Of a stretch of 47,386 nucleotides of DNA, positions 1-47,386 are shown piece after piece (positions within the stretch are counted from its first letter, which is position 1; each line of letters starts with the position of its first letter). The stretch is from assembly GCA_038045765.1 (NCBI GenBank), contig JBBSXN010000002.1, positions 84,450 through 131,835 on the forward strand. Direction: 5' to 3'. Origin of the DNA: Nanobdellota archaeon. Its GTDB lineage: Archaea > Nanobdellota > Nanobdellia > Pacearchaeales > GW2011-AR1. The position numbers and the translations under genes are program-made. Below the pieces are notes generated by a model. That model searched no databases. It was not told where the DNA came from and saw only the letters and a list, made by a program, of their open reading frames with translations.

Positions 1-1116
1 AGAAAGGAGTTCATAGAGTATCTCATGGATAAAGGACTAAATATGAAAATATTCGGGGCTGGCTGGTCAGATTATCCTAAGTTTAATAAGATTTATGGAG
101 GTTTTCTTAATCCTGAAGAATATACTAAAGTTATAAATCAAAGCAAAATTAACTTAAATTTCACTAAGAATTATGCAGGGGTTACTCATGTTATACAAAG
201 ATTTTTTGAAATAAATGCTTGTAGAGCTTTCCAACTTACTGAATATTCAAAAAGATATACTGAATTATTTAAAGATAAAATGGAGTTGGCTATGTTTAAA
301 ACAAAAGAAGAGCTTCTCCAAAAAATAAAGTATTATCTTAAGAATGAAAAAGAAAGAGAGATTATCGCAGATAGAGCTTACAAAAGAGTTATGAAAGATT
401 TCTCAAAAGATTCTGAGTTCAAGAGGCTCTTTAAGATTATATTCAAGGAAGAAAATAAATCTCCTAAGAGCAATTTTCCAGAAATAAATAATAAAATAAT
501 TATACTATCTAAAAGAGATATATCTCTAAATGATGAAGCATTAAGAGATAAACTAAAATACGTAGATTATATTGGTTTCTCAACTGAAATGGGAAGACAT
601 TTACCGCATCATGATTACTTGCATTGCCTTTCCTTAGGTATGTATAAAAAAGATATAAGTTGTTCAGATTACTATATTAATTCAGATAGCTTGGGAGATT
701 ATCAGGCAATATACGTTCAATCTGCTTTTGAAGATTTGAAGGATAATGATTTCCAGAGGATTTTATTTTTAGATAATATTGTTGTGACTAAGAGCTATTT
801 CTTGAAGAACATTCAAAAATTCAAATCTTTCTTTTCTGGAGGCAAGATAGATATAATAAATAAGAAAAACACTTCATTCATAAGAATCCCTCTTTCTAGT
901 ATGAATGGAGGGATACGTATAGATTATGAGGTGAGAAAAAATATATCTCACCATATATTTGAAAATCAATTGAGAACTCTAGGCTATAAGCGAAGTATTT
1001 ATGTTATATATTACCTATGGATGATAGGTGTAGAATATCTTAAAGGTAATAAGTTTATGATGAATTATCTTATTGAGAAAGGTAGAAGCAAAGCTAAGAA
1101 GTTAATGAATTTTTGA
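1..1116 (+). CDS. Glycosyltransferase, GT-B CgeB/spore-maturation-like family (5'-truncated by window edge)
   Basis: Frame is open from base 1. IFGAGW...SKINLNF...RFFEINACRAFQLT...ELLQKIKYYLKNEKERE.IA matches the CgeB-type C-terminal GT domain. Confidence 0.75.
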   Translation, partial: RKEFIEYLMDKGLNMKIFGAGWSDYPKFNKIYGGFLNPEEYTKVINQSKINLNFTKNYAGVTHVIQRFFEINACRAFQLTEYSKRYTELFKDKMELAMFKTKEELLQKIKYYLKNEKEREIIADRAYKRVMKDFSKDSEFKRLFKIIFKEENKSPKSNFPEINNKIIILSKRDISLNDEALRDKLKYVDYIGFSTEMGRHLPHHDYLHCLSLGMYKKDISCSDYYINSDSLGDYQAIYVQSAFEDLKDNDFQRILFLDNIVVTKSYFLKNIQKFKSFFSGGKIDIINKKNTSFIRIPLSSMNGGIRIDYEVRKNISHHIFENQLRTLGYKRSIYVIYYLWMIGVEYLKGNKFMMNYLIEKGRSKAKKLMNF

Positions 1117-1929
1117 TCTATTTTTCTTCATTAAATCAGTTCTATCTTTGAAAAAACGCCTTACAAAATCTGTTTGATTTAGCTTCTTAAACTCTTTGAA
1201 GAAGTTCTGAAATATTATTACATAGCCTACTAGATTGGGATGTGCGATATCTTTTCTATAAACTTCTTCTCCGTAATTGGGGAATAAATTTTGATAAGAG
1301 TTTGGCTTTATTATATTAGGATTTACCATATCTAAAGAGCATTCTTTGTCTTTATATTTATCAAATGCAAATCTATCATCTCCTGGTACTTTGAAATCAT
1401 CTATGACTATGAACGCTGACTTTATCTTAGAAGAGATTATCTGCATTTCCTCTTCAAGAGGCCATTCATCTAACCAGTGTGCATCCAGATAGAATAGAAC
1501 TCTATCAGATATTATTCTATCTTTAATAAGTTGTGCTAAAAATTTTGGAGAAGTATTATGGTAAACGCTTACATTCTTAAAAACCTTCAAATTCTCCTTT
1601 GCCTTCTTAAAATTGTAATCATTTATCTCGCAGGTATGTATTGGAATATTTGGAAATTTTTTTGCAAGAAGAGAAGTTGTGTACCCTCTAAAAGTGCCAG
1701 TCTCTACTATTGCCTTTATCTTACCTTCTTTAACAAGCATTTCAAATAATCTTATAGCTATCGGATCTCCATGTAATGGGAAATTATAGGGCGCTGTTCG
1801 CCATATTAAAGTTCCTAACATCAATTTCATCCTCCTAAGTAAAGTTATTCTCTTCAAAGCATTGTAAGCCTGACTTTTGGAGAAACGGTTATATGCTGTT
1901 CTTCTAATGTTTTTTATTCTACCTATCAT
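1102..1929 (-). CDS. Class I SAM-dependent methyltransferase-like protein (probable glycan modification)
   Basis: IVETGTFRGYTT motif I, TCEIN, FYLDAHW and IVIDDF strands. Confidence 0.7.
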   Translation of the reverse strand: MIGRIKNIRRTAYNRFSKSQAYNALKRITLLRRMKLMLGTLIWRTAPYNFPLHGDPIAIRLFEMLVKEGKIKAIVETGTFRGYTTSLLAKKFPNIPIHTCEINDYNFKKAKENLKVFKNVSVYHNTSPKFLAQLIKDRIISDRVLFYLDAHWLDEWPLEEEMQIISSKIKSAFIVIDDFKVPGDDRFAFDKYKDKECSLDMVNPNIIKPNSYQNLFPNYGEEVYRKDIAHPNLVGYVIIFQNFFKEFKKLNQTDFVRRFFKDRTDLMKKNRSKIH

Positions 1930-2010
1930 TTTTTTTAATTAATTTCTTCATTTTTAACTATTGTGGTTGTTCAATTTTAACTAAAAGGTTTTTAAATATG
2001 GGCTTTTTAT

Positions 2011-2874
2011 ATGTTTATGGCTGTTGTGAAAGGTAGAGTTATGAAGAAAAATCCTATGGTGTCTGCAGTTATCGCTGCTTACAAAGAGGAGATTCATCTT
2101 GCAGGTTGTGTGGATTCTCTTTTAAATCAAAATTATGGGAATTTCGAGATTATTATTGTTGAGAATGGTGAATCAAATGATAAAACTTATCAAATTGCCT
2201 TAGATTATCAAAGAAGGTATCCTGAAAAAGTTAGAGCTTACAGTTTATCTGGAAAGCAAAAGGGTCCTGGAAATGCTTGGAATTTTGGAGCTAAAAAAGC
2301 CAAAGGAGAGATTGTTATGACTTGTGGTGCAGACTTAAGATATGGTAGAGATTATGTGAAAAAAGCCATAGTTCCAATTGTTAAAGGTGAAAGTATAGGA
2401 GTAGTACATAAAGAAGAAACTTGCAATAATATTAATAATTTGTGGGCTAGAGCTTTTTTTTATAAGAGACAAAGCATGCATAAAAATAGTTTAAGTAGAG
2501 TTTTCTCTCTTATAAGAAAAGATTATCTTTTGAAGATACCTTTTAATTCTGAATTAGGTTATGCTGATGACCAGACAATTTATAGGACTAACGGTGGTGA
2601 GTTTCCTTGTATTGATTTAGAAGTTTATCATACCAACCCTGCCTCTTTCAAAGATAATTGGGAGCATAGTGTGTGGGTTGGAAATTCAATCAGACCCTGG
2701 CCAATTGTTTTTATTCTACCTATCTTTCCATTATATTCTATATATAAAACTGTAAAACATTTAATGATTGATTTTTATGTGCCTTTTATTTTCTTTCTAC
2801 CTTTTTATTATTCTATAAGATATTTTGCTTATCTGACTTCTGCTTTTAGAAAAATCATTTCTGGAAAGACTTGA
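2011..2874 (+). CDS. Glycosyltransferase family 2 (true start may be 2017 or 2041)
   Basis: VSAVIAAYKEE, EIIIVENG, GPGNAWNFG, GADL (DxD-like). Confidence 0.85.
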   Translation: MFMAVVKGRVMKKNPMVSAVIAAYKEEIHLAGCVDSLLNQNYGNFEIIIVENGESNDKTYQIALDYQRRYPEKVRAYSLSGKQKGPGNAWNFGAKKAKGEIVMTCGADLRYGRDYVKKAIVPIVKGESIGVVHKEETCNNINNLWARAFFYKRQSMHKNSLSRVFSLIRKDYLLKIPFNSELGYADDQTIYRTNGGEFPCIDLEVYHTNPASFKDNWEHSVWVGNSIRPWPIVFILPIFPLYSIYKTVKHLMIDFYVPFIFFLPFYYSIRYFAYLTSAFRKIISGKT

Positions 2875-3967
2875 TTCTATCTGAAAGAAAAGCTAGTTCC
2901 TCTTCCCTCATTGATGGAAAAATAGGTAATGATAATATTCTTTTAGATAATCCTTCTGTTACTGGTAATTCTCCTTCTTTTAGTCTTAGATAGCTAAAAG
3001 CTGGTTGCATATGAATTGGAACTGGATAGTGTATTCCTGTGTCTATCCCATTAGATTTTAGATAATCTGCAAGTCTATCTCTATCTGGAACTTGAATTAC
3101 ATAAAGATGTTTTACATGAGTGTTCCCTTCAACTGTTTTAGGTAGAACTAAACCAGGAACTTCTTTAAGTCTTTCTGAGAGATAAAAAGCAGCCGTGGCT
3201 CTTGATTCGTTCCAATCTACTAAGTGGGGAAGCTTGACATTTAATACTGCTGCTTGTAAACCATCCATTCTTTTGTTAGATCCTAATACATCGTGATGAT
3301 ATTTTTCGGTTTGACCGTAATTTCTTAGACTTTTTATTCTTGCTATTAAAGATTCATCTTTAGAAAGAACTGCTCCTGCATCTCCGAAAGCTCCTAAATT
3401 CTTCCCTGGAAAAAAGCTGAAGGCTGCTGCATCTCCTAAATAACCAGGTAAACTTCCATTTTGTCTTGCTCCATGAGCTTGGCAAGCATCTTCAATTAAA
3501 ACTAATTTATATTCGTCTGCTATCTTTCTAAGTGCAGGCATATCTGCCTGCTGACCGTATAGATGAACTGGCATTATTGCTTTTGTTCTAGGAGTTATCT
3601 TTGCAGGAACTTGTTTTACATCCATGAGATCAGTTTCATGATCCACATCAACGAAAACTGGCTTAGCTCCGGCAGCGAAAATAGAAGATGCTGTTGCGAA
3701 AAAAGTATTTGAAACCGTTATGACTTCATCTCCTGCACCTATATCTTTTGCTCTTAAAATCAATTCTAATGCATCCGTACCAGAAGATAAGCCTGCGACA
3801 TTCTGTTTTCCAATTTGCCCATGATTCTGCGCAAAATTCTCTTCAAATTTTTCAACTTCAATTCCTAGAATATATGCATTTGCATCCACAATTCTTCTCC
3901 AGGCAGAATCTAATTCTGTTCTTATTGGATCATGAATTCTACTTAGATCATTAAAGGGTATTTTCAT
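2855..3967 (-). CDS. DegT/DnrJ/EryC1/StrS sugar aminotransferase (WbpE-like)
   Basis: SSGTDAL, PVHLYGQ, IEDACQAHG, FSFFPGKNLGAFGDAG (PLP lysine), IHYPVPIH. Start moved to MKIPF, which gives an ATGA overlap with the upstream gene. Confidence 0.93.
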   Translation of the reverse strand: MKIPFNDLSRIHDPIRTELDSAWRRIVDANAYILGIEVEKFEENFAQNHGQIGKQNVAGLSSGTDALELILRAKDIGAGDEVITVSNTFFATASSIFAAGAKPVFVDVDHETDLMDVKQVPAKITPRTKAIMPVHLYGQQADMPALRKIADEYKLVLIEDACQAHGARQNGSLPGYLGDAAAFSFFPGKNLGAFGDAGAVLSKDESLIARIKSLRNYGQTEKYHHDVLGSNKRMDGLQAAVLNVKLPHLVDWNESRATAAFYLSERLKEVPGLVLPKTVEGNTHVKHLYVIQVPDRDRLADYLKSNGIDTGIHYPVPIHMQPAFSYLRLKEGELPVTEGLSKRILSLPIFPSMREEELAFLSDRIKSFQK

Positions 3968-4602
3968 TTTACACCTCTCTTTTCCCAACGAACCCTCGTT
4001 CCTGGAAGATATTGCGTCGAAGTACTTGGATAGACTAAACCTTCAATTTTTCTTTTAAATTCTGCAGGATTACCATGCCAAACTTCTCCCGCAGGTACTG
4101 ATTTTGTTAAAACGCTGCCTGCACCAATAAGGACTGTATTTCCTATTTCTACTCCTGGAAGAATTGTACTTCCTCCTCCAATAGATACATCGTCACCAAC
4201 TATTGCTCCTTTGTAATGAGTAGGGTCTGGGTCTACTGGAAGAAAATCATCAAGAAATTTCACACCAGGTGCTACAAAAACATAATTTCCAAGTGTAGTT
4301 TTCTCTAAAAAGCAAAGACTGTGGATTCTTGTAAAATTGCCTATTCTATTTCCAGGTGCGATTTCAGTGTTAGAACCTATGACTACATATCGCCCTATTC
4401 TATTCCCTGGTCTGATTACTGTGTTGTGGTGAGTTTCAAAATTATCTCCTATTGTGTTTCCATAGTAAATTATAGTTCCGCTTCTTAATATGGAATTATC
4501 TCCTATAATTATATTTCCAGACTCTCTAGATCCTGCCCCTAATATTACTCCTTGTTCTCTCTTTACATTTTTACCTAAATACACTCCTTCTGGAAAATTC
4601 AT
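3964..4602 (-). CDS. Hexapeptide-repeat N-acetyltransferase (WbpD-like)
   Basis: Repeated IGxN hexapeptides; IGAGSVLTKSVPAGEVWHGNPA C-terminal signature. Confidence 0.9.
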   Translation of the reverse strand: MNFPEGVYLGKNVKREQGVILGAGSRESGNIIIGDNSILRSGTIIYYGNTIGDNFETHHNTVIRPGNRIGRYVVIGSNTEIAPGNRIGNFTRIHSLCFLEKTTLGNYVFVAPGVKFLDDFLPVDPDPTHYKGAIVGDDVSIGGGSTILPGVEIGNTVLIGAGSVLTKSVPAGEVWHGNPAEFKRKIEGLVYPSTSTQYLPGTRVRWEKRGVK

Positions 4603-5603
4603 TGTAATCTTACCTCCAAACCATTAGCCAATCTTGATCTATCTGCGGCTTCTAAAACCTTTAAAACATTTACTCCATCATTTCCATCAGATTTACAAGG
4701 TATTCCTTTTTCTATGCAATCTGCAAAATGTTGAAGTTCTTCTTGGAGTGGTTGTTTGAATGGAAGTTTTGGAATTACAATGTCTCCGCTAGTTATAGCT
4801 GAACTAAATGCTCCCATGCCTGCTTCATCGGGCTGAAAATTTACACCCACATTATAAATTCTTATTTTGTGCGCTGGCGCAGTGTCATCAAAGAAAATCA
4901 TCTTCTTTTCTCCACCGACTATAAATGTTCTATCTTTCAATGCATGTATCCAATTATTATGCACATTAGTTAATACTCCTCCAGGGAATTTCATTACGAG
5001 ATTCGAAATATCATCTACCTGGCCATTGAATGATGTACCTTGATAACTAACTGTTGAAGGTAAACTTCCTATTAAATGTAATGCTAAATAAATATCATGA
5101 GTCCCTAAGTCTTCTAAAGCATTTACATCGCTTCTTATCGGTCCAGGATTAATTCTTCTTGCATCTATATATCTAAGCGCTCCAATTTCTCCTCTATCTA
5201 TTAAATCTTTTGCAAATTTCACTGCAGGATTATACATAAAAGTATGCCCAACCATTAAGATATTACCTTTTATTTTTGATAAATCTAGAAGCTCTTTTGC
5301 CTCCGCAAGACTTTTAGTTAAAGGCTTCTCAACGAGAACATGTTTTCCTGCTTCTAGAGCTCTTCTTGCTAAATCATAATGAGTTGAAGTCGGTGTTGCT
5401 ATTATAACTGCCTGTGTGCTTTTGTCAGATAGAACTTCATTATAATCTTTTGTAAATCTTGTATTCTGAGGCAGAGATCTAGAAACTGGTTGATTATATG
5501 AATCACAAACCCAAATAGTCTCTAAGTCAGTCATGTCTCTTAGAGTTGCTAAATGATTTCTTCCCCAATAACCATATCCAATTAATCCTGCTCTTACAAC
5601 CAT
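4599..5603 (-). CDS. Gfo/Idh/MocA oxidoreductase (WbpB-like sugar 3-dehydrogenase)
   Basis: GLIGYGYWG Rossmann motif, IATPTSTH, GKHVLVEKP, DLGTHD. Confidence 0.92.
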   Translation of the reverse strand: MVVRAGLIGYGYWGRNHLATLRDMTDLETIWVCDSYNQPVSRSLPQNTRFTKDYNEVLSDKSTQAVIIATPTSTHYDLARRALEAGKHVLVEKPLTKSLAEAKELLDLSKIKGNILMVGHTFMYNPAVKFAKDLIDRGEIGALRYIDARRINPGPIRSDVNALEDLGTHDIYLALHLIGSLPSTVSYQGTSFNGQVDDISNLVMKFPGGVLTNVHNNWIHALKDRTFIVGGEKKMIFFDDTAPAHKIRIYNVGVNFQPDEAGMGAFSSAITSGDIVIPKLPFKQPLQEELQHFADCIEKGIPCKSDGNDGVNVLKVLEAADRSRLANGLEVRLQ

Positions 5604-5655
5604 TGTTTTCTTAAAAAGAAGGTGTTTTTAAGGTTTTGTCTACTGGCAGGATTTG

Positions 5656-6366
5656 CTATTTTAGAATATTTTTTGCTTTAATATAGCCTAGAGGTATTCC
5701 CACGTCGATAGGGTCCCCTTTTAGGAATACGCCATATAATCCTTCTTTTTTCATTAAGTATTCAAGAAGAGGGACTTCAGAATCTGTTTTGTTTAAAGAC
5801 TTGATTATCGAGATAGAGTTTCCTGGAAGAATATATCTTGGGAAGAACCTAAATCCTGAACTATTTTCTCTAACGATGCCGGTTACTTTAGCTAAATTAT
5901 CTGATATTTTCTCTCCTTCAAAATACCAGGTCTTTCCTAAATGATCTTCTGGTTTGATAAGTCCTATTAAGGGCTTATTTATTTCCTTAAAAGCAGATAT
6001 CAATTGAGACATTCCTGAATCTTTTCCTAAAATCAACATATCTGGGAATATCATTCCAAAATTCTCTCCAGATATAAAATCTTCTGCAAATTGAATGCTT
6101 GTAATAAGATTAACCTGCTTTTCTTCAATAATCAGAGTTATTGGTAGTCCTTTTCTCTTCTCTTCTAATAAAAAGTTATTCAAATCAGTTTTATCTTTAT
6201 TTGTTACTATTCCAATTTCTGAAAAACCTGCAGAAAGCGCTTCTTCTATAGCTAAAGAGATCATTGTCTTTCCATTAAAAATAAGCATCTCTTTAGAATT
6301 TCCATCAGTAATATTTTCCATCCTAGTTCCTTTTCCTGATGCAAGAATGATTATTTTTTTAACCAT
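5656..6366 (-). CDS. Sugar-phosphate nucleotidyltransferase (GalU/RmlA-like)
   Basis: IILASGKGTRM...SKEML N-terminal motif; DVGIPLGY near C-terminus. Confidence 0.8.
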   Translation of the reverse strand: MVKKIIILASGKGTRMENITDGNSKEMLIFNGKTMISLAIEEALSAGFSEIGIVTNKDKTDLNNFLLEEKRKGLPITLIIEEKQVNLITSIQFAEDFISGENFGMIFPDMLILGKDSGMSQLISAFKEINKPLIGLIKPEDHLGKTWYFEGEKISDNLAKVTGIVRENSSGFRFFPRYILPGNSISIIKSLNKTDSEVPLLEYLMKKEGLYGVFLKGDPIDVGIPLGYIKAKNILK

Positions 6367-7165
6367 GAATGTAAGATGCTAGCTCCATTTGTAAAGTATG
6401 TCTAGTTCTTAAAGTAAATCTATCTAAGTTCTCTTTCACAAATTTAGGAAGATCCTCTGAATTAATTAAATGTAATCTACTATGCTCTCTTTCTTTAAAT
6501 TTCTCCATAAAATATCTTTGAGTTTGTTCAGGAGTTATTCCATGAATATCTGCAGAAAATTCAATACATAAATCTTGATAATTTCTTCCTCCAGGTCTGG
6601 AGTCTGTTCTAAGCTGAGCAACATAAAGCGGCTTTAATTTTATTTCTTCTGAAAAAGGTATTCCCACTTCTTCTACCAATTCAGAAAGATATGTTGATTT
6701 GATAGGATCTGGATTAGTTAGATTATCAGGCTCCATGAAACCGCCAGGTACATTTTCCAATAAACCTCCAGTGTTTAAATTTTTTCCATTTCTCTCACCA
6801 AAAAGATAAAAAATTCCACTATCGCAGAGTAATCTAGTAAGTCCTGAAACTCCAACAGCCCATACTCTAGTATTATTATCATCTAGAGTTGCACGATAGT
6901 GCATAAAATCTGTTGAATAAACTGGTATATTTAATTTTCCTCCATTAAAAGTTATAGAATGTACATGTGCAGCAACTAAGGGAGTTGAATATCTCACTTT
7001 TCCTAGATTAATTAATTTAGCCCATTCTAAAGCAATTCTTGCTTCTTGTTCGGGTGAAAAGGAACAGCTTTCTTTAGATATTTTTATTTCACTTATGCCA
7101 GTCATTACATTAAAGAATTTGTGTGAAGCGGCTAAGTCTTGAATAATAGTTTCTATTTCTCCCAT
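6359..7165 (-). CDS. NUDIX-fold hydrolase, NUDT22-like architecture
   Basis: VGVSGL...LFGER...VPGGFMEP...ELVEEVGI degenerate Nudix box after an N-terminal extension. Confidence 0.6.
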   Translation of the reverse strand: MGEIETIIQDLAASHKFFNVMTGISEIKISKESCSFSPEQEARIALEWAKLINLGKVRYSTPLVAAHVHSITFNGGKLNIPVYSTDFMHYRATLDDNNTRVWAVGVSGLTRLLCDSGIFYLFGERNGKNLNTGGLLENVPGGFMEPDNLTNPDPIKSTYLSELVEEVGIPFSEEIKLKPLYVAQLRTDSRPGGRNYQDLCIEFSADIHGITPEQTQRYFMEKFKEREHSRLHLINSEDLPKFVKENLDRFTLRTRHTLQMELASYIHG

Positions 7166-7208
7166 AAAATCTCTGAATTTTTAACATATATAAAGATTAT
7201 GTCGGAGA

Positions 7209-7793
7209 TTAAATTCTTAATTGTCCTGATTCTATTCTGTCTGCTAAATCATCCAATGCAGCTAATCTATCTGTTGGGACCATTACGAGACTTTTTAGGA
7301 CTGTTGCTGGAATCCAAAGTTTTCTTGAACCTTCCTTTAACTCGCGTCCTTCTGAAGTAATATTTGCCGAATAGAAATTATCTTCTGTTGTCTGAGCTAT
7401 CCAATCTATATAGGTCATAGGTGAACCTGTTCTATCTCTATTTCCTAAGGCAGAAGAAGGGACTTTTGAATATAGGTCAAATCCTAAGAATGAGTGAACA
7501 TTTCCTCCAAGAACTTTATTTGCTCTAGCTATTACTTTCTCTGTGTCCTTGCTCCAGTTATAAACTCTGTGAGAAATTATTTCTAATCTTGTGTCTGGTA
7601 GTTCTTCTTTTAATTCTCTTTCAAAACCTTCTTTTGCACCTTCTCCATCATTTAATTCTCCTCCAAAAAATGAAAAAGCTCCTGGAAAGCTGAAAGAATA
7701 TCTTCCTGGCTTTTGACCGGTAACGACTGTTTCTCTGGCTTGTACTAAATAAGAATCATCTTTAAAAGCTATTAAACTTGCATTCTTGACCAT
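7209..7793 (-). CDS. NUDIX hydrolase
   Basis: FFGGELNDGEGAKEGFERELKEEL Nudix box. Confidence 0.75.
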   Translation of the reverse strand: MVKNASLIAFKDDSYLVQARETVVTGQKPGRYSFSFPGAFSFFGGELNDGEGAKEGFERELKEELPDTRLEIISHRVYNWSKDTEKVIARANKVLGGNVHSFLGFDLYSKVPSSALGNRDRTGSPMTYIDWIAQTTEDNFYSANITSEGRELKEGSRKLWIPATVLKSLVMVPTDRLAALDDLADRIESGQLRI

Positions 7794-7863
7794 TATTTTG
7801 AACCAAAAAAGGAGTATATAAACTTTACATAACTATTTTAAATGAGTTTATTTAATTATATTA

Positions 7864-8979
7864 ATGAAAATACTTGAATTGACTAATTATTCAGCTGGTG
7901 GATGTGGAGTATTTGCAAGAGTAAAACAGGAAGCACAGTTATTGGTTGAAAGAGGTCATGAAGTTATGATTATGAGTTCATACTTTGAAAAAGGCACCAA
8001 TAAAATTATGCCTTTAGAAGATAAACTAGGAAATATTAAGATAAGAAGATTTCCTGCTAGTAAGATTGGTGGTGAGAGCTTTATGAGCTGGCATTTTGAA
8101 AAAGAAGCCGAAGAATTTAGACCTGATGTTATAATTGCACACGGATATAGGCACCCCCATACAACAAGAGCATTATGTCTTAAGAAGAAAATTGACTGTA
8201 AAGTTTTTTTGGTTACACATGCTCCATTCGCAAGAGATAGAAGGAGTATATTTGGTAAAATAGCTGTTGGATTTTATGATTTTTATGTAGGAAAGAAAAC
8301 TATAAATAATTTTGACAAGATATTTGCTATAACTTACTGGGAATATTTGTATCTTAATAAGTTGAAAGTTAAAGAAGACAAAATAGAATATGTGCCTAAT
8401 GGAATAGCTAAAGAGTATTTCTCAAAAGTTAGTAAGAAAAGAGATAAAAGAATATTATATAGTGGTAGAATTGCTCCTATAAAAAATCTTGAAGTTGTTG
8501 TGAAATCACTAAAAAATGTTAAAGATAAGAAAATAAAATTCTATATTTTGGGACCTGCTGAAAAAGAATATCTTGAAAAATTGCAAAGAATTATAACTCA
8601 AAATAGGCTAAATGAAAGAATTAAGATTATCTCTGAGAAATATGATAGGCCTCAGCATATTAAAGAATTGGATAAATCTTCAATATTTATTCTACCTTCA
8701 TTTAGTGAAGGTATGTCTCAATCACTAATTGAAGCTATGGCTAGAGAGTGTATCGTGATTGGTAGCGATAATTTAGGTAATGCTGATTTGATTAAAGATG
8801 AAGATAATGGATTTCTCTTCAAAAATGATGATGAAAATGATTTGACTAAGGTTATTGATGAAATTCTTAATATGGATGATAAAGAGATATTAATAATTAG
8901 AAAAAATGCCAGAGAAAGCGTTGAAAAGTTCAGATGGAGTAACATAATTGATAAATTAGAGAGATTAATTAGAGTATAG
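7864..8979 (+). CDS. Glycosyltransferase family 4
   Basis: YVPNGI, YSGRIAPIKNL, FILPSFSEGMSQSLIEAMA (ExxxxxxxE). Confidence 0.92.
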   Translation: MKILELTNYSAGGCGVFARVKQEAQLLVERGHEVMIMSSYFEKGTNKIMPLEDKLGNIKIRRFPASKIGGESFMSWHFEKEAEEFRPDVIIAHGYRHPHTTRALCLKKKIDCKVFLVTHAPFARDRRSIFGKIAVGFYDFYVGKKTINNFDKIFAITYWEYLYLNKLKVKEDKIEYVPNGIAKEYFSKVSKKRDKRILYSGRIAPIKNLEVVVKSLKNVKDKKIKFYILGPAEKEYLEKLQRIITQNRLNERIKIISEKYDRPQHIKELDKSSIFILPSFSEGMSQSLIEAMARECIVIGSDNLGNADLIKDEDNGFLFKNDDENDLTKVIDEILNMDDKEILIIRKNARESVEKFRWSNIIDKLERLIRV

Positions 8980-9663
8980 AGTTTTGTCTTCTATATCTGC
9001 CCAGTAAAAAGCTTGTTTTCTTAGAGCACAAGCTAAACAGTCCATGCAATGTAGATTTTTCTTTGGAGAGTAACAGCTAAATGTACTAGCTAAATCTACT
9101 TTCATTTTATCCCCTAGAATGATAATATCTTCTTTGTCTTTATCTATTAAAGGAGCTTTTATTTCTATTTTAAAAGAGCAGGAGGTTGATAGAAGTGAAT
9201 TCAATTTTATCAAGAAATCTTTTGTTGTGTCTGGATAAGAATCTTTACCTTCACATTTGAAGCCAATAAAAATATCTGATTGGATATTTGTATTTATGAA
9301 TTCTGAATCGGCTAGAGCTGAAGCGTAGCTTAGAAAAACCAAATTTCTACAGGGCACGTACCATTTCTTTGATTCAATTTCTGTATCTTTTAGGTCTTCT
9401 TTATTTATTTTTTTAGTTTTACCGGAAATGTTTATCAGAGAAGTTGAGAGATTTGCTAATTCAGGTAGTGAAATTTCTATAAATCTTGCATTTATCTCTT
9501 TAGCACATAATTTTGATGCTTTTCTCTCTTCGTTTAATGCTTTTTGATGGTAGTTAAAAAATAGAATTGTTATTTTATCATATTTTAATTTATTTTTAAC
9601 ATAGTGGGAAGTTACAACACTATCTAGGCCACCCGAGCATAGGATAATCGCTTTTTTACTCAT
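8965..9663 (-). CDS. queC: 7-cyano-7-deazaguanine synthase QueC family protein
   Basis: SGGLDS PP-loop, FNYHQ, YVPCRN, YPDT, and the zinc site SCY...HCMDCLAC. Confidence 0.88.
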   Translation of the reverse strand: MSKKAIILCSGGLDSVVTSHYVKNKLKYDKITILFFNYHQKALNEERKASKLCAKEINARFIEISLPELANLSTSLINISGKTKKINKEDLKDTEIESKKWYVPCRNLVFLSYASALADSEFINTNIQSDIFIGFKCEGKDSYPDTTKDFLIKLNSLLSTSCSFKIEIKAPLIDKDKEDIIILGDKMKVDLASTFSCYSPKKNLHCMDCLACALRKQAFYWADIEDKTLYSN

Positions 9664-9713
9664 ATTTATCTGAATTTAATAAGGTTTATAAGTTTACACT
9701 CATAAATTTAGAT

Positions 9714-9911
9714 ATGAAGAAAAAAGCGATAGAAATTAAGAAAGGTGATTTAATATTAGTTGGAGGAGAAGAGTTGAAAGTTGAAGAAGTTGAAAGTTCT
9801 GATATAAGTAAACAGGGTTCTAAGAAGGTAAGGATGGTTGCTAAGAAGAAGGATGGTGAAAGTATAGTAATAATTAGGCCTGCCGATTATCCTGTTGAGT
9901 TAGGTAAATAA
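9714..9911 (+). CDS. aIF5A/EF-P N-terminal (SH3/KOW-like) domain-only protein
   Basis: Aligns by eye to the aIF5A N-domain: AIEIKKGDLILVGGEELKVEEVESSDISKQGSKKVRMVA versus typical V.SLK.G.YV.IDGEPC.I.....SKPGKHG.AKAR. No C-terminal OB domain. Confidence 0.7.
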   Translation: MKKKAIEIKKGDLILVGGEELKVEEVESSDISKQGSKKVRMVAKKKDGESIVIIRPADYPVELGK

Positions 9912-9912
9912 C

Positions 9913-10818
9913 ATGATTGATATTATTATTACTTCATATAATGAGCCGAAATCTACATTAAGGGCTGTTGAAACATTTCTAAAGCAAATTGGTAAAAAAG
10001 ATAGAATAACTGTTGTTGATCCATTTCCAGAAGTTCAGGTTTATCTTAATGAAAATGTTAAAGATAAAAGATTTAACTTTTTCCTCGACTCTGGAGAAGG
10101 AAAGAGCTATGCATTAAATCTCTTATTTCAAGAATATGCTTCTTCAAATAAGGAAGATATATTCATCCTAACGGATGGGGATGTCCATACTTCTCCAAAT
10201 AGTGTGAAAGATATAAAAAATGCATTTAAAGATAGGAAAGTTGGATGCGTTACTGGAAAGCCTGTAAGTTTAGATGGAAAAGATACAAAATATGGATTTT
10301 GGGCTCATGTTGCTTTTTCTGGAATTCATAAAGTTAGGAAGAAATTATCTAAAAATAAAGAATTTCTTGAATGCTCAGGATATTTATTTGCAATTCGTAA
10401 AAATGTCATATTAGACTTCCCTCTAGAAACCAGTGAAGATGGCATTATTCCTTATCTTTTCTGGAAAAAAGGATATCATATTAAATATGTTGAAAATGCA
10501 GAAGTTTATGTTAAAAATCCTGATAACTGGAGGGATTGGATTGCTCAGAAAGTCAGAAATATAAAAGCTCATGAAAACTTAAATAAAATTGCTCCTGAAA
10601 TGCCTAGAACAAAATCTTTATGGCATGAGATAAAACATGGAGGATTATATGCCTTAACTCTTCCTAAAGGTATTAAAGAATTCTTCTGGCTAATGCAGTT
10701 ATATCCTGCTAGACTTTATCTTTATATTAAAGCTTATAAAGAAATGAAAAAAGATAAAAAATATGCAGATGGTTGGAGAGGCGAGCATAATATTGAAAGT
10801 ACTAAGCCCTTGGATTAA
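9913..10818 (+). CDS. Glycosyltransferase family 2
   Basis: IIITSYNE, GKSYALN, LTDGD, SGYLFAIR, SEDG, QKVRN (QxxRW-like). Confidence 0.88.
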   Translation: MIDIIITSYNEPKSTLRAVETFLKQIGKKDRITVVDPFPEVQVYLNENVKDKRFNFFLDSGEGKSYALNLLFQEYASSNKEDIFILTDGDVHTSPNSVKDIKNAFKDRKVGCVTGKPVSLDGKDTKYGFWAHVAFSGIHKVRKKLSKNKEFLECSGYLFAIRKNVILDFPLETSEDGIIPYLFWKKGYHIKYVENAEVYVKNPDNWRDWIAQKVRNIKAHENLNKIAPEMPRTKSLWHEIKHGGLYALTLPKGIKEFFWLMQLYPARLYLYIKAYKEMKKDKKYADGWRGEHNIESTKPLD

Positions 10819-11300
10819 TTCTTAAAAGTTTTAATTATCTTATCTATTATATTTGTCGTTGAGAATCCTTCTTCAAGGTCTAGGTAAATGCAATCTCCTT
10901 CCCAAGAAGAAATAAGTTCTTTCTCTTCAGAAACTCTGTCTTTTATAAAGCTTCCACCTTTTACATGCTTATGAGGCTTTATTTCTTTTATTATGCTAAG
11001 AGGCTTGTCTTCTTCAAAAATTACAATATAATCTACACATTCTAAGGCTGAAATCATAAATGCTCTTTCATCCTGACCGATTATTGGTCTTTTATCTCCT
11101 TTATTTTTCTTTATTGAACTATCGCTATTGAGTAAGACGATTAATATGTCTCCTAGTTTCTTCGCTTTTTGGAATAAGTTGACGTGAGCATAATGCAAAA
11201 TATCAAAGCTACCATTAGTTGTAACTATTGTCTTTCCTTCCTCTCTTAGGTTCTCGGCAATTTCCTTTATTTCTTTAGTTGTTTTTATCTTATTTTCCAT
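10815..11300 (-). CDS. HldE/RfaE domain II-type nucleotidyltransferase (heptose-1-phosphate adenylyltransferase-like)
   Basis: TTNGSFDILHYAH, LNSDSSI...KGDKRPI, HVKGG, EGFSTTNII. Confidence 0.85.
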   Translation of the reverse strand: MENKIKTTKEIKEIAENLREEGKTIVTTNGSFDILHYAHVNLFQKAKKLGDILIVLLNSDSSIKKNKGDKRPIIGQDERAFMISALECVDYIVIFEEDKPLSIIKEIKPHKHVKGGSFIKDRVSEEKELISSWEGDCIYLDLEEGFSTTNIIDKIIKTFKN

Positions 11301-11709
11301 TTTTATTCTTGAAGTTTTTTAACCAAATCTCCAATTCTTTAAAGCTAGGCAGTATTGGCATTGAAGCTAGAATAATTGAAGAGAGATATTCTAATGCTTC
11401 TTCTTTTGACTCATCAGTCTTTAATCCTATGGAAGGTATTCCTTTGGCGTAGGCATAACCTAGTTCCCAGGCAGTTCCTGCACCTACATGGAAGCCATCT
11501 AATGAGGCAATTACTAAATTTACTTCTTTAAAACCTTGGATAATATCTCCTTCGAATATTTTATCTATGTCTTTTATGCCCTTAGCTAATCCTACATCTC
11601 TATGTGGGAGAAATGTTGTGAAACCTAGAGATTTGCAGAGAGAGTCTATTTTTTCTAATATTTCTATTTCATTTTCTGTGTGAATTTTACCTGCTATGTA
11701 TGCTTTCAT
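11290..11709 (-). CDS. Nucleoside 2-deoxyribosyltransferase / Rcl-like N-glycosidase
   Basis: AYIAG, FLPHRD, GTAWELGYAYAKGIP catalytic Glu motif. Confidence 0.85.
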   Translation of the reverse strand: MKAYIAGKIHTENEIEILEKIDSLCKSLGFTTFLPHRDVGLAKGIKDIDKIFEGDIIQGFKEVNLVIASLDGFHVGAGTAWELGYAYAKGIPSIGLKTDESKEEALEYLSSIILASMPILPSFKELEIWLKNFKNKNGK

Positions 11710-11762
11710 GTAAAATAGTCCTATTGGAGAATATTTAAAAGCTACGATGCTTGAAAGTTTTT

Positions 11763-12752
11763 ATGAAAATATGTATTATAAAACTTGGAGCGGATGGAGA
11801 TGTTCTTAGAACGCTTCCTTTAGCTAAGGCTTTGAAAGATAAATATAGAGAAGCAGAGATAACTTGGATAACTAAGGGTGATGTTAAATCTCTGCTTGAA
11901 AATATAGACTATATAAAAAATGTTTCAACTGTGCCTTATTTTGGGCCTGAAAAGTTTGATTTATTATATAATTTTGATATTGATGATGAAGCTATAAAAC
12001 TAGCAGATAAAATTAAAGCAGATAAAAAATATGGTTTTGGAAAAGACGGAGATTATCCTACTGCATTAAACTCTGGTGCTTCCTATTATCTTAATACTAT
12101 GTTTGATGATGAATTGAAGAAAAGTAATAATAAGACATATCAAGAAATGATGTTTATGGCTGCTGAACTTCATTATGAGGTGGAGAAATATAATTTAGTA
12201 TTAGATGAAAATGATAAAGAGTATGCTGATAAATTTAAATCTGGAAATAATTTTGGAAAGAAGAAAGTCATAGGTATTCATATGGGTGCTTCCTCAAGAT
12301 GGCCGAGTAAAGTCTGGGCTGAAAGCAAGGTTATTGAATTCATAAAGATGGCTGACAATGAAGGATATGAGATTATTTTATTTGGAGGACCAAATGAAGT
12401 TGAAAAGCATGAACTGATTATTAATAAATTAAAGAAAGAAGGAGTAAATGTCTATAGAAATAATCCTAATAATACTAAAAGAGAATTTGCCTCTTTAGTA
12501 AACTTGTGTGAGGTTATGATCTGTTCAGACAGTCTTTCTTTACATGTGTCTATAGGCTTGGGAAAGAAAACTATATGTCTATTCTTCTGCACAAGCCCTG
12601 ATGAAGTTGAAGATTATGGGATATTGAAAAAGGTTGTATCACCTCTCTTCAAAAATTTCTTCCCAGAAAAAATGAATGAATACAGTAAAGAGCTTGTTGA
12701 GAGTATAAGTGCTGAGGAAGTTATGAAGAATGTTGAAGAATCTTTAAGATAG
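11763..12752 (+). CDS. Glycosyltransferase family 9 (ADP-heptose heptosyltransferase-like)
   Basis: IIKLGADGDVLRTLP, IGIHMGASSRWPSKVW, ICSDSLSLHVSIGLGK. ATG 11763 lies about 23 nt after a TTTAAA box. Confidence 0.88.
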   Translation: MKICIIKLGADGDVLRTLPLAKALKDKYREAEITWITKGDVKSLLENIDYIKNVSTVPYFGPEKFDLLYNFDIDDEAIKLADKIKADKKYGFGKDGDYPTALNSGASYYLNTMFDDELKKSNNKTYQEMMFMAAELHYEVEKYNLVLDENDKEYADKFKSGNNFGKKKVIGIHMGASSRWPSKVWAESKVIEFIKMADNEGYEIILFGGPNEVEKHELIINKLKKEGVNVYRNNPNNTKREFASLVNLCEVMICSDSLSLHVSIGLGKKTICLFFCTSPDEVEDYGILKKVVSPLFKNFFPEKMNEYSKELVESISAEEVMKNVEESLR

Positions 12753-12811
12753 AAAGCATGATATAACGAATTTATGCTTTTGATGCTCAAGATTCTCTAG
12801 AATCTTGACAT
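12753..12811. repeat. Short palindromic element (two hairpins) related to the 25813-25986 element
   Basis: aaagcat...atgcttt hairpin followed by atgctcaagattc-tct-agaatcttgacat. The arms atgctcaagattc and agaatcttgacata are identical to those at 25930-25987. Confidence 0.7.
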
Positions 12812-12847
12812 AGACAAACATAAAAACCCTATATTCTTTAGTTTTTA

Positions 12848-14374
12848 ATGAATGAGGAGAGAAAGATAGAGGAAAAGAAAGAGAAAGTAAGAGAATTTTT
12901 TAAAGAGCCATATAAGCTTGCTATTGGATTAATATTGTTGATTGGTATTGCCGTAAGATTATATTTTTATAATGCTGTTAAAGATCAAGCGCATTGGTGG
13001 GATACTCTTGCCTATGGTGGGCTTGCTAAAAATATTATATTAGACTTATGGAGTGATAATGCTTTCCTTGCACATGAAGCTATAATAAGGCCTCCTTTGT
13101 TGCCTTGGATTTGGTCAATTCTATTAAAATTCGGATTGTCTGATGCGGGAACTATCCTATTGCTTGAGATAATTCCTTCTGTTCTTTGTATTTGGTTTGT
13201 TTATCTCATTGCTAAAGAATTGTATGATGAAAAAATTGGTTTGATATCTGCTTTTATAGCATCATTTTCTTGGGTATTTTTATTTTATTCCCTTAGGATT
13301 ATGACAGATATACCATCTTTATTTTTCTCACTTGTTAGCATATATTATTTTTTAAAAAGCTATGAAGAATTGAAAACAAAGGAATTTGCTATATCTGTTG
13401 CTTTCCTTGCATTAGCAGTTATAACTAGATATTCGTATGGGTTGATTGCAGTAGTTTATATAATATTTTTGGCGATAGTGCATAAGCATCATTTTCTAAA
13501 GAAAAAAGGCTTCTGGATTGGAGGGATTACTGGAGCAATACCTTTAGTATTATTCTTTATATTTAATCTATTTCGGTATGGTTCTTTTCTTCCTGCAAGT
13601 AGTGTTTATAGTCAGAGTGCAAGCGAGAAGGCTAGTTTTGGATTTTATATTTTAGAATTTGTACCTTATATTCTTCAAAAATTATTTTTAGTAATTTTCT
13701 TATTGGGACTTGCCTTGGTTTTATGGGAGATTATAATTGGATTTGATACTCTCTCTAAAATAAAGAGAATTAGAAGCCATATATTTAACACATTATTAAT
13801 TGCTGGAGTTTTCTTCTTTTTCATATTTATTATTAGAGCTGCTGAGGATAGATATCTTATGACTGCTATGCCTGTAATGTTTATATTTATAAGTTTAGTA
13901 TTGATGGAAATTTATAAGTTAGTTAAAAATTATTCTAAGAATCTTGCTATTTTGTTAGTTGCATTTATATTGTTATTTGGAGCTTATTCACAATTTACAT
14001 TTGGTAAGACTTTGATTGATAATAAAAAAGATTCTTACAAGCAAATGAAGGAAGTATTTGAGTGGATTAAAGACAATACTGAAAAAGAGGCAATACTTGG
14101 AGGAGAAGGCATAGATCCTTATGCTATTTATTATTCTGAGAGAAAGATTGTTTTGAATTATACTGCTGATGATCTACCAGGTTATAGTGGGCGTGCAGAT
14201 TATATGATTTTACATAGATTTGAGTATCAGACTGAAAAATTGGTTAATTATGTTAATGAAAATACTGGTGAAGGTAAAATATTTACTCCACTATATGCTA
14301 GTTTCTTTGATGCCACTCAACAACAACCTGCAGTTATAGTCTATAAAGTCAATAAAGATAAAATCAGATTATAA
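12848..14374 (+). CDS. GT-C fold membrane glycosyltransferase (ArnT/PMT-like)
   Basis: Many TM helices, WWDTLAY acidic first-loop motif, RPPLLP, IMTDIP, DRYL. Confidence 0.8.
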   Translation: MNEERKIEEKKEKVREFFKEPYKLAIGLILLIGIAVRLYFYNAVKDQAHWWDTLAYGGLAKNIILDLWSDNAFLAHEAIIRPPLLPWIWSILLKFGLSDAGTILLLEIIPSVLCIWFVYLIAKELYDEKIGLISAFIASFSWVFLFYSLRIMTDIPSLFFSLVSIYYFLKSYEELKTKEFAISVAFLALAVITRYSYGLIAVVYIIFLAIVHKHHFLKKKGFWIGGITGAIPLVLFFIFNLFRYGSFLPASSVYSQSASEKASFGFYILEFVPYILQKLFLVIFLLGLALVLWEIIIGFDTLSKIKRIRSHIFNTLLIAGVFFFFIFIIRAAEDRYLMTAMPVMFIFISLVLMEIYKLVKNYSKNLAILLVAFILLFGAYSQFTFGKTLIDNKKDSYKQMKEVFEWIKDNTEKEAILGGEGIDPYAIYYSERKIVLNYTADDLPGYSGRADYMILHRFEYQTEKLVNYVNENTGEGKIFTPLYASFFDATQQQPAVIVYKVNKDKIRL

Positions 14375-15007
14375 TTTTGTAGCTAATACTGCTATCTCAT
14401 TTCCAGAATTTTTGTGTTTTCTATACTCTAAATCTCTAAGTTTATTTAAGAAGTTTATCTTCTTACCAGTCGTATATTTTACAAGAAAGTGAAGATATAA
14501 TGCGAGAAGTTCAAATATTCCTCCACCAGCAAAGACTTTTTCTATCTTAAAACCATTATCCTTTAACAAATTAGTTATATCTTCTATCTTGTAATGTCTT
14601 TCGTGTTGGACATATCTTACAGGGTTTAAGTAACTTAAAAGAGTATCATTTGGAACACATACAACTAATCTTCCTTTTTTCTTTAAAACTCGAGCTATCT
14701 CTTTGACTGCTTTTTCATGATCTTTTATATGCTCTAATACGTCTAAAATAATTAATTGGGAAAGATATCCATTTGTTAAGGGAATTTTTGTGGCATCTAC
14801 TACTATCTTTTCTTTTGCTTTATTTTGAGGTCCGAGATTTTTAGAGTCTATATCTGAAGACATTAGATTAGGATTATTTAGAAAGACTTGATTTTCAATC
14901 CAGAGAACCTCTCCAGCACCTATGTTTAATGTTTTTCCAGCTATTCTACTGTCCATGAAAGAAGCACATATTCTTTCTCTTCCAAAAAGACTCATTTTTT
15001 TACTCAT
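14369..15007 (-). CDS. Class I SAM-dependent methyltransferase (type 11)
   Basis: LNIGAG, DATKIP, DVLEHI, EIARVLKKKGRL. Confidence 0.85.
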   Translation of the reverse strand: MSKKMSLFGRERICASFMDSRIAGKTLNIGAGEVLWIENQVFLNNPNLMSSDIDSKNLGPQNKAKEKIVVDATKIPLTNGYLSQLIILDVLEHIKDHEKAVKEIARVLKKKGRLVVCVPNDTLLSYLNPVRYVQHERHYKIEDITNLLKDNGFKIEKVFAGGGIFELLALYLHFLVKYTTGKKINFLNKLRDLEYRKHKNSGNEIAVLATKL

Positions 15008-15963
15008 TTTAAGTTTGATAATACTCCGTAAATGATTGAATATGTTGAAACTAAGTTTAACATAGGTTCATTTAGAAAACATACATCATTATGCTTTAAA
15101 GCCTTTATTATTGCTGAGAATACGGGTAATATGATTGAATGAGTGTAAATAAGCCAGATTCCGACTTTAGGCCAATCAGATTTCCAATCAATCCATTTGA
15201 ATAATCTTTTTTCTTTATTTGGGTAGTATGTTCTCTGAAGGTTTCTTATTCTTTTATGGGCTAGTTCTTTTAGACTTCTTAAAAGAAAATGATACACTCC
15301 CGCGTCTGGAACAAAAGCAAAATTGAAGTGTCCTTGTGAAACAAGAAATGCAGGGATTTCATTATCTATTAATTGCTTCTGGTTTTTAGCATACTCTTCT
15401 ATTAATGCTTTTTTATATATCATTAGCCCTTGAGGTGGTATTTTTTTAGTATTGCACTTACACAAATAGTAATTTTTTCTTTTCTTTTGAATTATCTCTT
15501 CTGCTCCTATTGTGAAATATCTAAATATGGGGTCTCTTTGCCATTCATCATAGGATAATGTTCTTGTTAAGGCTGGATGATTTTTATTTACTAAAAATTT
15601 GATAAAAACTCCTGCAATTGAGGAATCATCAGAAAAAGGGTATAGCATTTTCTTTATAAAGTTTTTATCTGAAAACTGCATATCTGCATCTAAGTACATA
15701 AAGAATTTACCTTTAGCTTTTTTAAAACCAAGCATTTTACTTACTTCGGCATCTTTTATTTTATTCATTAAAATTTTTAGATTTATCTTCTTAGAAAATG
15801 TCTTTACTATATTCAGAGTGTTATCCTGAGAATAATTATCTACGATTATGACTTCGAATTTATCTCTAGGATAATCTTGCATACTTATGGCATTTAAACA
15901 ATCGGCTATATCTCGTGATTCATTGTAAGTAGGAATCACTATGCTAAAATCTATCTTATCCAT
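15004..15963 (-). CDS. Glycosyltransferase family 2
   Basis: SIVIPTYNE, IIVDNYSQD, YLDAD. Confidence 0.9.
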   Translation of the reverse strand: MDKIDFSIVIPTYNESRDIADCLNAISMQDYPRDKFEVIIVDNYSQDNTLNIVKTFSKKINLKILMNKIKDAEVSKMLGFKKAKGKFFMYLDADMQFSDKNFIKKMLYPFSDDSSIAGVFIKFLVNKNHPALTRTLSYDEWQRDPIFRYFTIGAEEIIQKKRKNYYLCKCNTKKIPPQGLMIYKKALIEEYAKNQKQLIDNEIPAFLVSQGHFNFAFVPDAGVYHFLLRSLKELAHKRIRNLQRTYYPNKEKRLFKWIDWKSDWPKVGIWLIYTHSIILPVFSAIIKALKHNDVCFLNEPMLNLVSTYSIIYGVLSNLK

Positions 15964-15966
15964 AAA

Positions 15967-16992
15967 TTAGGCTGAGAAAAGATCTTTAAAAGTCTTTTTA
16001 CCCTTGAGAAAATGATCTAAGGCTATGCTTCCATCGTACACTATGCTAGAATATTCTTTATCAGATACTTTTCTTTTAGACTGTATTTCATTTCTATTTT
16101 TTGAGAAACTTCCCAATAATATGAAAGGTATTGAAAATATTGATCTTATTAAAGGAATGGCTTTTTTAATTGGAAAACGCAAAGCTGCAATAATCTCTAG
16201 AATCATTCTCATGGGGAATAATTTCAAGAGAGATAAATTAGAATAATTCTTTAGAAAAACTAGAAGATGGTTTCTAGTTATTAGGTATTCTTTTTTTAAA
16301 TTAATCTTCTCATTATTAACGGAAAAGCTACCTATGTGGTAGATTATTGATTTTGGAGAGTACCATATTTCTTTCCCTAGTATATTCGCTCTCCAACAAA
16401 AGTCTAATTCTTCTGCATACATGAATAGGGATTCGTCAAAACCTTTTGATTTTGAGAAAAATTCTTTATTTGTAAGAATACAAACTCCACAAGCCCAAAA
16501 TGTTCTTATGGAATCGTCATACTGCCCATTATCTTTTTCTATGGAATTAAATATTCTTCCCCGACAGAAAGGATATCCATATTTATCTATGAAGCCTCCT
16601 GCAGCTCCAGCATATTCAAAGCAATCCCTCTGAAAATATGAACGAATTTTAGGTTGAACAGCTATACAATTCTTATTTTTCTTCATAGTAGCGAGCATTT
16701 CAGATAACCAATTCTTTTCAACGATGACGTCATTATTTAAGAAAACTATATACTTTGAAGTAGCTTTCTTCGCTAGTAAATTTGATGCCTCTGCAAAGCC
16801 TATTGTCTTTTTAGTATAATGCAACTTCACTTTTGGAAAGTTTTTCTTTACAAGATTTATAGAATTATCTTTAGTGTTGTTGAATAAAATATGGATGCTT
16901 GCATCTTGATTATCTTTATATATAGAAGAAAGACATTCATCAATTATCTTCTCTCCGTTTAGATGTATGATTAAAATATCTACTTTTTCCAT
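15967..16992 (-). CDS. Glycosyltransferase family 2 (rhamnosyltransferase-like subgroup)
   Basis: GFAEASN, FLNNDV, FEYAGAAGG, FWACG, GFDESLFMYAEELDFCWR. Confidence 0.9.
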   Translation of the reverse strand: MEKVDILIIHLNGEKIIDECLSSIYKDNQDASIHILFNNTKDNSINLVKKNFPKVKLHYTKKTIGFAEASNLLAKKATSKYIVFLNNDVIVEKNWLSEMLATMKKNKNCIAVQPKIRSYFQRDCFEYAGAAGGFIDKYGYPFCRGRIFNSIEKDNGQYDDSIRTFWACGVCILTNKEFFSKSKGFDESLFMYAEELDFCWRANILGKEIWYSPKSIIYHIGSFSVNNEKINLKKEYLITRNHLLVFLKNYSNLSLLKLFPMRMILEIIAALRFPIKKAIPLIRSIFSIPFILLGSFSKNRNEIQSKRKVSDKEYSSIVYDGSIALDHFLKGKKTFKDLFSA

Positions 16993-17801
16993 TATTCAGT
17001 CATCCTGTGATTTACTTTAGTTAGTTCAGGCATTGAGTCGTATAATCTTACTAAATCATTGAGTGGGGAGTTTATTAATCTTAATCTTAAAATTCCAAAA
17101 AACATCTTAAGAGAAGCTTTAACTACTTTTATCTTTGAGTCTCCTTTATCTTCCCAGGTTGTCGGATGTTCTATGACTTTAAAATTATATTTTTTACATA
17201 GAAATAGAAGATTAACATCAAAAGCCCATTGGGTTATAAGAATTTTGTTAACAATTTTCTCTATGACTTCTCTTCTGAATATCTTTGCACCACATTGGGT
17301 ATCTTGATAACTCATTAAGAATAAAGACTTTACTAGAAAGTTAAATATCCTACTTGCTAATCTTCTTAATCCTGATTGTTTTTGAGAAATTATTGATTTT
17401 GAAGCCCACCTATTCCCGATTATGCCGTCATATGGTTTTAGATTAATTATAAGATCATAGAAAGAAGGAGGAGAAGTAGACATGTCTGCATCAACAAAAC
17501 CAATTAGATTAAATTTTCTCTTAAGTGCATCTTTAAATCCCTCAATTATAGCATACCCTTTTCCGCTTTTTATTAGATTAAGATAACGGATGTTTTTATT
17601 TTTTTTAGCATATCTCTTTACTATTTCTTCAGTTTTATCTGAAGTGTTATTGATAGATATCAAAATTTCATAGTTTAATTCCCCTTTTATCCTTAGATTT
17701 TCAAAATATTTTGAATAAGCTTCCAAAGTCTTTCCTATTCTTTTTTCCTCATTATATGCAGGAATTACGATAGATACTGAAGTTTTTTTTAATTCTTTCA
17801 T
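16992..17801 (-). CDS. Dolichyl-phosphate hexosyltransferase (ALG5/DPG-synthase-like GT2)
   Basis: IVIPAYNEEKRI, GKGYAI, FVDADMST, DTQCGAKIF, WAFDVNLL. Confidence 0.88.
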   Translation of the reverse strand: MKELKKTSVSIVIPAYNEEKRIGKTLEAYSKYFENLRIKGELNYEILISINNTSDKTEEIVKRYAKKNKNIRYLNLIKSGKGYAIIEGFKDALKRKFNLIGFVDADMSTSPPSFYDLIINLKPYDGIIGNRWASKSIISQKQSGLRRLASRIFNFLVKSLFLMSYQDTQCGAKIFRREVIEKIVNKILITQWAFDVNLLFLCKKYNFKVIEHPTTWEDKGDSKIKVVKASLKMFFGILRLRLINSPLNDLVRLYDSMPELTKVNHRMTE

Positions 17802-19009
17802 CTGTTTAGTAGAGCAAAAGCGCCTATTAAAAATATTATGTTGGAAGCTAAGAATGCTAAAGAGAAGGAAAGTAGATTGGTATGTAATAATGATAAAAGT
17901 ATTAATTCGATTACTAAAAATAAGGGTATGAATTTGTAGCCTTGTGTTTTACCTTGTGAAAGTTTATAATAAAGTATTAGGCTAGTTAAGGAAAGAATAG
18001 TTGTGCTTACCCCCATAATCATCACTATTGATGATGCTTCTGCAATTACCTTGCCTGAGAAAAGTTTGACTAGAAAGTCTGGAAAGAACCAGATAACGAA
18101 CAATGCGCAAAATGCGCAAAATAGAACTAAGCTTGCAGCCCTTATAAAATTCTTTCTAGATGGTTTTTTCTGGGCTGTATTGTTTGCAGTAATTGGGAAT
18201 AGCACTCTATTTATTGGTTGGGTGCCTACAAATATTACTAAAGCGATAGTTGAAGCAATAGCATATATTCCTGAAAGAGTATCATTGAAAAAATAACCTG
18301 AAAATAAGACGTCTAAATTAAAAAATAAGATTAATGTGGCTGTAACAAAAAACACTGGCCAACTATAATCTCTTATCCCTGATAATTTTGCAGGAGATTC
18401 TTTTGATTTAATTATATCTTTTAGATAAAATAGAGATACTCCTAATGTAAGAATAACGCTTAATAATACTCCGGTTACTGCTCCATATACTCTCCAACCT
18501 AACCAGACAAATAAAAGAGCTAGAGAAACTTTGAAGATTCCTTCACTGATAACTGCAAAGCCTAGATCGTAAAATCTTTGTTGTCCTTGAATTATCCCTC
18601 TAGTTATTGGAACTATCATGGAAATAGAGAGAAAAGCTCCAGTCATTAAAAGGAGAGGATAGGGGATATCAAAGAGATACGTTATTGGAATTGCTAAAAT
18701 TGCAAAAGCTATGAATATTATCAAACTTATCTTTCCAATCTTCCTGAAGGATCTTTTTAGAATATCTTTTAATTTTGATTTATCTGATGCTTGTTCTGCA
18801 GAATATTTTGTAATTATTGTTTGTATAGACTCCATGAAAACTGCTCCTAAATAAAGAAATACAAAAACTCTCTTCAATAGACCGAAATCTTCAATAGATA
18901 AAGTTCTCGCCATAAGAACATGATATAAAAAATTTAAAAAATTAAAGAAACCAGTCATTACTAATAAAACTAAACTCCCCCTTATTACTGGATTCTTTAA
19001 ATTAATCAT
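17798..19009 (-). CDS. Oligosaccharide flippase (Wzx/MOP family)
   Basis: About 12 TM helices; ARTLSIEDFG, RGIIQGQQRF, GIYAIAS patterns; located in the aglB operon. Confidence 0.8.
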   Translation of the reverse strand: MINLKNPVIRGSLVLLVMTGFFNFLNFLYHVLMARTLSIEDFGLLKRVFVFLYLGAVFMESIQTIITKYSAEQASDKSKLKDILKRSFRKIGKISLIIFIAFAILAIPITYLFDIPYPLLLMTGAFLSISMIVPITRGIIQGQQRFYDLGFAVISEGIFKVSLALLFVWLGWRVYGAVTGVLLSVILTLGVSLFYLKDIIKSKESPAKLSGIRDYSWPVFFVTATLILFFNLDVLFSGYFFNDTLSGIYAIASTIALVIFVGTQPINRVLFPITANNTAQKKPSRKNFIRAASLVLFCAFCALFVIWFFPDFLVKLFSGKVIAEASSIVMIMGVSTTILSLTSLILYYKLSQGKTQGYKFIPLFLVIELILLSLLHTNLLSFSLAFLASNIIFLIGAFALLNR

Positions 19010-19010
19010 T

Positions 19011-20024
19011 TTATAAGAATATTCCTTCTCTGAATATTATAAATCCGATAATTATTACTAAAATTTGGAATGACCAGATTAAAGCTACTACTCTTTCTTC
19101 AGTGGGTTTGATATTATATTTCTTGAATAAATAAATTGCTAAATGTTCTAGACCGTAAATCTTGTCATAAAGAAGATCGAGCGAACCATCAGATTGAGGT
19201 TTACCGAAAGATTGTTTCACTAATTTTCCACGTATTTTTAATATGGTCTCTAAAATGTAAGGTATAAAGAAGAATACTGCTATTTTTTCAAAGTTTCCTA
19301 GAATTGCGAGAATAGCAATTAATCCTCCTACTGAATATGTTAAAGAATCTCCTGGAAAAACTCTTGATGGAAAAGCATTATATCTTAGAAATGCTAGTAA
19401 TGAAGCTATCATTATTAAGGCTACTATGGTAATCCAAGAATTGTCCGTAAGTGAAGCTACCAGAGCTATTGCTGACAAGATAAGAACTCCTTGTCCTGCT
19501 TCTAAACCGTTAAAACCAGCAAGAAAATTGAAAGTGGTTGTTGCACCAATAATGCCTAAAGGTATCATTATTAAAGGGTAGAAGAATCCGATATCCATCG
19601 TTCCTAGGAATGGAAGATTAATTATACTTTTTCCAGCATTTATAGCCATTAAAGGTATAGCTGCTAAAGCTACTAATATTATTCTTGAACGTCTAGAAAG
19701 ACCTCCTTGTCTCCAGCCAAGTAAATCGTCTATTAAACCTATTCCTGAGAGCATTAAAACTATAACTAAAATTGCAAATAATTCAACTAAAAACTCTTGA
19801 GAGTTAAGAGAAAAGACCCTATAAGCAATAAAAATCAAGATCCCTATTAAAAATCCAAGTACTGTGATTATTCCTCCAGAACCAGAAACACTCGTTTTAT
19901 AATTTTTGTTCATATCGTTCCAGACTAATCCTATTTTTTTTGATTTTCTTATCCAAAAAGGCATAAGAAGTAAAACTACTAAAAAAGATACTAAGATAGG
20001 GATAAACAACATTTTTTCATCCAT
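19011..20024 (-). CDS. UDP-GlcNAc:dolichyl-phosphate GlcNAc-1-P transferase (ALG7/AglH, MraY-like family)
   Basis: DMNK, GLIDDLL, FNFLAGFNGLEAG, VFPGDS. Confidence 0.9.
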   Translation of the reverse strand: MDEKMLFIPILVSFLVVLLLMPFWIRKSKKIGLVWNDMNKNYKTSVSGSGGIITVLGFLIGILIFIAYRVFSLNSQEFLVELFAILVIVLMLSGIGLIDDLLGWRQGGLSRRSRIILVALAAIPLMAINAGKSIINLPFLGTMDIGFFYPLIMIPLGIIGATTTFNFLAGFNGLEAGQGVLILSAIALVASLTDNSWITIVALIMIASLLAFLRYNAFPSRVFPGDSLTYSVGGLIAILAILGNFEKIAVFFFIPYILETILKIRGKLVKQSFGKPQSDGSLDLLYDKIYGLEHLAIYLFKKYNIKPTEERVVALIWSFQILVIIIGFIIFREGIFL

Positions 20025-20027
20025 AAT

Positions 20028-22727
20028 TTAAGCATACTCAATATCCTTTGAAGGATAAGTTGTATTTAGATAAGCAGAATTTACTTTAATGTCTGAAGGA
20101 TAGCTGACCTCCCAGATTTTTATAGGGCCTCTAATTCCTCCATTTGCAACTACAAAATCGTTAGTAGTCAATCCTGCTTTTTTCAACTCTTTTACTAAGA
20201 AATCATCTTCAGAATGAGCTAGTGTGAAAAATTGATTTTCTTCTTGATATAAATAAAGTCTTGCTAATTGTGAATTAACAACTCTGGAAGAAAGATAGAT
20301 CATTGCACTATCCGATTCTACGCTCTGACCAGTGAAGATAGGTAACAGAACTACTCCTGATTCGATTCCAGATTTGAAATCTATTAGAGAATCTTTATAT
20401 GCATATCTTATAGGTATAGTATATTGTTTATTTTGATAAACAAATATTCCTTTTGGCTGAGAAAGAATATTTCCTTTTTTATCTAATTCAAGAGCAACTA
20501 TTCCAAGTCCAGCCTTGCCTTTTGGTAAGAATATTTTTGTACCATTATCCTCATAAATAATATCTTCATCTAAACTAAAACCTGCATTGTAGACATATAT
20601 AGAACCATTCTTTGTATCCTGTTTTTGCTGTGGATCTCTTCCAATTACTGGAATATAGCTCTGTCTGTCATAGTCTTTATCTGATCCTATTGAAGAGAAC
20701 GCCCCATATTTTCCTATATCTGTTGAATCTATTAAGAAATGAGTTACATTGTGTGAGTATAAGAATTCTAAAGATTCTTCATTGCTTGTGCCTGTAAGAG
20801 CATATCTGCCCATTAAATGATTCCAATAGCTTATTGCGTTTCCTCCATCTAATACTGTTGCTCTCTCTCCGATTGATTGTATCCAATAACCGTAGTCCCA
20901 CCAGTGTGCGAAGACTGCATTTTCTGAAGTATTAGTTCTAACCCAAGACATTGCAAGTTGCCATTGCTGATTATAAACATTAGGAATATAATTTTTAGAA
21001 GTATTGGAAGTCTCATTATATAAAACATATCCTGAGTAAAAGGAAGCTAGTATTACTAAACCTGCTAAAATTAGAGCAGTTGTATTTTTGGAATTATCTT
21101 TATTCTCATATGCATTATAAAATATTTTTACTGCTAAAAATGAAACAATTATTGAAGCTGGAGGAACAAGCATTAAAATCAATCTAACTGCTCCTCTAGC
21201 AGAAACTATACACAACAAGAATAGAACTAATAAAGATATTACTCCAAAGTCTAACTCTTTTAATTTTCCTTCTGAGTTATTCTTGTGCATTAAATTGTAT
21301 ATATATAATCCACCTAATATTAGTATTAAAAAGCCCAAACCATAAACAATTAAACTAATTGTATTTGTTCCGTTAAATATGCTGTCTGGTTTGTATCTGC
21401 TAAATACTAATGCTAATAAGAATAATATGTATGAGGATATTGATATTATTCTTTCTTTCTTGTCTAAATTTCTAACTAATAGAGAAACTAAAGAGACTGA
21501 ACCTATACAGAAGAGCCAAAACATTAAAGGGATTCCGTAAATAAGTGGACCAAAACTATTAGCCCATTCACTAAAGAAAGGCTGTCTATTTTCGGCTACT
21601 GTGACTCCTAGTCTGCTTGTTATAGGTGTAACAAGATTATCAATTACTTGATGGAATTGGAATTTTATGAATTCTGGCCCAAAAATAATTAATGATAAAA
21701 TAAACCCTACAACTAATATGGTTAAGAAGGCAAGGAGAGTTTTAGGTATTCTTGATAAATATTTGTTGTTTTCAATAAAATTTATTTTATTAGATTCAAT
21801 ATATCTATAAATGAAAAAGGAAGATATTGCTAAAATAGTTATTAATGAAGAGGTTGAAGTGAAGAAATGAATGGCTGAGAATCTTGTTGTGAATGGTGCG
21901 ACTGATAAATAAGAAGAAATAAGCCAGATTATTGGTATCAATATCTTTTTGTTATTATCAAATTGTTTTAAGAAGAAAGCTATTAAAACTGAGACGCTTA
22001 TTGTGAAATAAACGTAAGCTACTCCTCCCCATATTAAGGACATTGCTGCTGTTGAGGCGCCAGATAGTAAAGAAAATATAATTAAATTTTTTGTGTCTTT
22101 TGATCTCCATGCTAATAAAAAGAAATAAAGTGCGAAAAACATAAAGAAGAAAGCTGCTGATTCTTTTTCAGGAATTCCAGCTACTGTTCTTGGAAGTAAG
22201 GGTGGTAAGATTATGAAGAAAAATGAAGATAGTAAAGCAATAATGTTTGCTTTCTTTATTCCGAGAGAATTTGTAAAGATGTTTTTTACAAAAAGAAATA
22301 GAGGTATGATTGTAATAGCAAACATAAATGCAGGGAATATAGCTGATGATTGTTCTACAGAAGCGCTGCCAAATAATGTTGCTAATTTATGAAACCAGGC
22401 CATTAAATAAGGAAGAAGAAGAAGTTCTCCTTTAGTCTCAAATCCTAAAGGTACATAACGCATTGAGTCTATTGCTGTTAAGGCTCCTTGTTCAACAATC
22501 TCTTTTGCCCATCTTGTGAATAGCCAGGGGTCTAAATCAGGACCAAGAGCCCAGCCACCAGTAGAGATGTCTCTTAAACCTGCAAGATTTAAAGTTCTTA
22601 TCCAGTATGCAAAATAAACTAAAATCACTAAAACCCCATATATTATCCAATTGTATTTCACTTTTAGAAACTCAAGAGTCTTCTTTTTTCTCTCTTCAAG
22701 TAAGAAATCTTCTTGCGAATTATTCAT
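20028..22727 (-). CDS. aglB: Oligosaccharyltransferase AglB (STT3)
   Basis: DLDPW, PEKE, TVAE, HWWDYGYWI, and a DGGN...N segment; multiple TM helices followed by a soluble C-domain. ATG chosen about 22 nt after a TTTATATA box. Confidence 0.95.
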   Translation of the reverse strand: MNNSQEDFLLEERKKKTLEFLKVKYNWIIYGVLVILVYFAYWIRTLNLAGLRDISTGGWALGPDLDPWLFTRWAKEIVEQGALTAIDSMRYVPLGFETKGELLLLPYLMAWFHKLATLFGSASVEQSSAIFPAFMFAITIIPLFLFVKNIFTNSLGIKKANIIALLSSFFFIILPPLLPRTVAGIPEKESAAFFFMFFALYFFLLAWRSKDTKNLIIFSLLSGASTAAMSLIWGGVAYVYFTISVSVLIAFFLKQFDNNKKILIPIIWLISSYLSVAPFTTRFSAIHFFTSTSSLITILAISSFFIYRYIESNKINFIENNKYLSRIPKTLLAFLTILVVGFILSLIIFGPEFIKFQFHQVIDNLVTPITSRLGVTVAENRQPFFSEWANSFGPLIYGIPLMFWLFCIGSVSLVSLLVRNLDKKERIISISSYILFLLALVFSRYKPDSIFNGTNTISLIVYGLGFLILILGGLYIYNLMHKNNSEGKLKELDFGVISLLVLFLLCIVSARGAVRLILMLVPPASIIVSFLAVKIFYNAYENKDNSKNTTALILAGLVILASFYSGYVLYNETSNTSKNYIPNVYNQQWQLAMSWVRTNTSENAVFAHWWDYGYWIQSIGERATVLDGGNAISYWNHLMGRYALTGTSNEESLEFLYSHNVTHFLIDSTDIGKYGAFSSIGSDKDYDRQSYIPVIGRDPQQKQDTKNGSIYVYNAGFSLDEDIIYEDNGTKIFLPKGKAGLGIVALELDKKGNILSQPKGIFVYQNKQYTIPIRYAYKDSLIDFKSGIESGVVLLPIFTGQSVESDSAMIYLSSRVVNSQLARLYLYQEENQFFTLAHSEDDFLVKELKKAGLTTNDFVVANGGIRGPIKIWEVSYPSDIKVNSAYLNTTYPSKDIEYA

Positions 22728-22769
22728 AAACAACTGACTAAAAAGCAATATATAAAGGTTTCAGAGTAA

Positions 22770-23627
22770 TCAAAATAGGCGAGGAGTAAGATAAACTTCC
22801 ATTAAAGCTGCTATGAATAACACTATTAAACCTAATATTATTAGATTTAATGAATCGTGTAAAACTTCCCAGAACTTCTCTGTACCTATTTCATGCCTGA
22901 CTACTGCTACTGAAACAAGACCTCCTGCTAAAGCAACTATAAAGTAAGCTAAAATCTCAGGTATTCCGTGTATGAGATATCTAGAAAGTGCTATGGGTAG
23001 TCCTGATAATTTCGATTGTGTAAATATTCCTACTGCTGCAGAGATTACTGATGCATTCCAAGCCAAAATAAATATTACTCCTGCACCAAATACGAGAGAG
23101 AATATAAGGGTAAATATACAAACATAAATATTATTTGCAAATATTAAGAATAATCTATCAGTTCCAGTTACCTGTCCTGTGGCAGTTACTGTATTCTTTA
23201 TGCCATATTGAGTTACACAATCTTGGAAGTTTGTAGGGCGGTTTATCATACAAAATGTCTCTATTTGGGCTGCAAAATTCTGATTGGAAGATAAGGCTAT
23301 GTACCAGAATGAAAAGGCCACTACAAATCCTATAAATAAAAACATAAAAGCGTAAATTGCATGAGTATGTTCGCCTAGGAGTGTGAAAGAACTTTTTTCT
23401 TCAGATATTCTTGATTCTTCTAATTTTAAAGTATAATAAATAAACGGAAGTGAGAACATCACTGTGAAAGTAACTATTAATATGCCAGAGTATCTTGAAA
23501 GAACAGCATCCTGTGCAAATACCCATTCAACCAATAATATTGATAAGCTAGCATAAAATGCTCCTACAAAAAACATTTCCCAAGGTCTTCTTTCAGCTTT
23601 CTTAGGATTAATCAGCATTTCTAACAT
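22770..23627 (-). CDS. SpoIIM/DUF95-family membrane protein
   Basis: IFANNIYV, ILAWNASV, IHGIPEILAY, AALMEVY. Confidence 0.8.
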   Translation of the reverse strand: MLEMLINPKKAERRPWEMFFVGAFYASLSILLVEWVFAQDAVLSRYSGILIVTFTVMFSLPFIYYTLKLEESRISEEKSSFTLLGEHTHAIYAFMFLFIGFVVAFSFWYIALSSNQNFAAQIETFCMINRPTNFQDCVTQYGIKNTVTATGQVTGTDRLFLIFANNIYVCIFTLIFSLVFGAGVIFILAWNASVISAAVGIFTQSKLSGLPIALSRYLIHGIPEILAYFIVALAGGLVSVAVVRHEIGTEKFWEVLHDSLNLIILGLIVLFIAALMEVYLTPRLF

Positions 23628-23689
23628 ATTTTTTAAAACCTCTTATGCCTGAGTTAAATCTTAAGTGCTTATATAGTTTTTGTGGATAA

Positions 23690-24055
23690 TTATTTGAAAT
23701 ATTCTGGAGAATAGTAGCATCTTTGCACACATACGGCTAGATTTGAATCTCCAATATTGAATATTTCCATAAAATTTATTCCTGGATGAACTGGATCTCT
23801 TGAGTTTCCACATGAATCATAACATCCTTTATTTTCAAAGCAACTAACCACGAATTTAAGCTCTTCAGTGTTTTTTACTCCTCCTGCACTTCTTATAGGG
23901 TTTTCCTTAGCTTTAGCATCACACTCAGCATATCTTTCAAAATAGACTTCTTTTACTTGTTTATTTTTATATAAATATATTCCTGAAAGAATCAAACTAA
24001 TTGTTATAATTATTGCTAATGTAATGTATGTTGCTCTTTTATTGTTTTTTTTCAT
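23690..24055 (-). CDS. Small Cys-rich membrane-anchored hypothetical protein
   Basis: N-terminal basic residues plus a TM helix, six Cys in the ectodomain; start abuts the prefoldin stop. Confidence 0.6.
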   Translation of the reverse strand: MKKNNKRATYITLAIIITISLILSGIYLYKNKQVKEVYFERYAECDAKAKENPIRSAGGVKNTEELKFVVSCFENKGCYDSCGNSRDPVHPGINFMEIFNIGDSNLAVCVQRCYYSPEYFK

Positions 24056-24056
24056 A

Positions 24057-24446
24057 TTATTTTTCTAGTCCTATTGAATTTATTAGTGAGTTTAGAGAAC
24101 CTAAATAAAAATCCATCTGGTTTTGGAGATAAATCTTTGTTTCAGAAAGTTTCTTTATCTGCCCTTCCAAGATATTCTCAATCTCCTCTGGAGACTTATT
24201 TATAATTATTCCTTTTCCTATCTCGACTAATAATGATTTATCTTTTAATTCTGCATTTAAGTATACTCCCTTACCTATTGAAGCTAGCATTTTTTTATCA
24301 GATGACTTTGAGAGTTCTTTAAGGTTTGAATGAAAAGTTGAAAGCTCTGATATTTGACTTTCTATAAACTCTAGATGCTGCTCTGACTCTTTCATTCCAA
24401 CTTCTAAGACCTGTGCTTTGTTTATTGTTTCTTGACTCATTTCCAT
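24057..24446 (-). CDS. pfdA: Prefoldin subunit alpha
   Basis: Coiled coils flanking the double beta-hairpin LASIGKGVYLNAEL...LLVEIGKGIII.KS.EE. Confidence 0.85.
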   Translation of the reverse strand: MEMSQETINKAQVLEVGMKESEQHLEFIESQISELSTFHSNLKELSKSSDKKMLASIGKGVYLNAELKDKSLLVEIGKGIIINKSPEEIENILEGQIKKLSETKIYLQNQMDFYLGSLNSLINSIGLEK

Positions 24447-24526
24447 ACCTATATGCTGAATTTTAGCGTTTTAAATCTTATGAAAGTGAGAGATACTTTT
24501 TTAAATAGAATAAAACTTTGGAAATA

Positions 24527-25276
24527 ATGGTATTAAAAGTTGAAGGTTCTTGGAATGAGTTCTGGAAGAAAAAAGGGAGTAAGATGGAATGGAAGAAAGA
24601 AGATGTTTTAGAATCAAAAGAATTAAAAGAAATTCTTGAAATTATGAAATCTCATCTTAGAAAGAGTAATGATAAAATCAGTTTAATAGAGCTTGGAGCA
24701 GGAATGGGCATTACTTCTTTATTTTTTGCACATCAGGGAGTTAAAGTAACTTTACTAGATAAATCTCCTGAGGCTAAGGGATTGGCAAAAGAATATTGGG
24801 ATGATATTGAAAAACATGAATATATTTTAGGAGATTTATTTACATTCTCTTCTAAGAAAAAGTATGATGTTGTGACTTCTTATGGATTATGTGAGCATTT
24901 TGTAGAAAAAAATAGAGAACTTGTACTTAAAAAGCATATTGAACTACTTGATAAAAAAGGCGTTGCATTAATTTCTGTCCCACATAAATACGGGATATTT
25001 TATAGAATCTCAAAGAAGATACAAGAAACTTTAGGATATTGGGATTTTGGTCTAGAAGTACCTTTCTCTAAGAATGAGCTGATAAATTTTGCTAACAGAA
25101 ATAAGCTAAATTATGAAATCATTATGAGCGGATTTTATGGCTCTGCTTATGACTTATTTGTTAGAAAACCCTTAAAAGTTCTTAATATCTCTTCAAAAAG
25201 AAGATTTGATTCTACCAAGAGTATTTTTGATGATATATTTGGAAGCGGTTTATTGATAATCTTAAAAAAAGGTTAA
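24527..25276 (+). CDS. Class I SAM-dependent methyltransferase
   Basis: IELGAGMG, LLDKS, GDLF, YDVVTSYGLCEHF. Confidence 0.85.
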   Translation: MVLKVEGSWNEFWKKKGSKMEWKKEDVLESKELKEILEIMKSHLRKSNDKISLIELGAGMGITSLFFAHQGVKVTLLDKSPEAKGLAKEYWDDIEKHEYILGDLFTFSSKKKYDVVTSYGLCEHFVEKNRELVLKKHIELLDKKGVALISVPHKYGIFYRISKKIQETLGYWDFGLEVPFSKNELINFANRNKLNYEIIMSGFYGSAYDLFVRKPLKVLNISSKRRFDSTKSIFDDIFGSGLLIILKKG

Positions 25277-25815
25277 TTGTATTTAATCTCCAAAACTGAT
25301 AATCTCTCCATAAATAGGTTTTTTGATTCTAATATTTTGAATTTTAAATTTAAACCTTTTAGAGTGCTTTCTATCCTTTCAAATGGTGAAAGTGAGGAGA
25401 TGATTATTAGTATTATCCCTGATTTTGCTAAATGTTTTTTTGCTTGTTTAAGAAATTTTATAGTTAGTTCATCGCCTTTTTTACCTCCTGAAGTTATAAG
25501 ACTAGATTGTGAATCTTCTCTTACATCTTTTGGTAGATAAGGTGGATTAAATATAATTAAATCATATTTGCCTTTTATTTTTGAGAATAAGTTAGAATAA
25601 ATTGACTCTATTCCTAGAGATTTTATTTTTTTAACTGCTAATTTATTTATATCTGAAGCTAAAATGGACTTGGCTTTGGCTTTTTTGGCCGTTAAGGCTT
25701 GAATTCCTGAGCCAGAACCAATGTCTAAAACTTTTTTATTTTTTGCATATTTTTTTACTTGTTTAGCAAGAAGAAAAGAATCATCTGAAGGCTCATAAAT
25801 AAGATTATTAGTCAT
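25273..25815 (-). CDS. HemK2/PrmC-family (aRF1 glutamine N5) methyltransferase; may start at 25986 through an in-frame insertion
   Basis: IYEPSDDSFLL, VLDIGSGSG, SNLF, IIFNPPYLP, SGGKKG. Confidence 0.88.
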   Translation of the reverse strand: MTNNLIYEPSDDSFLLAKQVKKYAKNKKVLDIGSGSGIQALTAKKAKAKSILASDINKLAVKKIKSLGIESIYSNLFSKIKGKYDLIIFNPPYLPKDVREDSQSSLITSGGKKGDELTIKFLKQAKKHLAKSGIILIIISSLSPFERIESTLKGLNLKFKILESKNLFMERLSVLEIKYN

Positions 25816-25986
25816 CAAAAAAACGATGTGCCACTCCTTCTTAAAAGCAGTGGTTTGTGACAGGCACTCGTTTTTTGGATGCAGGAAAATATCTATTATT
25901 TTCCTGACTAGAAAATCTACTGATTTTCTATGCTCAAGATTCACCACACACTTCAGTGTGTGGTTTTCTGCCAAGAATCTTGACAT
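25813..25986. mobile_element. Non-autonomous multi-hairpin palindromic element (MITE/REPIN-like)
   Basis: Four stacked inverted repeats (caaaaaaacga-tgtgcc/ggcac-tcgttttttg; caggaaaata/tattttcctg; tagaaaatc/gattttcta; tcaagattc/gaatcttga enclosing ccacacac-ttca-gtgtgtgg), bounded by CAT at both ends; partial copy at 12783. Confidence 0.65.
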
Positions 25987-25992
25987 AATAAA

Positions 25993-26445
25993 TTAAGATG
26001 ATATTGCTAATAGAATTTTCTCTTTAAAGACTATCAAAATTAAAAGAAGAGCTATTAATATTGTGAAAGTTATTACTAAACCTATAACTACTTTCTTTGC
26101 TGTTCCTTGAAGTTGTTTTCCATCTATTTTTGGTTGAATTGCCATTGGGGAATTTGGTTGAATTGTTGGTTGCACTATCGGCTGATAAATTGGAAATTGA
26201 ATAGGGTTTGGTTTGACTTGGTTAGATTGGACTTGATTTGACTTTACTTGGTTAGATTGAACTGGATTTTCTTTTACTGCTGATGGATTTACTATTTGAG
26301 TAACTCCTGATGAGAGTTCATTTGCAGCCTCTTGTACTGTTCTAGGATTATATCCTGCATTAATAAAAGACTGAACTGCTCTTTCTAACGATTGGCCTCT
26401 TTCTAGTGCATTTCTTAGCCCTCCAATTATCTCATTATCAGTCAT
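25993..26445 (-). CDS. Hypothetical protein with Gln/Pro-rich linker and C-terminal TM anchor
   Basis: N-terminal helical domain (LRNALERGQSLERAVQSFINAGY), QSNQV repeats, C-terminal hydrophobic helix. Confidence 0.75.
   Translation of the reverse strand: MTDNEIIGGLRNALERGQSLERAVQSFINAGYNPRTVQEAANELSSGVTQIVNPSAVKENPVQSNQVKSNQVQSNQVKPNPIQFPIYQPIVQPTIQPNSPMAIQPKIDGKQLQGTAKKVVIGLVITFTILIALLLILIVFKEKILLAISS
26198..26268. repeat. Imperfect 15-bp coding tandem repeat (V[QK]SNQ pentapeptides)
   Basis: acttggttagattg occurs at 26216 and 26246; the protein reads VQSNQVKSNQVQSNQVKPNP. Confidence 0.75.
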
Positions 26446-27773
26446 AGGTTTAATACTCCTTCATTATCTAGTAAATGTACTGTTTTATTTCTTTTGTATC
26501 CCATTTCTTCAGCTAAAGATGCTCCTGCTTCTCTCTTTTTTAGTTCTCCGTGTGAGGGAATTACATGTTCTGGTTTTGTAAGGTTTATTAAATCTCTCAA
26601 ATCTTCTTTTCCACCATGACCTGAAACGTGTATATTGTCAAATATCCTTACTTGCTTTTTTTTCAATCTTTTTTCTAATTCTGCTCTTGAAAGTTCATTT
26701 ATTGGAGTTGGAATTGTTTTTGAAGAAAATATTATATCATAGTCTGAATTCAATTCAAGAGGTAATTGATTTTTTGATAACCTATCTAATATAGAACCTG
26801 GTTCGCCTTGATGCCCAGTACATACAATAAGATAATCTTTTTTATTTTTGTTTATCTGCTTAAGAATCTTTTCCATCTTGTGCCTATATGTTAAAGATTT
26901 TACGTCTTTCATGAATGGAGCTTTGCCTATATTTGAGGCAGCTGTGACATATTTGTTTAGACTCCTGCCAAGAAAAATAACCTGTCTATTCATCCTCTTT
27001 CCCAGTTCTGCAATAGTTTTTAGTCTTGAAATATGTGAAGAGAATGTTGTAATTATTATCCCTTTATTTGAATTGTCTGTTGTAAATAGAACTTCTTCAA
27101 GAAGATTCTTTGCAATTTTCTCAGAAGGAGTCTTTCTATCATCTGGAGCGTATAGGCAGTCAACTATCAATGCTTTCACTCCCATCTTAGCAAGTTCTTT
27201 CAAACGAGTATAATTTGGCTTATCTCCAAAGACAGGAGAGTTGTCAAGTTTGTAATCATTAGCGTATAAAATAATTCCTTCAGGAGTGTGCACTGCAATA
27301 ATTGCAGATTCTATTGTTGAGTGAGTCATATTTATGAACTCAACTTTATAAGGAATTTTTCCTCTTACTGTGAAACTTTGATTTGGCTTTAATGGAATTA
27401 ATCTGTTAGGTATTCTTTGATTTGAGTCTTGCATTAATACTTTTAATACTTCTATAGTATAGCTTGTTCCTAAAACTGGAGCTCTGTATCTAGGACCTAT
27501 ATATGGAACTCCTCCCACATGATCTAGATGTGCGTGTGAAATTAGTAATGCTCTTACTTTATCTTTTAAATTGTGCTTATCAAGATATAAGTCATTAGGT
27601 AAGGCACCTAGTGCTCGCATACCTTTTTCAGTAGGTATTTTTTCTCTTTCTTCAACTCCTACTATTGCAGGTAAGAAAAGCCCTGCATCAAAAATAAGAA
27701 CATCTTCTCCAACTTCTAAGATAGTCATATTCTTTCCAACTTCATCATAACCTCCTATTGCGTGTATCTTCAT
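26442..27773 (-). CDS. rnj: Archaeal ribonuclease J (beta-CASP metallo-beta-lactamase)
   Basis: IGGYDEVGKNMT, ISHAHLDHVGG, THST, DYKLD, TGHQGEP, HVSGHG, IPSHG. Confidence 0.93.
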   Translation of the reverse strand: MKIHAIGGYDEVGKNMTILEVGEDVLIFDAGLFLPAIVGVEEREKIPTEKGMRALGALPNDLYLDKHNLKDKVRALLISHAHLDHVGGVPYIGPRYRAPVLGTSYTIEVLKVLMQDSNQRIPNRLIPLKPNQSFTVRGKIPYKVEFINMTHSTIESAIIAVHTPEGIILYANDYKLDNSPVFGDKPNYTRLKELAKMGVKALIVDCLYAPDDRKTPSEKIAKNLLEEVLFTTDNSNKGIIITTFSSHISRLKTIAELGKRMNRQVIFLGRSLNKYVTAASNIGKAPFMKDVKSLTYRHKMEKILKQINKNKKDYLIVCTGHQGEPGSILDRLSKNQLPLELNSDYDIIFSSKTIPTPINELSRAELEKRLKKKQVRIFDNIHVSGHGGKEDLRDLINLTKPEHVIPSHGELKKREAGASLAEEMGYKRNKTVHLLDNEGVLNL

Positions 27774-27858
27774 TGTTTTAAAAAGCAAATCTATGTTTAT
27801 ATAACTTGTTGGACAAAAAAATGGATAGTAATAAAAAGGTTATTGATTTAAGTTTATA

Positions 27859-28143
27859 ATGAAATTGAAACAGAAGGCTTCTGCTAAAATGCATAGAAGA
27901 TATATACTATTATCTAAAACTGATAAAAAAACTATTGAAAGAGTAGTATTAGATTATATAGGCATATTAGGATGGGCTGAAGCAGCGCCTGTTTTTGTCA
28001 GTGATGATTGGATTGAAAATGGGCAGATAATTCTTGCTGTGGAAAGAAAGTCTCTGGAAAAAGTTAGAGCATCATTTGAAATGAGTAATGAGAAAATTAA
28101 AATATTGAGAGTTAGTGGAACTCTAAAAGGATTGAAAAAATGA
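27859..28143 (+). CDS. RNase P protein Pop5/Rpp14 family (shortened)
   Basis: RRYILL near the N-terminus, YIGILG, and VSGTLKGL at the C-terminus. Confidence 0.75.
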   Translation: MKLKQKASAKMHRRYILLSKTDKKTIERVVLDYIGILGWAEAAPVFVSDDWIENGQIILAVERKSLEKVRASFEMSNEKIKILRVSGTLKGLKK

Positions 28144-28631
28144 GTAATAAAAAAGCACAGATACAATTAAGCTTTGGAATGATTTTCTCAATTATAATTA
28201 TAATAGCGACTGTGGCTGTTGCTTTCTATTTTATACAGAAATTCTTAGATAGTAGTGATTGTGTTGTTTTGGGAGATTTCAAATCAAAACTACAGAGCGA
28301 TATAGATGCTGCTTGGAGGTCTCCTGTTGCACAGAAAAAGTTTACTGGTAGTTTAACTAGAGGCATAGAATCTGTATGTTTTGGAAGTATTGCCGATAGA
28401 GCACTAGGAGCTTATCCTGATGAGTATGCTGAATTCAGCTATTTAGTTGATAGTGATAAAAATCTTTTCTTATATCCTAGCAATGAAGCTTGTAATGGTA
28501 AGGCCGCAGAATTGAAATTGAATAATGTTGATTCTTCTGGCTTTTTCTGTAAAAAGGTTATTAATGGTAAGATTGAATTGAATATTATTAAAGAGTCTGC
28601 TACAGATTCTTTGGTGAAAGTAAAAGAATAA
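28140..28631 (+). CDS. Type IV pilin-like protein (class III signal peptide)
   Basis: MSNKKAQ followed by a hydrophobic helix; Cys-containing ectodomain. Confidence 0.7.
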   Translation: MSNKKAQIQLSFGMIFSIIIIIATVAVAFYFIQKFLDSSDCVVLGDFKSKLQSDIDAAWRSPVAQKKFTGSLTRGIESVCFGSIADRALGAYPDEYAEFSYLVDSDKNLFLYPSNEACNGKAAELKLNNVDSSGFFCKKVINGKIELNIIKESATDSLVKVKE

Positions 28632-28655
28632 AAAGCACTTGTTCTTCTAGATAGT

Positions 28656-29651
28656 ATGTATGATAAAAGAGGATTTGAGTTTAGTTTTGCTTGGCTTTTT
28701 TCTATAATTATTGGAGGAGTAATAATTTTCCTTGCAATATACTTTTCTACTAATCTCATTAAAAATGAGATTATTGTTCAAAATACACTTAACTCAAAAG
28801 AATTGGAGATACTTCTTCAGCCTCTTGAAACACAAAGTTTTGAGACAAGCATTAAGCCTAAAGTTATACAATTTCCTGATGAAACTAGGCTAGAAATAGA
28901 TTGTTCTTATCAGAAGCCATTTGGATATTCTAAAGTTAAGACTTCAACAAGACAGAAGATAGGTGAAGAATGGCAGGAAGGAGGAGTTGGAAGTACATTG
29001 AATAATAAGTATATATTTGGCGAAAAGGTATTAGAAAGTAAGGATTTTGAAATATTTACTCAACAATTAACTATGCCCTTTAAGATTGGAGATCTAACTT
29101 TTATTTGGAGTGGTGAATATTGTTTTGTTAATGCTCCAAGTTATGTAGATGAAGACTTTAATTCTCTAGGAATAAATGAATCTATACAAATTGTTGAAAG
29201 TGTAGATCAGTGTAAAGCTAAAAGTAAGAAAGTGTGTTTTGGGGCTGGAACTCTTGTTTCTTCATGTGATATAAGTGTTGATACCAATCTGGAAAGAGTG
29301 AAAAAACAAGGAAGATTTGTATATTATAAGGGGCCTTTAATTTATGGAGCAATATTCTCTGATGTTGATAATTATGATTGCAACATTAAAAGAATTATGA
29401 TTAAAGCAGGTAGCCTTGCTGGTGTTTATTATGATAAGAGTTCATTGATAGCTAGTAGATCTGATAATAGCTGTAGTATTGAATTACAACCTTTGCTTAA
29501 AACATATGCTGATAGGGCTAATATAAATTCAAGTAAAAATATGCAAGAAGTTTATATCGACTTTAATGAATTATATAATTTGGCTGGAGAGCTTGATGAT
29601 TCCCAAGGAAAATTAATATGTAGTCTCTGGAAAGAGGAGTTTAGAAAATGA
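28656..29651 (+). CDS. Pilin-like surface protein (class III signal peptide)
   Basis: MYDKRG-FEFSFAWLFSIIIGGVIIFLA; multiple Cys. Confidence 0.65.
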   Translation: MYDKRGFEFSFAWLFSIIIGGVIIFLAIYFSTNLIKNEIIVQNTLNSKELEILLQPLETQSFETSIKPKVIQFPDETRLEIDCSYQKPFGYSKVKTSTRQKIGEEWQEGGVGSTLNNKYIFGEKVLESKDFEIFTQQLTMPFKIGDLTFIWSGEYCFVNAPSYVDEDFNSLGINESIQIVESVDQCKAKSKKVCFGAGTLVSSCDISVDTNLERVKKQGRFVYYKGPLIYGAIFSDVDNYDCNIKRIMIKAGSLAGVYYDKSSLIASRSDNSCSIELQPLLKTYADRANINSSKNMQEVYIDFNELYNLAGELDDSQGKLICSLWKEEFRK

Positions 29652-30157
29652 GAAAGATAGAGAATAAAACTGGGCAGTTAAAGATACAGGAGATGGCTTT
29701 TGTGCTTATTGCATTTATGGTTTTTTTCTCGCTTGTTGCTTTACTTTTCTTAAAATTTAGAATATCTGGAATACAAGCTTCTGCAGAAGGCAGCAAGGAA
29801 GAAGTTGCGAGTAGACTTGCATTGGTTCTAGCATCTACTCCCGAACTTTCTTGGAGTGAGTGTACTGGATGTATAGACTTAGACAAAGCTATTGTGTTAA
29901 AAAATAGGACTGAATATAAGCAATTATGGAAACTGGACTATTTTGCTATTAAAAGGATTTATCCTGTAAAAACGGTTGGTGAGTGTAGTTTGGGAAAATA
30001 TCCTGAATGTGATACTCTCACTTTGATAAATGGAAATGATTTTGGTATAAGCTCAAAAGCTTTTGTCTCTTTATGCAGGTATGATTTTATTGAAGATAGG
30101 AAAGTTTGTGAGCTTGGAGAATTATACGTTTCGGGAGGTAGCTTGAAGAATGGTTAA
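29648..30157 (+). CDS. Type IV pilin-like protein (class III signal peptide)
   Basis: NKTG-QLKIQEMAFVLIA hydrophobic helix; six Cys. Confidence 0.7.
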   Translation: MRKIENKTGQLKIQEMAFVLIAFMVFFSLVALLFLKFRISGIQASAEGSKEEVASRLALVLASTPELSWSECTGCIDLDKAIVLKNRTEYKQLWKLDYFAIKRIYPVKTVGECSLGKYPECDTLTLINGNDFGISSKAFVSLCRYDFIEDRKVCELGELYVSGGSLKNG

Positions 30158-30668
30158 TAAGAAAGGTCAGGAAGAAATTGTGGGATTTGCATTGGTAATT
30201 ATAATTGTGGCTGTTGTTGGATTATTGCTTCTTGGGCTGGCTATTAGATCTGGAGATAAAGGTGCGAAGTCAGATAATTATGAAATAAGGCAGTTTCTAG
30301 ATAGTTCTATGCATGTTAGTAGCGATTGTTCTTTAAGAAGTAATATAGATTATGCTTCTGTAAGCGATTTAGTTAGGGAATGTTATAGAAATCAAGCTAG
30401 AGAGTGCTTATCTTCTGGAGAGAAGGTTTGTTTAGCACTTAATCGGAGCTTACAAGGCATTATTAATTCAGGATTGAAGATTGGACCTGAAAGGCCGAAT
30501 AAGGGTTTTATGATGAATATTAGCTTTGAGCAGAAAACAGGAGAAAGCTCAAGCTTCCTTGAATTAAAAGATGGAAAGTGCGATAAAGACTATACTGCTG
30601 GAGAGTATCTTATACCTGAAGATAGAAGTAAGGGATTAATCGTGGTGAGATTGACTTTATGCAAATAG
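30150..30668 (+). CDS. Type IV pilin-like protein (class III signal peptide)
   Basis: MVNKKG-QEEIVGFALVIIIVAVVGLLLL; six Cys. Confidence 0.72.
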   Translation: MVNKKGQEEIVGFALVIIIVAVVGLLLLGLAIRSGDKGAKSDNYEIRQFLDSSMHVSSDCSLRSNIDYASVSDLVRECYRNQARECLSSGEKVCLALNRSLQGIINSGLKIGPERPNKGFMMNISFEQKTGESSSFLELKDGKCDKDYTAGEYLIPEDRSKGLIVVRLTLCK

Positions 30669-31028
30669 CTATACTTGAATAGAAATAAGGATTGTATCTA
30701 CAACAAGTGTGGGTTTTAGCCGCTCTCTTTTACCTGTTTTTTCAGAAGTCATGTCTATAAAGCCAAATCTCTCTAAAAGCTTAATGTCTGTTGATACTGC
30801 CTTGAAATCTCGCTTTAATATCTTGGCTAAATGATATATGGAATTAGGCTTTTTTTCTTTTATTACATGTAACATCTTAGCCTTCTCATTACTTAGTAAT
30901 CTCCTGAGTGAAGTAAGGCCTTCAAAATCATAGTCTTCTTCATTGCTCGTCCACTTCTTGAAGAAAGTGTTAAAAGTTCCTGATTTATCGACGATAAAAA
31001 TTTCTCGTGTTTTAGTTTTTTGCGCCAT
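30669..31028 (-). CDS. Winged-HTH transcriptional regulator
   Basis: LRRLLSNEKAKMLHVIKEKKPNSIYHLAKILKRDFKAVSTDIKLLERFGFI. Start set at MAQKTK. Confidence 0.85.
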   Translation of the reverse strand: MAQKTKTREIFIVDKSGTFNTFFKKWTSNEEDYDFEGLTSLRRLLSNEKAKMLHVIKEKKPNSIYHLAKILKRDFKAVSTDIKLLERFGFIDMTSEKTGKRERLKPTLVVDTILISIQV

Positions 31029-31078
31029 AGTATATATAGGTCTATTAATTACATATATATAGATAATAAGGTTATATA

Positions 31079-31105
31079 AATATATGTTTTCTTTAAACAT
31101 ATATT
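31079..31105. promoter_or_regulatory. Candidate operator: perfect 11-bp inverted repeat
   Basis: aatatatgttt-(5 nt)-aaacatatatt in the divergent HTH / S-layer intergenic region. Confidence 0.45.
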
Positions 31106-31235
31106 AGTGTGTGATAAGGTGATCAGATTCTTGCTGACGAAAATCAGTGTATTCACTATGATTTACACCACAAGCTTTATAAAGGAACTTCATAGGTTAA
31201 CTGCCACTACCTCGATAGTGCGAAATTTCAGGGCA

Positions 31236-31250
31236 TAAGTTTTTAAAGGG
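31236..31250 (+). promoter_or_regulatory. Candidate TATA box for the S-layer gene
   Basis: aagtttttaaagg lies about 25 nt upstream of a hairpin starting at 31270. A second candidate (ctttataaa) lies near 31176. Confidence 0.45.
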
Positions 31251-31269
31251 TTTTTCCTTTTGTAATATT

Positions 31270-31400
31270 ACTCTAATAAGCTTAGAGTCACGCATAATGT
31301 GCCCTAAACATATTATGTAAATGGCGGGCTTCGGCCTCCCGAAAGGGGATCCTGAGGGATTGCCAATGACTAAAAAGCTGAAAGGGGGTTTAGAAAAAAG
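31270..31400 (+). ncRNA. Structured 5' leader of the S-layer mRNA containing a four-way junction (31322-31365)
   Basis: 5' hairpin actctaa/ttagagt, then tggcg[ggc-ttcg-gcc][tccc-gaaa-gggg][atcc-tgag-ggat]tgcca, then a G-rich SD-like run before the ATG. Confidence 0.6.
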
Positions 31401-34097
31401 ATGAAATTTAATTTTAAGAAGATTGCATCTGTTCTTGCAGGAACTGTATTAATGAGTTCGACACTAGCTTTTGCTGCTGCAGCAAACTATCCAGCACCAT
31501 TCGTAAAGACTGGTAATGCTGATGTATACGTAGTATACGGTAGTGCGCCTGGAGCTGAATTTGACCTAGTGGCTGTAGCTGATATTACAACAAACTTGCA
31601 AGCAGGCTTGGCCAAACAGACAGCAACTTCTGGAACAAGTGGAGCGAGTACAAGCGCAACCGGAGAAAACTATCCTTTATTCACAAGTTCCTCTGAACTG
31701 TTTTTAAACAGTACATTGGACAGCGTAGTAAAAACATTGACTCCTACTGAATTACCAACAATCTTAGCAGACGACACCTTCGACGGTGACACAACTGCAA
31801 CATATGAGCAAAGAATCACTCTTGGAAGCAACCCAATACTTAGTTTTGCGAAGCAACCAACTGATGATGATGACCCTCAATATGGATTGACACTTGGTAC
31901 TACTGTTGGAACTCAATATGTTTACAACGCTACAGTTGTATTTGATACAGCTGTTAACTTTACTCATGCTGACTCAAAAGGTCAGGAATTGAGTATCTTT
32001 GGACAGAAATTCACAATCGGTTCTGCAACTACAAACACAAAACTTATTTTGTTCAAATCATCTGAAAAGATATACTTAGACTCTGAAAGCAATCCTTCCC
32101 AAACTGTTACAGTTGCGGGTATGGAATATACTGTATCTCTTGTAGCTGCTACTGATACCAGTGCAACTGTCAAGGTTACAGATGCTTCAGGAAAGAGTGA
32201 ACAGAAAGAAGTAAACGAAGCAGCATCAAAGAAAGTAAATGGAGTTGAAGTTGGTGTTAATAGCGCTGATGAATCAACAGCATTGAACAAATTGACTGCT
32301 GAAGTAGTTGTTGGAGCAGATAGAGTAACTTTACAGGATGGAAATGCTGTAAAGATAGGTTCTGACGAAGACACAGTTGATGGAACAAATGTTGAGTTTA
32401 GAGACTCATCGAATTCTAGAACAACCTATATGGGTAATGTAACTAGAATGTTATTCCAAGCTACTGCTGTTGATAGCTCTCATGATGCCATGGTTCCTGG
32501 AGATTCATTCACTGACCCAGTATTCGGATCTTTCAAAGTTGACTTTAGCGGTATTAGTATCGCTGCAGACTCAACTTCAAGAGAAGATATTGTAGTGAAG
32601 AACTCTGGAAACGACAAAATGAGTGTTAAGTTTAAGGACTATTCTGGTGCTGAAAAGACCGTTACATACGTTTATAACAAAACAGATTCTGACGGAAGTG
32701 GAATGCAATTAGCTGACTCTGATGGAGACAATATTATTGTTGAAGAAAACGCTTTGGTTAACAAATCCTACTATGTTGTTCTTGCAAACAAGGACAGAGG
32801 AGGATTGTATGAAGTAACTGGTTTAACTAACAGTTCTTCTACAACTGCTAGCGATGACGAATTGACAGTAAGAAATGTATTCACAGATGCTTCAACTACT
32901 GCAAAAGCTACTTCAGAAGGTTCTGGTACAATCACTGTTGAAGGATTATCATTTAGTTATACATACACTGGTGCTCAAACACTATCTGATGTAGCTAGAC
33001 AGGTAAAATTCAACTATCCTGAAAGTACTGGAAACGACAAAATATACTTCCCTACTATTAAAACAAGTAAGGGAGCATTATTAGCGTTCTATCAACCAAC
33101 TAACATCAACTTGACTTCACAGTCATTAGATGCAGCAAATATACAATTACCTAACGGTAATGGTTATACTGCTGTTGCTGTTGCTAACGCTGGAGGTCTA
33201 CATAACTATACTTTTGGAGGAACTACTGCTGTTAATACAACAGGTGCAAGTGGAGCATCATCAAGTGGTGCTATTACTGTTGGACAATTAACATACAACG
33301 TTAGTTCAAGAGCTATTGTTAATACGACTACTCTTAACTTGCTTTCTCCTGAGGGAGGAAACATTGTAAGACCTGCTGTTGTTATATTTGAAGAAAAGGA
33401 TGACAATAATGCATATCATGCATTAATAGTTACCTTGGACGCAGGATATGACGGAGACAGTGCTGGAATTGGAGTAAACGATGTTGTAAGAACTTACTCA
33501 AAAGATACAAACGGTGGTAATGGTGGAAACGAAGTGCAACTAGAAAGCAACTCTGACTTATATAAGGACGCTGACTTATGGGGATCTATATCTACTCTTG
33601 ATAAAGCAGATAGTGATCAAACCCAGGCAACAGTTAGTTATCCTGATAATCAAGTTCAGGGATATGTTTATGTAGCTGCAAACGATGCTGCTATTACAAC
33701 TGAATCTGGATCTACTGGTTCTGGAAGTGTTAAGGAACTCGGTTCTGTACTTGTAAAAGATTCTGAAGTTGCATCATTACCTTCTAAGAACTTAGTTGTT
33801 GTTGGAGGTTCATGTATCAACGCTGAATCTGCTAGATTGCTAGGTGTCTCTCCTGCTACATGCGGAGCTGACTTCACTGCAAAAGCTGGTGTGGGAGCTG
33901 GTCAATTTTTGATCCAGACTTTCGCTAAAGGCACTGATAAAGTCGCAACATTAGTTGCTGGCTATAACGCTGCTGATACCCAGAATGCTGCAAAGGTCTT
34001 GACAACCAAAGCTGATCTTGACACAAGTGCTGGCAAAAAGTACGTAAGTACTAGTGCTACCGCTGTTGAACTTAAGACTACTGCTACAACTGTTTAA
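31401..34097 (+). CDS. Major S-layer glycoprotein
   Basis: Signal peptide MKFNFKKIASVLAG...AAAANYPAPFV, VYVVYG and C-terminal NLVVVGGSCIN motifs (Methanococcales/DPANN S-layer type); Thr/Ser/Asp-rich; about 12 N-X-S/T sequons; C-ending codon bias. Confidence 0.88.
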   Translation: MKFNFKKIASVLAGTVLMSSTLAFAAAANYPAPFVKTGNADVYVVYGSAPGAEFDLVAVADITTNLQAGLAKQTATSGTSGASTSATGENYPLFTSSSELFLNSTLDSVVKTLTPTELPTILADDTFDGDTTATYEQRITLGSNPILSFAKQPTDDDDPQYGLTLGTTVGTQYVYNATVVFDTAVNFTHADSKGQELSIFGQKFTIGSATTNTKLILFKSSEKIYLDSESNPSQTVTVAGMEYTVSLVAATDTSATVKVTDASGKSEQKEVNEAASKKVNGVEVGVNSADESTALNKLTAEVVVGADRVTLQDGNAVKIGSDEDTVDGTNVEFRDSSNSRTTYMGNVTRMLFQATAVDSSHDAMVPGDSFTDPVFGSFKVDFSGISIAADSTSREDIVVKNSGNDKMSVKFKDYSGAEKTVTYVYNKTDSDGSGMQLADSDGDNIIVEENALVNKSYYVVLANKDRGGLYEVTGLTNSSSTTASDDELTVRNVFTDASTTAKATSEGSGTITVEGLSFSYTYTGAQTLSDVARQVKFNYPESTGNDKIYFPTIKTSKGALLAFYQPTNINLTSQSLDAANIQLPNGNGYTAVAVANAGGLHNYTFGGTTAVNTTGASGASSSGAITVGQLTYNVSSRAIVNTTTLNLLSPEGGNIVRPAVVIFEEKDDNNAYHALIVTLDAGYDGDSAGIGVNDVVRTYSKDTNGGNGGNEVQLESNSDLYKDADLWGSISTLDKADSDQTQATVSYPDNQVQGYVYVAANDAAITTESGSTGSGSVKELGSVLVKDSEVASLPSKNLVVVGGSCINAESARLLGVSPATCGADFTAKAGVGAGQFLIQTFAKGTDKVATLVAGYNAADTQNAAKVLTTKADLDTSAGKKYVSTSATAVELKTTATTV

Positions 34098-34115
34098 GAA
34101 CAATTGAAGAAAAGT

Positions 34116-34170
34116 AATTTATTTTTTTTATTTTTTTCTTCTTTTATTTTTTCTCCCCTTAAGGGAGAAA
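34116..34170 (+). terminator. T-tract terminator plus hairpin downstream of the S-layer gene
   Basis: About 35 nt of T runs followed by tttctccc-cttaa-gggagaaa. Confidence 0.65.
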
Positions 34171-34251
34171 GTTTCGGCATCGCTTTTTGATTGAAATTTT
34201 TATATTTCTGTTTTTGGTAACTTTTTTAAATACCTAATTTGTTAGAATAGT

Positions 34252-34821
34252 ATGAGGCAAATAGGAAAAGTTGAAGATCCCGATAAAAGTAAAAAGAGAA
34301 ATGTTATGTATATGGCTCTCTTTATGCTTTTGACTCTTGTTTTAAGTACTGTTGGTTTTGCTTTCTATTATAATGATACTTCTAATACTAATACTGCTCC
34401 CTTAGTAGAAGGAGAATCTGCTCCTTTGACTGTACAACAACAAGGAAATAGATGGGCTGTACCTTTTAGAGGACAGTATCTTTATTTTGCATATCCTCCT
34501 AACGTTACTTCTAATGTTGAGATTGATATTCAGAAAGAGGTAGGTGATTATTATGGTGCTAATTTATATGTCGATTATAAGAAAGAATACATTTATTCGG
34601 AGATAAAAGATACTTTAGGAAGATATGTTCTGGAAACTTCTAAGGCTTGTTATGGCTCATGTCTTGAAAATATACCTGAAAAGAATTGTGGTGAAAATAT
34701 GATTGTTTTCAATGAGAGTAAAGTAGAAAGAATTTACCAAAAAGATAAATGTATATTTATAGACGGTGATTTAAGAACGGTTGATGTTGCTTTGTATAAG
34801 ATTTTAGGCATAACTGCTTAG
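34252..34821 (+). CDS. Membrane-anchored hypothetical surface protein
   Basis: Basic N-terminus, one TM helix, four-Cys ectodomain. Confidence 0.75.
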   Translation: MRQIGKVEDPDKSKKRNVMYMALFMLLTLVLSTVGFAFYYNDTSNTNTAPLVEGESAPLTVQQQGNRWAVPFRGQYLYFAYPPNVTSNVEIDIQKEVGDYYGANLYVDYKKEYIYSEIKDTLGRYVLETSKACYGSCLENIPEKNCGENMIVFNESKVERIYQKDKCIFIDGDLRTVDVALYKILGITA

Positions 34822-34855
34822 AAAGATTTTAAAAGCTTCTTTAAGATAATATTGC

Positions 34856-35554
34856 ATGGCTGTTAGAAAAATAAGGAAGAAAAATGAAGAGAAAAGTTTA
34901 TTTGGTGAAAATGTAAATGGCTTAAATCAAAAAGGCAAGAAGATTCAGATTAGCTGGATGTGGTGGGCTTTAATGGTATTAGTGGTTGGTTTTTTTATAT
35001 TCTATTTTATTTTTTCAAAGATAGGTACTTTTGAATATGAGGGATTGGCTTTTGACAAACAGGGTTATGGGAAAGAACTTACATTATATCATCATTCTTA
35101 TTTTTATACTTATAATAAACAAACTTACAAAAATAATGTTTATTTAAGATTTGATCCTAGAGATAATGAGATTCCTGTTGATAGTGAAATTCTTTTCACT
35201 AAAGGAAGGACTGTTTATTTAGGTATAAATAACACGGGTATAATCAATTGTAGTGATAGCTCGATAGCTATTGGAACTATTAGTCAGTTTTTTGCAAATA
35301 ATCAGTTTGATTTGAAGCTAGGTACTCCTGATATTAATGAATCTAAAGAGAGAAAACAAGTACATGTTAATTGTGATAAAGCTGATGATGATACTGTCAT
35401 TATTATTCAATCTTCATACATGACTAAGATATCTACTCAAGGAAGTAGTTGTTATATTATTAATGTAAATCAATGTGAAATACAACCTGCTGTTGAGAAG
35501 TTTATAGTTAATTCACTTATAGATACTAAGGAATATAGAGATAGTTTGACATAA
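34856..35554 (+). CDS. Membrane-anchored hypothetical surface protein (possible paralog of the previous gene)
   Basis: Basic N-terminus, one TM helix, four-Cys ectodomain with a similar C-terminal layout. Confidence 0.75.
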   Translation: MAVRKIRKKNEEKSLFGENVNGLNQKGKKIQISWMWWALMVLVVGFFIFYFIFSKIGTFEYEGLAFDKQGYGKELTLYHHSYFYTYNKQTYKNNVYLRFDPRDNEIPVDSEILFTKGRTVYLGINNTGIINCSDSSIAIGTISQFFANNQFDLKLGTPDINESKERKQVHVNCDKADDDTVIIIQSSYMTKISTQGSSCYIINVNQCEIQPAVEKFIVNSLIDTKEYRDSLT

Positions 35555-35562
35555 AACATAAA

Positions 35563-36204
35563 TTATTTAAATTTATTTTTATAGAACATATAGATTATAA
35601 TAGACAATATGATAAATACTCCTAGAGCTAAAGTAATTATGTGTAGATTCTGCTTTATTAGAAGACAATTCTCACCTAAAAACATTCCAAGGTATATGAG
35701 AATTAAAGACCATATTCCTGCCCCTAATGATGTATAGATTGTAAATTTGGCCAAATTCATTCTTGAGAAGCCTGCGGGAATAGAGATTATCTGTCTAATT
35801 CCAGGTATAAGTCTGCCTAAAAATGTGGTTATTTCTCCGTGTTTATCAAAATATTCTTCTGATTTTATAAGAGTATTATTACTCAATAAAAATATTTTAC
35901 CATATCTCAGAATTAAGGCATTTACCATTCTTCTTCCTAGATGTAATGCTAAAAAATAGTTGAAAAAAGCCCCTAATAGGCTTCCCAATATGGCTAAAAT
36001 TAATACTAGTGTAAAACTCATCTCTCCTTGAGAAATTAACAAACCTGCTGGAATTAATACTATTTCGCTTGGAAATGGTATAAATGAACTCTCAATAGTC
36101 ATTAGTAATAATATTCCTAAATATCCTAAAGAACCAATAGTTTCTATTAAGTATGTTGCAAAAGTTCCTAATATTCCTTGATCTATAAAACAAGTTTCTA
36201 GCAT
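35563..36204 (-). CDS. dedA: DedA family membrane protein
   Basis: LMTIESSFIPFPSEIVLIPAG, FLGRLIPGIRQIISIPAG. Confidence 0.93.
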   Translation of the reverse strand: MLETCFIDQGILGTFATYLIETIGSLGYLGILLLMTIESSFIPFPSEIVLIPAGLLISQGEMSFTLVLILAILGSLLGAFFNYFLALHLGRRMVNALILRYGKIFLLSNNTLIKSEEYFDKHGEITTFLGRLIPGIRQIISIPAGFSRMNLAKFTIYTSLGAGIWSLILIYLGMFLGENCLLIKQNLHIITLALGVFIILSIIIYMFYKNKFK

Positions 36205-36225
36205 ATAGATTTATATTTATCAGGT

Positions 36226-36780
36226 TTATAATCTTTTAGAATGATTTTTACCTTTAACTTGTGAAAATAGATATTTAACGTCGGTAAAAATAGGTATATT
36301 TTTTATTTTAAAAAGTTTAATATTTATAAACCAAATTATAACTAAAAATAATGTGCTTCCAAAATACCAGGACAATTCATGCGTAAAGTTAAAATAACTT
36401 AAATTTTCTTTGTATAAATATGACAAATAAGTTATTCTTAAAGAATTTATTATTAGGAAAGATAATATTATAAAAAATAAACTCTTGATCCTCTTCTTTA
36501 ATTGCATCTCTGTTGAGAGATTTAAAATTATAAGTAACAAATAAGCAGAACCTGCTATGCATGCAGATATTAAAGTTATTTCTAAAGTATCTATGAATAT
36601 TGAATTGTTTTGTATGTAATTAGAATTGTAAATTAGACCTATTAGGAAATTTGAAAGGTGTAATGTTAAGGGTGTAAATATAGCATATATTAATTCTAAG
36701 TTTAAAGCAATTATCAACAATATTATATATCTTAAGCCTAAACTTAAAGCGAATTTATTTAATTTTAAATATTTACTCAT
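36226..36780 (-). CDS. Archaeosortase/exosortase-family transpeptidase (pacearchaeosortase-like)
   Basis: Multi-TM protein with the catalytic triad pattern LISAC(I)AG, INSLRI, FTH. Confidence 0.8.
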   Translation of the reverse strand: MSKYLKLNKFALSLGLRYIILLIIALNLELIYAIFTPLTLHLSNFLIGLIYNSNYIQNNSIFIDTLEITLISACIAGSAYLLLIILNLSTEMQLKKRIKSLFFIILSFLIINSLRITYLSYLYKENLSYFNFTHELSWYFGSTLFLVIIWFINIKLFKIKNIPIFTDVKYLFSQVKGKNHSKRL

Positions 36781-36835
36781 AAAAAAGGATAGTAAATAGA
36801 GTTTAAATTAGTAGTGATAATGTAAAAACAAAAAA

Positions 36836-38482
36836 TTATCTGTTTGAAAGCTTTACTGCTACAACTATAATCAACACAATCAAGATTACATTGATTATTC
36901 CTATTACCCAAATCAATCCATTGCCTTCAAATGCATTTCCTAAGCTAAATCCTGCCTTTGGAGCTACATTGACTACAATTTCTTTCTGTTGAGTTTCTCC
37001 TGAATCGGACTTTGTCTCAAGTATGAAAGATTGTTCGCCAGATGCTTTTTCATCTACGTTGAATGATAATGTAACATCTTTGCTTTGTCCAGCACTTAAT
37101 TGAACGATTCTATCTGAAACGCTATCAAGATCAGACCATGATTCATAGCCCTTTACAGCTACTGAAAATATACCTGAACTAGCTTGATTGTTTGTGATTG
37201 TTGCTTTAACTGTTAAAGGTAAGCCTGCTTGTGCATCTGAAGTTAAAGAAGCGCTAATTACAACTTTATTCTGAGCGTTAACTACTGGTGTGCAACCAAA
37301 TACTTTGTATAATACTTGTTTAGCTGTGTCTGAGCTTTCTCTATATGAATCTGTGCTCTTTCTATAGTCATATTCTGAGCTTAATTCTATTGTGTACATC
37401 TTGTCTGCTAATCCTGCTGGAACATCGAAGTTATATGTTAATGTCTTTTTATCTCCCTGATTAAGATTATCTCTTATTTCTAGTGAAGTGTCAATTTTCA
37501 AAGCTGAGCTCTTTATGAATACTCTAACTTGGTCTTGATCTTGGTCTCCAACATTAACTGCATCAAATGTTAAGCTTACTGTGTCTGTGCATGTTGCTTC
37601 TGTAGGTGAGAACTTGATATTATCAAATACTATGAATTTACCTTCATCTGATTCTCTTACAACATCAATTGTTTGGAATGAATCATCGCTTAATGCTGAA
37701 GATGTGTCTGCACACATTTTGTCTTCTCCAAGTGTCTTGCTATATGCTTTAACTGCAAGTTTGTAATTTCCTTCATCATAATCAGCAGGAACTACGAATT
37801 CAAAAGTAACCTTTTCATTATCGTTTTCATTTATTGTTCCAATGTCTTTCTTTTCATCATCTGCATCTGTGAATTCAAGTTGACCAACAACGTTTCTTCC
37901 TGAGCTGTCAAGTAAACCAAGTTCAACTTGAACATTTCTTAAGTCATTGTCTCCATCATTATCAAGATCAATTTCAACTGTAACTTTGTCTAAAGGTCTC
38001 CATTCTAAGTCGTCTTCTCCATCAGAGTTAACATCTACATCGCTTATTGTAAGATTTGTTCCTACTTCTCCAGATTTACAGAATGTCTTGAAGAAAGCTA
38101 TTGTAGCGTTTGAAGAAACTGTTTGACCTGTTGTAGCGTTTGTTCCAGTTGCTGTTAATATAGAAGTGTATCTTCCGAATTTGAATCCAGATGAGAAGCT
38201 AGTACCTGTAACTGTTAATGTTTGTGTAGCTCCATTAGCAAAGTTAGAAATTGAAGTTGGAGTTACTGTTAAAGAAACAAGATTTGTTCCATCAACAATG
38301 TTTGCCACAGAAACTACAACATTTTGAGTTATGTTAGTATTTGATAATGTTACAGTTGTTTGATTGCTTCCTTGAGTTATATCCTTTGAAGCAGAACTAA
38401 GGGTGAAAGCTGAAACTGATGCTACTAATAATAGCATAAAAGCTAGAGATAAAAACACTGATAAGATATTTTTTGTGTTCAT
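36836..38482 (-). CDS. Ig/CARDB-like repeat surface protein with C-terminal TM anchor (S-layer-associated, probable sortase substrate)
   Basis: Signal peptide, beta-rich repeats (V.NVGDQDQD.V), C-terminal hydrophobic helix plus basic tail; directly upstream of the sortase. Confidence 0.75.
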   Translation of the reverse strand: MNTKNILSVFLSLAFMLLLVASVSAFTLSSASKDITQGSNQTTVTLSNTNITQNVVVSVANIVDGTNLVSLTVTPTSISNFANGATQTLTVTGTSFSSGFKFGRYTSILTATGTNATTGQTVSSNATIAFFKTFCKSGEVGTNLTISDVDVNSDGEDDLEWRPLDKVTVEIDLDNDGDNDLRNVQVELGLLDSSGRNVVGQLEFTDADDEKKDIGTINENDNEKVTFEFVVPADYDEGNYKLAVKAYSKTLGEDKMCADTSSALSDDSFQTIDVVRESDEGKFIVFDNIKFSPTEATCTDTVSLTFDAVNVGDQDQDQVRVFIKSSALKIDTSLEIRDNLNQGDKKTLTYNFDVPAGLADKMYTIELSSEYDYRKSTDSYRESSDTAKQVLYKVFGCTPVVNAQNKVVISASLTSDAQAGLPLTVKATITNNQASSGIFSVAVKGYESWSDLDSVSDRIVQLSAGQSKDVTLSFNVDEKASGEQSFILETKSDSGETQQKEIVVNVAPKAGFSLGNAFEGNGLIWVIGIINVILIVLIIVVAVKLSNR

Positions 38483-38605
38483 GGTGATTTTTTGTTGTAA
38501 CTTTGTAATTACAGTGGTTTATAAATATTTCGGTTTTGGCAGGAAACATTGATTTTAACGAAGATTTAAATAAAAGAGAGATATTGATATTCTTAGAGGT
38601 GTAAT

Positions 38606-38983
38606 TTGATAAGAGCTAAAGAAAATCTCGTCGGTGCATGGGCATTTCTCATAGGTGTTGTCTTGGCAATTATTGTGGGAATTGTTACAGGTATATTTAC
38701 TTCGGTTAGTGTTACGCCATTAGTTTTGGGAATTTTATCAATTCTTGGCTTGTTTGTAGGTTTTTTCGTAGCTGAGAAAGATATAAGCACTTTCCTTATT
38801 GCTTCTATATCTTTAGTAGTTGTAAGCTATATAGGAATATCTGGATTAATACTTGGAGCAGCTATATCTGGCTTAAACATAGGTAATATCATCTCATCTG
38901 TTCTTCAATCCCTTCTCGCCCTATTCGTTCCAGCCACTATCGTTGTAGCTTTAAAGAGTGTTTTTAGTATTGCGAAGAGCTAA
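38606..38983 (+). CDS. Small four-TM membrane protein
   Basis: TTG start preceded by GAGGTG; almost entirely hydrophobic; FVPATIVVALK end. Confidence 0.75.
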   Translation: MIRAKENLVGAWAFLIGVVLAIIVGIVTGIFTSVSVTPLVLGILSILGLFVGFFVAEKDISTFLIASISLVVVSYIGISGLILGAAISGLNIGNIISSVLQSLLALFVPATIVVALKSVFSIAKS

Positions 38984-39000
38984 GGATTTGCAATACTAAA
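38963..39000. terminator. 14-bp hairpin between convergent genes
   Basis: tttagtattgcgaa-(10 nt)-tttgcaatactaaa, one G-U pair, spanning the stop codon. Confidence 0.5.
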
Positions 39001-39030
39001 TGGCCATAATATTAATAGAAATCTAATAGA

Positions 39031-39495
39031 TTACCTTATAGATCTTTGAAGAATATCATGATATTCCCTTAAAGGCATAGGTTGGAAAGGTGTTAGGCCT
39101 ACTTTTCTGCAGTAATTTATTCTATTTTCAGATGTGGCTACCACGGCAATAGGTGTATCTTCAGAGAATTGTATTAGGAGGTCTTTTGCTATCTCTAACT
39201 CTATCTTTCTAGCTAAACCTTTCCCCAATAATTCAGGTTTTGTTTCAGAAGGAGTGCCTCCTAGAGGGTAGAAATGATGTGAGACTAAACCTTTGTTCAT
39301 ACCTTGCAAAGCATCAATATGAAATTGGCCTGTGCTCATATCAAGAAATTCTAGACTTCCCAGATATCTCTTAGGATAAGAATGTACAAAAGGAATAAAC
39401 CCTACTAAATTGTCAGTTACTTCTCTAAGAAAAGTCTGATAAATAAGGGGAGCTACTCTTTCTATCCAAATTCCAGATGTATCTTGACCAACCAT
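39031..39495 (-). CDS. Hypothetical protein, possible GNAT-like fold
   Basis: ELLGKGLARKI resembles the acetyl-CoA motif A; YCRKVG near the end; TTTATAAA box about 23 nt upstream. Confidence 0.5.
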   Translation of the reverse strand: MVGQDTSGIWIERVAPLIYQTFLREVTDNLVGFIPFVHSYPKRYLGSLEFLDMSTGQFHIDALQGMNKGLVSHHFYPLGGTPSETKPELLGKGLARKIELEIAKDLLIQFSEDTPIAVVATSENRINYCRKVGLTPFQPMPLREYHDILQRSIR

Positions 39496-39553
39496 AAATA
39501 AAAGCTATAGAATTCATTTATAAATTATACTAAAAGAGTCAAAAAAATGGTAT

Positions 39554-39934
39554 CTAACCACTAACAAAATCAGCCTTTATTGGCTTTGTAGTAACTGGAT
39601 CTCTTTGTATTTCAGCGAACTTTGGTGTAACTATGATAACATTCTCTCCAAATCCTGCAATTGAACCTTCTATTGCATCAACTGTCTTCTTTATCTTTGA
39701 AATAGCTCTCTTTAGCTCTACAACATCTTTTGTTTTCAATGGTTTAATATCAATTACTGCTATTGTGTATCCTTCTCTTAATGAATTCAATATATCTGTA
39801 ATGTCATCATAGACTTTTAGAACAAATGGCTTGACAATTACCTTAGTATCTTTCTTTTCCTGAGAATTTAAATCAATCTCTACGTATTCATCGCTTTCAC
39901 CTTTTCCAAAAAACCTCTTTAAATTTAATGCCAT
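39554..39934 (-). CDS. sepF: Cell division protein SepF
   Basis: EYVEID N-terminus, LREGYTIAVIDI, GSIAGFGENVIIVTP. Confidence 0.88.
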   Translation of the reverse strand: MALNLKRFFGKGESDEYVEIDLNSQEKKDTKVIVKPFVLKVYDDITDILNSLREGYTIAVIDIKPLKTKDVVELKRAISKIKKTVDAIEGSIAGFGENVIIVTPKFAEIQRDPVTTKPIKADFVSG

Positions 39935-40014
39935 AAATTATTATCATAAAGCTTAGTATATAAAGATTGTTGTAATCAAAATTATAATTTGAAAGATATA
40001 TTTTATAGAAAAAA

Positions 40015-40350
40015 TTATTTTTGTCCTCGAGACATTGCTTCATTTATATCTTTTTTGAGCTTATTAGATTTTTCAGAAATATCTTTCTCTTGTTTTTCAA
40101 ATGAAGAAATATGCAAACTTAAATTATTTTTATTTTCCGCTAATTCTTTCTTTGTTTTTTCTGCATCTACCTTTAACATTATTCCACCCAGAACTCTGTA
40201 AACATCTCCTTTGTAGTTTGACAATTCTGCAACTGCGTTATTTACCTCATTTAATTCAAGTTGAATAGACTGTTTTTGCATTAAAATATTTTGAAGAACC
40301 TGTTCGTAAGATTGAAGCTCCTGTATGCTTTTTTGTGTATTAGAATCCAT
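40015..40350 (-). CDS. pfdB: Prefoldin subunit beta
   Basis: LQNILMQKQ...EL....VYRVLGGIMLK coiled-coil/hairpin pattern. Confidence 0.92.
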   Translation of the reverse strand: MDSNTQKSIQELQSYEQVLQNILMQKQSIQLELNEVNNAVAELSNYKGDVYRVLGGIMLKVDAEKTKKELAENKNNLSLHISSFEKQEKDISEKSNKLKKDINEAMSRGQK

Positions 40351-40357
40351 TGAAATT

Positions 40358-40495
40358 TTAAACTGCCTTTATTTTTACTATCTGTGCTCTTGGTTTATAG
40401 AAGATTTTTGAACCGCAGTGAGGGCAAACAAATCTCTTTTCAAGAGCTTTGCTAGTAATAGGTTTTTCACATTTAAAACATTTATATTGTGCCAT
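40358..40495 (-). CDS. rpoP: DNA-directed RNA polymerase subunit P (Rpo12), absent from the ORF track
   Basis: Manual translation MAQYKCFKCEKPITSKALEKRFVCPHCGSKIFYKPRAQIVKIKAV; C4 zinc ribbon; conserved position upstream of pfdB. Confidence 0.93.
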   Translation of the reverse strand: MAQYKCFKCEKPITSKALEKRFVCPHCGSKIFYKPRAQIVKIKAV

Positions 40496-40524
40496 TTTAT
40501 AATTATCAATCAGAAAAGGTATTT

Positions 40525-40956
40525 TTAAATGTGTTGTTTTTGAGATGCTAAAAGACGAACAGACTCAAAGTAAGGAATGAAATCCTCAAAGCCTTTTTCT
40601 CCCTTTTTTACTCTCATAAATTCTCTTCTTCTCTCACCATCCTTTGAAGAAGATACAACTACTTCATCTAATGAACCATCGCAGTTACGATCCACGTAAG
40701 AATCTCCTTGAAATTTGTAGTGTAAAGAATTGCTAAAACCTTCCTTTATCAGACTTACTTGAACCTTTCTATCTCCTTGTTTTATATCGTCTTTATTTAG
40801 AGAGCCATACAGAGGTAATAGATAGGTAAGAAATGATGCTAGAACAGTTAATCCTGCTCCAAAGACTGCAATTTTTAGACCTTTTACTTGTTTCTCAAGA
40901 CTTCTCCCCCTTTGCTCAAGTAACCTATCTATTCTCTCTAAACGTTCATAATCCAT
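40525..40956 (-). CDS. Hypothetical single-TM protein
   Basis: N-terminal coiled coil plus TM helix; DRNCDGSLD Dx[DN]xDG-like loop; own TATA-like box. Confidence 0.6.
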   Translation of the reverse strand: MDYERLERIDRLLEQRGRSLEKQVKGLKIAVFGAGLTVLASFLTYLLPLYGSLNKDDIKQGDRKVQVSLIKEGFSNSLHYKFQGDSYVDRNCDGSLDEVVVSSSKDGERRREFMRVKKGEKGFEDFIPYFESVRLLASQKQHI

Positions 40957-41033
40957 TTTATTAAATCACTCTTAACATTTATTAAATTATGTGTGATAGG
41001 TTTACGGCTATTGATTTATTCTCAAAGGTAAAT

Positions 41034-41405
41034 CTATTGTTTTGCCTCAAACTCAGCTATTCTCCTTGAAATGGCTTGATATTCATTTGACCAATCGTAA
41101 GGAACATGTATTCTAAGAAAAGCCATTCTGTTATCCTCCCTATATTTAGAACTATCTTGAAGGCCCCTCACTCCCGTTTCTAAAGTGTAGTTTAAACCGA
41201 ATTCATCTAACATACTTAATAAAATTTTATCTTCAGGTCTTGTAACATTCTTCTCATCTATATCTGCTTGTATATTAACGGGATATAAACCAAAAACTAT
41301 TCTTGAACATAAACCTGGAGGAGTATTATTAAATGCTCCTTTAATATCTAAGAAAGTTTTTCTGCTTAAATGTTTGTATGTATCCCCTTTATCATTACGA
41401 TTCAT
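41034..41405 (-). CDS. Hypothetical protein
   Basis: 123-aa ORF starting 7 nt after the rpl37ae stop; no recognisable motif. Confidence 0.55.
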   Translation of the reverse strand: MNRNDKGDTYKHLSRKTFLDIKGAFNNTPPGLCSRIVFGLYPVNIQADIDEKNVTRPEDKILLSMLDEFGLNYTLETGVRGLQDSSKYREDNRMAFLRIHVPYDWSNEYQAISRRIAEFEAKQ

Positions 41406-41412
41406 AGAAAAA

Positions 41413-41640
41413 TTATTTCTTCTGCTCTAGGGAATAAGCTGGACCTGCGAATATCTTGCCTGTCTTCATGCATTGCCAGATTCCTGCAGCAATTCTCTTA
41501 ACTTTAGACTGAGGATGATAAGGGGAACTTTGTCTAGATCTTTGTCTTGATTCAATTAGATTATATGTCTTCTTGACTCTTGTTCCATATCCAGCACCGA
41601 ATTTACCGAATGACTGTGTTTTCTTTGTCTTGCTTCCCAT
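41413..41640 (-). CDS. rpl37ae: 50S ribosomal protein L37Ae (eL43), zinc-ligand-depleted variant
   Basis: GKFGAGYG, VKRIAAGIWQC, FAGPAY. Confidence 0.9.
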   Translation of the reverse strand: MGSKTKKTQSFGKFGAGYGTRVKKTYNLIESRQRSRQSSPYHPQSKVKRIAAGIWQCMKTGKIFAGPAYSLEQKK

Positions 41641-41683
41641 ATTATTATGTTTGAAAATGAGCTTTTTAAAGTATTCTATTTAT

Positions 41684-42019
41684 TTATTTAGGAAAAGAAA
41701 GCGTAGCTTTAGCGTATTCCAATCCACTATATCCTGTTGGATTACCTCTAAGGTCTGTTTGATAGACAATTAATAAATCTAATTCTTTAGGATCTAATCC
41801 AGGCATAATATTGCATCTATAAATGCCTGGTGTCAATCTTACTCCATCAATTCTCGCCTCTAAATTCACTAATCTTATTGGTCCTTCTTTACTAATATTA
41901 TGTCTTGCTGATTCAGCAAGCTGATAGAATGCTTCCATTGCAACTATTTTTTCAGCAGCATCACTAATTGAAGGCTGTTTATCTCTCCAGTTTACAGACA
42001 TCTTATTATTACGAGACAT
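41684..42019 (-). CDS. Hypothetical protein
   Basis: 111-aa ORF with a TTTATTAA box about 25 nt upstream; no recognisable motif. Confidence 0.55.
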   Translation of the reverse strand: MSRNNKMSVNWRDKQPSISDAAEKIVAMEAFYQLAESARHNISKEGPIRLVNLEARIDGVRLTPGIYRCNIMPGLDPKELDLLIVYQTDLRGNPTGYSGLEYAKATLSFPK

Positions 42020-42062
42020 TGTAATTGTGCCGAGAATAATCTATTAATAAATTTACCTATCT

Positions 42063-42473
42063 CTAGATTATTTTATTTGATTTCAAATATGAAATAACTT
42101 CTTTTAAGATTGATTTATCCCTATCTGATAAATCTAAAGAAAAAACATCATTAATATTTGTAAAATAGGGTTTGCCTTCCATTACATCTATTTTCTTTAC
42201 ATTAGGCATATTTGCTAGATAAATATAATATTCTAAATCAATTAAATTATCTTTTTCTTTCAATTCTTTGACTAGCTTAAAATAATCTAAATCTATGCTT
42301 AATTCTTCTTTTACCTCTCTAACTATTGCCTTTTCTGGAGTCTCATCTTTCTCAATTGAACCTCCGAAGAAACCGTAAGGTTTGCCTTGTTTCTTTATTT
42401 CTCTTCTGTCTTGAATCAACAGCTTTCCAGATTTATCGAAAAATATTATTAAGGATTTTCTTATTATTTTCAT
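42063..42473 (-). CDS. NUDIX hydrolase
   Basis: FFGGSIEKDETPEKAIVREVKEEL Nudix box. Confidence 0.88.
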   Translation of the reverse strand: MKIIRKSLIIFFDKSGKLLIQDRREIKKQGKPYGFFGGSIEKDETPEKAIVREVKEELSIDLDYFKLVKELKEKDNLIDLEYYIYLANMPNVKKIDVMEGKPYFTNINDVFSLDLSDRDKSILKEVISYLKSNKII

Positions 42474-42475
42474 TT

Positions 42476-43114
42476 TTAATTAAATTCTCTTTCTTTTCCC
42501 TCTTCTAAAATAATAAATTCGATATTATTCTCGGGTAATATTTTTTCAGGCACTCTATGATTTCCACCCATAACTTTCAAAGCACCGTCATGTACTGGAA
42601 AAGCAATTCTAGGTTTTACTTTCAAAGCATAATTAACAGCATCTGAAATCTTACACCAAGGGCCAGCTACTGGAAGGGCTAAAATATCTACTTTCTTTCC
42701 AGGATTTTTGAAAGAGTCTCCCGGGTAGAATAATTTGTTAGATATGAAAAATCCAGTATTTTGAACATCTTTCCAGCCAGTATAGATAAATTCATGTTTG
42801 CCTTCAATAGCTTCAATTAAAATTTCTTTGAATTTGGTATTTTTACCATCTTCTATAACTTCGTAATTAATTTTATCTGCATCTAATAAACTTCCTACTG
42901 CTTTGTTAGTTATAATTTTAGCTTTAGGATTATTCTTTATTACTTGCTTTAAAGAATCAATATGCAAATGGTCTGCATGTTCATGAGTAATTAAAATTAA
43001 ATCTATATTTTTAATTTCATTTTGTGTAATAGAATAATTGCCTGGATCAGTTAGAATTCTAACTCCTTTCTCCTCTATTAACAAACAGCAATGTCCTAAT
43101 TTCTTTATCTTCAT
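42476..43114 (-). CDS. MBL-fold metallo-hydrolase
   Basis: LGHCC, LTDPG, ITHEHADH, YPGDS, FPVHDG. Confidence 0.9.
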   Translation of the reverse strand: MKIKKLGHCCLLIEEKGVRILTDPGNYSITQNEIKNIDLILITHEHADHLHIDSLKQVIKNNPKAKIITNKAVGSLLDADKINYEVIEDGKNTKFKEILIEAIEGKHEFIYTGWKDVQNTGFFISNKLFYPGDSFKNPGKKVDILALPVAGPWCKISDAVNYALKVKPRIAFPVHDGALKVMGGNHRVPEKILPENNIEFIILEEGKEREFN

Positions 43115-43124
43115 TTTAACTAAA

Positions 43125-43237
43125 TGGGGGTGCCAAGATTTGAACTTGGATCATGAAGTTGTCTGTGTTTCCATCTCTTGAATATGAGACGCAATCAACC
43201 CAAACCTCATATGTTAACCAGGTTGCACCACACCCCC
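43125..43237 (-). tRNA. tRNA-Pro(UGG) with a 39-nt intron at canonical position 37/38 (intron 43160-43198)
   Basis: GGGGGTG/CACCCCC acceptor stem, CCAAG-TTCAAAT-CTTGG T-arm, TGAGG/CTTCA anticodon stem, loop TT-TGG-G|A. BHB central helix TTTG/CAGA with 3-nt bulges. CCA not encoded. Confidence 0.93.
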
Positions 43238-43263
43238 ACATTATAAGATTTAATTAGTCCTTT

Positions 43264-44070
43264 TTAATACTTACTAATTCTTTTCTCAAGTATTTTATTC
43301 AGATAATTCATCTTACCACTTCCAGAAAATCCTATTAATTCTTTATAATTATAAAGACTAATGCTTCTAACTCTAACGAAGTGTAATGGTCTAGTATTAC
43401 CTCCTCTCGCTAGAACTCTTCTGGTAATCTCAAGATTATTTTTAATAAATATATCTGCTAAATTATTCATCAACTTTTCTGAAATGCAGGCGCAAGCAGC
43501 ATTTGCAGTATTCATAAATCCATCTGTATCCATTAAACCTCTTGCAAAACCTCTTAAGAAATCATCTGAATATTCAGAAATTTCTTTTCTTAATCTAATA
43601 CTAAATGTCTTACCTTTTTCCCAAATCAGATAAGATTTTATGAATTCAATATATTCTTTTGAACTTATATTAACTATGAAAACGCTTTTATTTTCCATAA
43701 TACAAGGATTTAAATTTAATTTTATTAAAAGATTCTTTAAGTATTCAGCGTAATCTGCCTCTTTTGCATAAGTTAAGAAATATCTAACTCTGTGCTGGTT
43801 GGTTTTCTTTGGAAATTTTGGATCATAACTATTATGATAATAATTACCGTCTCCTGCAAATGCTCCAATTAACTCACCTATTTGAAAATCATTTAAATTG
43901 ACTATAAAATCTTTCTTTATTCTAGGCTTGAACTTTCTGACTTGATAATAAATTGTGGGCTTGCCCAAATTCATTAATTTAGACAAATAATTAAGACTCT
44001 TTCCTTCATCTGTTAATCTTCTTATTAATTGTAAATCATCTGATGATAATCTTTCATTCTTAATTCTCAT
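43264..44070 (-). CDS. Free-standing LAGLIDADG (DOD-type) homing endonuclease-like protein with N-terminal HTH
   Basis: Two motifs, ELIGAFAGDG and GFARGLMDTDG; N-terminal EGKSLNYLSKLMNLGKPTIYYQV HTH; no intein splicing motifs. Confidence 0.85.
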   Translation of the reverse strand: MRIKNERLSSDDLQLIRRLTDEGKSLNYLSKLMNLGKPTIYYQVRKFKPRIKKDFIVNLNDFQIGELIGAFAGDGNYYHNSYDPKFPKKTNQHRVRYFLTYAKEADYAEYLKNLLIKLNLNPCIMENKSVFIVNISSKEYIEFIKSYLIWEKGKTFSIRLRKEISEYSDDFLRGFARGLMDTDGFMNTANAACACISEKLMNNLADIFIKNNLEITRRVLARGGNTRPLHFVRVRSISLYNYKELIGFSGSGKMNYLNKILEKRISKY

Positions 44071-44141
44071 TTATTAATTTAGATAACCTGCTTTAAATTA
44101 TTTTATTTTAATTTTCAAGCGACAACACAAAAAATTGTAAA

Positions 44142-45098
44142 TCAATTTAATTTAGTAAATTCCAAACCTGCTGGCAAGGGTTGCTTTGAATATTTTGAAG
44201 TTTCCCAGTAATTGGGTGTTGTGGCGAATTTTCTTCTTGCACTGCTTTCATTAAAAGATTTGGAAATATTAGTGATGGAGAATGCAATACAATAAGCTAG
44301 GAACTGTTCGTATGAGTGGGTTCTAGTTCTTAATGCTCTTTGAAATCTTACTAGTAAAGAATCTTTTTCTTTAGGAATAGGATTCCATTTTTTCATTATT
44401 CTTGGATAGAGTTCTGATTCAACCTGAGTATCTGCAATAATATATCTTCTTCTTAATTTATTAATTTCATGCAAGCCGTAGGGTCTACAAAATGCTCTTG
44501 CTTCAGAGATGACTGACCAATCTGGATGCAGAGCGTGTGTTAGCCAATTATCTTCATGTAAAACTTTCTCAGGCATCTCCGGAATACCTTTGTCTAGTAA
44601 TTTTGCTCTGACTCTCAAATTATCTAAAATATATAACTGTCCTGTTAACCAAAGATTATGACTTCCATTATGATTTGCATAAGCTGAACCTAAAAAACGC
44701 TGAAAAAGAGGCAAATCATTAATATAAGATACTGTAGATCCACCAATCATAGCATCTTTACTTGTGTTTATGGCTTTTACTAGATTCTCAGCCGCATTTT
44801 CATGTAATACTACATCTCCATCTGTAAAAAGAACATTGTTTGTTGGTGCTTGATTGAAAAGGGTATTCCACATTCTTGCTTTTCCTGGAATTGGACTTTC
44901 TATAACTTGTATTCGGGAATCTTGCTTAGATAAGTCTCTTGCTATTCTAACTGTGTTATCTCTACATCCATTTGCTCCAATTAGTATGGAAACTAAACTA
45001 GAATTAGTTGATTGATTTTGTATAGAAATTACTGTTCTAGCTAAAGTTCTTTCTTCATCTCTGACAGGAATGCATGCTGTCCATTCAGAAGTTTGCAT
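44142..45098 (-). CDS. Glycosyltransferase family 2
   Basis: CIPVRDEE, ANGCRDNT, GKARMWN, FTDGDV, LHED. Confidence 0.85.
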   Translation of the reverse strand: MQTSEWTACIPVRDEERTLARTVISIQNQSTNSSLVSILIGANGCRDNTVRIARDLSKQDSRIQVIESPIPGKARMWNTLFNQAPTNNVLFTDGDVVLHENAAENLVKAINTSKDAMIGGSTVSYINDLPLFQRFLGSAYANHNGSHNLWLTGQLYILDNLRVRAKLLDKGIPEMPEKVLHEDNWLTHALHPDWSVISEARAFCRPYGLHEINKLRRRYIIADTQVESELYPRIMKKWNPIPKEKDSLLVRFQRALRTRTHSYEQFLAYCIAFSITNISKSFNESSARRKFATTPNYWETSKYSKQPLPAGLEFTKLN

Positions 45099-45156
45099 TT
45101 AATATATCTTAAAAGAGAATTTATAATTATTTGTATAATTATAAAGATAACAAATA

Positions 45157-45903
45157 CTACTTCTTCTTTGCTGCAGGTTTCTCTTCCTTCTTTGCTGCTG
45201 CAGGTGTAGCTGCTTTTGCTCCGGCTGCTGGTGCTGCTGTTGCAGCTGCTGGTGCTCCAGGTACTGCGGCTGCTCCGGCTGCTGGTGCTGCTGTTGCAGC
45301 TGCTACCTTTGCTGCTTCTGCTGCAGCTGCTGCTTCTGCTGCTGCTTTTGCTTCTTTCTCTTGCTTGTTCTTAACGTCGTTAAAGAATGTAAGAAGAGAT
45401 TTCTTTTTATCATCTGAAATTTTGTCTTTTCCAGATAAGATTTCTTTATCATAAACGCCTTGTGCAATTTCCTTAGCTACTTCTTTTGCTTCTTTGTTTT
45501 CAACTAAAAGACCAAGAGAAACGCATGAACCTGTAACTAATTGAACTGCTGCTTTCAAATTCTTTGCAAGAAGGTTAGGCATCTTCATATTTGCAACAGC
45601 AATAATTTGTTCTATACCTAGATTTCCTACCTTAACTTTATGAGCCAGGCCTGAACCTTTTTCTGCTCCTGCTTCCTTCTTTAATAATTCTGCAACTCCT
45701 GGTGAGAATACTTTTACTGTGAATGTTTTTGACTTTGTATCAACATCAATTTCAACTGGAACGTTCATTCCTTTGAATCCGGCTGTAGCTGAATTTACAT
45801 CAGACATTATTTTTCCTAAGTTTACGCCTAGAGGTCCAATCTGCTGTGAGACTGCCGGTCCCGGTTTCATATTCCCGCCTTCAACAATTAATTTTACTTT
45901 CAT
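45157..45903 (-). CDS. rpl11: 50S ribosomal protein L11 (uL11) with long Ala-rich C-terminal extension
   Basis: VEGGNMKPGPAVSQQIGPLGVN, GMNVPVEI, VTGSCVSLG. Confidence 0.95.
   Translation of the reverse strand: MKVKLIVEGGNMKPGPAVSQQIGPLGVNLGKIMSDVNSATAGFKGMNVPVEIDVDTKSKTFTVKVFSPGVAELLKKEAGAEKGSGLAHKVKVGNLGIEQIIAVANMKMPNLLAKNLKAAVQLVTGSCVSLGLLVENKEAKEVAKEIAQGVYDKEILSGKDKISDDKKKSLLTFFNDVKNKQEKEAKAAAEAAAAAEAAKVAAATAAPAAGAAAVPGAPAAATAAPAAGAKAATPAAAKKEEKPAAKKK
45217..45304. repeat. Perfect 34-bp direct repeat within the uL11 tail
   Basis: tgctccggctgctggtgctgctgttgcagctgct at 45217-45250 and 45271-45304 (encodes AAATAAPAAGA). Confidence 0.85.
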
Positions 45904-46403
45904 AGTTCGTCTTCTCCTGAATCTCTTGAAGATTCATCTGAATTTGAGTCAGATTCACGCCTTATAACCTTTACGTTATCTATTTTTACTGTAACTGGGA
46001 TAGGAACTGAAGCTCCAAGCAATGAAACAATTATCTCTCCTTTAGCTTTATCGATTCTTGTTACCTTTGCTTTTTCTCCTTTAAATGTCTGACCAATCAT
46101 TTCAACCATGTCTCCAATCTGTATATTCATTTCCTCTACTTTAGGTTCTAACATTTTCTTTATCTCTTCATATGTAATTGTCTTTCCAATTATTCCTTTT
46201 ACATACGGTAAATTGAAAGCAGATTCTTCTGCAGATTCTCTATCAAGAGCTTCTAGAATAATATATCCACGCAATCCATGAGGTCTTACAACTGCATTAA
46301 CATTTAGATTTTTTTTCTCTGCACGCTGAGCTATCATCTCAACTGCTTTGTCTTCCTTGTTTGTTGCGACCTTAACGATGAAAATCATTTTTGTATGTTC
46401 CAC
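45900..46403 (-). CDS. spt5: Transcription elongation factor Spt5 (NusG)
   Basis: NGN domain (LRGYIILEA) plus KOW domain (GDMVEMIGQTFKGEKAKV); upstream of rpl11; GTG start with GAGGT. Confidence 0.95.
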   Translation of the reverse strand: MEHTKMIFIVKVATNKEDKAVEMIAQRAEKKNLNVNAVVRPHGLRGYIILEALDRESAEESAFNLPYVKGIIGKTITYEEIKKMLEPKVEEMNIQIGDMVEMIGQTFKGEKAKVTRIDKAKGEIIVSLLGASVPIPVTVKIDNVKVIRRESDSNSDESSRDSGEDEL

Positions 46404-46550
46404 TACCTCAATAATCTAGAGAAGTAGATACTGAACTTAGAAAAAAAGGGTATTTAAATTTTCCCTTTAGGAAAATTAGCCCATTCAACTTTTACGAGTT
46501 GAAGTTTTAAAGATTTTGATTTATGTTGAAATAGAGAATAGGTTTAAATA

Positions 46551-47048
46551 ATGAAATTGAAGAGGGAATTAATGAACTCAAAAAATATTAGGCTTGTAGC
46601 TCAATCGCATTTTGATAGTAATTCTGATAGATTAAAAACTCTTCAAGAAGCTCGTGATTGCATTAATGATATTAGTTTTAGAGATACAGATTTTGCAGGT
46701 AAACAAGTTTATGTATTTTCTAGAGAAGGATATGTTGTTTGGAATTTAGATGCTAAGAGGGAAGTCGTTAATTATAATCTTCATGCTTTAACTTCACATT
46801 ATAATGGACAGAATATATCGTCATTTGTAGATGAAAGAGTGAGGGATTCTAATTTATTGCTTATGATTCCGATGGATGTTGCCTCACTCCAAGCAATTCA
46901 AGAAGCTGATGGTGCATTTGATGAACAAGCGAGATACTCTCATTTAGGCGTTCCTAAAAGAGTTGGTTTGAAACATAGTGTTTCTTCATATTCTAGTCCT
47001 GTTGGAGGACCTAATGGGCAGAGAATGGATTTAAGAAATCAACCTTAA
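46551..47048 (+). CDS. Hypothetical protein
   Basis: 165-aa ORF (start may be 46572, about 23 nt after TTTAAATA); no recognisable motif. Confidence 0.55.
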   Translation: MKLKRELMNSKNIRLVAQSHFDSNSDRLKTLQEARDCINDISFRDTDFAGKQVYVFSREGYVVWNLDAKREVVNYNLHALTSHYNGQNISSFVDERVRDSNLLLMIPMDVASLQAIQEADGAFDEQARYSHLGVPKRVGLKHSVSSYSSPVGGPNGQRMDLRNQP

Positions 47049-47386
47049 AGTTTTCCAAGATATTCTTTTATCCTTTCTATAATCTGAGGTATGAGGAACT
47101 TTTCTATTTTTGATTCGAAGATTTCTTTCAATGGCTCAAATTCAGACATTCTATATTGGTTTTCTTGTTTATCAATTATCATTGCATCTCTAAGGCGTTT
47201 TAACTGACGACGAATATTAGATTCTGCAAGGCCTTTTACTTCTAGAGAATGTTCTTTTCTTACTGCTTCGACTTTATCTCTTATCTGAAAAGAGGAAAGC
47301 CATTCTCTTTTCTTTCTTGCGTCCTCGAGAACGAGCATAATATCGACCATTATGTCTCTTGAATCGCCTGGCTGTAATAAACCAAG
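47045..47386 (-). CDS. Winged-HTH-like protein (5'-truncated by window edge)
   Basis: Frame stays open to the window end (LGLLQPGDSRDIMVDIM...); SNIRRQLKRLRDAMIIDK recognition-helix pattern. Confidence 0.7.
   Translation of the reverse strand, partial: LGLLQPGDSRDIMVDIMLVLEDARKKREWLSSFQIRDKVEAVRKEHSLEVKGLAESNIRRQLKRLRDAMIIDKQENQYRMSEFEPLKEIFESKIEKFLIPQIIERIKEYLGKL

Follow-up and report, generated by a model that had tools for sequence, protein, structure and literature searches.

The window, a 47,386-nt stretch of DNA from a Nanobdellota archaeon, encodes a 65-aa protein made up of aIF5A domain I and nothing more. Its gene lies between a divergent queC-family gene and a GT2 glycosyltransferase gene, an arrangement conserved across DPANN archaea. 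A translation-factor domain thus seems to have taken on a new job in a fixed DPANN gene module. We put at roughly one half the probability that this protein, mini-aIF5A, is a functional, lineage-specific, domain-I-only paralog of aIF5A that serves as a dedicated partner of the GT2, either as acceptor or as adaptor.

The locus comprises the following features:

7864..8979, + strand: GT4 glycosyltransferase, convergent with queC; frequent core member (64 of 81 sources)
8965..9663, - strand: QueC-family PP-loop ATPase, 232 aa, divergent from mini-aIF5A (PF06508, 155 bits)
9664..9713, no strand: 50-nt bidirectional promoter common to queC and mini-aIF5A, TATA TTTATAAG at 9685-9692
9714..9911, + strand: mini-aIF5A, stand-alone aIF5A domain I (SH3-like barrel), 65 aa (profile, profile-profile, fold)
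9913..10818, + strand: soluble GT-A fold GT2, 301 aa, resembling hyaluronan/chitin/cellulose synthases, translationally coupled to mini-aIF5A (profile, fold, co-fold)
10815..11300, - strand: HldE domain II-type heptose-1-phosphate adenylyltransferase, outside the conserved core (TIGR02199, 170 bits, cut-off 181.5; 7 of 81 sources)
11290..11709, - strand: PF05014 nucleoside 2-deoxyribosyltransferase-like protein, 139 aa, core member (54 of 57 loci; 62 of 81 sources)
11751..12752, + strand: GT9 (heptosyltransferase-family) glycosyltransferase, core member, divergent from the PF05014 gene (54 of 57 loci)
12848..14374, + strand: PMT_2/ArnT-like GT-C membrane glycosyltransferase, core member (47 of 57 loci; 49 of 81 sources; 85 hydrophobic windows)

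A stand-alone aIF5A domain

The positions stated in the initial annotation all hold; the mini-aIF5A stop, TAA, is at 9909-9911. The likeness of the 65-aa protein to IF5A exceeds chance. The NCBIfam aIF5A equivalog NF003076 aligns its positions 6-66 of 129 with residues 3-62 (E 8.9e-6), at 25.4 bits against an equivalog cut-off of 138 bits; Pfam IF5A-like_N gives 18.1 bits (E 0.0024), under its 27.1-bit cut-off. When a profile of 31 family sequences was used, the top PDB match was 1bkb, an aIF5A (E 9.5e-8), and hhalign of the family against Pacearchaeota-type aIF5A returned a probability of 96.7% (E 4.4e-10). The AF2 model has a pLDDT of 87.8. All 31 of its Foldseek PDB matches at E <= 1e-3 are IF5A or EF-P, and 1bkb superimposes with a TMq of 0.85 and an rmsd of 1.5 over 63 columns. 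In the alignments K33 corresponds to the Lys of the GKHG motif, the hypusine lysine of aIF5A. HMM and structure searches alike thus match domain I of IF5A/EF-P, as the initial annotation had read the ORF, and with the family evidence they identify a genuine, conserved protein limited to that domain.

Homologs of 64-65 aa are present in 80 species-level DPANN genomes (Nanobdellota/Pacearchaeota-type). Near-length homologs all measure 64-70 aa (31/31), a search of 1.84 billion representatives gave only matches of 36-84 aa (21/21), and in 75 of 81 sources the protein measures 63-65 aa; a dedicated search for longer homologs of this type yielded one mis-called ORF and no true longer form. E27, S29, K38, R40, R55 and P56 are identical in all 81 members. 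The loop follows the pattern S29...K33-Q-G...K38, R40, and the proposed conservation of its lysine is borne out by the presence of K33 in 80 of 81 members. An MKKKA N-terminal start and a conserved C-terminal motif, IIRPxDYP, are specific to the family. The loop context is mostly [IV][GS]KQG and is GKHG in seven of the 81, which places the SKQG of the window copy at the altered end of the family; by the same count, hypusination of mini-aIF5A is possible. Relative to aIF5A, the majority of members carry Q for H, and D for K ahead of the loop tip, and in four of 81 the loop is longer by 4-9 residues. The basic charge is alike (median pI 9.3 for the family vs 9.34 for aIF5A domain I).

A shared promoter and a fixed gene trio

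The palindromic TATA core TTATAA at 9686-9691 lies 28 nt from the mini-aIF5A ATG and the queC ATG alike. The same 28/28 spacing is found in 29 of 41 loci, and in 30 of 41 exactly 50 nt separate queC from mini-aIF5A. In 67 of 80 loci TTTAWAA begins exactly 29 nt 5' of the mini-aIF5A ATG. The queC and mini-aIF5A transcripts are both probably leaderless. On the other side, a single base (9912) separates the mini-aIF5A stop from the GT2 ATG (9913); the distance ranges from -11 to +4 nt in 53 of 71 loci, with a 4-nt overlap in 25 loci. mini-aIF5A and GT2 would form one bicistronic unit, presumably leaderless, and the palindromic TATA box would drive both this unit and the divergent queC-family gene.

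In 70 of 76 loci queC is divergent from mini-aIF5A and at most 250 nt away, and in 69 of 72 the start of a co-directional GT2 gene is no more than 150 nt off. The trio is unchanged even at 41% identity to the window's mini-aIF5A, and its conservation across DPANN reaches well past the surrounding synteny. Family counts over the 81 sources are QueC 75, GT2 74, mini-aIF5A 73, GT4 64, GT9 63, PF05014 62 and GT-C 49; the GT9 and Ndt-like (PF05014) genes are no more than 100 nt apart in 41 of 54 pairs. Past these seven genes synteny decays sharply, the most frequent further families reaching only 29, 23 and 20 of 81 sources, and the variable flanking genes are all ordinary envelope-glycan genes. 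The trio is the fixed centre of this seven-gene core, itself set within an otherwise variable envelope-glycan island. The initial annotation had also pointed to the downstream HldE-type and deoxyribosyltransferase genes; the latter (PF05014) does belong to the core, the former does not. One locus (L041) retains mini-aIF5A and queC and is devoid of the orthologous GT2, while in two others (L016 and L020) mini-aIF5A and GT2 are retained and the adjacent queC is absent.

A second copy beside the canonical factor

Contig L049 encodes mini-aIF5A at 10001-10192 and, 5.7 kb apart, a 130-aa canonical aIF5A (15841-16230, - strand) that scores above both curated cut-offs (NF003076, 140.8 >= 138; TIGR00037, 107 >= 75.45). 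Likewise, mini-aIF5A P0019 and aIF5A P0093 both fall under the MAG 'Pacearchaeota archaeon CG1_02_32_132'. In at least two genomes, then, mini-aIF5A coexists with a canonical full-length aIF5A and is its paralog, not its replacement. In the proposed mechanism, an ordinary two-domain aIF5A with the canonical SKTGKHG loop would be encoded elsewhere in the cell. As a separate and circumstantial observation, the longest contigs of aIF5A clusters P0077 (105903) and P0136 (46272) are equal in length to the mini-aIF5A contigs of L079 and L015.

Being an extra copy beside a normal aIF5A fits the initial annotation's view of the protein as something other than a translation factor. Still, mini-aIF5A might be a translation factor after all, a minimal IF5A, perhaps hypusinated by DHS, that enters the E-site region of the ribosome or binds the acceptor end of tRNA; its position beside queC and GT2 would then reflect inherited gene order and no shared function. 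Domain I is complete, with the Lys, the Gly that follows it, and K38 and R40, which match a K and an R of aIF5A; the aIF5A-like charge and the seven GKHG members make a ribosome- or DHS-related role possible. Domain I alone suffices for DHS, and in solved DHS-IF5A and EarP-EF-P complexes (8put, 8a0e, 5wxk) the modifying enzymes engage domain I. We nevertheless regard this role as unlikely, given the canonical aIF5A alongside, the prevailing Q for H and D for K, the four lengthened loops, the family-specific IIRPxDYP and MKKKA, the frequent overlap of the mini-aIF5A stop with the GT2 start and a trio that stays fixed, down to 41% identity, while synteny outside the core decays sharply.

The GT2 enzyme and its predicted complex with mini-aIF5A

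Residues D36, D59, D88-G-D90, E175-D176 and Q212..R215 of GT2 are invariant; we take them to be the D, D, DxD, ED and QxxR motifs. No TM-like hydrophobic window was found in the protein. Its best fold matches are 8smm (E 5.2e-14), 7sp7, 6yv7 and 5ej1, which places the fold nearest to lipid- or polymer-directed synthases and an archaeal membrane-associated mannosyltransferase. Look-alike GT2 clusters were seen in archaeal phyla where no mini-aIF5A family was seen, a lead only. With the fold relationships, these look-alikes indicate that GT2 may work without a protein acceptor; GT2 and GT-C enzymes are an ordinary polyprenol-sugar pair that needs no partner of this type.

Co-folding backs the suggested binding of mini-aIF5A to GT2, for which the support comes from the model. 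The pair scored 0.68 (runs 0.71, 0.68 and 0.67), the best control 0.34. Of the solved complexes, 58 of 80 attained this mark, as did 2 of 110 mismatched pairs; both counts hold only roughly, since the alignments were our own. Contact agreement between the runs is at least 73%, with partner pLDDT of at least 82. With GT2 swapped out mini-aIF5A still scored 0.34, over the 0.32 floor, and is thus somewhat "sticky" in the model. The predicted interface involves mini-aIF5A residues 16-19 and 51-55, among them invariant I54 and R55, and includes invariant N69 of GT2. K33 is absent from the confident contacts; only S36 of the loop touches GT2, at residue 60, with an expected error of 7.5 A.

In the likeliest mechanism, a face of mini-aIF5A (turn 16-19, strand 51-55) would dock on the GT-A domain of GT2, at helix alpha3 (60-78) and loop 164-168, beside the sugar-nucleotide cleft. 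Such docking would leave the invariant, basic IF5A loop (S29, K33, G35, K38, R40) free at the cleft, where it could act as transfer acceptor, the part that EF-P domain I plays for EarP, or serve as an arm holding a phosphorylated or nucleotide-bearing ligand.

The QueC-family enzyme and other readings

The window QueC looks largely canonical by its motifs. It is full-length, keeps SGGxDS (PP-loop), VPxRN and the Zn-Cys4 C(x)8CxxCxxC, and scores 126.9 bits against TIGR00364, under the 150.3 cut-off; canonical QueC (3bl5) matches over the whole length with 97 bits, while the Cap9 match, at 65 bits, is split in two. Changes affect two signature positions, YPDC to YPDT and YxQxHxxE to YxQ(x)5E. 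The family is without the His of the latter motif, and the resulting spacing is that of Cap9 (9nto), to which it aligns ungapped at this point.

It seems distinctly improbable, though conceivable, that this enzyme and not GT2 acts on mini-aIF5A, by adenylating 7-carboxy-7-deazaguanine for attack by the K33 epsilon-amine to give a deazaguanylated lysine. The chemistry would parallel that of Cap9 and QatC on protein N-termini, and the PF05014 enzyme and the glycosyltransferases might elaborate the product. Three reports (10.1101/2025.04.06.647259; PMC13279940; PMC13082051) describe QueC-family enzymes that attach deazaguanine to proteins, and according to the last a PF05014 protein is the main neighbour of another QueC-like cluster. 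The symmetric promoter common to queC and mini-aIF5A in nearly all loci, the persistence of both genes in L041 and the Cap9-like spacing point the same way. However, the enzyme is nearer to canonical QueC than to Cap9 and has retained, besides the signatures above, the Tyr and Arg described as essential for preQ0 synthesis; archaea require QueC for archaeosine anyway; and the protein acceptors reported are N-terminal glycines (all PMC13082051), whereas mini-aIF5A begins MKKKA. In L016 and L020, moreover, mini-aIF5A and GT2 do without an adjacent queC.

At longer odds still, mini-aIF5A could act as an adaptor, delivering a nucleic-acid or nucleotide substrate, such as a 7-deazaguanine tRNA, to the glycosyltransferase. 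This reading would account for the lasting association of a deazaguanine enzyme with a nucleoside-transferase-like enzyme and glycosyltransferases. Domain I of IF5A and EF-P touches the acceptor end of P-site tRNA, IF5A/EF-P ribosome complexes are among the fold matches, and QueC and the PF05014 gene are each divergently paired with a glycosyltransferase operon; eukaryotic queuosine, too, is glycosylated by one GT2-family and one GT4-family enzyme. But the variable flanks hold ordinary envelope-glycan genes throughout, GT9 and the GT-C enzyme suggest a role at the cell surface, and we know of no glycosylated archaeosine derivative. That the ORF is a decayed aIF5A remnant or arose by chance, as its shortness and its Pfam score under the gathering cut-off might hint, is hardly credible, being contradicted by its spread over 80 species-level genomes, a size that in 75 of 81 sources stays at 63-65 aa, the identity of six residues in 81 of 81 members, a fixed TATA spacing and a confidently predicted fold.

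Comparison with known systems

Membrane GT2 synthases and PcManGT are the best fold matches of GT2, whose D, D, DxD, ED and QxxR motifs do not vary. Unlike these synthases, the window enzyme is without a transmembrane channel, has only 301 aa and carries Asn for the Trp of QxxRW; to our knowledge, no small beta-barrel partner of the mini-aIF5A kind has been described for them. QatB-QatC and CD-NTase-Cap9 share with the locus a QueC-family gene fixed beside the gene of a small or partner protein, and Cap9 the YxQ(x)5E spacing. Those, however, serve bacteria in anti-phage defence and include an ATPase/nuclease or a CD-NTase, genes of which none is present at the mini-aIF5A locus. The window QueC is otherwise canonical, and their acceptor is an N-terminal glycine (PMC13082051), whereas the only candidate in mini-aIF5A is an internal lysine.

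With the IF5A/DHS system mini-aIF5A shares the SH3-like barrel of domain I (PF21485; TMq 0.85 to 1bkb), the position of the loop Lys, the flanking S, G, K and R and an equal basic charge. It differs in having no OB-fold domain II, in being a second copy beside the canonical aIF5A, in a loop that mostly reads GKQG (SKQG for the window copy) where aIF5A has GKHG and in its own IIRPxDYP and MKKKA motifs. EfpL/YeiP-type EF-P paralogs likewise stem from a second gene of the IF5A/EF-P family that accompanies the main factor, and EfpL (8s8u) is among the fold matches. At 188 aa, however, EfpL is full-length, and it acts on the ribosome, whereas mini-aIF5A is single-domain and set in a glycan cluster. 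As in EF-P/EarP, a glycosyltransferase gene adjoins that of an IF5A/EF-P-family domain I. EarP is a GT-B enzyme acting on arginine, while the neighbour of mini-aIF5A is a GT-A fold GT2 and its loop tip a lysine; EF-P is a full-length working factor, mini-aIF5A a domain-I-only paralog. In solved structures (5wxk, 6j7m) EarP grips domain I alone; the mini-aIF5A-GT2 interface is predicted to lie at the sheet edge and not at the loop.

A stand-alone IF5A domain I beside a glycosyltransferase gene

The protein referred to here as mini (7.2 kDa) is a stand-alone aIF5A domain I. Its gene lies in the following arrangement.

8965..9663, - strand: queC-family gene, 232 aa, divergent from mini, with 50 nt between the start codons
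9686-9691: palindromic TTATAA core between queC and mini
9714..9911, + strand: mini, 65 aa; the TAA ends at 9911 and the GT2 ATG is at 9913
from 9913, + strand: GT2, a glycosyltransferase gene, 301 aa
3' of GT2, - strand: HldE-domain-II gene (profile annotation)
beyond the HldE gene, - strand: PF05014 nucleoside 2-deoxyribosyltransferase-like gene (profile annotation)

Coordinates and annotations agree; therefore the whole of the layout described in the initial annotation (the ORF, the 1-nt gap, GT2, divergent queC, HldE and PF05014) is present.

That annotation had also likened mini to the N-terminal domain of IF5A, and profile and structure searches bore this out. The NCBIfam aIF5A equivalog NF003076 aligned residues 3-62 of mini with positions 6-66 of its 129 (E 8.9e-6); the score of 25.4 bits is under the whole-protein cut-off of 138. 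Mini also scored under the cut-off of Pfam IF5A-like_N (18.1 bits vs 27.1). A profile of 31 family members matched the aIF5A of P. aerophilum (1bkb) with E 9.5e-8, and an hhalign-type profile-profile comparison with 34 aIF5As from the same archaeal group gave a probability of 96.7 % and an E value of 4.4e-10. The AlphaFold2 model of mini (pLDDT 87.8) superimposes on aIF5A domain I over 63 columns with TMq 0.85 and an rmsd of 1.5 A, and the PDB fold matches at E <= 1e-3 were all IF5A or EF-P chains (31/31). The OB-fold domain II (PF01287) is absent from mini, which ends at residue 65, with the ATG of GT2 1 nt past its stop. Mini is a complete IF5A domain I with no part of domain II. Every sequence alignment pairs its K33 with the G-K-H-G lysine.

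The mini family and its loop lysine

A word-indexed search returned 31 homologs of 64-70 aa (59-85 % identity), and a HMMER scan of 1.84 billion representatives gave 21 matches at E <= 1e-3, 36-84 aa long throughout. In three database entries, mini is automatically annotated as [quoted passage not shown]. Scanning a single genome for each species yielded 81 relatives, 80 of which were retained as loci; the residue counts below refer to these 80 loci plus the window. The family spans records titled Pacearchaeota, Woesearchaeota, Nanoarchaeota or similar, and the look-alike clusters in the Atlas are Nanobdellota. One locus (L017, DAOTCN010000002.1) is titled "Candidatus Paceibacterota bacterium" yet carries the archaeal GT4/queC/mini/GT2/PF05014/GT9/GT-C module; the bacterial title apparently results from mislabelling or misbinning. 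Mini is 63-65 aa long in 75 of the 81 sequences and 56-72 aa in the family as a whole. The search for longer forms returned solely P0053 (323 aa), in which the ORF was miscalled from upstream of the true start, giving an artefactual N-terminal extension that runs into mini. A database protein of 84 aa (P0037) was likewise set aside as a chimeric call, in which the N-terminus of GT2 is fused to the C-terminus of mini.

Residues E27, S29, K38, R40, R55 and P56 are invariant in all 81 sequences. The loop lysine, which the initial annotation had seen retained in mini, is near-invariant (K33, 80/81), as are G35 and Y59 (79/81 each). The loop mostly reads [IV][GS]KQG, with GKQG in most members, SKQG in the window and GKHG in 7 of the 81. 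Most minis begin with MKKKA, and the family is basic (median pI 9.3, net charge +4), the domain I of neighbouring aIF5As having a pI of 9.34. Since its loop and charge resemble those of IF5A and GKHG persists in seven members, mini may have a residual role in translation or one related to DHS. In four of the 81 minis (L050 10001-10213, L073 10001-10213 and two more), the GKQG tip is replaced by a lysine-rich loop that is 4-9 residues longer; these minis still adjoin queC and GT2.

A conserved gene core around a putative symmetric promoter

Among loci with at least 900 nt of upstream sequence, 70 of 76 have a queC homolog on the opposite strand no more than 250 nt from mini, and 74 of 76 have it within 1 kb. 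A co-directional GT2 homolog starts within 150 nt in 69 of the 72 loci that have 1100 nt or more of downstream sequence. Where the downstream sequence extends for at least 7 kb (n = 57), PF05014 and GT9 genes are each present in 54 loci and a GT-C (PMT_2) gene in 47. The queC/mini/GT2 neighbourhood that the initial annotation had singled out thus recurs across species, as does its PF05014 member. The HldE-type gene does not: it lies near mini in only 7 of 81 sources (the 80 loci and the window) and was dropped as a member of the system.

Clustering of the ORFs from the 81 sources placed QueC in 75, GT2 in 74, mini in 73 (as detected by ORF calling), GT4 in 64, GT9 in 63, PF05014 in 62 and GT-C in 49. 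Families beyond these seven genes reach just 29, 23 and 20 sources, so that the seven form a conserved core, more than residual synteny. The core is kept within a fast-changing envelope-glycan island. Its variable neighbours comprise sugar epimerases, aminotransferases, further glycosyltransferases, methyltransferases and flippases, as well as B12-radical-SAM enzymes, a PfkB kinase, a HAD phosphatase and AsnB-like amidotransferases. In two loci (L016 and L020) no queC adjoins mini and GT2, and in one (L041) queC and mini are kept but the orthologous GT2 is missing.

Of 80 loci, 67 have the first T of a TTTAWAA motif exactly 29 nt 5' of the start codon of mini, and 75 have it at 28-30 nt. In the 41 sources where the alignment placed both start codons, the queC-mini intergenic region measures exactly 50 nt in 30, and the palindromic TTATAA core lies 28 nt from both ATGs in 29. 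Such spacing suggests that one TATA box may drive two leaderless transcripts. The octamer was discarded as a special element in itself, TTTATAAR showing no enrichment in the window (21 matches vs 24.7 expected); the distinctive feature is its fixed, symmetric position. On the other side of mini, the stop codon overlaps the GT2 start by 4 nt in 25 loci, and the two lie within -11 to +4 nt in 53 of 71, a spacing that fits the expectation for translational coupling. A second conserved divergent pair is formed by PF05014 (-) and GT9 (+), separated in the window by the gap at 11710-11750. In 41 of 54 pairs no more than 100 nt separates the two genes, but the rigid TATA spacing of the queC-mini region is lacking.

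Other features of the window

About half of the window (1-23000) is one glycosylation island, with several GT2 and GT4 genes, a DegT aminotransferase, a hexapeptide acyltransferase, a GFO/IDH oxidoreductase, a Wzx-like flippase, a GT4-family phosphosugar transferase and a 906-aa STT3/AglB. Besides this STT3/AglB oligosaccharyltransferase, the window, which comes from a DPANN archaeon, encodes prefoldin subunits, Spt5-NGN, ribosomal protein L11 and an archaeal SepF. The L11 ORF (45157-45903, - strand, 248 aa) has L11 domains only at residues 3-134, beyond which it carries a C-terminal extension of ~110 aa. An Rfam tRNA match at 43125-43237 (- strand) sets 113 nt against a 71-position model and may be an intron-bearing archaeal tRNA; ARAGORN found no tRNA in the window. 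Beside the match, an ORF at 43264-44070 (- strand) contains a LAGLIDADG_3 domain. Two runs of ORFs (27859-35554 and 36226-41405) are without a Pfam match at E <= 1e-5, and include ORFs of 898 aa (31401-34097) and 548 aa (36836-38482).

GT2 and its predicted pairing with mini

The closest folds to the GT2 model (pLDDT 89.4) are hyaluronan synthases (8smm, E 5.2e-14; 7sp7), the Pyrobaculum mannosyltransferase PcManGT, and cellulose and chitin synthases. A sequence search of the PDB with GT2 gave no match at E <= 0.01. Family invariants are D36, D59, D88-G-D90, E175-D176, Q212 and R215, with Asn at the Trp position of QxxRW. No transmembrane segment was detected, as no 19-residue Kyte-Doolittle window exceeds 1.6 (maximum 0.84); the GT-C protein, used as a control, has 85 windows above that value.

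Mini and GT2, a translationally coupled pair, were co-folded from row-matched alignments drawn from the same loci. The pair scored 0.68 (runs at 0.71, 0.68 and 0.67). The best control, with GT2 replaced, scored 0.34, and both partner-replaced controls 0.00. Of 80 solved complexes, 58 attained the mark set for a pass, as did 2 of 110 mismatched pairs; these counts are approximate because our own alignments were used. Contacts agree between runs to 73 % or more, with a partner pLDDT of 82 or higher. Confident contacts involve residues 16-19, 36 and 51-55 of mini and residues 60, 66, 69-70, 73, 76-78, 164 and 167-168 of GT2. As we read the GT-A fold, the active-site cleft would be bordered by the GT2 helix that follows the D59 strand and by the loop connecting the GYLFAIR strand to E175-D176. 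K33 makes no confident contact in the co-fold. As a prediction, the model supports binding of mini to GT2. Of the interaction envisaged in the initial annotation, it favours the pairing itself (0.68 vs 0.34) and places no confident contact on the loop lysine. No solved structure that pairs an IF5A-type domain with a GT-A enzyme is known to us, and we therefore consider it unlikely that the pass reflects model memory; solved complexes among the fold matches of mini are those with EarP and DHS.

The C-terminal tail of GT2 (residues 287-301, window 10771-10815) is predicted to be disordered (pLDDT < 50). W288 and R289 are invariant in it, and S296, T297 and D301 are present in at least 90 % of members. 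Since the tail lies outside the predicted mini interface, it may bind something other than mini.

The QueC-family protein

Invariant positions in 50 QueC sequences are S10-G-G-x-D14-S15, P104, R106-N107, C197, C206, C209 and C212. By alignment to 3bl5, the family keeps the SGGxDS P-loop, VPxRN and the C(x)8CxxCxxC zinc site. The canonical QueC signature, as set out in the accessible text of PMC13082051, includes SGGxDS, VPxRN, YxQxHxxE and YPDC. The third of these motifs is altered here to a consensus YGQxxLxxE, which lacks the His and is one residue longer (YxQ(x)5E), and YPDC is replaced by YPDT. The window protein scores 126.9 bits with TIGR00364, under the cut-off of 150.3, and resembles B. 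subtilis QueC (97 bits over the full length) more closely than Cap9 (65 bits, in two pieces). Neither queD nor queE was found in the window or in the scanned representatives of the neighbour families ranked 8th-45th. Modification of K33 by QueC is chemically attractive and would fit the shared promoter; this QueC is largely canonical, however, and we regard such a reaction as improbable.

Applied to 10 module proteins, PADLOC returned QueC-family models (QueC 83.8 bits, QatC 24.8 bits) and one weak NUDIX match only; QatA/B/D, CD-NTase and Cap10 are absent from the window and from the scanned neighbour families. An anti-phage defence system was rejected on the PADLOC result and on the flanks, which consist of glycan genes. 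In the accessible text of PMC13082051, a PF05014-containing protein is the main neighbour of another QueC-like cluster, and the presence of PF05014 beside QueC here is a possible parallel worth noting.

Mini as a paralog of aIF5A and candidate partner of GT2

When the family profile was run against all stop-to-stop ORFs of the 81 stretches (1.28 Mb, at most 20 kb per genome), it found mini in each and one further significant match. The latter, in the homologous locus L049, is a 130-aa aIF5A (P0054) encoded on the mini contig at a distance of 5.7 kb; its loop reads SKTGKHGASK. The protein clears both curated cut-offs (NF003076, 140.8 >= 138; TIGR00037, 107 >= 75.45) and, as a query, retrieved 3017 relatives of ~129 aa. 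The MAG name "Pacearchaeota archaeon CG1_02_32_132" is common to one of these relatives and the mini homolog P0019. For two more aIF5A clusters, the longest contig equals in length the mini-bearing contig of L079 or L015, a circumstantial sign of coexistence. The initial annotation had raised the question of a full-length aIF5A elsewhere in the genome; one accompanies mini in L049 and in the named MAG. Because canonical aIF5A coexists with it in L049 and CG1_02_32_132, mini is a paralog beside a normal aIF5A, at least in these genomes, and the notion of mini as a sole, truncated aIF5A is rejected for them.

The best-supported reading is that mini serves as a dedicated GT2 partner, as the co-fold model would have it, in a conserved glycan-related module, and is distinct from the cell's IF5A. 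One conserved face of mini would dock on GT2, and a second conserved surface, the IF5A loop, would be free to act as a transfer acceptor or to hold a charged ligand. The initial annotation had suggested that mini may be a substrate, carrier or decoy modified on its lysine by the neighbouring GT2 or QueC. That the module's enzymes build on this residue, by QueC deazaguanylation (from 7-carboxy-7-deazaguanine and ATP), GT2 glycosylation or both, seems unlikely to us. Were it true of QueC ligation, deazaguanylation would be seen for the first time on a lysine, and for the first time outside anti-phage defence; with either enzyme, a DPANN housekeeping module would contain, in mini, a small carrier or acceptor bearing a modification new to the IF5A family.

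IF5A/EF-P is universal, and its loop residue bears a different exotic modification in each lineage (hypusine, beta-lysine, rhamnose). A domain I detached from the ribosomal factor would represent a new evolutionary use of the domain, here tied to a glycosyltransferase and a QueC-family enzyme around one symmetric promoter in at least 80 species. If its lysine is modified, mini would extend the hypusine/beta-lysine/rhamnose series and might represent a new class of substrate for QueC-type ligases; if mini is a subunit, it would be a new type of accessory protein for synthase-like GT2 enzymes. The module is a conserved, so far unexplained core of Pacearchaeota-type DPANN surface-glycan islands. 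A literature search found no account of the module, nor of a domain-I-only IF5A family in DPANN or generally. The biology of Pacearchaeota-type DPANN archaea relies on cell-surface contact and scavenged nucleobases (PMC8204110). The accessible text of that study of DPANN protein families describes unexplained Pacearchaeota/Woesearchaeota-specific families and scavenged-nucleotide metabolism, and does not mention IF5A.

Comparison with known systems

EarP is a GT-B enzyme whose acceptor is the arginine at the loop tip of EF-P. As in the EF-P/EarP system, a glycosyltransferase gene adjoins the domain-I gene (69/72 loci); unlike EarP, the neighbour of mini is a GT2 of the GT-A fold, and the loop tip is Lys. 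The acceptor of protein deazaguanylation by QueC-family enzymes is an N-terminal glycine, according to the accessible text of PMC13082051, whereas the N-terminus of mini is MKKKA, with no N-terminal glycine. The module also differs from QatABCD and type IV CBASS in being without their companion genes. Compared with whole aIF5A, mini is devoid of domain II; its loop keeps the lysine and is mostly GKQG, with GKHG in 7 of 81 sequences. Finally, GT2 departs from the processive membrane GT2 synthases in having no transmembrane channel and an Asn for the Trp of QxxRW, but resembles HAS, CesA and Chs in carrying the D, D, DxD, ED and Q..R positions.

Follow-up and report, generated by a model that had tools for sequence, protein, structure and literature searches.

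The HemK2 locus and its inserted segment

The window analyzed here, the whole 47,386-nt stretch taken from a Nanobdellota assembly, belongs to a tiny groundwater archaeon. On its minus strand, a 150-aa membrane-protein ORF (25993..26445) is followed by a HemK2/MTQ2-family methyltransferase gene (25273..25815, 180 aa), identified by TIGR00537 at 122.7 bits against a cut-off of 87. A family search returned no match for the upstream ORF; its homologues adjoin the HemK2 start in relatives. Between the stop of the first gene and the start of the second lies a hairpin-rich segment at 25813-25986. Read along the minus strand, the order is a TAA stop (25995-25993), the 6-nt spacer tttatt (25987..25992), an ATG (25986-25984), four hairpins, and then ...TTTTTTTG-ATG (25815-25813), where the last ATG opens the sequence MTNNLIYEP. 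The open reading frame call at 25273-25986 gives 237 aa, made up of 57 codons ahead of the 180 of HemK2, and these 57 are stop-free and in frame. The first-pass annotation had described a 174-bp segment of four hairpins bounded by CAT at either end as read on the plus strand, with an ATG 6 nt past the upstream stop and 57 open codons before MTNNLIYEP, and this description holds in every part.

The segment folds far better than its composition predicts, with a minus-strand energy of -67.8 kcal/mol against -35.7 +/- 4.0 for shuffled sequences (z -8.11; 0 of 200 shuffles as good) and a plus-strand z of -7.45. The left-end long hairpin, H1 (25930..25986, minus strand, as are the other parts of the element), rises from a lower stem (ATGTCAAGATTC / GAATCTTGAGCAT) through an asymmetric internal loop to an 8-bp apical hairpin. 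This apical hairpin is the left near-terminal, IPL-like palindrome ccacacac-TGAA-gtgtgtgg (25944..25963; loop ttca on the plus strand), and the tetranucleotide AAAA (25964-25967) on the 5' side of its foot forms a putative left guide under the IS608 rule discussed below (excerpts of PMC3201880 and PMC5934647). Two small hairpins follow as optional modules: B, agaaaatc-agta-gattttct (25910..25929), and C, caggaaaata-atag-atattttcctg (25882..25906). In the right-end long hairpin, H2 (25814..25878), the lower stem (CCAAAAAACGAGTGC / CACATCGTTTTTTT) leads to an internal loop closing with the putative right guide CAAA (25854-25857) and to an apical hairpin (25831-25853) that is partly decayed in the HemK2 copy; the 3' end is TGAT. 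The distance from the near-terminal 8-bp stems, with their 4-nt loops, to the end of the element is 21 nt on the left and 20 nt on the right. T runs flank the H2 stem on both strands, and a T7 run lies just 5' of the second ATG.

Two other readings of the structure were considered and rejected. A K-turn in H1, suspected by eye, misfits in its bulge length and in having no GA after the 3-nt bulge. A bulge-helix-bulge splicing motif that would remove the element from mRNA could form its outer helix here only from chance AT-rich flanks, and copies elsewhere lack the flanks to form it. ARAGORN called no tRNA in the window.

The site also exists in an empty form. A 411-nt contig from run X5, obtained in another study from a strain about 96% identical, aligns to 25652-25812 (11 differences) and to 25984-26233 (6 differences). 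In it, 25812 is followed directly by 25984, so that this one empty/filled pair differs by exactly 171 nt, and three letters at the joint fit either side (25813-25983 to 25816-25986). The empty allele reads stop, 6-nt spacer, ATG, and includes the spacer tttatt, which is thus ancestral and outside the insertion. The phase of the element was set by the sharp 3' end of its family, which places the insertion at 25814..25984, 171 nt or 57 codons, with GTCAAG... at the start and ...TTTTTTTGAT at the end.

The closest relative, at 73% amino acid identity, is likewise empty with the junction TAG-t-ATG, and its HemK2 starts at the position matching the second ATG. All 17 HemK2 homologues begin 1-6 residues ahead of the IY(E/S/Q)P motif. 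The upstream stretch was read in 11 relatives. In 6 of these, the same gene sits immediately next to HemK2, with arrangements from an overlap up to a 5-nt spacer; its homologue lies farther upstream in 3, and the other 2 have a different upstream gene or no match. Element modules occurred in 0 of 80 metagenomic HemK2 loci, and the site was empty in every relative examined. A comparison of the orthologous locus had been proposed at the first pass, and its outcome, including the near-identical strain, is an empty site throughout. Because the HemK2 copy is absent from a strain about 96% identical as well as from all other relatives examined, it represents a recent gain.

The family to which this copy belongs has well-defined ends. 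At the 3' end, GAT is present in 22 of 22 copies and is followed by random sequence, the full end being TGAT. On the left, 27 of the 34 copies that have a full H1 are flanked by TTAT; the deviant flanks include TGAT (three copies) and TAAT (two), neither of which the guide rule predicts. The empty allele already has this TTAT, so TTAT is the target and lies outside the element. At HemK2, the end of the spacer and the next two bases supply this target (tttattAT|G), so insertion would have split the start codon after its second base. The first base of the element is G, its last two are AT, and the gene resumes with G, which restores an ATG at either junction. The upstream ATG (25984..25986) joins the AT of the old start codon to the first G of the element, and the second (25813..25815), at the ancestral HemK2 start position, joins the last AT of the element to the old G. 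A transposon landing inside a start codon and regenerating the start on both sides is a rare event.

The predicted 57-codon extension

HemK2/MTQ2 is an essential-type modifier of a translation factor, and at the level of the ORF it gains 57 residues rather than being destroyed. The upstream ATG keeps its whole native context (stop, 6 nt, ATG), so ribosomes should start there; they would then translate the 57 codons of the element in continuity with HemK2, which is otherwise intact. From the sequence, we lean slightly toward the extension being translated.

The principal competing account accepts the insertion as described and holds that the 57 codons remain untranslated, either because initiation occurs at the second ATG or because HemK2 is in effect silenced. 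We give this a substantial chance, if somewhat short of even. The second ATG occupies the ancestral start position, which speaks for continued initiation there, although the predicted fold pairs it into the foot of H2, and no purine-rich motif lies at a usable distance from it. The upstream ATG, with its native context, argues against this account as well. The 57-aa frame matched no protein family, and a structure model gave the extension pLDDT values of 33-72 and no confident fold, both of which would suit a peptide that is never made. An open frame of 56-57 codons would also arise by chance in non-coding composition with a probability of about 0.010-0.015, or about 1 in 70-100. Oligo-T termination occurs in archaea, and the T7 run just ahead of the second ATG could end many transcripts. 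Together with the H2 stem, it may lower HemK2 expression.

The other copies bear on the same question. Among 39 parsed copies, only the HemK2 copy is free of stops in the ATG frame, and the remaining 38 carry 1-7; the other full-H1 copies of the same genome have TAG in this frame. The palindrome loop of the HemK2 copy reads TGAA in place of TTTA. One further copy resides inside a gene, in the congener G005. It is 114 nt long (38 codons), flanked TTAT|G...GAT|G, stop-free, and in frame within the signal-peptide region of a 354-aa ORF for a secreted protein, and a 47%-identical homologue lacks those residues. Stops in all other parsed copies, combined with a stop-free state in the only other in-gene copy, look like a read-through filter, which favors translation of the HemK2 extension over the untranslated alternative.

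The first-pass proposal that such elements create new peptide extensions is thus borne out at the ORF level by two independent cases, but not as a general property, given the stops in all other parsed copies. The secreted protein of the congener illustrates one way for very small genomes to acquire new peptide segments. Rickettsia palindromic elements (RPEs) are palindromic repeats that can reside in frame inside genes and add peptide segments to them. The present family resembles RPEs in having in-frame palindromic repeats able to do the same, but differs in that in-frame residence is exceptional (2 copies, compared with the 38 parsed ones that contain stops). A search with the 57-aa peptide against 1.84 billion representative proteins turned up two orphan ORFs, one of 53 and one of 87 aa, and nothing else.

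A modular repeat family in related genomes

In the source genome, a 191-nt query gave 32 matches in varied combinations of modules, corresponding to about 19 loci, 16 of which were read and folded, with 3 more. The element was found in 14 of 41 genomes, including the source genome and 7 of 7 congeners among the relatives, and its carriers extend to MAGs labelled Nano-, Woese-, and Pacearchaeota. Copies with a full H1 number 12 in G005, 11 in G001, 7 in G004, 5 in G006, 3 in G000, 1 in G002, and 0 in G003 and G007, where the same pattern in controls gives 0-1. A genome of another genus, G079, holds 13 near-identical copies. Hairpin B is present in three copies in the source genome and also in congeners, related small hairpins occupy other positions in the G079 copies, and small hairpins are nested in the palindrome loops of element copies. 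A pattern search of viral contigs produced 51 matches and 0 true copies. These multi-copy modules, in the source genome and in relatives, agree with the modular non-autonomous family that had been proposed. With the HemK2 site empty in relatives, they also exclude the alternative of a single-copy sequence conserved in all of them. Each species has its own dominant variant, which, along with the near-identical copies of G079, points to recent amplification.

REP, BIME, and REPIN sequences of bacteria are short, structured, high-copy intergenic palindromes associated with RAYT (TnpA-REP) transposases. The family resembles them in its mosaic module combinations, in old copies that are still recognizable, and in a suspected Y1 enzyme. 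Unlike REP sequences, it has no GTAG-type 5' tag, and we found neither a RAYT-like gene nor one flanked by copies; its insertion, moreover, is clean and transposon-like and has a defined target.

On a rival, REP-like account, the hairpin cluster mainly serves the host as a bidirectional terminator, an mRNA stabilizer, or a protein-binding site on RNA or DNA, kept by selection while its mobility is incidental or extinct. We consider this improbable, though several observations lend it weight. Across 16 H2 modules, 97.1% of cells are paired and 12 of 22 pairs have changed on both sides, a level of covariation reached by 0 of 500 shuffles, and by this comparison the fold is under selection, which counts for the mobile-element reading as well. 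Species with only 55-60% identity between their proteins share lower stems and internal loops that hardly vary. Copies at orthologous sites in G000/G003 and in G000/G002 have retained complementary modules and are still consensus-like, which points to selection or homogenization beyond simple parasitism. The T runs that flank H2 on both strands would also suit a bidirectional terminator.

Against a host-serving role stand the recent gain at HemK2, a place that needs no such signal, and the signs of recent amplification elsewhere. Copies are distributed by spacer length, with 9/2/8 in divergent, convergent, and tandem spacers against 6.7/2.6/9.7 expected from length, and tandem spacers hold them in both orientations. 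An association with promoters or terminators was accordingly rejected, as copies track the length of a spacer and not its class, and an apparent preference for same-orientation downstream genes was gone once divergent spacers were discounted. At its gathering score, Rfam matched only a tRNA in the window (43125-43237) and nothing in the element region; at E <= 10, the best E-value within 25700-26100 was 0.24.

Probable kinship with IS200/IS605 transposons

We regard the segment as likely to be a PATE-like, non-autonomous element of the IS200/IS605 type, REP-like in habit, mobilized by a Y1 enzyme acting in trans. As such, it is a new family within a known kind of mobile element. Its two long hairpins, each with a near-terminal 8-bp palindrome and a 4-nt guide at the 5' foot, would allow it to move as single-stranded DNA under a Y1 (HUH) transposase supplied from elsewhere, with insertion 3' of TTAT, no duplication of the target, and an end at TGAT. 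The clean filled/empty allele pair, the defined target and end, and the match between guide and target tie the family to Y1 single-strand transposition; the type of transposase and the mode of movement are inferred.

The inner hairpin had been likened to IS200/IS605 ends from its sequence alone, and the comparison with relatives bears this out. At TnpA-bearing IS200/IS605 loci, end hairpins of 8 bp with a TTTA loop occur at at least 6 loci. The IS end hairpin of G012 reads ctccacac-TTTA-gtgtggag, G024 has two similar ones, and the hairpin of one element copy (L018 of G006) is identical to the right-end hairpin of the G012 IS. A 14-nt exact match was found at the ends of the G012 and G024 IS copies. 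The 12 TnpA loci examined share only stretches of 12-18 nt with the element, and none has an element copy beside it.

IS608 and its IS200/IS605 relatives transpose by a single-strand "peel-and-paste" route catalyzed by a Y1 (HUH) TnpA, according to excerpts of the published accounts (PMC3201880, PMC5934647, PMC5027513). The likenesses, as far as those excerpts describe IS608, include a fixed tetranucleotide 5' of the insertion (TTAC in IS608, TTAT here), a probably seamless donor joint, left cleavage some 20 nt 5' of the palindrome on that side (19 nt in IS608, 21 nt here), and guide tetranucleotides 5' of the palindromes that are complementary to the cleavage sites under the same position rule. 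We derived this rule from the IS608 guide and cleavage pairs given in excerpts of two of the papers, TTAC/AAAG and TCAA/GAAT with A+16:T-3 and A+17:T-4 (PMC3201880, PMC5934647). For the element, it predicts TTAT from AAAA and TGAT from CAAA, both of which are observed, and it fits only if the palindrome foot is placed at the 8-bp stem and a possible extra A-T pair is left out. The sole copy with a CTAA guide has the flank AGAT, matching the prediction in the only covarying case. Applied to right ends of IS copies in the lineage, the rule yields TCAT from GAAA (G012, G024, G032) and TCAC from GACG (G005).

The element differs from IS608 in having neither tnpA nor tnpB, in extra lower stems, and in a right end 20 nt past the palindrome, against 10 nt in IS608 and in the IS copies of the lineage. 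Pairing of the guides with the cleavage sites would require melting of the long lower stems. A bias toward the lagging-strand template is expected for IS200/IS605-type elements, according to part of one account (PMC5027513), and there may be such a bias here. On contig C5, the lagging-strand template carries the active strand in 8 of 9 copies if the origin is at orc1/cdc6 (C5:105 kb), a position that GC skew does not mark, its sign change falling near 30 kb.

The PATEs of Haloquadratum walsbyi, which derive from IS605-type transposons, offer the closest habit, as described in excerpts of their report (PMC3119063). The element shares with them the lack of inverted terminal repeats, its termini GTCAAG... 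and ...TTTTTTTGAT having at most TCAA/TTGA (4-5 nt) in common, and palindromes close to both termini. PATEs insert without target duplication; for the element, the single empty/filled pair leaves 3 nt of the joint ambiguous, and no flanking direct repeat was seen at the other copies. Both are too short for a transposase (171 nt here, 60-230 nt in other copies) and have a 5' targeting sequence of 4-5 nt, strain-specific insertions, and core-deleted, heterogeneous copies. The small hairpins inside the palindrome loops of the element recall the tiny SMR-A repeats inside PATE palindromes, again as given in excerpts of that report (PMC3119063). The element differs in its occurrence in DPANN rather than haloarchaea, in carrying its palindromes atop long covarying lower stems that include the very ends, in two copies in frame inside genes, and in that no sequence-related full-length IS was found for it. 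Small hairpin repeats are common in DPANN archaea, and a Woesearchaea genome ranks among the archaea richest in MITEs in the consulted part of a published survey (PMC11602168).

A search for a TnpA(Y1) or RAYT gene with matching ends, also proposed at the first pass, turned up no active one, and no working transposase was found in the 86%-complete source assembly. The only Y1 homologue there lies on the 3.4-kb contig C6 and scores just under the NCBIfam cut-off. In it, Gln replaces the first His of HUH and Ile stands where aligned Sulfolobus proteins have Tyr, so judging by these residues it is apparently catalytically dead; REP_Tyr_transpos gives this degenerate protein only 21.9 bits. For TnpB, PF07282 reaches only 14 bits in the source genome. 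Y1_Tnp was not found in the copy-rich G079, G001, and G004 (the assemblies concerned are 78-89% complete), and it hardly tracks the element, being present in 6 of 14 genomes with it and 6 of 27 without.

A broader and considerably more speculative reading, which we think rather unlikely in its entirety, would join these strands. The hairpin repeats scattered through DPANN genomes would be self-folding IS200/IS605-type single-strand transposons whose ends are clamped side by side by long covarying stems. TT-ATG start codons would be natural landing sites at which ATG is rebuilt on both sides, and stop-free copies with a length in multiples of three would provide ready-made N-terminal extensions or internal inserts, an archaeal counterpart of Rickettsia palindromic elements with a defined mechanism. 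The transposase might come from a plasmid, a virus, or the episymbiont's host; a source outside the cell's own chromosome, if true, would account for genomes that have young copies but lack the enzyme.

Alternatively, the element could be a classical cut-and-paste MITE, moved by a DDE transposase with duplication of a 2-bp AT target. The 3-nt ambiguity of the joint at the HemK2 site alone is compatible with an AT...AT duplication, and all copies have AT on the left flank and AT at the end. We nonetheless consider this very improbable, because the two termini (GTCAAG... and ...TTTTTTTG) lack inverted-repeat symmetry, the conserved left flank reaches four bases (TTAT), a deviant flank agrees with a deviant guide in one copy, and the near-terminal palindromes are like those of IS200/IS605 copies. 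An assembly artefact in which a repeat was wrongly threaded into the HemK2 locus is conceivable, since the modules occur repeatedly and are places where contigs of several runs break, but it has next to no probability: a single contig of run X1, which may be the window's source, spans the whole stretch with no differences, and in run X4, a second sample, one contig (25405-25882) crosses the junction between HemK2 and the element and another (25930-26400) the junction with the upstream gene, so that both are covered and the artefact raised at the first pass is excluded.

Run X4 also contains a 13-nt loose end that joins H1 straight to H2 at the HemK2 locus. This joint may represent a variant that lacks hairpins B and C, or it may stem from the assembly graph.

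Insertion at the HemK2 start codon

We read the HemK2 site as a start codon that has received a recent, strain-polymorphic insertion of a non-autonomous element of IS200/IS605 type, resembling the palindrome-associated transposable elements (PATEs). On the minus strand, the TAA stop of an upstream 150-aa ORF (25993-25995) is followed by a tttatt spacer, an ATG (25986-25984), four hairpins (modules H1, B, C and H2), and CGTTTTTTTG-ATG (ATG at 25815-25813), which opens HemK2 with MTNNLIYEP. The whole is a single open frame of 237 aa (25273-25986), in which, according to the ORF table, 57 codons precede the conserved HemK2 start. Folding of the 191 nt that take in the segment gives -67.8 kcal/mol, versus -35.7 +/- 4.0 in dinucleotide shuffles (z -8.1), and the opposite strand gives a z of -7.5. 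The first-pass annotation had described 25813..25986 as four hairpins bounded by CAT, with 57 open codons on the minus strand, and the sequence, ORF table, and fold show it to be right in all particulars. The hairpin segment had no family match in an Rfam search, nor did the upstream 150-aa protein or the 57-aa peptide in a family search; the downstream gene belongs to the HemK2/MTQ2 methyltransferase family (TIGR00537, 122.7 bits; cut-off 87). The 150-aa ORF shares a 4-nt overlap with a 448-aa ORF (26442-27788, minus strand) that carries a metallo-beta-lactamase-type HxHxDH motif and, judged by eye, may be beta-CASP/RNase J-like; HemK2 would then stand third in a closely packed, putative operon.

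HemK2 is present in 22 of the 26 genomes searched, and its upstream stretch was printed for 11 relatives. In six of these (G001, G003, G004, G007, G010, and G015), the same upstream gene abuts HemK2, either overlapping it or leaving a spacer of at most 5 nt; in three, its homologue lies farther upstream with another coding region between, and in two, the preceding gene is different or without a match. Read by eye, none of the 11 has element arms upstream of HemK2. A metagenome scan gave 80 further HemK2 loci, the closest of which (73% amino acid identity) reads TAG-t-ATG and begins MIDKSIYEP, and a blastn-short comparison of five element copies with these 80 loci returned nothing at E <= 1e-3. 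The reconstructed N-termini of all 17 homologues start 1-6 residues ahead of IY(E/S/Q)P.

Contigs from public sequencing runs were compared over 25400-26400. A 411-nt contig (depth 18) in run X5, from another study, aligns to 25652-25812 (11 differences) and 25984-26233 (6 differences), and joins 25812 directly to 25984, skipping exactly 171 nt. Three letters at the joint (CAT/ATG) fit either side, and no listed difference falls within a dozen bases of it. The proposed comparison of orthologous sites therefore yielded an exact empty allele in addition to the empty relatives and metagenomic loci. In this allele the stop is followed by tttatt, ATG, and act..., which makes tttatt an old spacer lying outside the element. 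A single contig (record 1) of run X1, a run that may have been the source of the window, covers the compared stretch from end to end. An assembly artefact is ruled out, since in run X4, which is another sample, both element junctions are covered by two contigs. One of these (record 15) is identical to 25930-26400 and then extends 13 letters further, directly from the H1 end into the H2 5' arm. This would fit a variant of the HemK2-site copy without hairpins B and C, and the join may also be an assembly-graph effect.

A modular family and its conserved fold

The organism's own 880-kb assembly holds 32 matches to the 191-nt query, as varying combinations of the four modules, and family matches occur in 14 of 41 genomes (its own included), taking in all seven congeners and several other genera. 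The modular, multi-copy family suspected at first reading is thereby borne out; the element is a new family of a kind of mobile element already known. We read and folded 16 loci of the own genome, and a motif scan added three (19 loci in all). Two long hairpins make up the family core: H1, whose lower stem is ATGTCAAGATTC / GAATCTTGAGCAT, and H2, whose lower stem is CCAAAAAACGAGTGC / CACATCGTTTTTTT with GAT after it. Both exist in an "empty" form, closed by a loop of 3-5 nt, and in a "full" form, in which the internal loop is asymmetric and the apex is an 8-bp hairpin bearing a TTTA-type loop; the small hairpins B and C lie between the two long hairpins in three copies of the own genome. Full-H1 copies number 12 in G005, 11 in G001, 7 in G004, 5 in G006, 3 in the own genome (G000), 1 in G002, and 0 in G003 and G007 (control searches, 0-1), and their dominant lower-stem variant differs species by species. 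In G079, which belongs to another genus, there are 13 H1+H2 copies that are near-identical, and some bear additional small hairpins in the palindrome loop or between H1 and H2. Scanning 185,579 species genomes with a 17-base pattern gave at least 118 loci, at least 23 of them true copies, and the titles of the 18 true copies listed are all MAGs named Nanoarchaeota, Woesearchaeota, or Pacearchaeota. Bacterial matches among those listed were chance rather than true copies, and viral contigs gave 51 pattern matches and 0 true copies.

The H2 fold is under selection. In an alignment of 16 H2 modules from eight genomes, standard pairs fill 97.1% of pair cells, and in 12 of the 22 pairs both partners have changed (44 cells), a level of pairing and covariation reached by 0 of 500 shuffles; pairing falls to 35-57% when the partner is shifted by 1-3 columns. 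The lower stem, internal loop (...CAAA), and 3' tail are nearly invariant, and the apical stems vary freely in sequence with pairing kept. Strand asymmetry is only mild, at about 10 G-U cells versus 4 C-A cells on the element's strand.

The 19 loci lie in divergent, convergent, and tandem spacers at 9/2/8, versus 6.7/2.6/9.7 expected from spacer length, with both orientations represented in tandem spacers. Three copies adjoin tRNA genes of the own genome: C5:195680-195765 ends 4 nt before tRNA-Ala (195770-195840), C5:340494-340617 starts 7 nt after tRNA-Ile (340392-340486), and C4:13959-14024 is 56 nt from tRNA-Glu. Some copies are old. In three places, orthologous genes of the own genome and a congener are each accompanied by a copy; in one such pair, G000 retains H1 alone and G003 retains B, C, and H2 in the same orientation, which looks like differential decay of one ancestral insertion. 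Old remnants are still near consensus, and pure neutrality gives no account of that.

Ends, target, and the proposed Y1 transposase link

All 22 copies with H2 end in ...GAT, with unrelated sequence beyond. On the left, a further four bases outside GTCAAG are conserved: 27 of 34 full-H1 copies (19/25 parsed automatically, 8/9 read by hand) have TTAT there, and the others have TGAT (3), TAAT (2), TCAT (1), or AGAT (1). Because the conserved span exceeds the 171 inserted bases and TTAT is present in the empty allele, TTAT is target and not element. If GAT is taken as the 3' end, the insertion would read tttattAT / GTCAAG...TTTTTTTGAT / Gact (slashes mark junctions), placing the landing point between the T and G of the HemK2 start codon. 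The termini lack inverted repeats, and flanking direct repeats are absent at other copies. These are the defining features of the PATEs and IS605-type transposons of Haloquadratum, as listed in PMC3119063; together with the family and the empty allele, they support the earlier reading of a mobile non-autonomous element. In G079, some copies (L269, L273, L275) adjoin another copy's right end, with TGAT directly followed by GTCAAG, as expected from a circular intermediate or a tandem insertion.

Genes for Y1 transposases occur in 12 of the 41 genomes and are flanked on either side by 8-bp hairpins whose loops are TTTA or CTTG. The right-end hairpin of the G012 IS, ctccacac-TTTA-gtgtggag, is identical to the left palindrome of an element copy in G006 (L018), and a 14-nt exact core is common to the right-end hairpins of the G012 and G024 copies and the element's apical hairpins, which upholds the likeness to IS200/IS605 ends noted at first pass. 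For IS608, PMC3201880 and PMC5934647 give cleavage sites TTAC and TCAA, guides AAAG and GAAT directly 5' of the palindrome foot, and pairing of A+16 with T-3 and A+17 with T-4. From these we derived a position rule (target -4 with guide base 2, -3 with base 1, -1 with base 4), which requires the palindrome foot to be set at the 8-bp stem. At lineage IS right ends, guide GAAA predicts TCAT, found 10 nt past the palindrome in G012, G024, and G032, and GACG predicts TCAC, the exact divergence point of two G005 IS copies. The element's left guide AAAA predicts TTAT and its right guide CAAA predicts TGAT, both observed, and the sole copy with a deviant guide (CTAA) has the sole doubly deviant flank, AGAT, as the rule predicts. 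Three G005 copies combine GAAA with TTAT or TGAT, at best a wobble under the rule. Compared with IS608, the element's right end lies 20 nt rather than 10 nt beyond the palindrome, and guide-site pairing would need the lower stems to open. Small hairpins nested in near-terminal palindrome loops, seen in full IS right ends (L281 and L282 in G005, L059 in G032) and in element copies of G079 (L266, L273), resemble Haloquadratum's SMR-A repeats, whose targets are PATE palindromes.

On contig C5, the active strand falls on the template for lagging-strand synthesis in 8 of 9 copies, a small sample, and on the assumption of an origin at the only orc1/cdc6 gene (105 kb); such a bias is known for the IS200/IS605 family (PMC5027513). 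Within 0-50 kb of C5, the GC skew changes sign near 30 kb, and element orientation switches between 32 and 50 kb.

No TnpA(Y1)/RAYT gene with the element's ends, the partner proposed at first pass, was found. The own assembly has a single Y1 homologue, a 130-aa protein on contig C6. In its alignment with 2ec2 and 2f4f, IS200-type proteins of Sulfolobus, it has Gln in place of the first HUH His, and Ile at the KKYIE Tyr, which we take to be the catalytic residue. Contig C6 (3424 nt) has a higher G+C (0.358) and repeat-rich, secreted-looking ORFs; the homologue (2988-3380, minus strand) may be a decayed IS, or C6 may be DNA foreign to the organism. G079, G001, and G004 yielded no Y1 gene, and those of G005 are broken at contig ends, so such IS copies escape assembly.

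Reading frame and predicted consequences for HemK2

The inserted copy has 0 stops in its ATG frame and 7 and 3 in the other two sense frames (probability of an open frame in that composition, 0.010-0.015). Among 39 automatically parsed copies from nine genomes, it alone lacks a stop in the ATG frame, the others having 1-7. The palindrome loop reads ...ctt TAG or ...cat TAG in the other full-H1 copies of the own genome; the HemK2 copy has TGAA in place of TTTA, which removes the stop. At G005 locus L016, read by hand, a 114-nt H1+H2 copy (TTAT/G ... GAT/G) lies 16 codons into a 354-aa ORF, in what reads as a signal peptide, and none of its 38 codons is a stop; the inserted stretch is missing from the one homologue that the search recovered (47% identical across 218 residues). 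In-gene copies are rare, and both found are stop-free multiples of three, which fits a survivorship filter; the family has no general habit of inserting into proteins.

Against 1.84 billion representatives, the 57-aa peptide matched only two orphan ORFs (53 and 87 aa). The upstream ATG keeps its entire native context (stop, tttatt, ATG), HemK2 of relatives is tightly coupled to the preceding gene, and the second ATG is base-paired at the foot of H2 in the predicted fold; from this arrangement, initiation would be expected at the upstream ATG, giving a predicted 237-aa HemK2. In an AlphaFold2 model built with 18 sequences, the methyltransferase core has pLDDT > 90 and the extension 33-72, so that the 57 residues are modelled with no confident fold. 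Transcription in archaea terminates at oligo-T, and part of the transcripts may end in the T7 run found at the 3' end of the element. The public runs that contain the locus include none of RNA.

Elsewhere in the window, Rfam identifies a 113-nt tRNA at 43125-43237 (minus strand, 44.2 bits), presumably intron-bearing; ARAGORN reported no tRNA in the whole window. Overlapping 9-15-nt periodic repeats of the GCTGCTGC type, with 12 copies of a 54-nt family, occupy 45166-45363 and are probably a low-complexity Ala/Ser-rich coding stretch.

Follow-up and report, generated by a model that had tools for sequence, protein, structure and literature searches.

Does the GC-rich stretch lying directly in front of an S-layer-like gene of a tiny groundwater archaeon form a functional RNA and, if so, what may this RNA do for the message that carries it? 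The host genome comprises 880 kb in 7 contigs and has a GC content of 32%. The window analysed in this study (the whole stretch of 47,386 nucleotides) is a part of its contig C2, and the stretch in question is located in the interval 31101-31400, between a divergent HTH gene and an ORF of 898 aa. The features that frame or accompany this interval are as follows.

20028-22748: STT3/AglB-like ORF, 906 aa, in the glycosylation cluster
26442-27788, minus strand: RNase J gene, 3.5 kb upstream of the leader
30669-31100, minus strand: HTH gene, the divergent neighbour (Pfam HVO_A0114; HTH DNA-binding type)
31240-31247, plus strand: promoter TATA box of the S-layer gene (TTTTTAAA), conserved in orthologous upstream regions
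31401-34097, plus strand: S-layer-like glycoprotein gene, 898 aa (ORF with a signal-peptide-like N-terminus and an AANYPAPF motif)

Sequence searches of the 898-aa protein against Pfam, NCBIfam and PDB gave no match. Its nearest ESM Atlas clusters (scores of 0.97-0.98) are labelled S-layer-like and PF05124 is found on 82-88% of their members, which is taken as a lead. The protein is likely the major envelope protein of the host. An N-glycosylation cluster including STT3/AglB adjoins its gene; this large protein-glycosylation cluster occupies positions 25-23627 of the window, upstream of the S-layer-like gene, and comprises, apart from the 906-aa STT3/AglB-like ORF, GT1, GT2, GT4 and GT9 transferases, a DegT aminotransferase, a flippase-like Polysacc_synt protein and PMT_2. 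The RNase J gene, which the first-pass annotation of this DNA had placed near the leader, is indeed present.

According to the same annotation, most genes here look leaderless, and within the window this view gained support: 18 of the 36 ORFs of at least 180 aa show the leaderless signature, a TATA-like box placed ~27-28 nt ahead of the start codon, and an SD-like motif precedes 4 of the 36, both figures being rough, since the longest ORF was taken to define each start. When this spacing of 27-28 nt is applied to the TATA box at 31240-31247, transcription of the S-layer-like gene is predicted to start at ~31269-31270, which gives a leader of ~131 nt. Further upstream, a second TATA-like box (TTTATAAA, 31176-83), forming a perfect palindrome with its flanks, is situated 64 nt from the TTTTTAAA box, and in 11 of 15 upstream regions of orthologues, which belong to several genera, two such boxes are again 63-64 nt apart. 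Between the two boxes lies another conserved box, ctacctcgatagtgcgaaat (31207-26). The region 31176-31247 is not covered by RNA contigs, and the paired TATA-like boxes could represent a tandem promoter or a regulator site.

The stretch itself had been described as a GC-rich 44-mer in an AT-rich genome, folding into four helices, P1-P4, with no unpaired junction base, and the sequence reads exactly so: there are zero unpaired bases where the four helices meet.

31322-31365, plus strand: four-way junction P1-P4 (from the sequence, model searches and alignments)
31322-26/31361-65, plus strand: helix P1, tggcg/tgcca, the last pair being G.U
31327-29/31334-36, plus strand: helix P2, ggc/gcc, with the loop UUCG
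31337-40/31345-48, plus strand: helix P3, tccc/gggg, with the loop GAAA
31349-52/31357-60, plus strand: helix P4, atcc/ggat, with the loop UGAG

The 44-mer has a GC content of 66%, as against 32% for the genome. Equally GC-rich windows of 44 nt number 291 among 879,729 and fall into 25 regions, 10 of which are tRNAs. Two other such islands of this genome (C3:24511-24571 and C2:177201-177263) contain neither an ARAGORN-predicted tRNA nor glycine-rich repeats and may be further structured RNAs, e.g. SRP RNA, RNase P RNA or pieces of rRNA.

Folded by itself as a single sequence, the 44-mer shows no excess over chance. The minimum free energy (MFE) structure given by RNAfold is an elongated hairpin (-20.9 kcal/mol) and not the four-way junction (-16.2 kcal/mol), which accounts for ~1% of the structures sampled for the window's own sequence; compared with shuffled sequences, z is -1.57, and 16 of 200 shuffles are equally stable. 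The minus strand of the element is no better than its shuffles (z 0.13). The whole 146-nt leader is stabler than shuffled sequences (z -3.63, 0/200). The non-significant z-score of the single sequence and the conserved DNA boxes in the nearby promoter region are what could be expected if the 44-mer were a chance GC-rich palindrome, or an element acting as DNA (a cruciform or a transcription-factor site), without any function as RNA. It is the comparison with relatives of the host that goes beyond chance.

The same four abutting helices were identified upstream of the orthologous S-layer-like gene in related DPANN genomes, amounting to 44 distinct sequences, and in 33 of these 44 the MFE structure of the isolated element consists of three enclosed hairpins, the window's own copy being among the exceptions. 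A BLAST-type DNA search of 40 relatives, with 31240-31420 as the query, retrieved the junction in 4 of 7 genomes of the same genus (G001, G002, G005, where it occurs twice, and G006); the congeneric genomes G003, G004 and G007 yielded nothing below E 0.03, and remoter genomes matched in the SD and start region only. Another approach was to scan a single genome of each species for a sequence pattern. This returned at least 120 stretches, mostly bacterial chance matches, which were dropped, and loci were kept only if an ORF of the M..FNF(K/R)KIAS type followed. Among the matches listed, at least 19 DPANN loci had an ORF with this beginning downstream, the related loci belonging to MAG records of Pacearchaeota, Woesearchaeota or Nanoarchaeota. 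The P4 loop, the P4 closing pairs and the pre-SD motif were fixed in the scan, and variation at these positions is therefore known from the model searches alone.

At all 23 loci with candidates from the anchor script, a P1 of 4-5 bp, the P2 hairpin, the P3 hairpin, P4 and the return strand of P1 abut. In the 36-sequence alignment described below, a few sequences (L034, L115, L072 and L132) have one extra nucleotide ahead of P4. Across the relatives P2 varies from 3 to 8 bp and carries many unrelated loops, P3 has 4-5 bp, and the loops of P3 and P4 are also variable. The two canonical tetraloops (UUCG and GAAA), which had been put forward as a feature of the structure, are thus not conserved and are particular to this species.

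The distribution of the element was examined with two covariance models, R1 (built from 8 sequences, 16 pairs) and R2 (from 36 sequences). R1 gave a single match in each of 17 genomes out of 151, which had been sampled from the host's family at one per genus, while R2 found matches in 17 of 105 genomes of this family versus 0 of 45 genomes from eight other families of the same order. The filters were strict and many genomes are incomplete, so that these counts mean "not found" rather than "absent"; for example, at strict settings R1 misses the divergent version of G016 (12 bits, E 0.35), which was parsed by eye. The element was detected in one family only and was not found in most of the sampled genomes of that family, which suggests that S-layer expression does not in general depend on it.

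The position of the element relative to the downstream gene is much the same everywhere. Outside the host's own genome, 15 of 16 R1 matches end 29-38 nt before an S-layer-like ORF of the M..FNF(K/R)KIAS type, the remaining one being located at a contig end, and the same distance was observed for 11 of 13 R2 loci examined, with the exceptions of L168 and L170. Overall, 29-38 nt separate the junction end from the start codon at all 35 loci whose start was recognised, and the distance from the TATA box to the junction ranges from 32 to 138 nt. Both exceptional loci have peculiar surroundings. L168 (G239:C5) has a rearranged leader, whose junction and SD are set apart by an additional, inserted hairpin, and two partial repeated copies of junction-like sequence lie upstream of its junction. 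L170 (G250:C14:4977-5020) is a weak match (E 0.005) inside a tandem repeat of ~30 nt, whose unit ends with ...CCAACCTGCGGGATTGCAA, resembling the 3' half of P4/P1; no S-layer-like gene adjoins it and the match is probably spurious.

The decisive evidence for an RNA structure comes from an alignment of 36 sequences. In this alignment, 97.4% of 570 pair cells contain standard pairs, a figure to be read with the fact that the alignment was model-built from preselected matches, whose fit to the model favours the structure. Thirteen of the 16 pairs change on both sides (89 cells) and all four helices are affected. None of 500 column shuffles reached any of five measures, and when the partners were slid by 1-3 columns, pairing fell to 45-52%. 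RNAalifold predicted the same four helices from this alignment, and it also recovered the four helices from an unsupervised MAFFT alignment of 11 sequences. Structural conservation with covariation in orthologous leaders, the check proposed together with the original observation, was thus found.

Conservation at the junction extends beyond what pairing needs. The P1 pair C4:G92 is kept in all 36 sequences. Two uridines at the crossover are invariant: the P1 one is paired as G.U in 29 and as A-U in 6 of the 36 sequences, and the P3 one as U.G in 23 and as U-A in 10. P3 and P4 have UCC/GGR cores, with C-G in 35/36, and this retention of sequence as well as structure hints at a specific binding partner. 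On the opposite strand, the G.U pairs of the junction would become A.C, so that they fit an RNA of the plus strand only.

These observations weigh heavily against a chance palindrome or a DNA element, which predicts neither compensatory changes in four helices nor pairs that would be A.C on the opposite strand; moreover, the minus strand folds no better than its shuffles and scores far lower with the covariance model, and the element is located downstream of the predicted transcription start and is present in contigs from RNA libraries. We consider this explanation extremely improbable. As judged from comparative sequence evidence, the four-way junction is a real conserved RNA element.

Four RNA-library runs from four studies were compared with the region 30500-34400, in the form of assembled contigs (28 of 108 pieces listed). 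Three contigs, each from a separate study, run from the leader into the coding sequence: X5 (31287-31504, 1 mismatch), X13 (31303-31591, 0 mismatches) and X7 (31322-31676, 1 mismatch). The fourth run, X11, contains parts of the S-layer-like gene and the leader of a relative, and loose contig ends in the same libraries correspond to junction sequences of relatives. In all four runs the depth is zero over 30500-31285 and beyond 34168; the neighbouring genes being uncovered, general carry-over of DNA is unlikely. Assembled contigs give neither strand, true ends nor level, so the contig starts at 31287, 31303 and 31322 are not evidence of transcription start or processing sites. Since the contigs join the element to the coding sequence, a transcription start downstream of 31365, which would have placed the junction outside the message, is unlikely. 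Together with the covariation and the strand bias of the G.U pairs, this bears out the original proposal of a structured cis-acting RNA on the plus strand of the S-layer leader.

Could the junction nevertheless be an independent or processed small RNA acting in trans, or a tRNA-like processing signal? It is a GC-rich island, as are the tRNAs of this genome, its topology resembles a cloverleaf, and one of the RNA contigs begins exactly at 31322. On the other side, contigs of two other studies begin upstream of the junction and reach the coding sequence, the element precedes the same gene at a fixed distance, and the sequence after the junction contains no terminator-like U-tract. ARAGORN and the Rfam tRNA model were both negative at the junction, the loops are variable and have 3-5 nt instead of 7, and there are no spacer nucleotides, so that a tRNA or tRNA-like identity was rejected. 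This explanation is, in our opinion, very unlikely.

Neither did the junction correspond to a known RNA family. At the gathering threshold, Rfam 15 reported only a tRNA at 43125-43237 (minus strand) in the whole window, and a search of 31050-31450 with E-values up to 10 gave nothing on the 44-mer; the top permissive match in that region was preQ1-II on the minus strand (31234-31320, 22.7 bits with a threshold of 47, E 0.16). ARAGORN called zero tRNAs in the window; the Rfam match at 43125-43237 (113 nt, 44.2 bits), which it left uncalled, is probably an intron-containing archaeal tRNA. An ORF adjoining it (43264-44070, minus strand) has a weak match to LAGLIDADG_3 (E 4e-6).

BLAST and the covariance model agreed on a single copy of the element in the host's own genome, so it is neither a member of a known family nor a dispersed repeat, either of which would have told against the first-pass reading. 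With four helices and no unpaired nucleotide between them, it belongs to the structural class of perfect 4H RNA four-way junctions, a class assignment made at the level of base pairing. Two functional classes were considered and rejected: a hairpin ribozyme, as all arms are continuous short helices without the internal loops A/B, and a junction-type riboswitch pocket, as the 36-sequence alignment shows no conserved unpaired nucleotides in the junction or the loops and the loops of P2, P3 and P4 vary. The texts reached by a full-text literature search yielded no published description. The junction is apparently an undescribed RNA element and a candidate for a new Rfam family; what is new is this junction in a DPANN leader, structured S-layer leaders being already known as a kind.

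The junction is embedded in a larger leader, whose remaining parts are listed below.

31270-31288, plus strand: hairpin HP1, ACUCUA-AUAAGCU-UAGAGU (from the sequence; kept in most long-leader orthologues)
31286-31290, plus strand: 5' strand of the long-range helix P0, AGUCA (from the leader MFE structure; overlaps HP1 by 3 nt)
31292-31318, plus strand: variable hairpin Pv, 10 bp here (predicted; orthologues hold a hairpin of unrelated sequence at this place)
31367-31371, plus strand: 3' strand of P0, UGACU (from the leader MFE structure; its partner changes in orthologues)
31375-31380, plus strand: conserved AAGCUG before the SD, a possible partner of the HP1 loop AAGCU
31383-31389, plus strand: Shine-Dalgarno site AGGGGGU (AGGAGGU in most relatives)

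Two of these parts, a hairpin ahead of the junction at the predicted transcript start and a G-rich SD after it, had been noticed from the outset and are present as HP1 and the site at 31383-89. The predicted transcription start coincides with the first base of HP1. The loop of this hairpin (..AAGC(U)) is also kept in most long-leader orthologues, and leaders whose TATA box is only 32-50 nt away from the junction have no HP1. P0 encloses Pv and the four-way junction, and its partners change together in orthologues: GUUAC/GUAAC, AGUUC/GAGCU, GUACUG/CAGUAC, GUACUC/GAGUAC and GUACC/GGUAC. The duplex energy of a leader's own P0 pair is -5.83 versus -4.89 kcal/mol for cross pairs (n=40, 0/2000 permutations), although relatedness overstates the independence of these sequences. 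AAGCUG and the AAGC loop of HP1 are, by eye, mostly present or absent together (L157 and L150 are discordant), without covariation, and their pairing is put forward as an idea only.

The SD matches the 3' end of 16S rRNA (...GGAUCACCUCCU; ...CACCUCCU), as read in two element-carrying members of the family (L173 and L174). The anti-SD was read from relatives because the host's own 16S rRNA gene is cut by a contig end, only its 5' part (~700 nt, C5:35-740) being assembled. In the same two relatives, the 3' strand of 16S helix 45 (GGGGAACCUGCGG) resembles the GGGG(A/G)UCCUG(C/A)GGG of P3-3'/P4 (window positions 31345-31365). This likeness (GGGG..CCUGCGG) is probably due to chance, since the P4 loop varies in relatives and the common word is short.

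What, then, may such a leader do? The reading that we prefer, and to which we give about an even chance of being correct on the analyses above, is that it acts in cis as a stabiliser and an organiser of the translation start of the abundant S-layer mRNA. The 44-mer would form the core of a 5' leader, ~131 nt long, conserved and folded, on the S-layer-like message, composed of HP1 at the predicted transcript start, P0 enclosing Pv and the junction, an A-rich linker, an SD of 7 nt and the start codon. The junction, a compact knot of four helices in which one junction base at most is unpaired, would end close to the expected 5' boundary of a bound small ribosomal subunit. It may block 5'-to-3' decay, the RNase J of this genome being the presumed nuclease. 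By locking GC-rich, anti-SD-like strands (UCCUC and GUCC) in local helices it may also keep the strong SD usable, and this on a message that would be needed in very large amounts. The transcription start, the stabilising or translational role and RNase J as the nuclease are all parts of the proposal that we infer.

Four facts bear on this mechanism: HP1 is flush with the predicted transcription start, the compact junction is fixed at the upstream border of the ribosome-binding region, the SD is very strong although the other genes here mostly look leaderless, and naturally short leaders exist that would have the junction as their 5' structure. In the shortest leaders (L146 and L148) it starts a few nucleotides after the predicted transcription start and would thus be 5'-terminal. 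As regards a structure at the very 5' end, which is expected of a 5' stabiliser, HP1 begins at the predicted start (31270), and the RNA contigs begin at 31287 or later. Less favourable are the full-leader ensembles, in which the SD is unpaired with a probability above 0.5 in only 2 of 43 leaders; about half of the leaders pair it with the 5' ACUCU, and others with the coding region. An SD predicted to be mostly paired is an ill fit to a simple role of keeping this site open and, together with the extra conservation of P3 and P4, it keeps two further models alive.

According to one of them, the junction is an operator for a trans-acting protein (the S-layer precursor, a ribosomal protein or another RNA-binding protein) that tunes translation, i.e. 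a device for feedback control. The constant 29-38 nt to the start codon, whatever the leader length, would suit such an operator, as would the sequences kept near the junction beyond pairing (C4:G92 in 36/36, the two invariant U and the UCC/GGR cores), and free loop sequences are expected if shape and junction-proximal pairs are read. No candidate protein has emerged; the product of the divergent neighbour (30669-31100) is of the HTH DNA-binding type, and sister genera have a plain hairpin in place of the junction. We regard the operator model as unlikely.

The plain hairpin was seen in the S-layer leaders L008, L010, L013 and L015. These sister-genus leaders lack the junction and contain a GUUGUC-NUA-GACAAC hairpin instead, which by hand count ends 31-38 nt before the start in 3 of the 4; common to all of them is also a long-range complementarity, uucuaauaggg ... 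cccuaugg. The hairpin may be an alternative module at the same place.

The other model is a two-state translational switch, in which the 5' ACUCU would pair either with UAGAGU, forming HP1 and leaving the SD free, or with the real SD. In the SD-bound state the AAGCU loop would pair with AAGCUG and P0 would zip the leader ends together. Which state prevails would be decided by the junction domain, responding to Mg2+, temperature, a ligand or a similar signal. The leader MFE structure does contain the pairings ACUCU:SD, AGCUU:AAGCU and AGUCA:UGACU, and in 22 of 43 leaders the share of SD pairing with the 5' region is at least 0.4. Furthermore, the loop and 3' strand of HP1 (AAGCUUAGAGU) resemble AAGCUG..AGGAGGU, and the AAGC loop and the pre-SD AGCUG mostly occur, or are missing, jointly, as noted above. 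These pairings come from a nearest-neighbour model, whose thermodynamic prediction of long-range pairs is unreliable; ACUCU:SD and AGCU:AGCU show no covariation, because both sides are nearly invariant; short-leader species manage without HP1; and conserved unpaired nucleotides that could form a ligand pocket are missing. A switch of this kind is, in our judgement, quite improbable.

The boldest version of this model, and one that we likewise hold to be improbable, describes the leader as a new archaeal translational riboregulator: ACUCU would serve as an anti-SD that toggles between the true SD and a local mimic of it provided by HP1 with its 3' strand, and the junction, locked by P0 to the ribosome-binding site, would be the sensor or scaffold. 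The signal could be an ion, temperature or a protein.

Returning to the proposed cis-acting stabiliser, its nearest functional counterparts would be the bacterial 5' stabilisers, such as the leaders of E. coli ompA, B. subtilis aprE, cryIIIA (STAB-SD) and Lactobacillus slpA, which protect mRNAs against 5'-end-dependent decay, including that by RNase J1 in Bacillus. They resemble the present leader, as predicted, in a structure at or near the 5' end and a strong SD on the mRNA of an abundant envelope protein; however, they are simple hairpins or an SD-like site without a four-helix junction, and the archaeal decay machinery differs. As for architecture, perfect 4H RNA junctions (Lilley nomenclature) are known from the hairpin ribozyme and U1 snRNA. 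Like these, the element has four helices without unpaired nucleotides, for which pairwise coaxial stacking into an ion-dependent X-shape is to be expected, but it lacks the internal loops A/B, an Sm site and a snRNP context, and its arms have only 3-8 bp and are capped by small loops. Junctions are also the basis of riboswitches, e.g. the four-way junction of SAM-I and the three-way junction of the purine riboswitch. The similarity consists in a multi-helix junction just upstream of the SD, with alternative SD pairing being conceivable; in contrast, the present element has no conserved unpaired pocket and no Rfam match, and the gene downstream of it is not metabolic.

To our knowledge, descriptions of structured cis-acting RNAs from DPANN archaea are few. 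The hosts of this element are uncultured and have reduced genomes, and leaderless messages prevail in the window. The motif combines strong covariation, a link to one gene and presence in environmental RNA libraries, and it is a compact, naturally occurring perfect four-helix junction whose crossover carries conserved G.U pairs.

Among archaea, the closest parallel is the S-layer mRNA slmA1 of Methanosarcina, which has a conserved, structured 5' UTR of 154 nt, whose role is stated as unknown; slmA1 is described there as the most highly expressed archaeal S-layer gene, located behind a TATA promoter, and the conservation of the UTR is given as >91% identity between close species, with no covariation analysis in the text seen (PMC3361143). 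Compared by description only, the two leaders are alike in being long and conserved, with a predicted structure, an S-layer gene and a TATA promoter; the slmA1 UTR belongs to another phylum, and the part of its description available to us does not include a four-way junction. S-layer gene UTRs are also reported to raise protein yield in Sulfolobus and, as cited there, in Methanococcus (PMC11627041).

If the riboregulator version were true, S-layer synthesis would be coupled to the cell's condition in organisms with otherwise mostly leaderless genes. Irrespective of its mode of action, the element offers a handle on how archaea secure very high S-layer expression, a question left open for the slmA1 UTR, and its short natural versions (junction, a linker of ~18 nt and SD) could be a portable expression leader for archaeal genetics.

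What the first reader, a model, noticed from the sequence alone, without database searches (positions are those of the whole stretch)
43125..44070. Free-standing LAGLIDADG endonuclease 26 bp upstream of an intron-containing tRNA-Pro: candidate collaborative homing unit
Seen: an HTH plus two-motif LAGLIDADG ORF with both catalytic-position acidic residues (GDG, TDG), not inside an intein or intron, co-oriented with and ending 26 nt before a tRNA whose anticodon loop is interrupted by a BHB intron. Known: free-standing homing endonucleases can cut intron-less alleles of a neighbouring gene while the intron protects the donor (collaborative homing in phages); how archaeal tRNA introns spread is unresolved. 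Inference: the nuclease may target intron-less tRNA-Pro genes and co-mobilise the intron, or it may be a domesticated DNA-binding or maturase factor for tRNA expression.
Basis: partly seen in the sequence, partly recalled or inferred. Interest (0 to 1): 0.7.

Follow-up and report, generated by a model that had tools for sequence, protein, structure and literature searches.

The report
Homing endonuclease gene beside tRNA-Pro
A stand-alone DNA-cutting "homing endonuclease" gene sits directly in front of an intron-bearing proline tRNA gene, and it belongs to a large, apparently undescribed family in tiny groundwater archaea whose members almost always sit against tRNA genes.

Summary
A 268-aa ORF (43264-44070, minus strand) carries an HTH and two LAGLIDADG motifs, with both catalytic Asp kept. 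It ends 26 nt before tRNA-Pro(UGG) (43125-43237), which holds a 39-nt bulge-helix-bulge intron at 37/38.

The gene is not a one-off. A profile of it hits 214 of 401 genomes of its class. In 72 of 102 free-standing copies examined, the 3' end of the ORF touches a tRNA gene, against 11 of 683 ORFs in the window's genome.

Endonuclease clades track tRNA identity. All 15 loci of the window's clade flank tRNA-Pro, on either side of it, within a conserved rpl11-tRNA-Pro neighbourhood that other genomes hold empty. The window's stop codon lies inside the tRNA's TATA-like box.

Introns are over-represented at flanked tRNAs (10/12 vs 51/138 in four genomes; tRNA-Pro(UGG) 4/8 vs 0/9). They are not required: 69%-identical relatives flank intron-less tRNA-Pro, one with an identical anticodon arm.

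Best reading: a selfish endonuclease gene specific for the tRNA locus, with the intron more likely a linked passenger than a shield. No cleavage or expression data exist. Five literature searches found no description of this family.

The parts
43264..44070 (-). Free-standing HTH + double-motif LAGLIDADG endonuclease gene, 268 aa, stop codon included
   Evidence: ORF list. Pfam LAGLIDADG_3. AlphaFold2 model with mean pLDDT 90.4. Best Foldseek match is I-DmoI 2vs8, TM 0.80 by target length. PDB profile search: VMA intein endonuclease 7.8e-17, PI-PfuI 1.4e-13, I-DmoI 1.6e-06.
43936..44058 (-). N-terminal helix-turn-helix region, aa 5-45
   Evidence: Pfam HTH_38 at E 0.0043, below its cut-off. The model has three helices at aa 10-21, 26-33 and 37-47. 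PF13936 is precomputed for several relatives.
43846..43884 (-). LAGLIDADG motif 1, aa 63-75, ending G-D74-G
   Evidence: Alignment A1 has E66, G69, G73, D74 and G75 invariant. The Asp is kept in 72 of 72 tRNA-flanking relatives.
43519..43557 (-). LAGLIDADG motif 2, aa 172-184, ending T-D183-G
   Evidence: Alignment A1 has G178, D181 and D183 invariant. The Asp is kept in 72 of 72.
44091..44127 (-). Conserved non-coding block upstream of the ORF, with an A/T-rich TATA-like stretch 21-32 nt before the ATG. Probably the element's own promoter and left end.
   Evidence: By eye, a near-identical block lies upstream of the ORF in the window and in L247, L249, L250, L251 and L255, while the sequence further upstream differs; it is more diverged in L253 and L256. 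It was not seen in the empty sites.
43260..43269 (-). TATA-like box of the tRNA-Pro promoter; it contains the ORF's stop codon (43264-43266)
   Evidence: The same purine-rich plus TTAAAAA-type motif lies at the same distance upstream of tRNA-Pro in all 8 distinct loci with an upstream endonuclease gene, and in 4 of the 7 loci whose 5' side is empty; two more carry a TTTATAAAT-type box and one is unclear. A T/A-rich hexamer starts 27-32 nt upstream of 24 of 38 ARAGORN tRNA calls in the window's genome, by my count from the listing.
43199..43237 (-). tRNA-Pro(UGG) exon 1, pre-tRNA positions 1-39
   Evidence: Rfam; exon limits from BLAST against intron-less orthologues.
43160..43198 (-). 39-nt bulge-helix-bulge intron at tRNA position 37/38
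   Evidence: The splicing endonuclease family PF01974 is present in the genome at 95 bits.
43125..43159 (-). tRNA-Pro(UGG) exon 2, pre-tRNA positions 79-113
45157..45903 (-). Ribosomal protein L11 gene. This is the conserved upstream neighbour of tRNA-Pro in related genomes and anchors the presence/absence comparison.
   Evidence: Pfam Ribosomal_L11 and Ribosomal_L11_N; synteny by tblastx.

Best explanation
The ORF is a selfish, free-standing, I-DmoI-like LAGLIDADG homing endonuclease gene with an extra N-terminal HTH. It belongs to a large family in Nanoarchaeota-type (DPANN) archaea whose clades are each tied to one tRNA gene. The window's clade is tied to tRNA-Pro. The element is about 0.87 kb: a conserved 5' non-coding block plus the ORF. 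It sits between the rpl11 region and the tRNA-Pro promoter, so tightly that its stop codon lies in the tRNA's TATA-like box. The tRNA therefore keeps its own promoter. Inferred mechanism: the enzyme cuts tRNA-Pro loci that lack the element, in or next to the tRNA gene. Repair from an occupied copy then copies the element in. The 39-nt intron starts 65 nt (26 + 39) from the ORF's end, so it would be copied along with it (trans homing, or hitch-hiking). That would explain why introns are enriched at flanked tRNAs without being needed for protection. Shown: the fold, the catalytic residues, the family-wide tRNA adjacency, the tRNA-specific clades, presence/absence in conserved synteny, the promoter overlap and the intron association. 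Inferred: cleavage, the target site, homing and co-conversion of the intron.
For: Fold and active site: (both catalytic Asp kept in 72 of 72). Abundance: 214 of 401 genomes of the class at E<=1e-10, many with several copies and some copies with internal stops. There are 4 family hits in the window's genome; 3 are within 26 nt of, or overlap, a tRNA gene. Adjacency: 72 of 102 free-standing copies have a tRNA at the ORF's 3' end (48 co-oriented, 24 convergent), against 11 of 683 ORFs in the window's genome. Inteins serve as an internal control: the 3 ORFs of 797-976 aa have no tRNA nearby. Specificity: tRNA identity changes 40 times on the endonuclease tree, against 50-61 in 300 label shuffles. 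The clades for Pro, Arg(GCG) and Gly(CCC) each hold both orientations. All 13 metagenomic relatives (49-69% identity) flank tRNA-Pro. Mobility: the rpl11-[element]-tRNA-Pro-[element]-gene A neighbourhood is conserved, with the element upstream, downstream or absent. These states are interspersed on an L11 tree. Promoter overlap. Intron association. The four tRNA-Pro introns show chained similarity: L251-L255 is reached by 0 of 500 shuffles, window-L250 by 1 of 500, L250-L251 by 6 of 500.
Against: No cleavage, expression or population data exist; no RNA run holds the locus. Endonuclease and L11 identities between the same loci correlate (Pearson 0.65) and have similar means (57% vs 59%). That points to mostly vertical descent under strong constraint. 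It would also fit a host function, with the empty sites being losses rather than never-invaded targets. Kin share labels, so the tree and Fisher tests overstate independence. Intron calls come from ARAGORN, which mislabels intron-bearing tRNAs. The unflanked background comes from only two to four genomes. Rfam missed some ARAGORN tRNAs with long inserts. How intron-less flanked tRNA genes escape cutting is unexplained.
Confidence: 0.6

Rival explanations
1. Collaborative homing in the strict sense. [quoted passage not shown] The intron breaks that site in the donor and is copied in together with the endonuclease gene.
For: Introns are enriched at flanked tRNAs (40/72 vs 19/67; 10/12 vs 51/138). 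For tRNA-Pro(UGG), 4 of 8 loci with an upstream endonuclease gene have an intron against 0 of 9 others, Fisher p 0.029. No locus with an intron but no endonuclease gene was seen among 7 HEG-free tRNA-Pro(UGG) genes. The introns look related. The same clade sits on either side of one tRNA, which fits a target inside the tRNA gene. The pathway is known in phages (passages read in PMC2790892).
Against: 32 of 72 flanked tRNAs have no intron call, although all 72 enzymes keep the catalytic Asp. Relatives 69% identical to the window's enzyme flank intron-less tRNA-Pro; in L247 the anticodon arm is identical to the window's spliced one, by my reading of the sequences. All three downstream (convergent) loci of the clade are intron-less. 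The anticodon loop reads the same in flanked and unflanked tRNA-Pro(UGG) genes, so no resistance change shows there.
Confidence: 0.2
2. Domesticated protein. The LAGLIDADG-HTH protein is kept for a host function at the tRNA locus, such as DNA binding or regulation of tRNA-Pro transcription, or locus maintenance, and no longer moves.
For: It diverges about as slowly as ribosomal protein L11 and roughly in step with it. Its ORF end overlaps the tRNA promoter. It has an extra HTH. WhiA is a precedent for a LAGLIDADG fold turned transcription factor; it appears among the Foldseek matches (8dy9).
Against: Both catalytic Asp are kept in 72 of 72. Presence is patchy: 14 of 201 genomes of the order with the single protein, and only 1 of 6 other tRNA-Pro(UGG) loci sampled across the family's genera carries it, with 5 left empty. 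Empty sites occur in close relatives. The family has several copies per genome at different tRNAs, copies with internal stops, and both orientations relative to the tRNA. Genomes without it have normal tRNA-Pro genes.
Confidence: 0.12
3. Passive neighbour. The adjacency reflects tRNA genes as general landing sites or recombination hot spots for mobile DNA, and the endonuclease has no specificity for the tRNA locus.
For: tRNA genes are classic integration sites (recalled knowledge). The flanks around some flanked tRNAs are rearranged, for example the inverted tRNA-Gly/tRNA-Ile pair between two genomes of the genus.
Against: No integrase or other mobile-element gene lies nearby: the neighbours are GT2, L11, Spt5, MBL-fold and NUDIX genes. 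Endonuclease clades track single tRNA identities. The junction is nucleotide-tight and always involves the ORF's 3' end.
Confidence: 0.05

Closest known systems
I-DmoI (LAGLIDADG endonuclease encoded in an archaeal 23S rRNA bulge-helix-bulge intron)
   Same: Monomeric two-motif LAGLIDADG fold. It is the best structural match (2vs8, TM 0.80 by target length, rmsd 3.0 A) and matches by sequence profile at 1.6e-06. It is archaeal and associated with a BHB intron.
   Different: I-DmoI is encoded inside the intron it mobilises (entry titles; the rest recalled). Here the gene is outside the host gene, the intron is only 39 nt and has no ORF, and the protein has an extra N-terminal HTH. Sequence identity is 13-14%.
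Intein endonuclease domains (Thermococcus VMA intein 7qsu/7qss; PI-PfuI 1dq3)
   Same: These are the closest solved sequences: 7.8e-17, 1e-16 and 1.4e-13 over profile positions 55-285.
   Different: They are embedded in inteins within proteins. The family here consists of stand-alone ORFs of about 210-350 aa. In the same searches the intein copies (ORFs of 797-1203 aa) are not next to tRNAs.
Collaborative homing and trans homing in phages (a free-standing endonuclease next to an ORF-less or defunct group I intron; MobE and the nrdB intron of T4)
   Same: A free-standing endonuclease gene sits beside a gene whose intron has no working endonuclease, so the intron can be co-mobilised by gene conversion (passages read in PMC2790892).
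   Different: Those cases are bacterial viruses with group I introns in protein-coding genes and HNH-type enzymes. Here the host is a cellular archaeon, the intron is a protein-spliced BHB intron in a tRNA gene, and the enzyme is a LAGLIDADG type. No cleavage data exist, and the intron is present in only part of the clade.
Phage T4 SegB (free-standing homing endonuclease in the T4 tRNA gene region)
   Same: A free-standing endonuclease gene linked to tRNA genes and favouring their inheritance. I saw only the title, in the reference list of PMC2790892; the details are recalled.
   Different: SegB is a phage-borne GIY-YIG enzyme (recalled) represented by a single locus. It is not a cellular, multi-clade family with one clade per tRNA.
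WhiA (bacterial LAGLIDADG-derived transcription factor with an HTH)
   Same: A LAGLIDADG scaffold combined with an HTH. It appears among the Foldseek matches (8dy9, 8dy7) and weakly by sequence (3hyj, E 0.051).
   Different: In WhiA the HTH is C-terminal and the catalytic residues are lost (recalled). Here the HTH is N-terminal and both Asp are kept in 72 of 72. Distribution is patchy and multi-copy.

Membership tests
LAGLIDADG homing endonucleases (monomeric, two-motif, I-DmoI type) | Two LAGLIDADG motifs in one chain | tested here: met
   Motifs at aa 63-75 and 172-184. Pfam LAGLIDADG_3 is above its cut-off.
LAGLIDADG homing endonucleases (monomeric, two-motif, I-DmoI type) | An acidic catalytic residue at the end of each motif | tested here: met
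   D74 and D183 are invariant in A1 and kept in 72 of 72 tRNA-flanking relatives.
LAGLIDADG homing endonucleases (monomeric, two-motif, I-DmoI type) | Two alpha-beta-beta-alpha-beta-beta-alpha half-domains | tested here: met
   Model with mean pLDDT 90.4. Best matches are I-DmoI and PI-PfuI, probability 1.00. This rests on a prediction, not a solved structure.
LAGLIDADG homing endonucleases (monomeric, two-motif, I-DmoI type) | Site-specific double-strand cleavage of a long target | not testable with these tools
   No biochemical data; the target site is unknown.
LAGLIDADG homing endonucleases (monomeric, two-motif, I-DmoI type) | Mobile: present or absent at the same site in related genomes | tested here: met
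   The rpl11-tRNA-Pro-gene A synteny holds the element upstream, downstream or not at all, and these states are interspersed on the L11 tree. Loss cannot be told apart from gain.
Collaborative homing unit (free-standing endonuclease plus ORF-less intron) | A free-standing endonuclease gene next to a gene with an intron that encodes no endonuclease | tested here: met
Collaborative homing unit (free-standing endonuclease plus ORF-less intron) | The endonuclease cuts intron-less alleles at the intron insertion site, and the intron protects the donor | not testable with these tools
   Indirect evidence leans against it. Relatives 69% identical flank intron-less tRNA-Pro, one with the same anticodon arm. 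32 of 72 flanked tRNAs have no intron call.
Collaborative homing unit (free-standing endonuclease plus ORF-less intron) | Intron and endonuclease gene co-occur across genomes | tested here: inconclusive
   There is a positive association, but it is incomplete, the calls are noisy and the samples are related.
Archaeal bulge-helix-bulge tRNA intron | An hBHBh' motif (two 3-nt bulges around a 4-bp helix) placing the cuts at 37/38 | tested here: met
   Hand-built structure with all pairs standard. Exon limits were confirmed independently by BLAST to intron-less orthologues. By inspection of the sequences, the same 4-bp helix can form in the three other tRNA-Pro introns.
Archaeal bulge-helix-bulge tRNA intron | The host encodes the splicing endonuclease | tested here: met
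   PF01974 at 95 bits in the window's genome. The ligase was not searched for.
Intron- or intein-encoded endonuclease | The ORF lies inside an intron or in frame inside a host protein | tested here: not met
   The ORF has its own ATG and a conserved upstream block. It lies outside the tRNA, and the window has no rRNA match.
WhiA-like domesticated LAGLIDADG proteins | Loss of the catalytic acidic residues, with conserved single-copy presence | tested here: not met
   The residues are kept. Presence is patchy and multi-copy.

The most novel reading that the evidence does not exclude
A large family of tRNA-locus-specific LAGLIDADG endonucleases in DPANN archaea drives the spread and retention of bulge-helix-bulge introns in tRNA genes. 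It would do so either by dragging linked introns along during homing or by selecting for introns that break its target sites. That would supply a missing mobility and selection mechanism for archaeal tRNA introns, and for disrupted tRNA genes more generally.
Probability: 0.3. Interest if true: 0.85.

Novelty: new variant of a known kind. Interest (0 to 1): 0.68.

Why it matters
How archaeal tRNA introns arise, spread and persist is an open question. They have no known mobility machinery of their own. The idea that disrupted tRNA genes protect against mobile DNA (recalled from the literature) has lacked a concrete attacker.

This locus provides a candidate. It leads to an abundant family of apparently active nucleases, each clade tied to one tRNA gene, with intron-bearing tRNAs over-represented beside them.

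It also shows an unusually tight arrangement between a selfish gene and its host: the endonuclease gene's stop codon sits inside the tRNA's TATA-like box.

The question becomes directly testable. The enzyme is small and predicted with high confidence, and natural empty, occupied, intron-bearing and intron-less target loci are in hand (L051, L057, L247, L250 and the window). tRNA-specific LAGLIDADG enzymes could also serve as new long-site nucleases.

Tried and rejected
- The search for related loci on genome contigs failed twice. The 12-row alignment had no stretch conserved enough, and the single protein gave 222 pattern hits but no relative. I used the genome search and the metagenome scan instead.
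- The downstream MBL-fold neighbour has no close homologue in 30 relatives at 1e-20, so synteny could not be anchored on it. rpl11 worked instead.
- No tRNA-Pro match turned up in the 7 other genomes of the genus at E<=0.001 (those assemblies are 78-89% complete). No same-genus empty site was obtained.
- Comparing the tRNA-Gly locus between the window's genome and a genome of the same genus showed an inversion and extra DNA, not a clean insertion.
- A possible endonuclease remnant between tRNA-Gln and the intron-bearing tRNA-Glu of the window's genome was looked for. None was found; a membrane-protein ORF lies there.
- I considered that these archaea lack RNase P, which would force the tRNA promoter to stay at a fixed distance. 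Rejected: RNase P RNA is present at 108 bits.
- A TATA box embedded in the ORF is not general. In the Gln/Glu/Thr clades, whose ORFs run 10-16 nt into the tRNA, I saw no consistent box near -30 in the sequences. The promoter statement is therefore limited to the tRNA-Pro clade.
- Sequencing runs: no RNA holder is listed. Laying the contigs of four groundwater runs gave fragmented pieces at 80-90% likeness and no clear occupied-versus-empty joint.
- NCBIfam has no model for the family; the only hits are weak ones to intein-bearing proteins.
- Complex prediction, the ESM Atlas and the representative-protein search were not used.
Full report
**What is there**

On the minus strand the window holds, in order:
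- Spt5/NusG (45900-46403) and ribosomal protein L11 (45157-45903), both confirmed by Pfam.
- A GT2 glycosyltransferase gene (44142-45098).
- The 268-aa ORF (43264-44070).
- A tRNA gene (43125-43237).
- An MBL-fold hydrolase gene and a NUDIX gene.

Pfam finds LAGLIDADG_3 in the 268-aa ORF above its cut-off, and a weak HTH_38 at the N-terminus.

An AlphaFold2 model built on a 12-row alignment has mean pLDDT 90.4. It shows three N-terminal helices, a linker, two alpha/beta half-domains and a C-terminal helix. Its best structural matches are I-DmoI (TM 0.80 by target length) and PI-PfuI. A sequence profile reaches intein endonuclease domains at 7.8e-17 and I-DmoI at 1.6e-06.

The tRNA scores 44.2 bits with Rfam and has 42 unaligned bases in the anticodon loop. 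An intron-less orthologue aligns to pre-tRNA positions 1-39 and 79-113 without a break, so the intron is 39 nt.

The sequence forms a textbook helix-bulge-helix-bulge-helix motif made only of standard pairs. The cuts leave anticodon UGG, G37 and A38. ARAGORN's intron mode misplaces the intron and calls the gene Val.

In this 86%-complete genome it is the only Rfam-supported tRNA-Pro. The genome encodes the splicing endonuclease and RNase P RNA.

**The gene is one of a large tRNA-flanking family**

A paralogue in the same genome (37% identity) ends exactly at tRNA-Arg(GCG), in convergent orientation. A third copy overlaps a 93-nt tRNA gene. A fourth is not near a tRNA.

With the single protein, 14 of 201 genomes of the order have a match. 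With a 12-sequence profile, 214 of 401 genomes of the class do, often with several copies, some carrying internal stops. Public names for close relatives are 'LAGLIDADG family homing endonuclease' or 'hypothetical protein', from Nanoarchaeota, Pacearchaeota and Woesearchaeota metagenome bins.

I examined 105 loci: 18, 27, and the next 60 rows fetched. Three are inteins (ORFs of 797-976 aa) and were set aside.

Of the 102 free-standing copies, 72 have a tRNA gene at the ORF's 3' end, defined as a stop-to-tRNA gap of -130 to +50 nt. 48 of these are co-oriented and 24 convergent. The remaining 30 break down as follows:
- 13 have a tRNA within 250 nt upstream.
- One lies in an SSU rRNA gene.
- One has a tRNA that only Rfam found.

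As a control, 11 of 683 ORFs of 150 aa or more in the window's genome meet the same criterion, and two of those are family members. ARAGORN made no calls on a shuffled genome. Both catalytic Asp are kept in all 72.

**Clades follow tRNA identity, not orientation**

On a tree of the 72 proteins, the tRNA amino-acid label changes 40 times, against 50-61 in 300 shuffles. Related sequences share labels, so this is not a probability.

Well-supported small clades carry one tRNA each: Pro(UGG), Arg(GCG), Gly(CCC), Gly(GCC), Gly(UCC), Thr(GGU), Gln(CUG) and Glu(CUC). The Pro, Arg and Gly(CCC) clades contain both co-oriented and convergent members.

A metagenome scan with the window protein and its 50%-identical relative returned 13 loci at 49-69% identity. 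All 13 are next to tRNA-Pro: 12 UGG and 1 GGG, with one of the UGG genes mislabelled Leu by ARAGORN because of its intron. Rfam confirms 9 of the 13 at its gathering score; it misses three intron-bearing genes and the GGG gene.

**Presence or absence in a conserved neighbourhood**

tblastx shows the order rpl11 - tRNA-Pro - gene A in genomes with and without the element. The element is:
- upstream of the tRNA, co-oriented, with a 15-37 nt gap, in the window and 7 other distinct loci;
- downstream and convergent, running into the tRNA's 3' end, in 3 loci;
- absent in 5 tRNA-Pro(UGG) loci of other genera.

On an L11 tree these states are interspersed. For example, an intron-bearing occupied locus, an intron-less occupied locus and an empty locus group together (the tree is short and only moderately supported).

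A conserved non-coding block of about 40 nt precedes the ORF in the upstream elements, while the DNA further upstream differs. This marks the element's left end.

The right end is the tRNA promoter. A purine-rich plus TTAAAAA-type box lies at the same distance from tRNA-Pro in occupied and empty loci. The ORF's TAA stop lies inside that box in 5 of the 8 upstream elements, including the window. The same kind of box starts 27-32 nt upstream of 24 of 38 tRNA calls in the window's genome. The tRNA therefore keeps its own promoter.

**The intron question**

ARAGORN calls an intron in 40 of 72 flanked tRNAs, against 19 of 67 unflanked tRNAs of two whole genomes (odds ratio 3.2, Fisher p 0.002). For introns of 20 nt or more the figures are 23 of 72 against 11 of 67.

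Within four whole genomes, three of them rebuilt from fetched pieces, 10 of 12 flanked tRNAs have an intron call against 51 of 138 unflanked ones (p 0.004). For introns of 20 nt or more it is 8 of 12 against 27 of 138.

For tRNA-Pro(UGG), 4 of 8 distinct loci with an upstream element have an intron (39, 28, 24 and 36 nt, all at 37/38). None of the 9 others does: 7 without the element and 2 with it downstream (p 0.029). The four introns show chained similarity, although part of that similarity is forced by the pairing the splice motif needs.

These tests ignore relatedness and rest on a noisy caller.

Several results count against a shielding role:
- 32 of 72 flanked tRNAs have no intron call.
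- The two relatives closest to the window's enzyme (69%) flank intron-less tRNA-Pro; one of them (L247) has an anticodon arm identical to the window's spliced one.
- The loop sequence is the same in flanked and unflanked genes.
- All downstream-side loci lack introns.

**How it most likely works**

The anatomy is that of a minimal selfish element held as close as possible to a conserved target without harming it. It sits at the edge of the tRNA's promoter or terminator.

The same clade occupies both ends of one tRNA species. This suggests that the enzyme reads something within, or common to both ends of, the tRNA gene. The 7-bp acceptor-stem sequence reads the same at both ends; this is my inference and is untested.

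A break near the tRNA, repaired from an occupied copy, would copy in the element and anything within a short distance of it. That includes an intron starting 65 nt away. This corresponds to the 'trans homing' described for T4 MobE, as distinct from 'collaborative homing', where the cut is at the intron insertion site (passages read in PMC2790892).

**A caution**

Endonuclease and L11 identities between the same loci correlate (Pearson 0.65) and have similar means (57% and 59%). Descent is therefore largely vertical and the protein is strongly constrained. This fits continued homing among close relatives, but it also leaves room for a host function.

**Literature**

Five full-text searches found no description of LAGLIDADG genes flanking archaeal tRNA genes:
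- LAGLIDADG + tRNA gene + archaea + free-standing;
- homing endonuclease + DPANN + tRNA;
- LAGLIDADG + Woesearchaeota;
- tRNA intron + homing endonuclease + archaea + bulge-helix-bulge;
- collaborative homing.

I read passages of PMC6125680, which places archaeal group I introns with LAGLIDADG ORFs in rRNA genes only. I also read passages of PMC2790892. The other papers were seen only as listings. Subscription-only papers are not covered.

**Verdict**

The finding is a new variant of a known kind. It is an abundant archaeal family of free-standing LAGLIDADG endonuclease genes, each clade tied to one tRNA locus, with a promoter-overlapping insertion and a statistical link to tRNA introns.

Noticed in passing
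G000 (window's genome): upstream of tRNA genes at C2:40943-41076, C2:44895-44980, C3:77860-77931, C5:88785-88856 and C5:166434-166523: Five tRNA genes have no T/A-rich box near -30. Instead they carry a near-palindromic motif of the AGAACCTWGGTTCT type immediately 5' of the tRNA. It may be a leader hairpin or a processing signal.
   Followed up: no
G000:C5:198672-199526 (+) and G000:C3:222104-223234 (+): Two further family members in the window's genome (E 1.5e-22 and 2.1e-11). The first overlaps, in convergent orientation, a 93-nt intron-bearing tRNA gene at C5:199468-199560 (62.6 bits). The second, a 377-aa open frame, is not near a tRNA.
   Followed up: partly
L007 (G163:C23:50467-52616), ORF 1333-2061: A LAGLIDADG ORF of the same superfamily lies inside an archaeal SSU rRNA gene (Rfam 775.6 bits). 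It is presumably an rRNA-intron endonuclease, in contrast to the tRNA-flanking copies.
   Followed up: no
window 44142-45098 (-): In the related loci where rpl11 lies just upstream (L247, L251, L253, L255, L256), rpl11 is followed directly by the element or by tRNA-Pro. In the window, a GT2 glycosyltransferase gene lies between rpl11 and the element.
   Followed up: no
G000:C4:14081-14285 and loci L008, L024, L027, L031: tRNA-Glu(CTC) genes in this group carry unusually long inserts, about 95-132 nt by ARAGORN. Rfam missed the two copies it was run over, in L008 and G000. Two of the five are directly flanked by the endonuclease gene (L027, L031).
   Followed up: no
L014, L023, L026, L029, L039, L074, L079, L083: One endonuclease clade sits upstream of tRNA-like genes. 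Five of the eight were printed and show very similar 5' ends (L074, L079 and L083 were not printed). ARAGORN gives all eight differing identities and odd inserts. Their true identity and intron positions need a BHB-aware caller.
   Followed up: no
L006 (G199:C7) versus G000:C5:339152-340913: Between two genomes of the same genus, the tRNA-Gly(CCC)/tRNA-Ile pair is inverted and about 0.7 kb of extra DNA separates the two tRNAs in G199. tRNA-Ile has an 18-nt insert only in the window's genome.
   Followed up: partly
window 45157-45400 (-): The L11 protein has a long Ala/Lys/Glu-rich low-complexity C-terminal tail. Many unrelated metagenome contigs pile up on this stretch when contigs are laid.
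   Followed up: no
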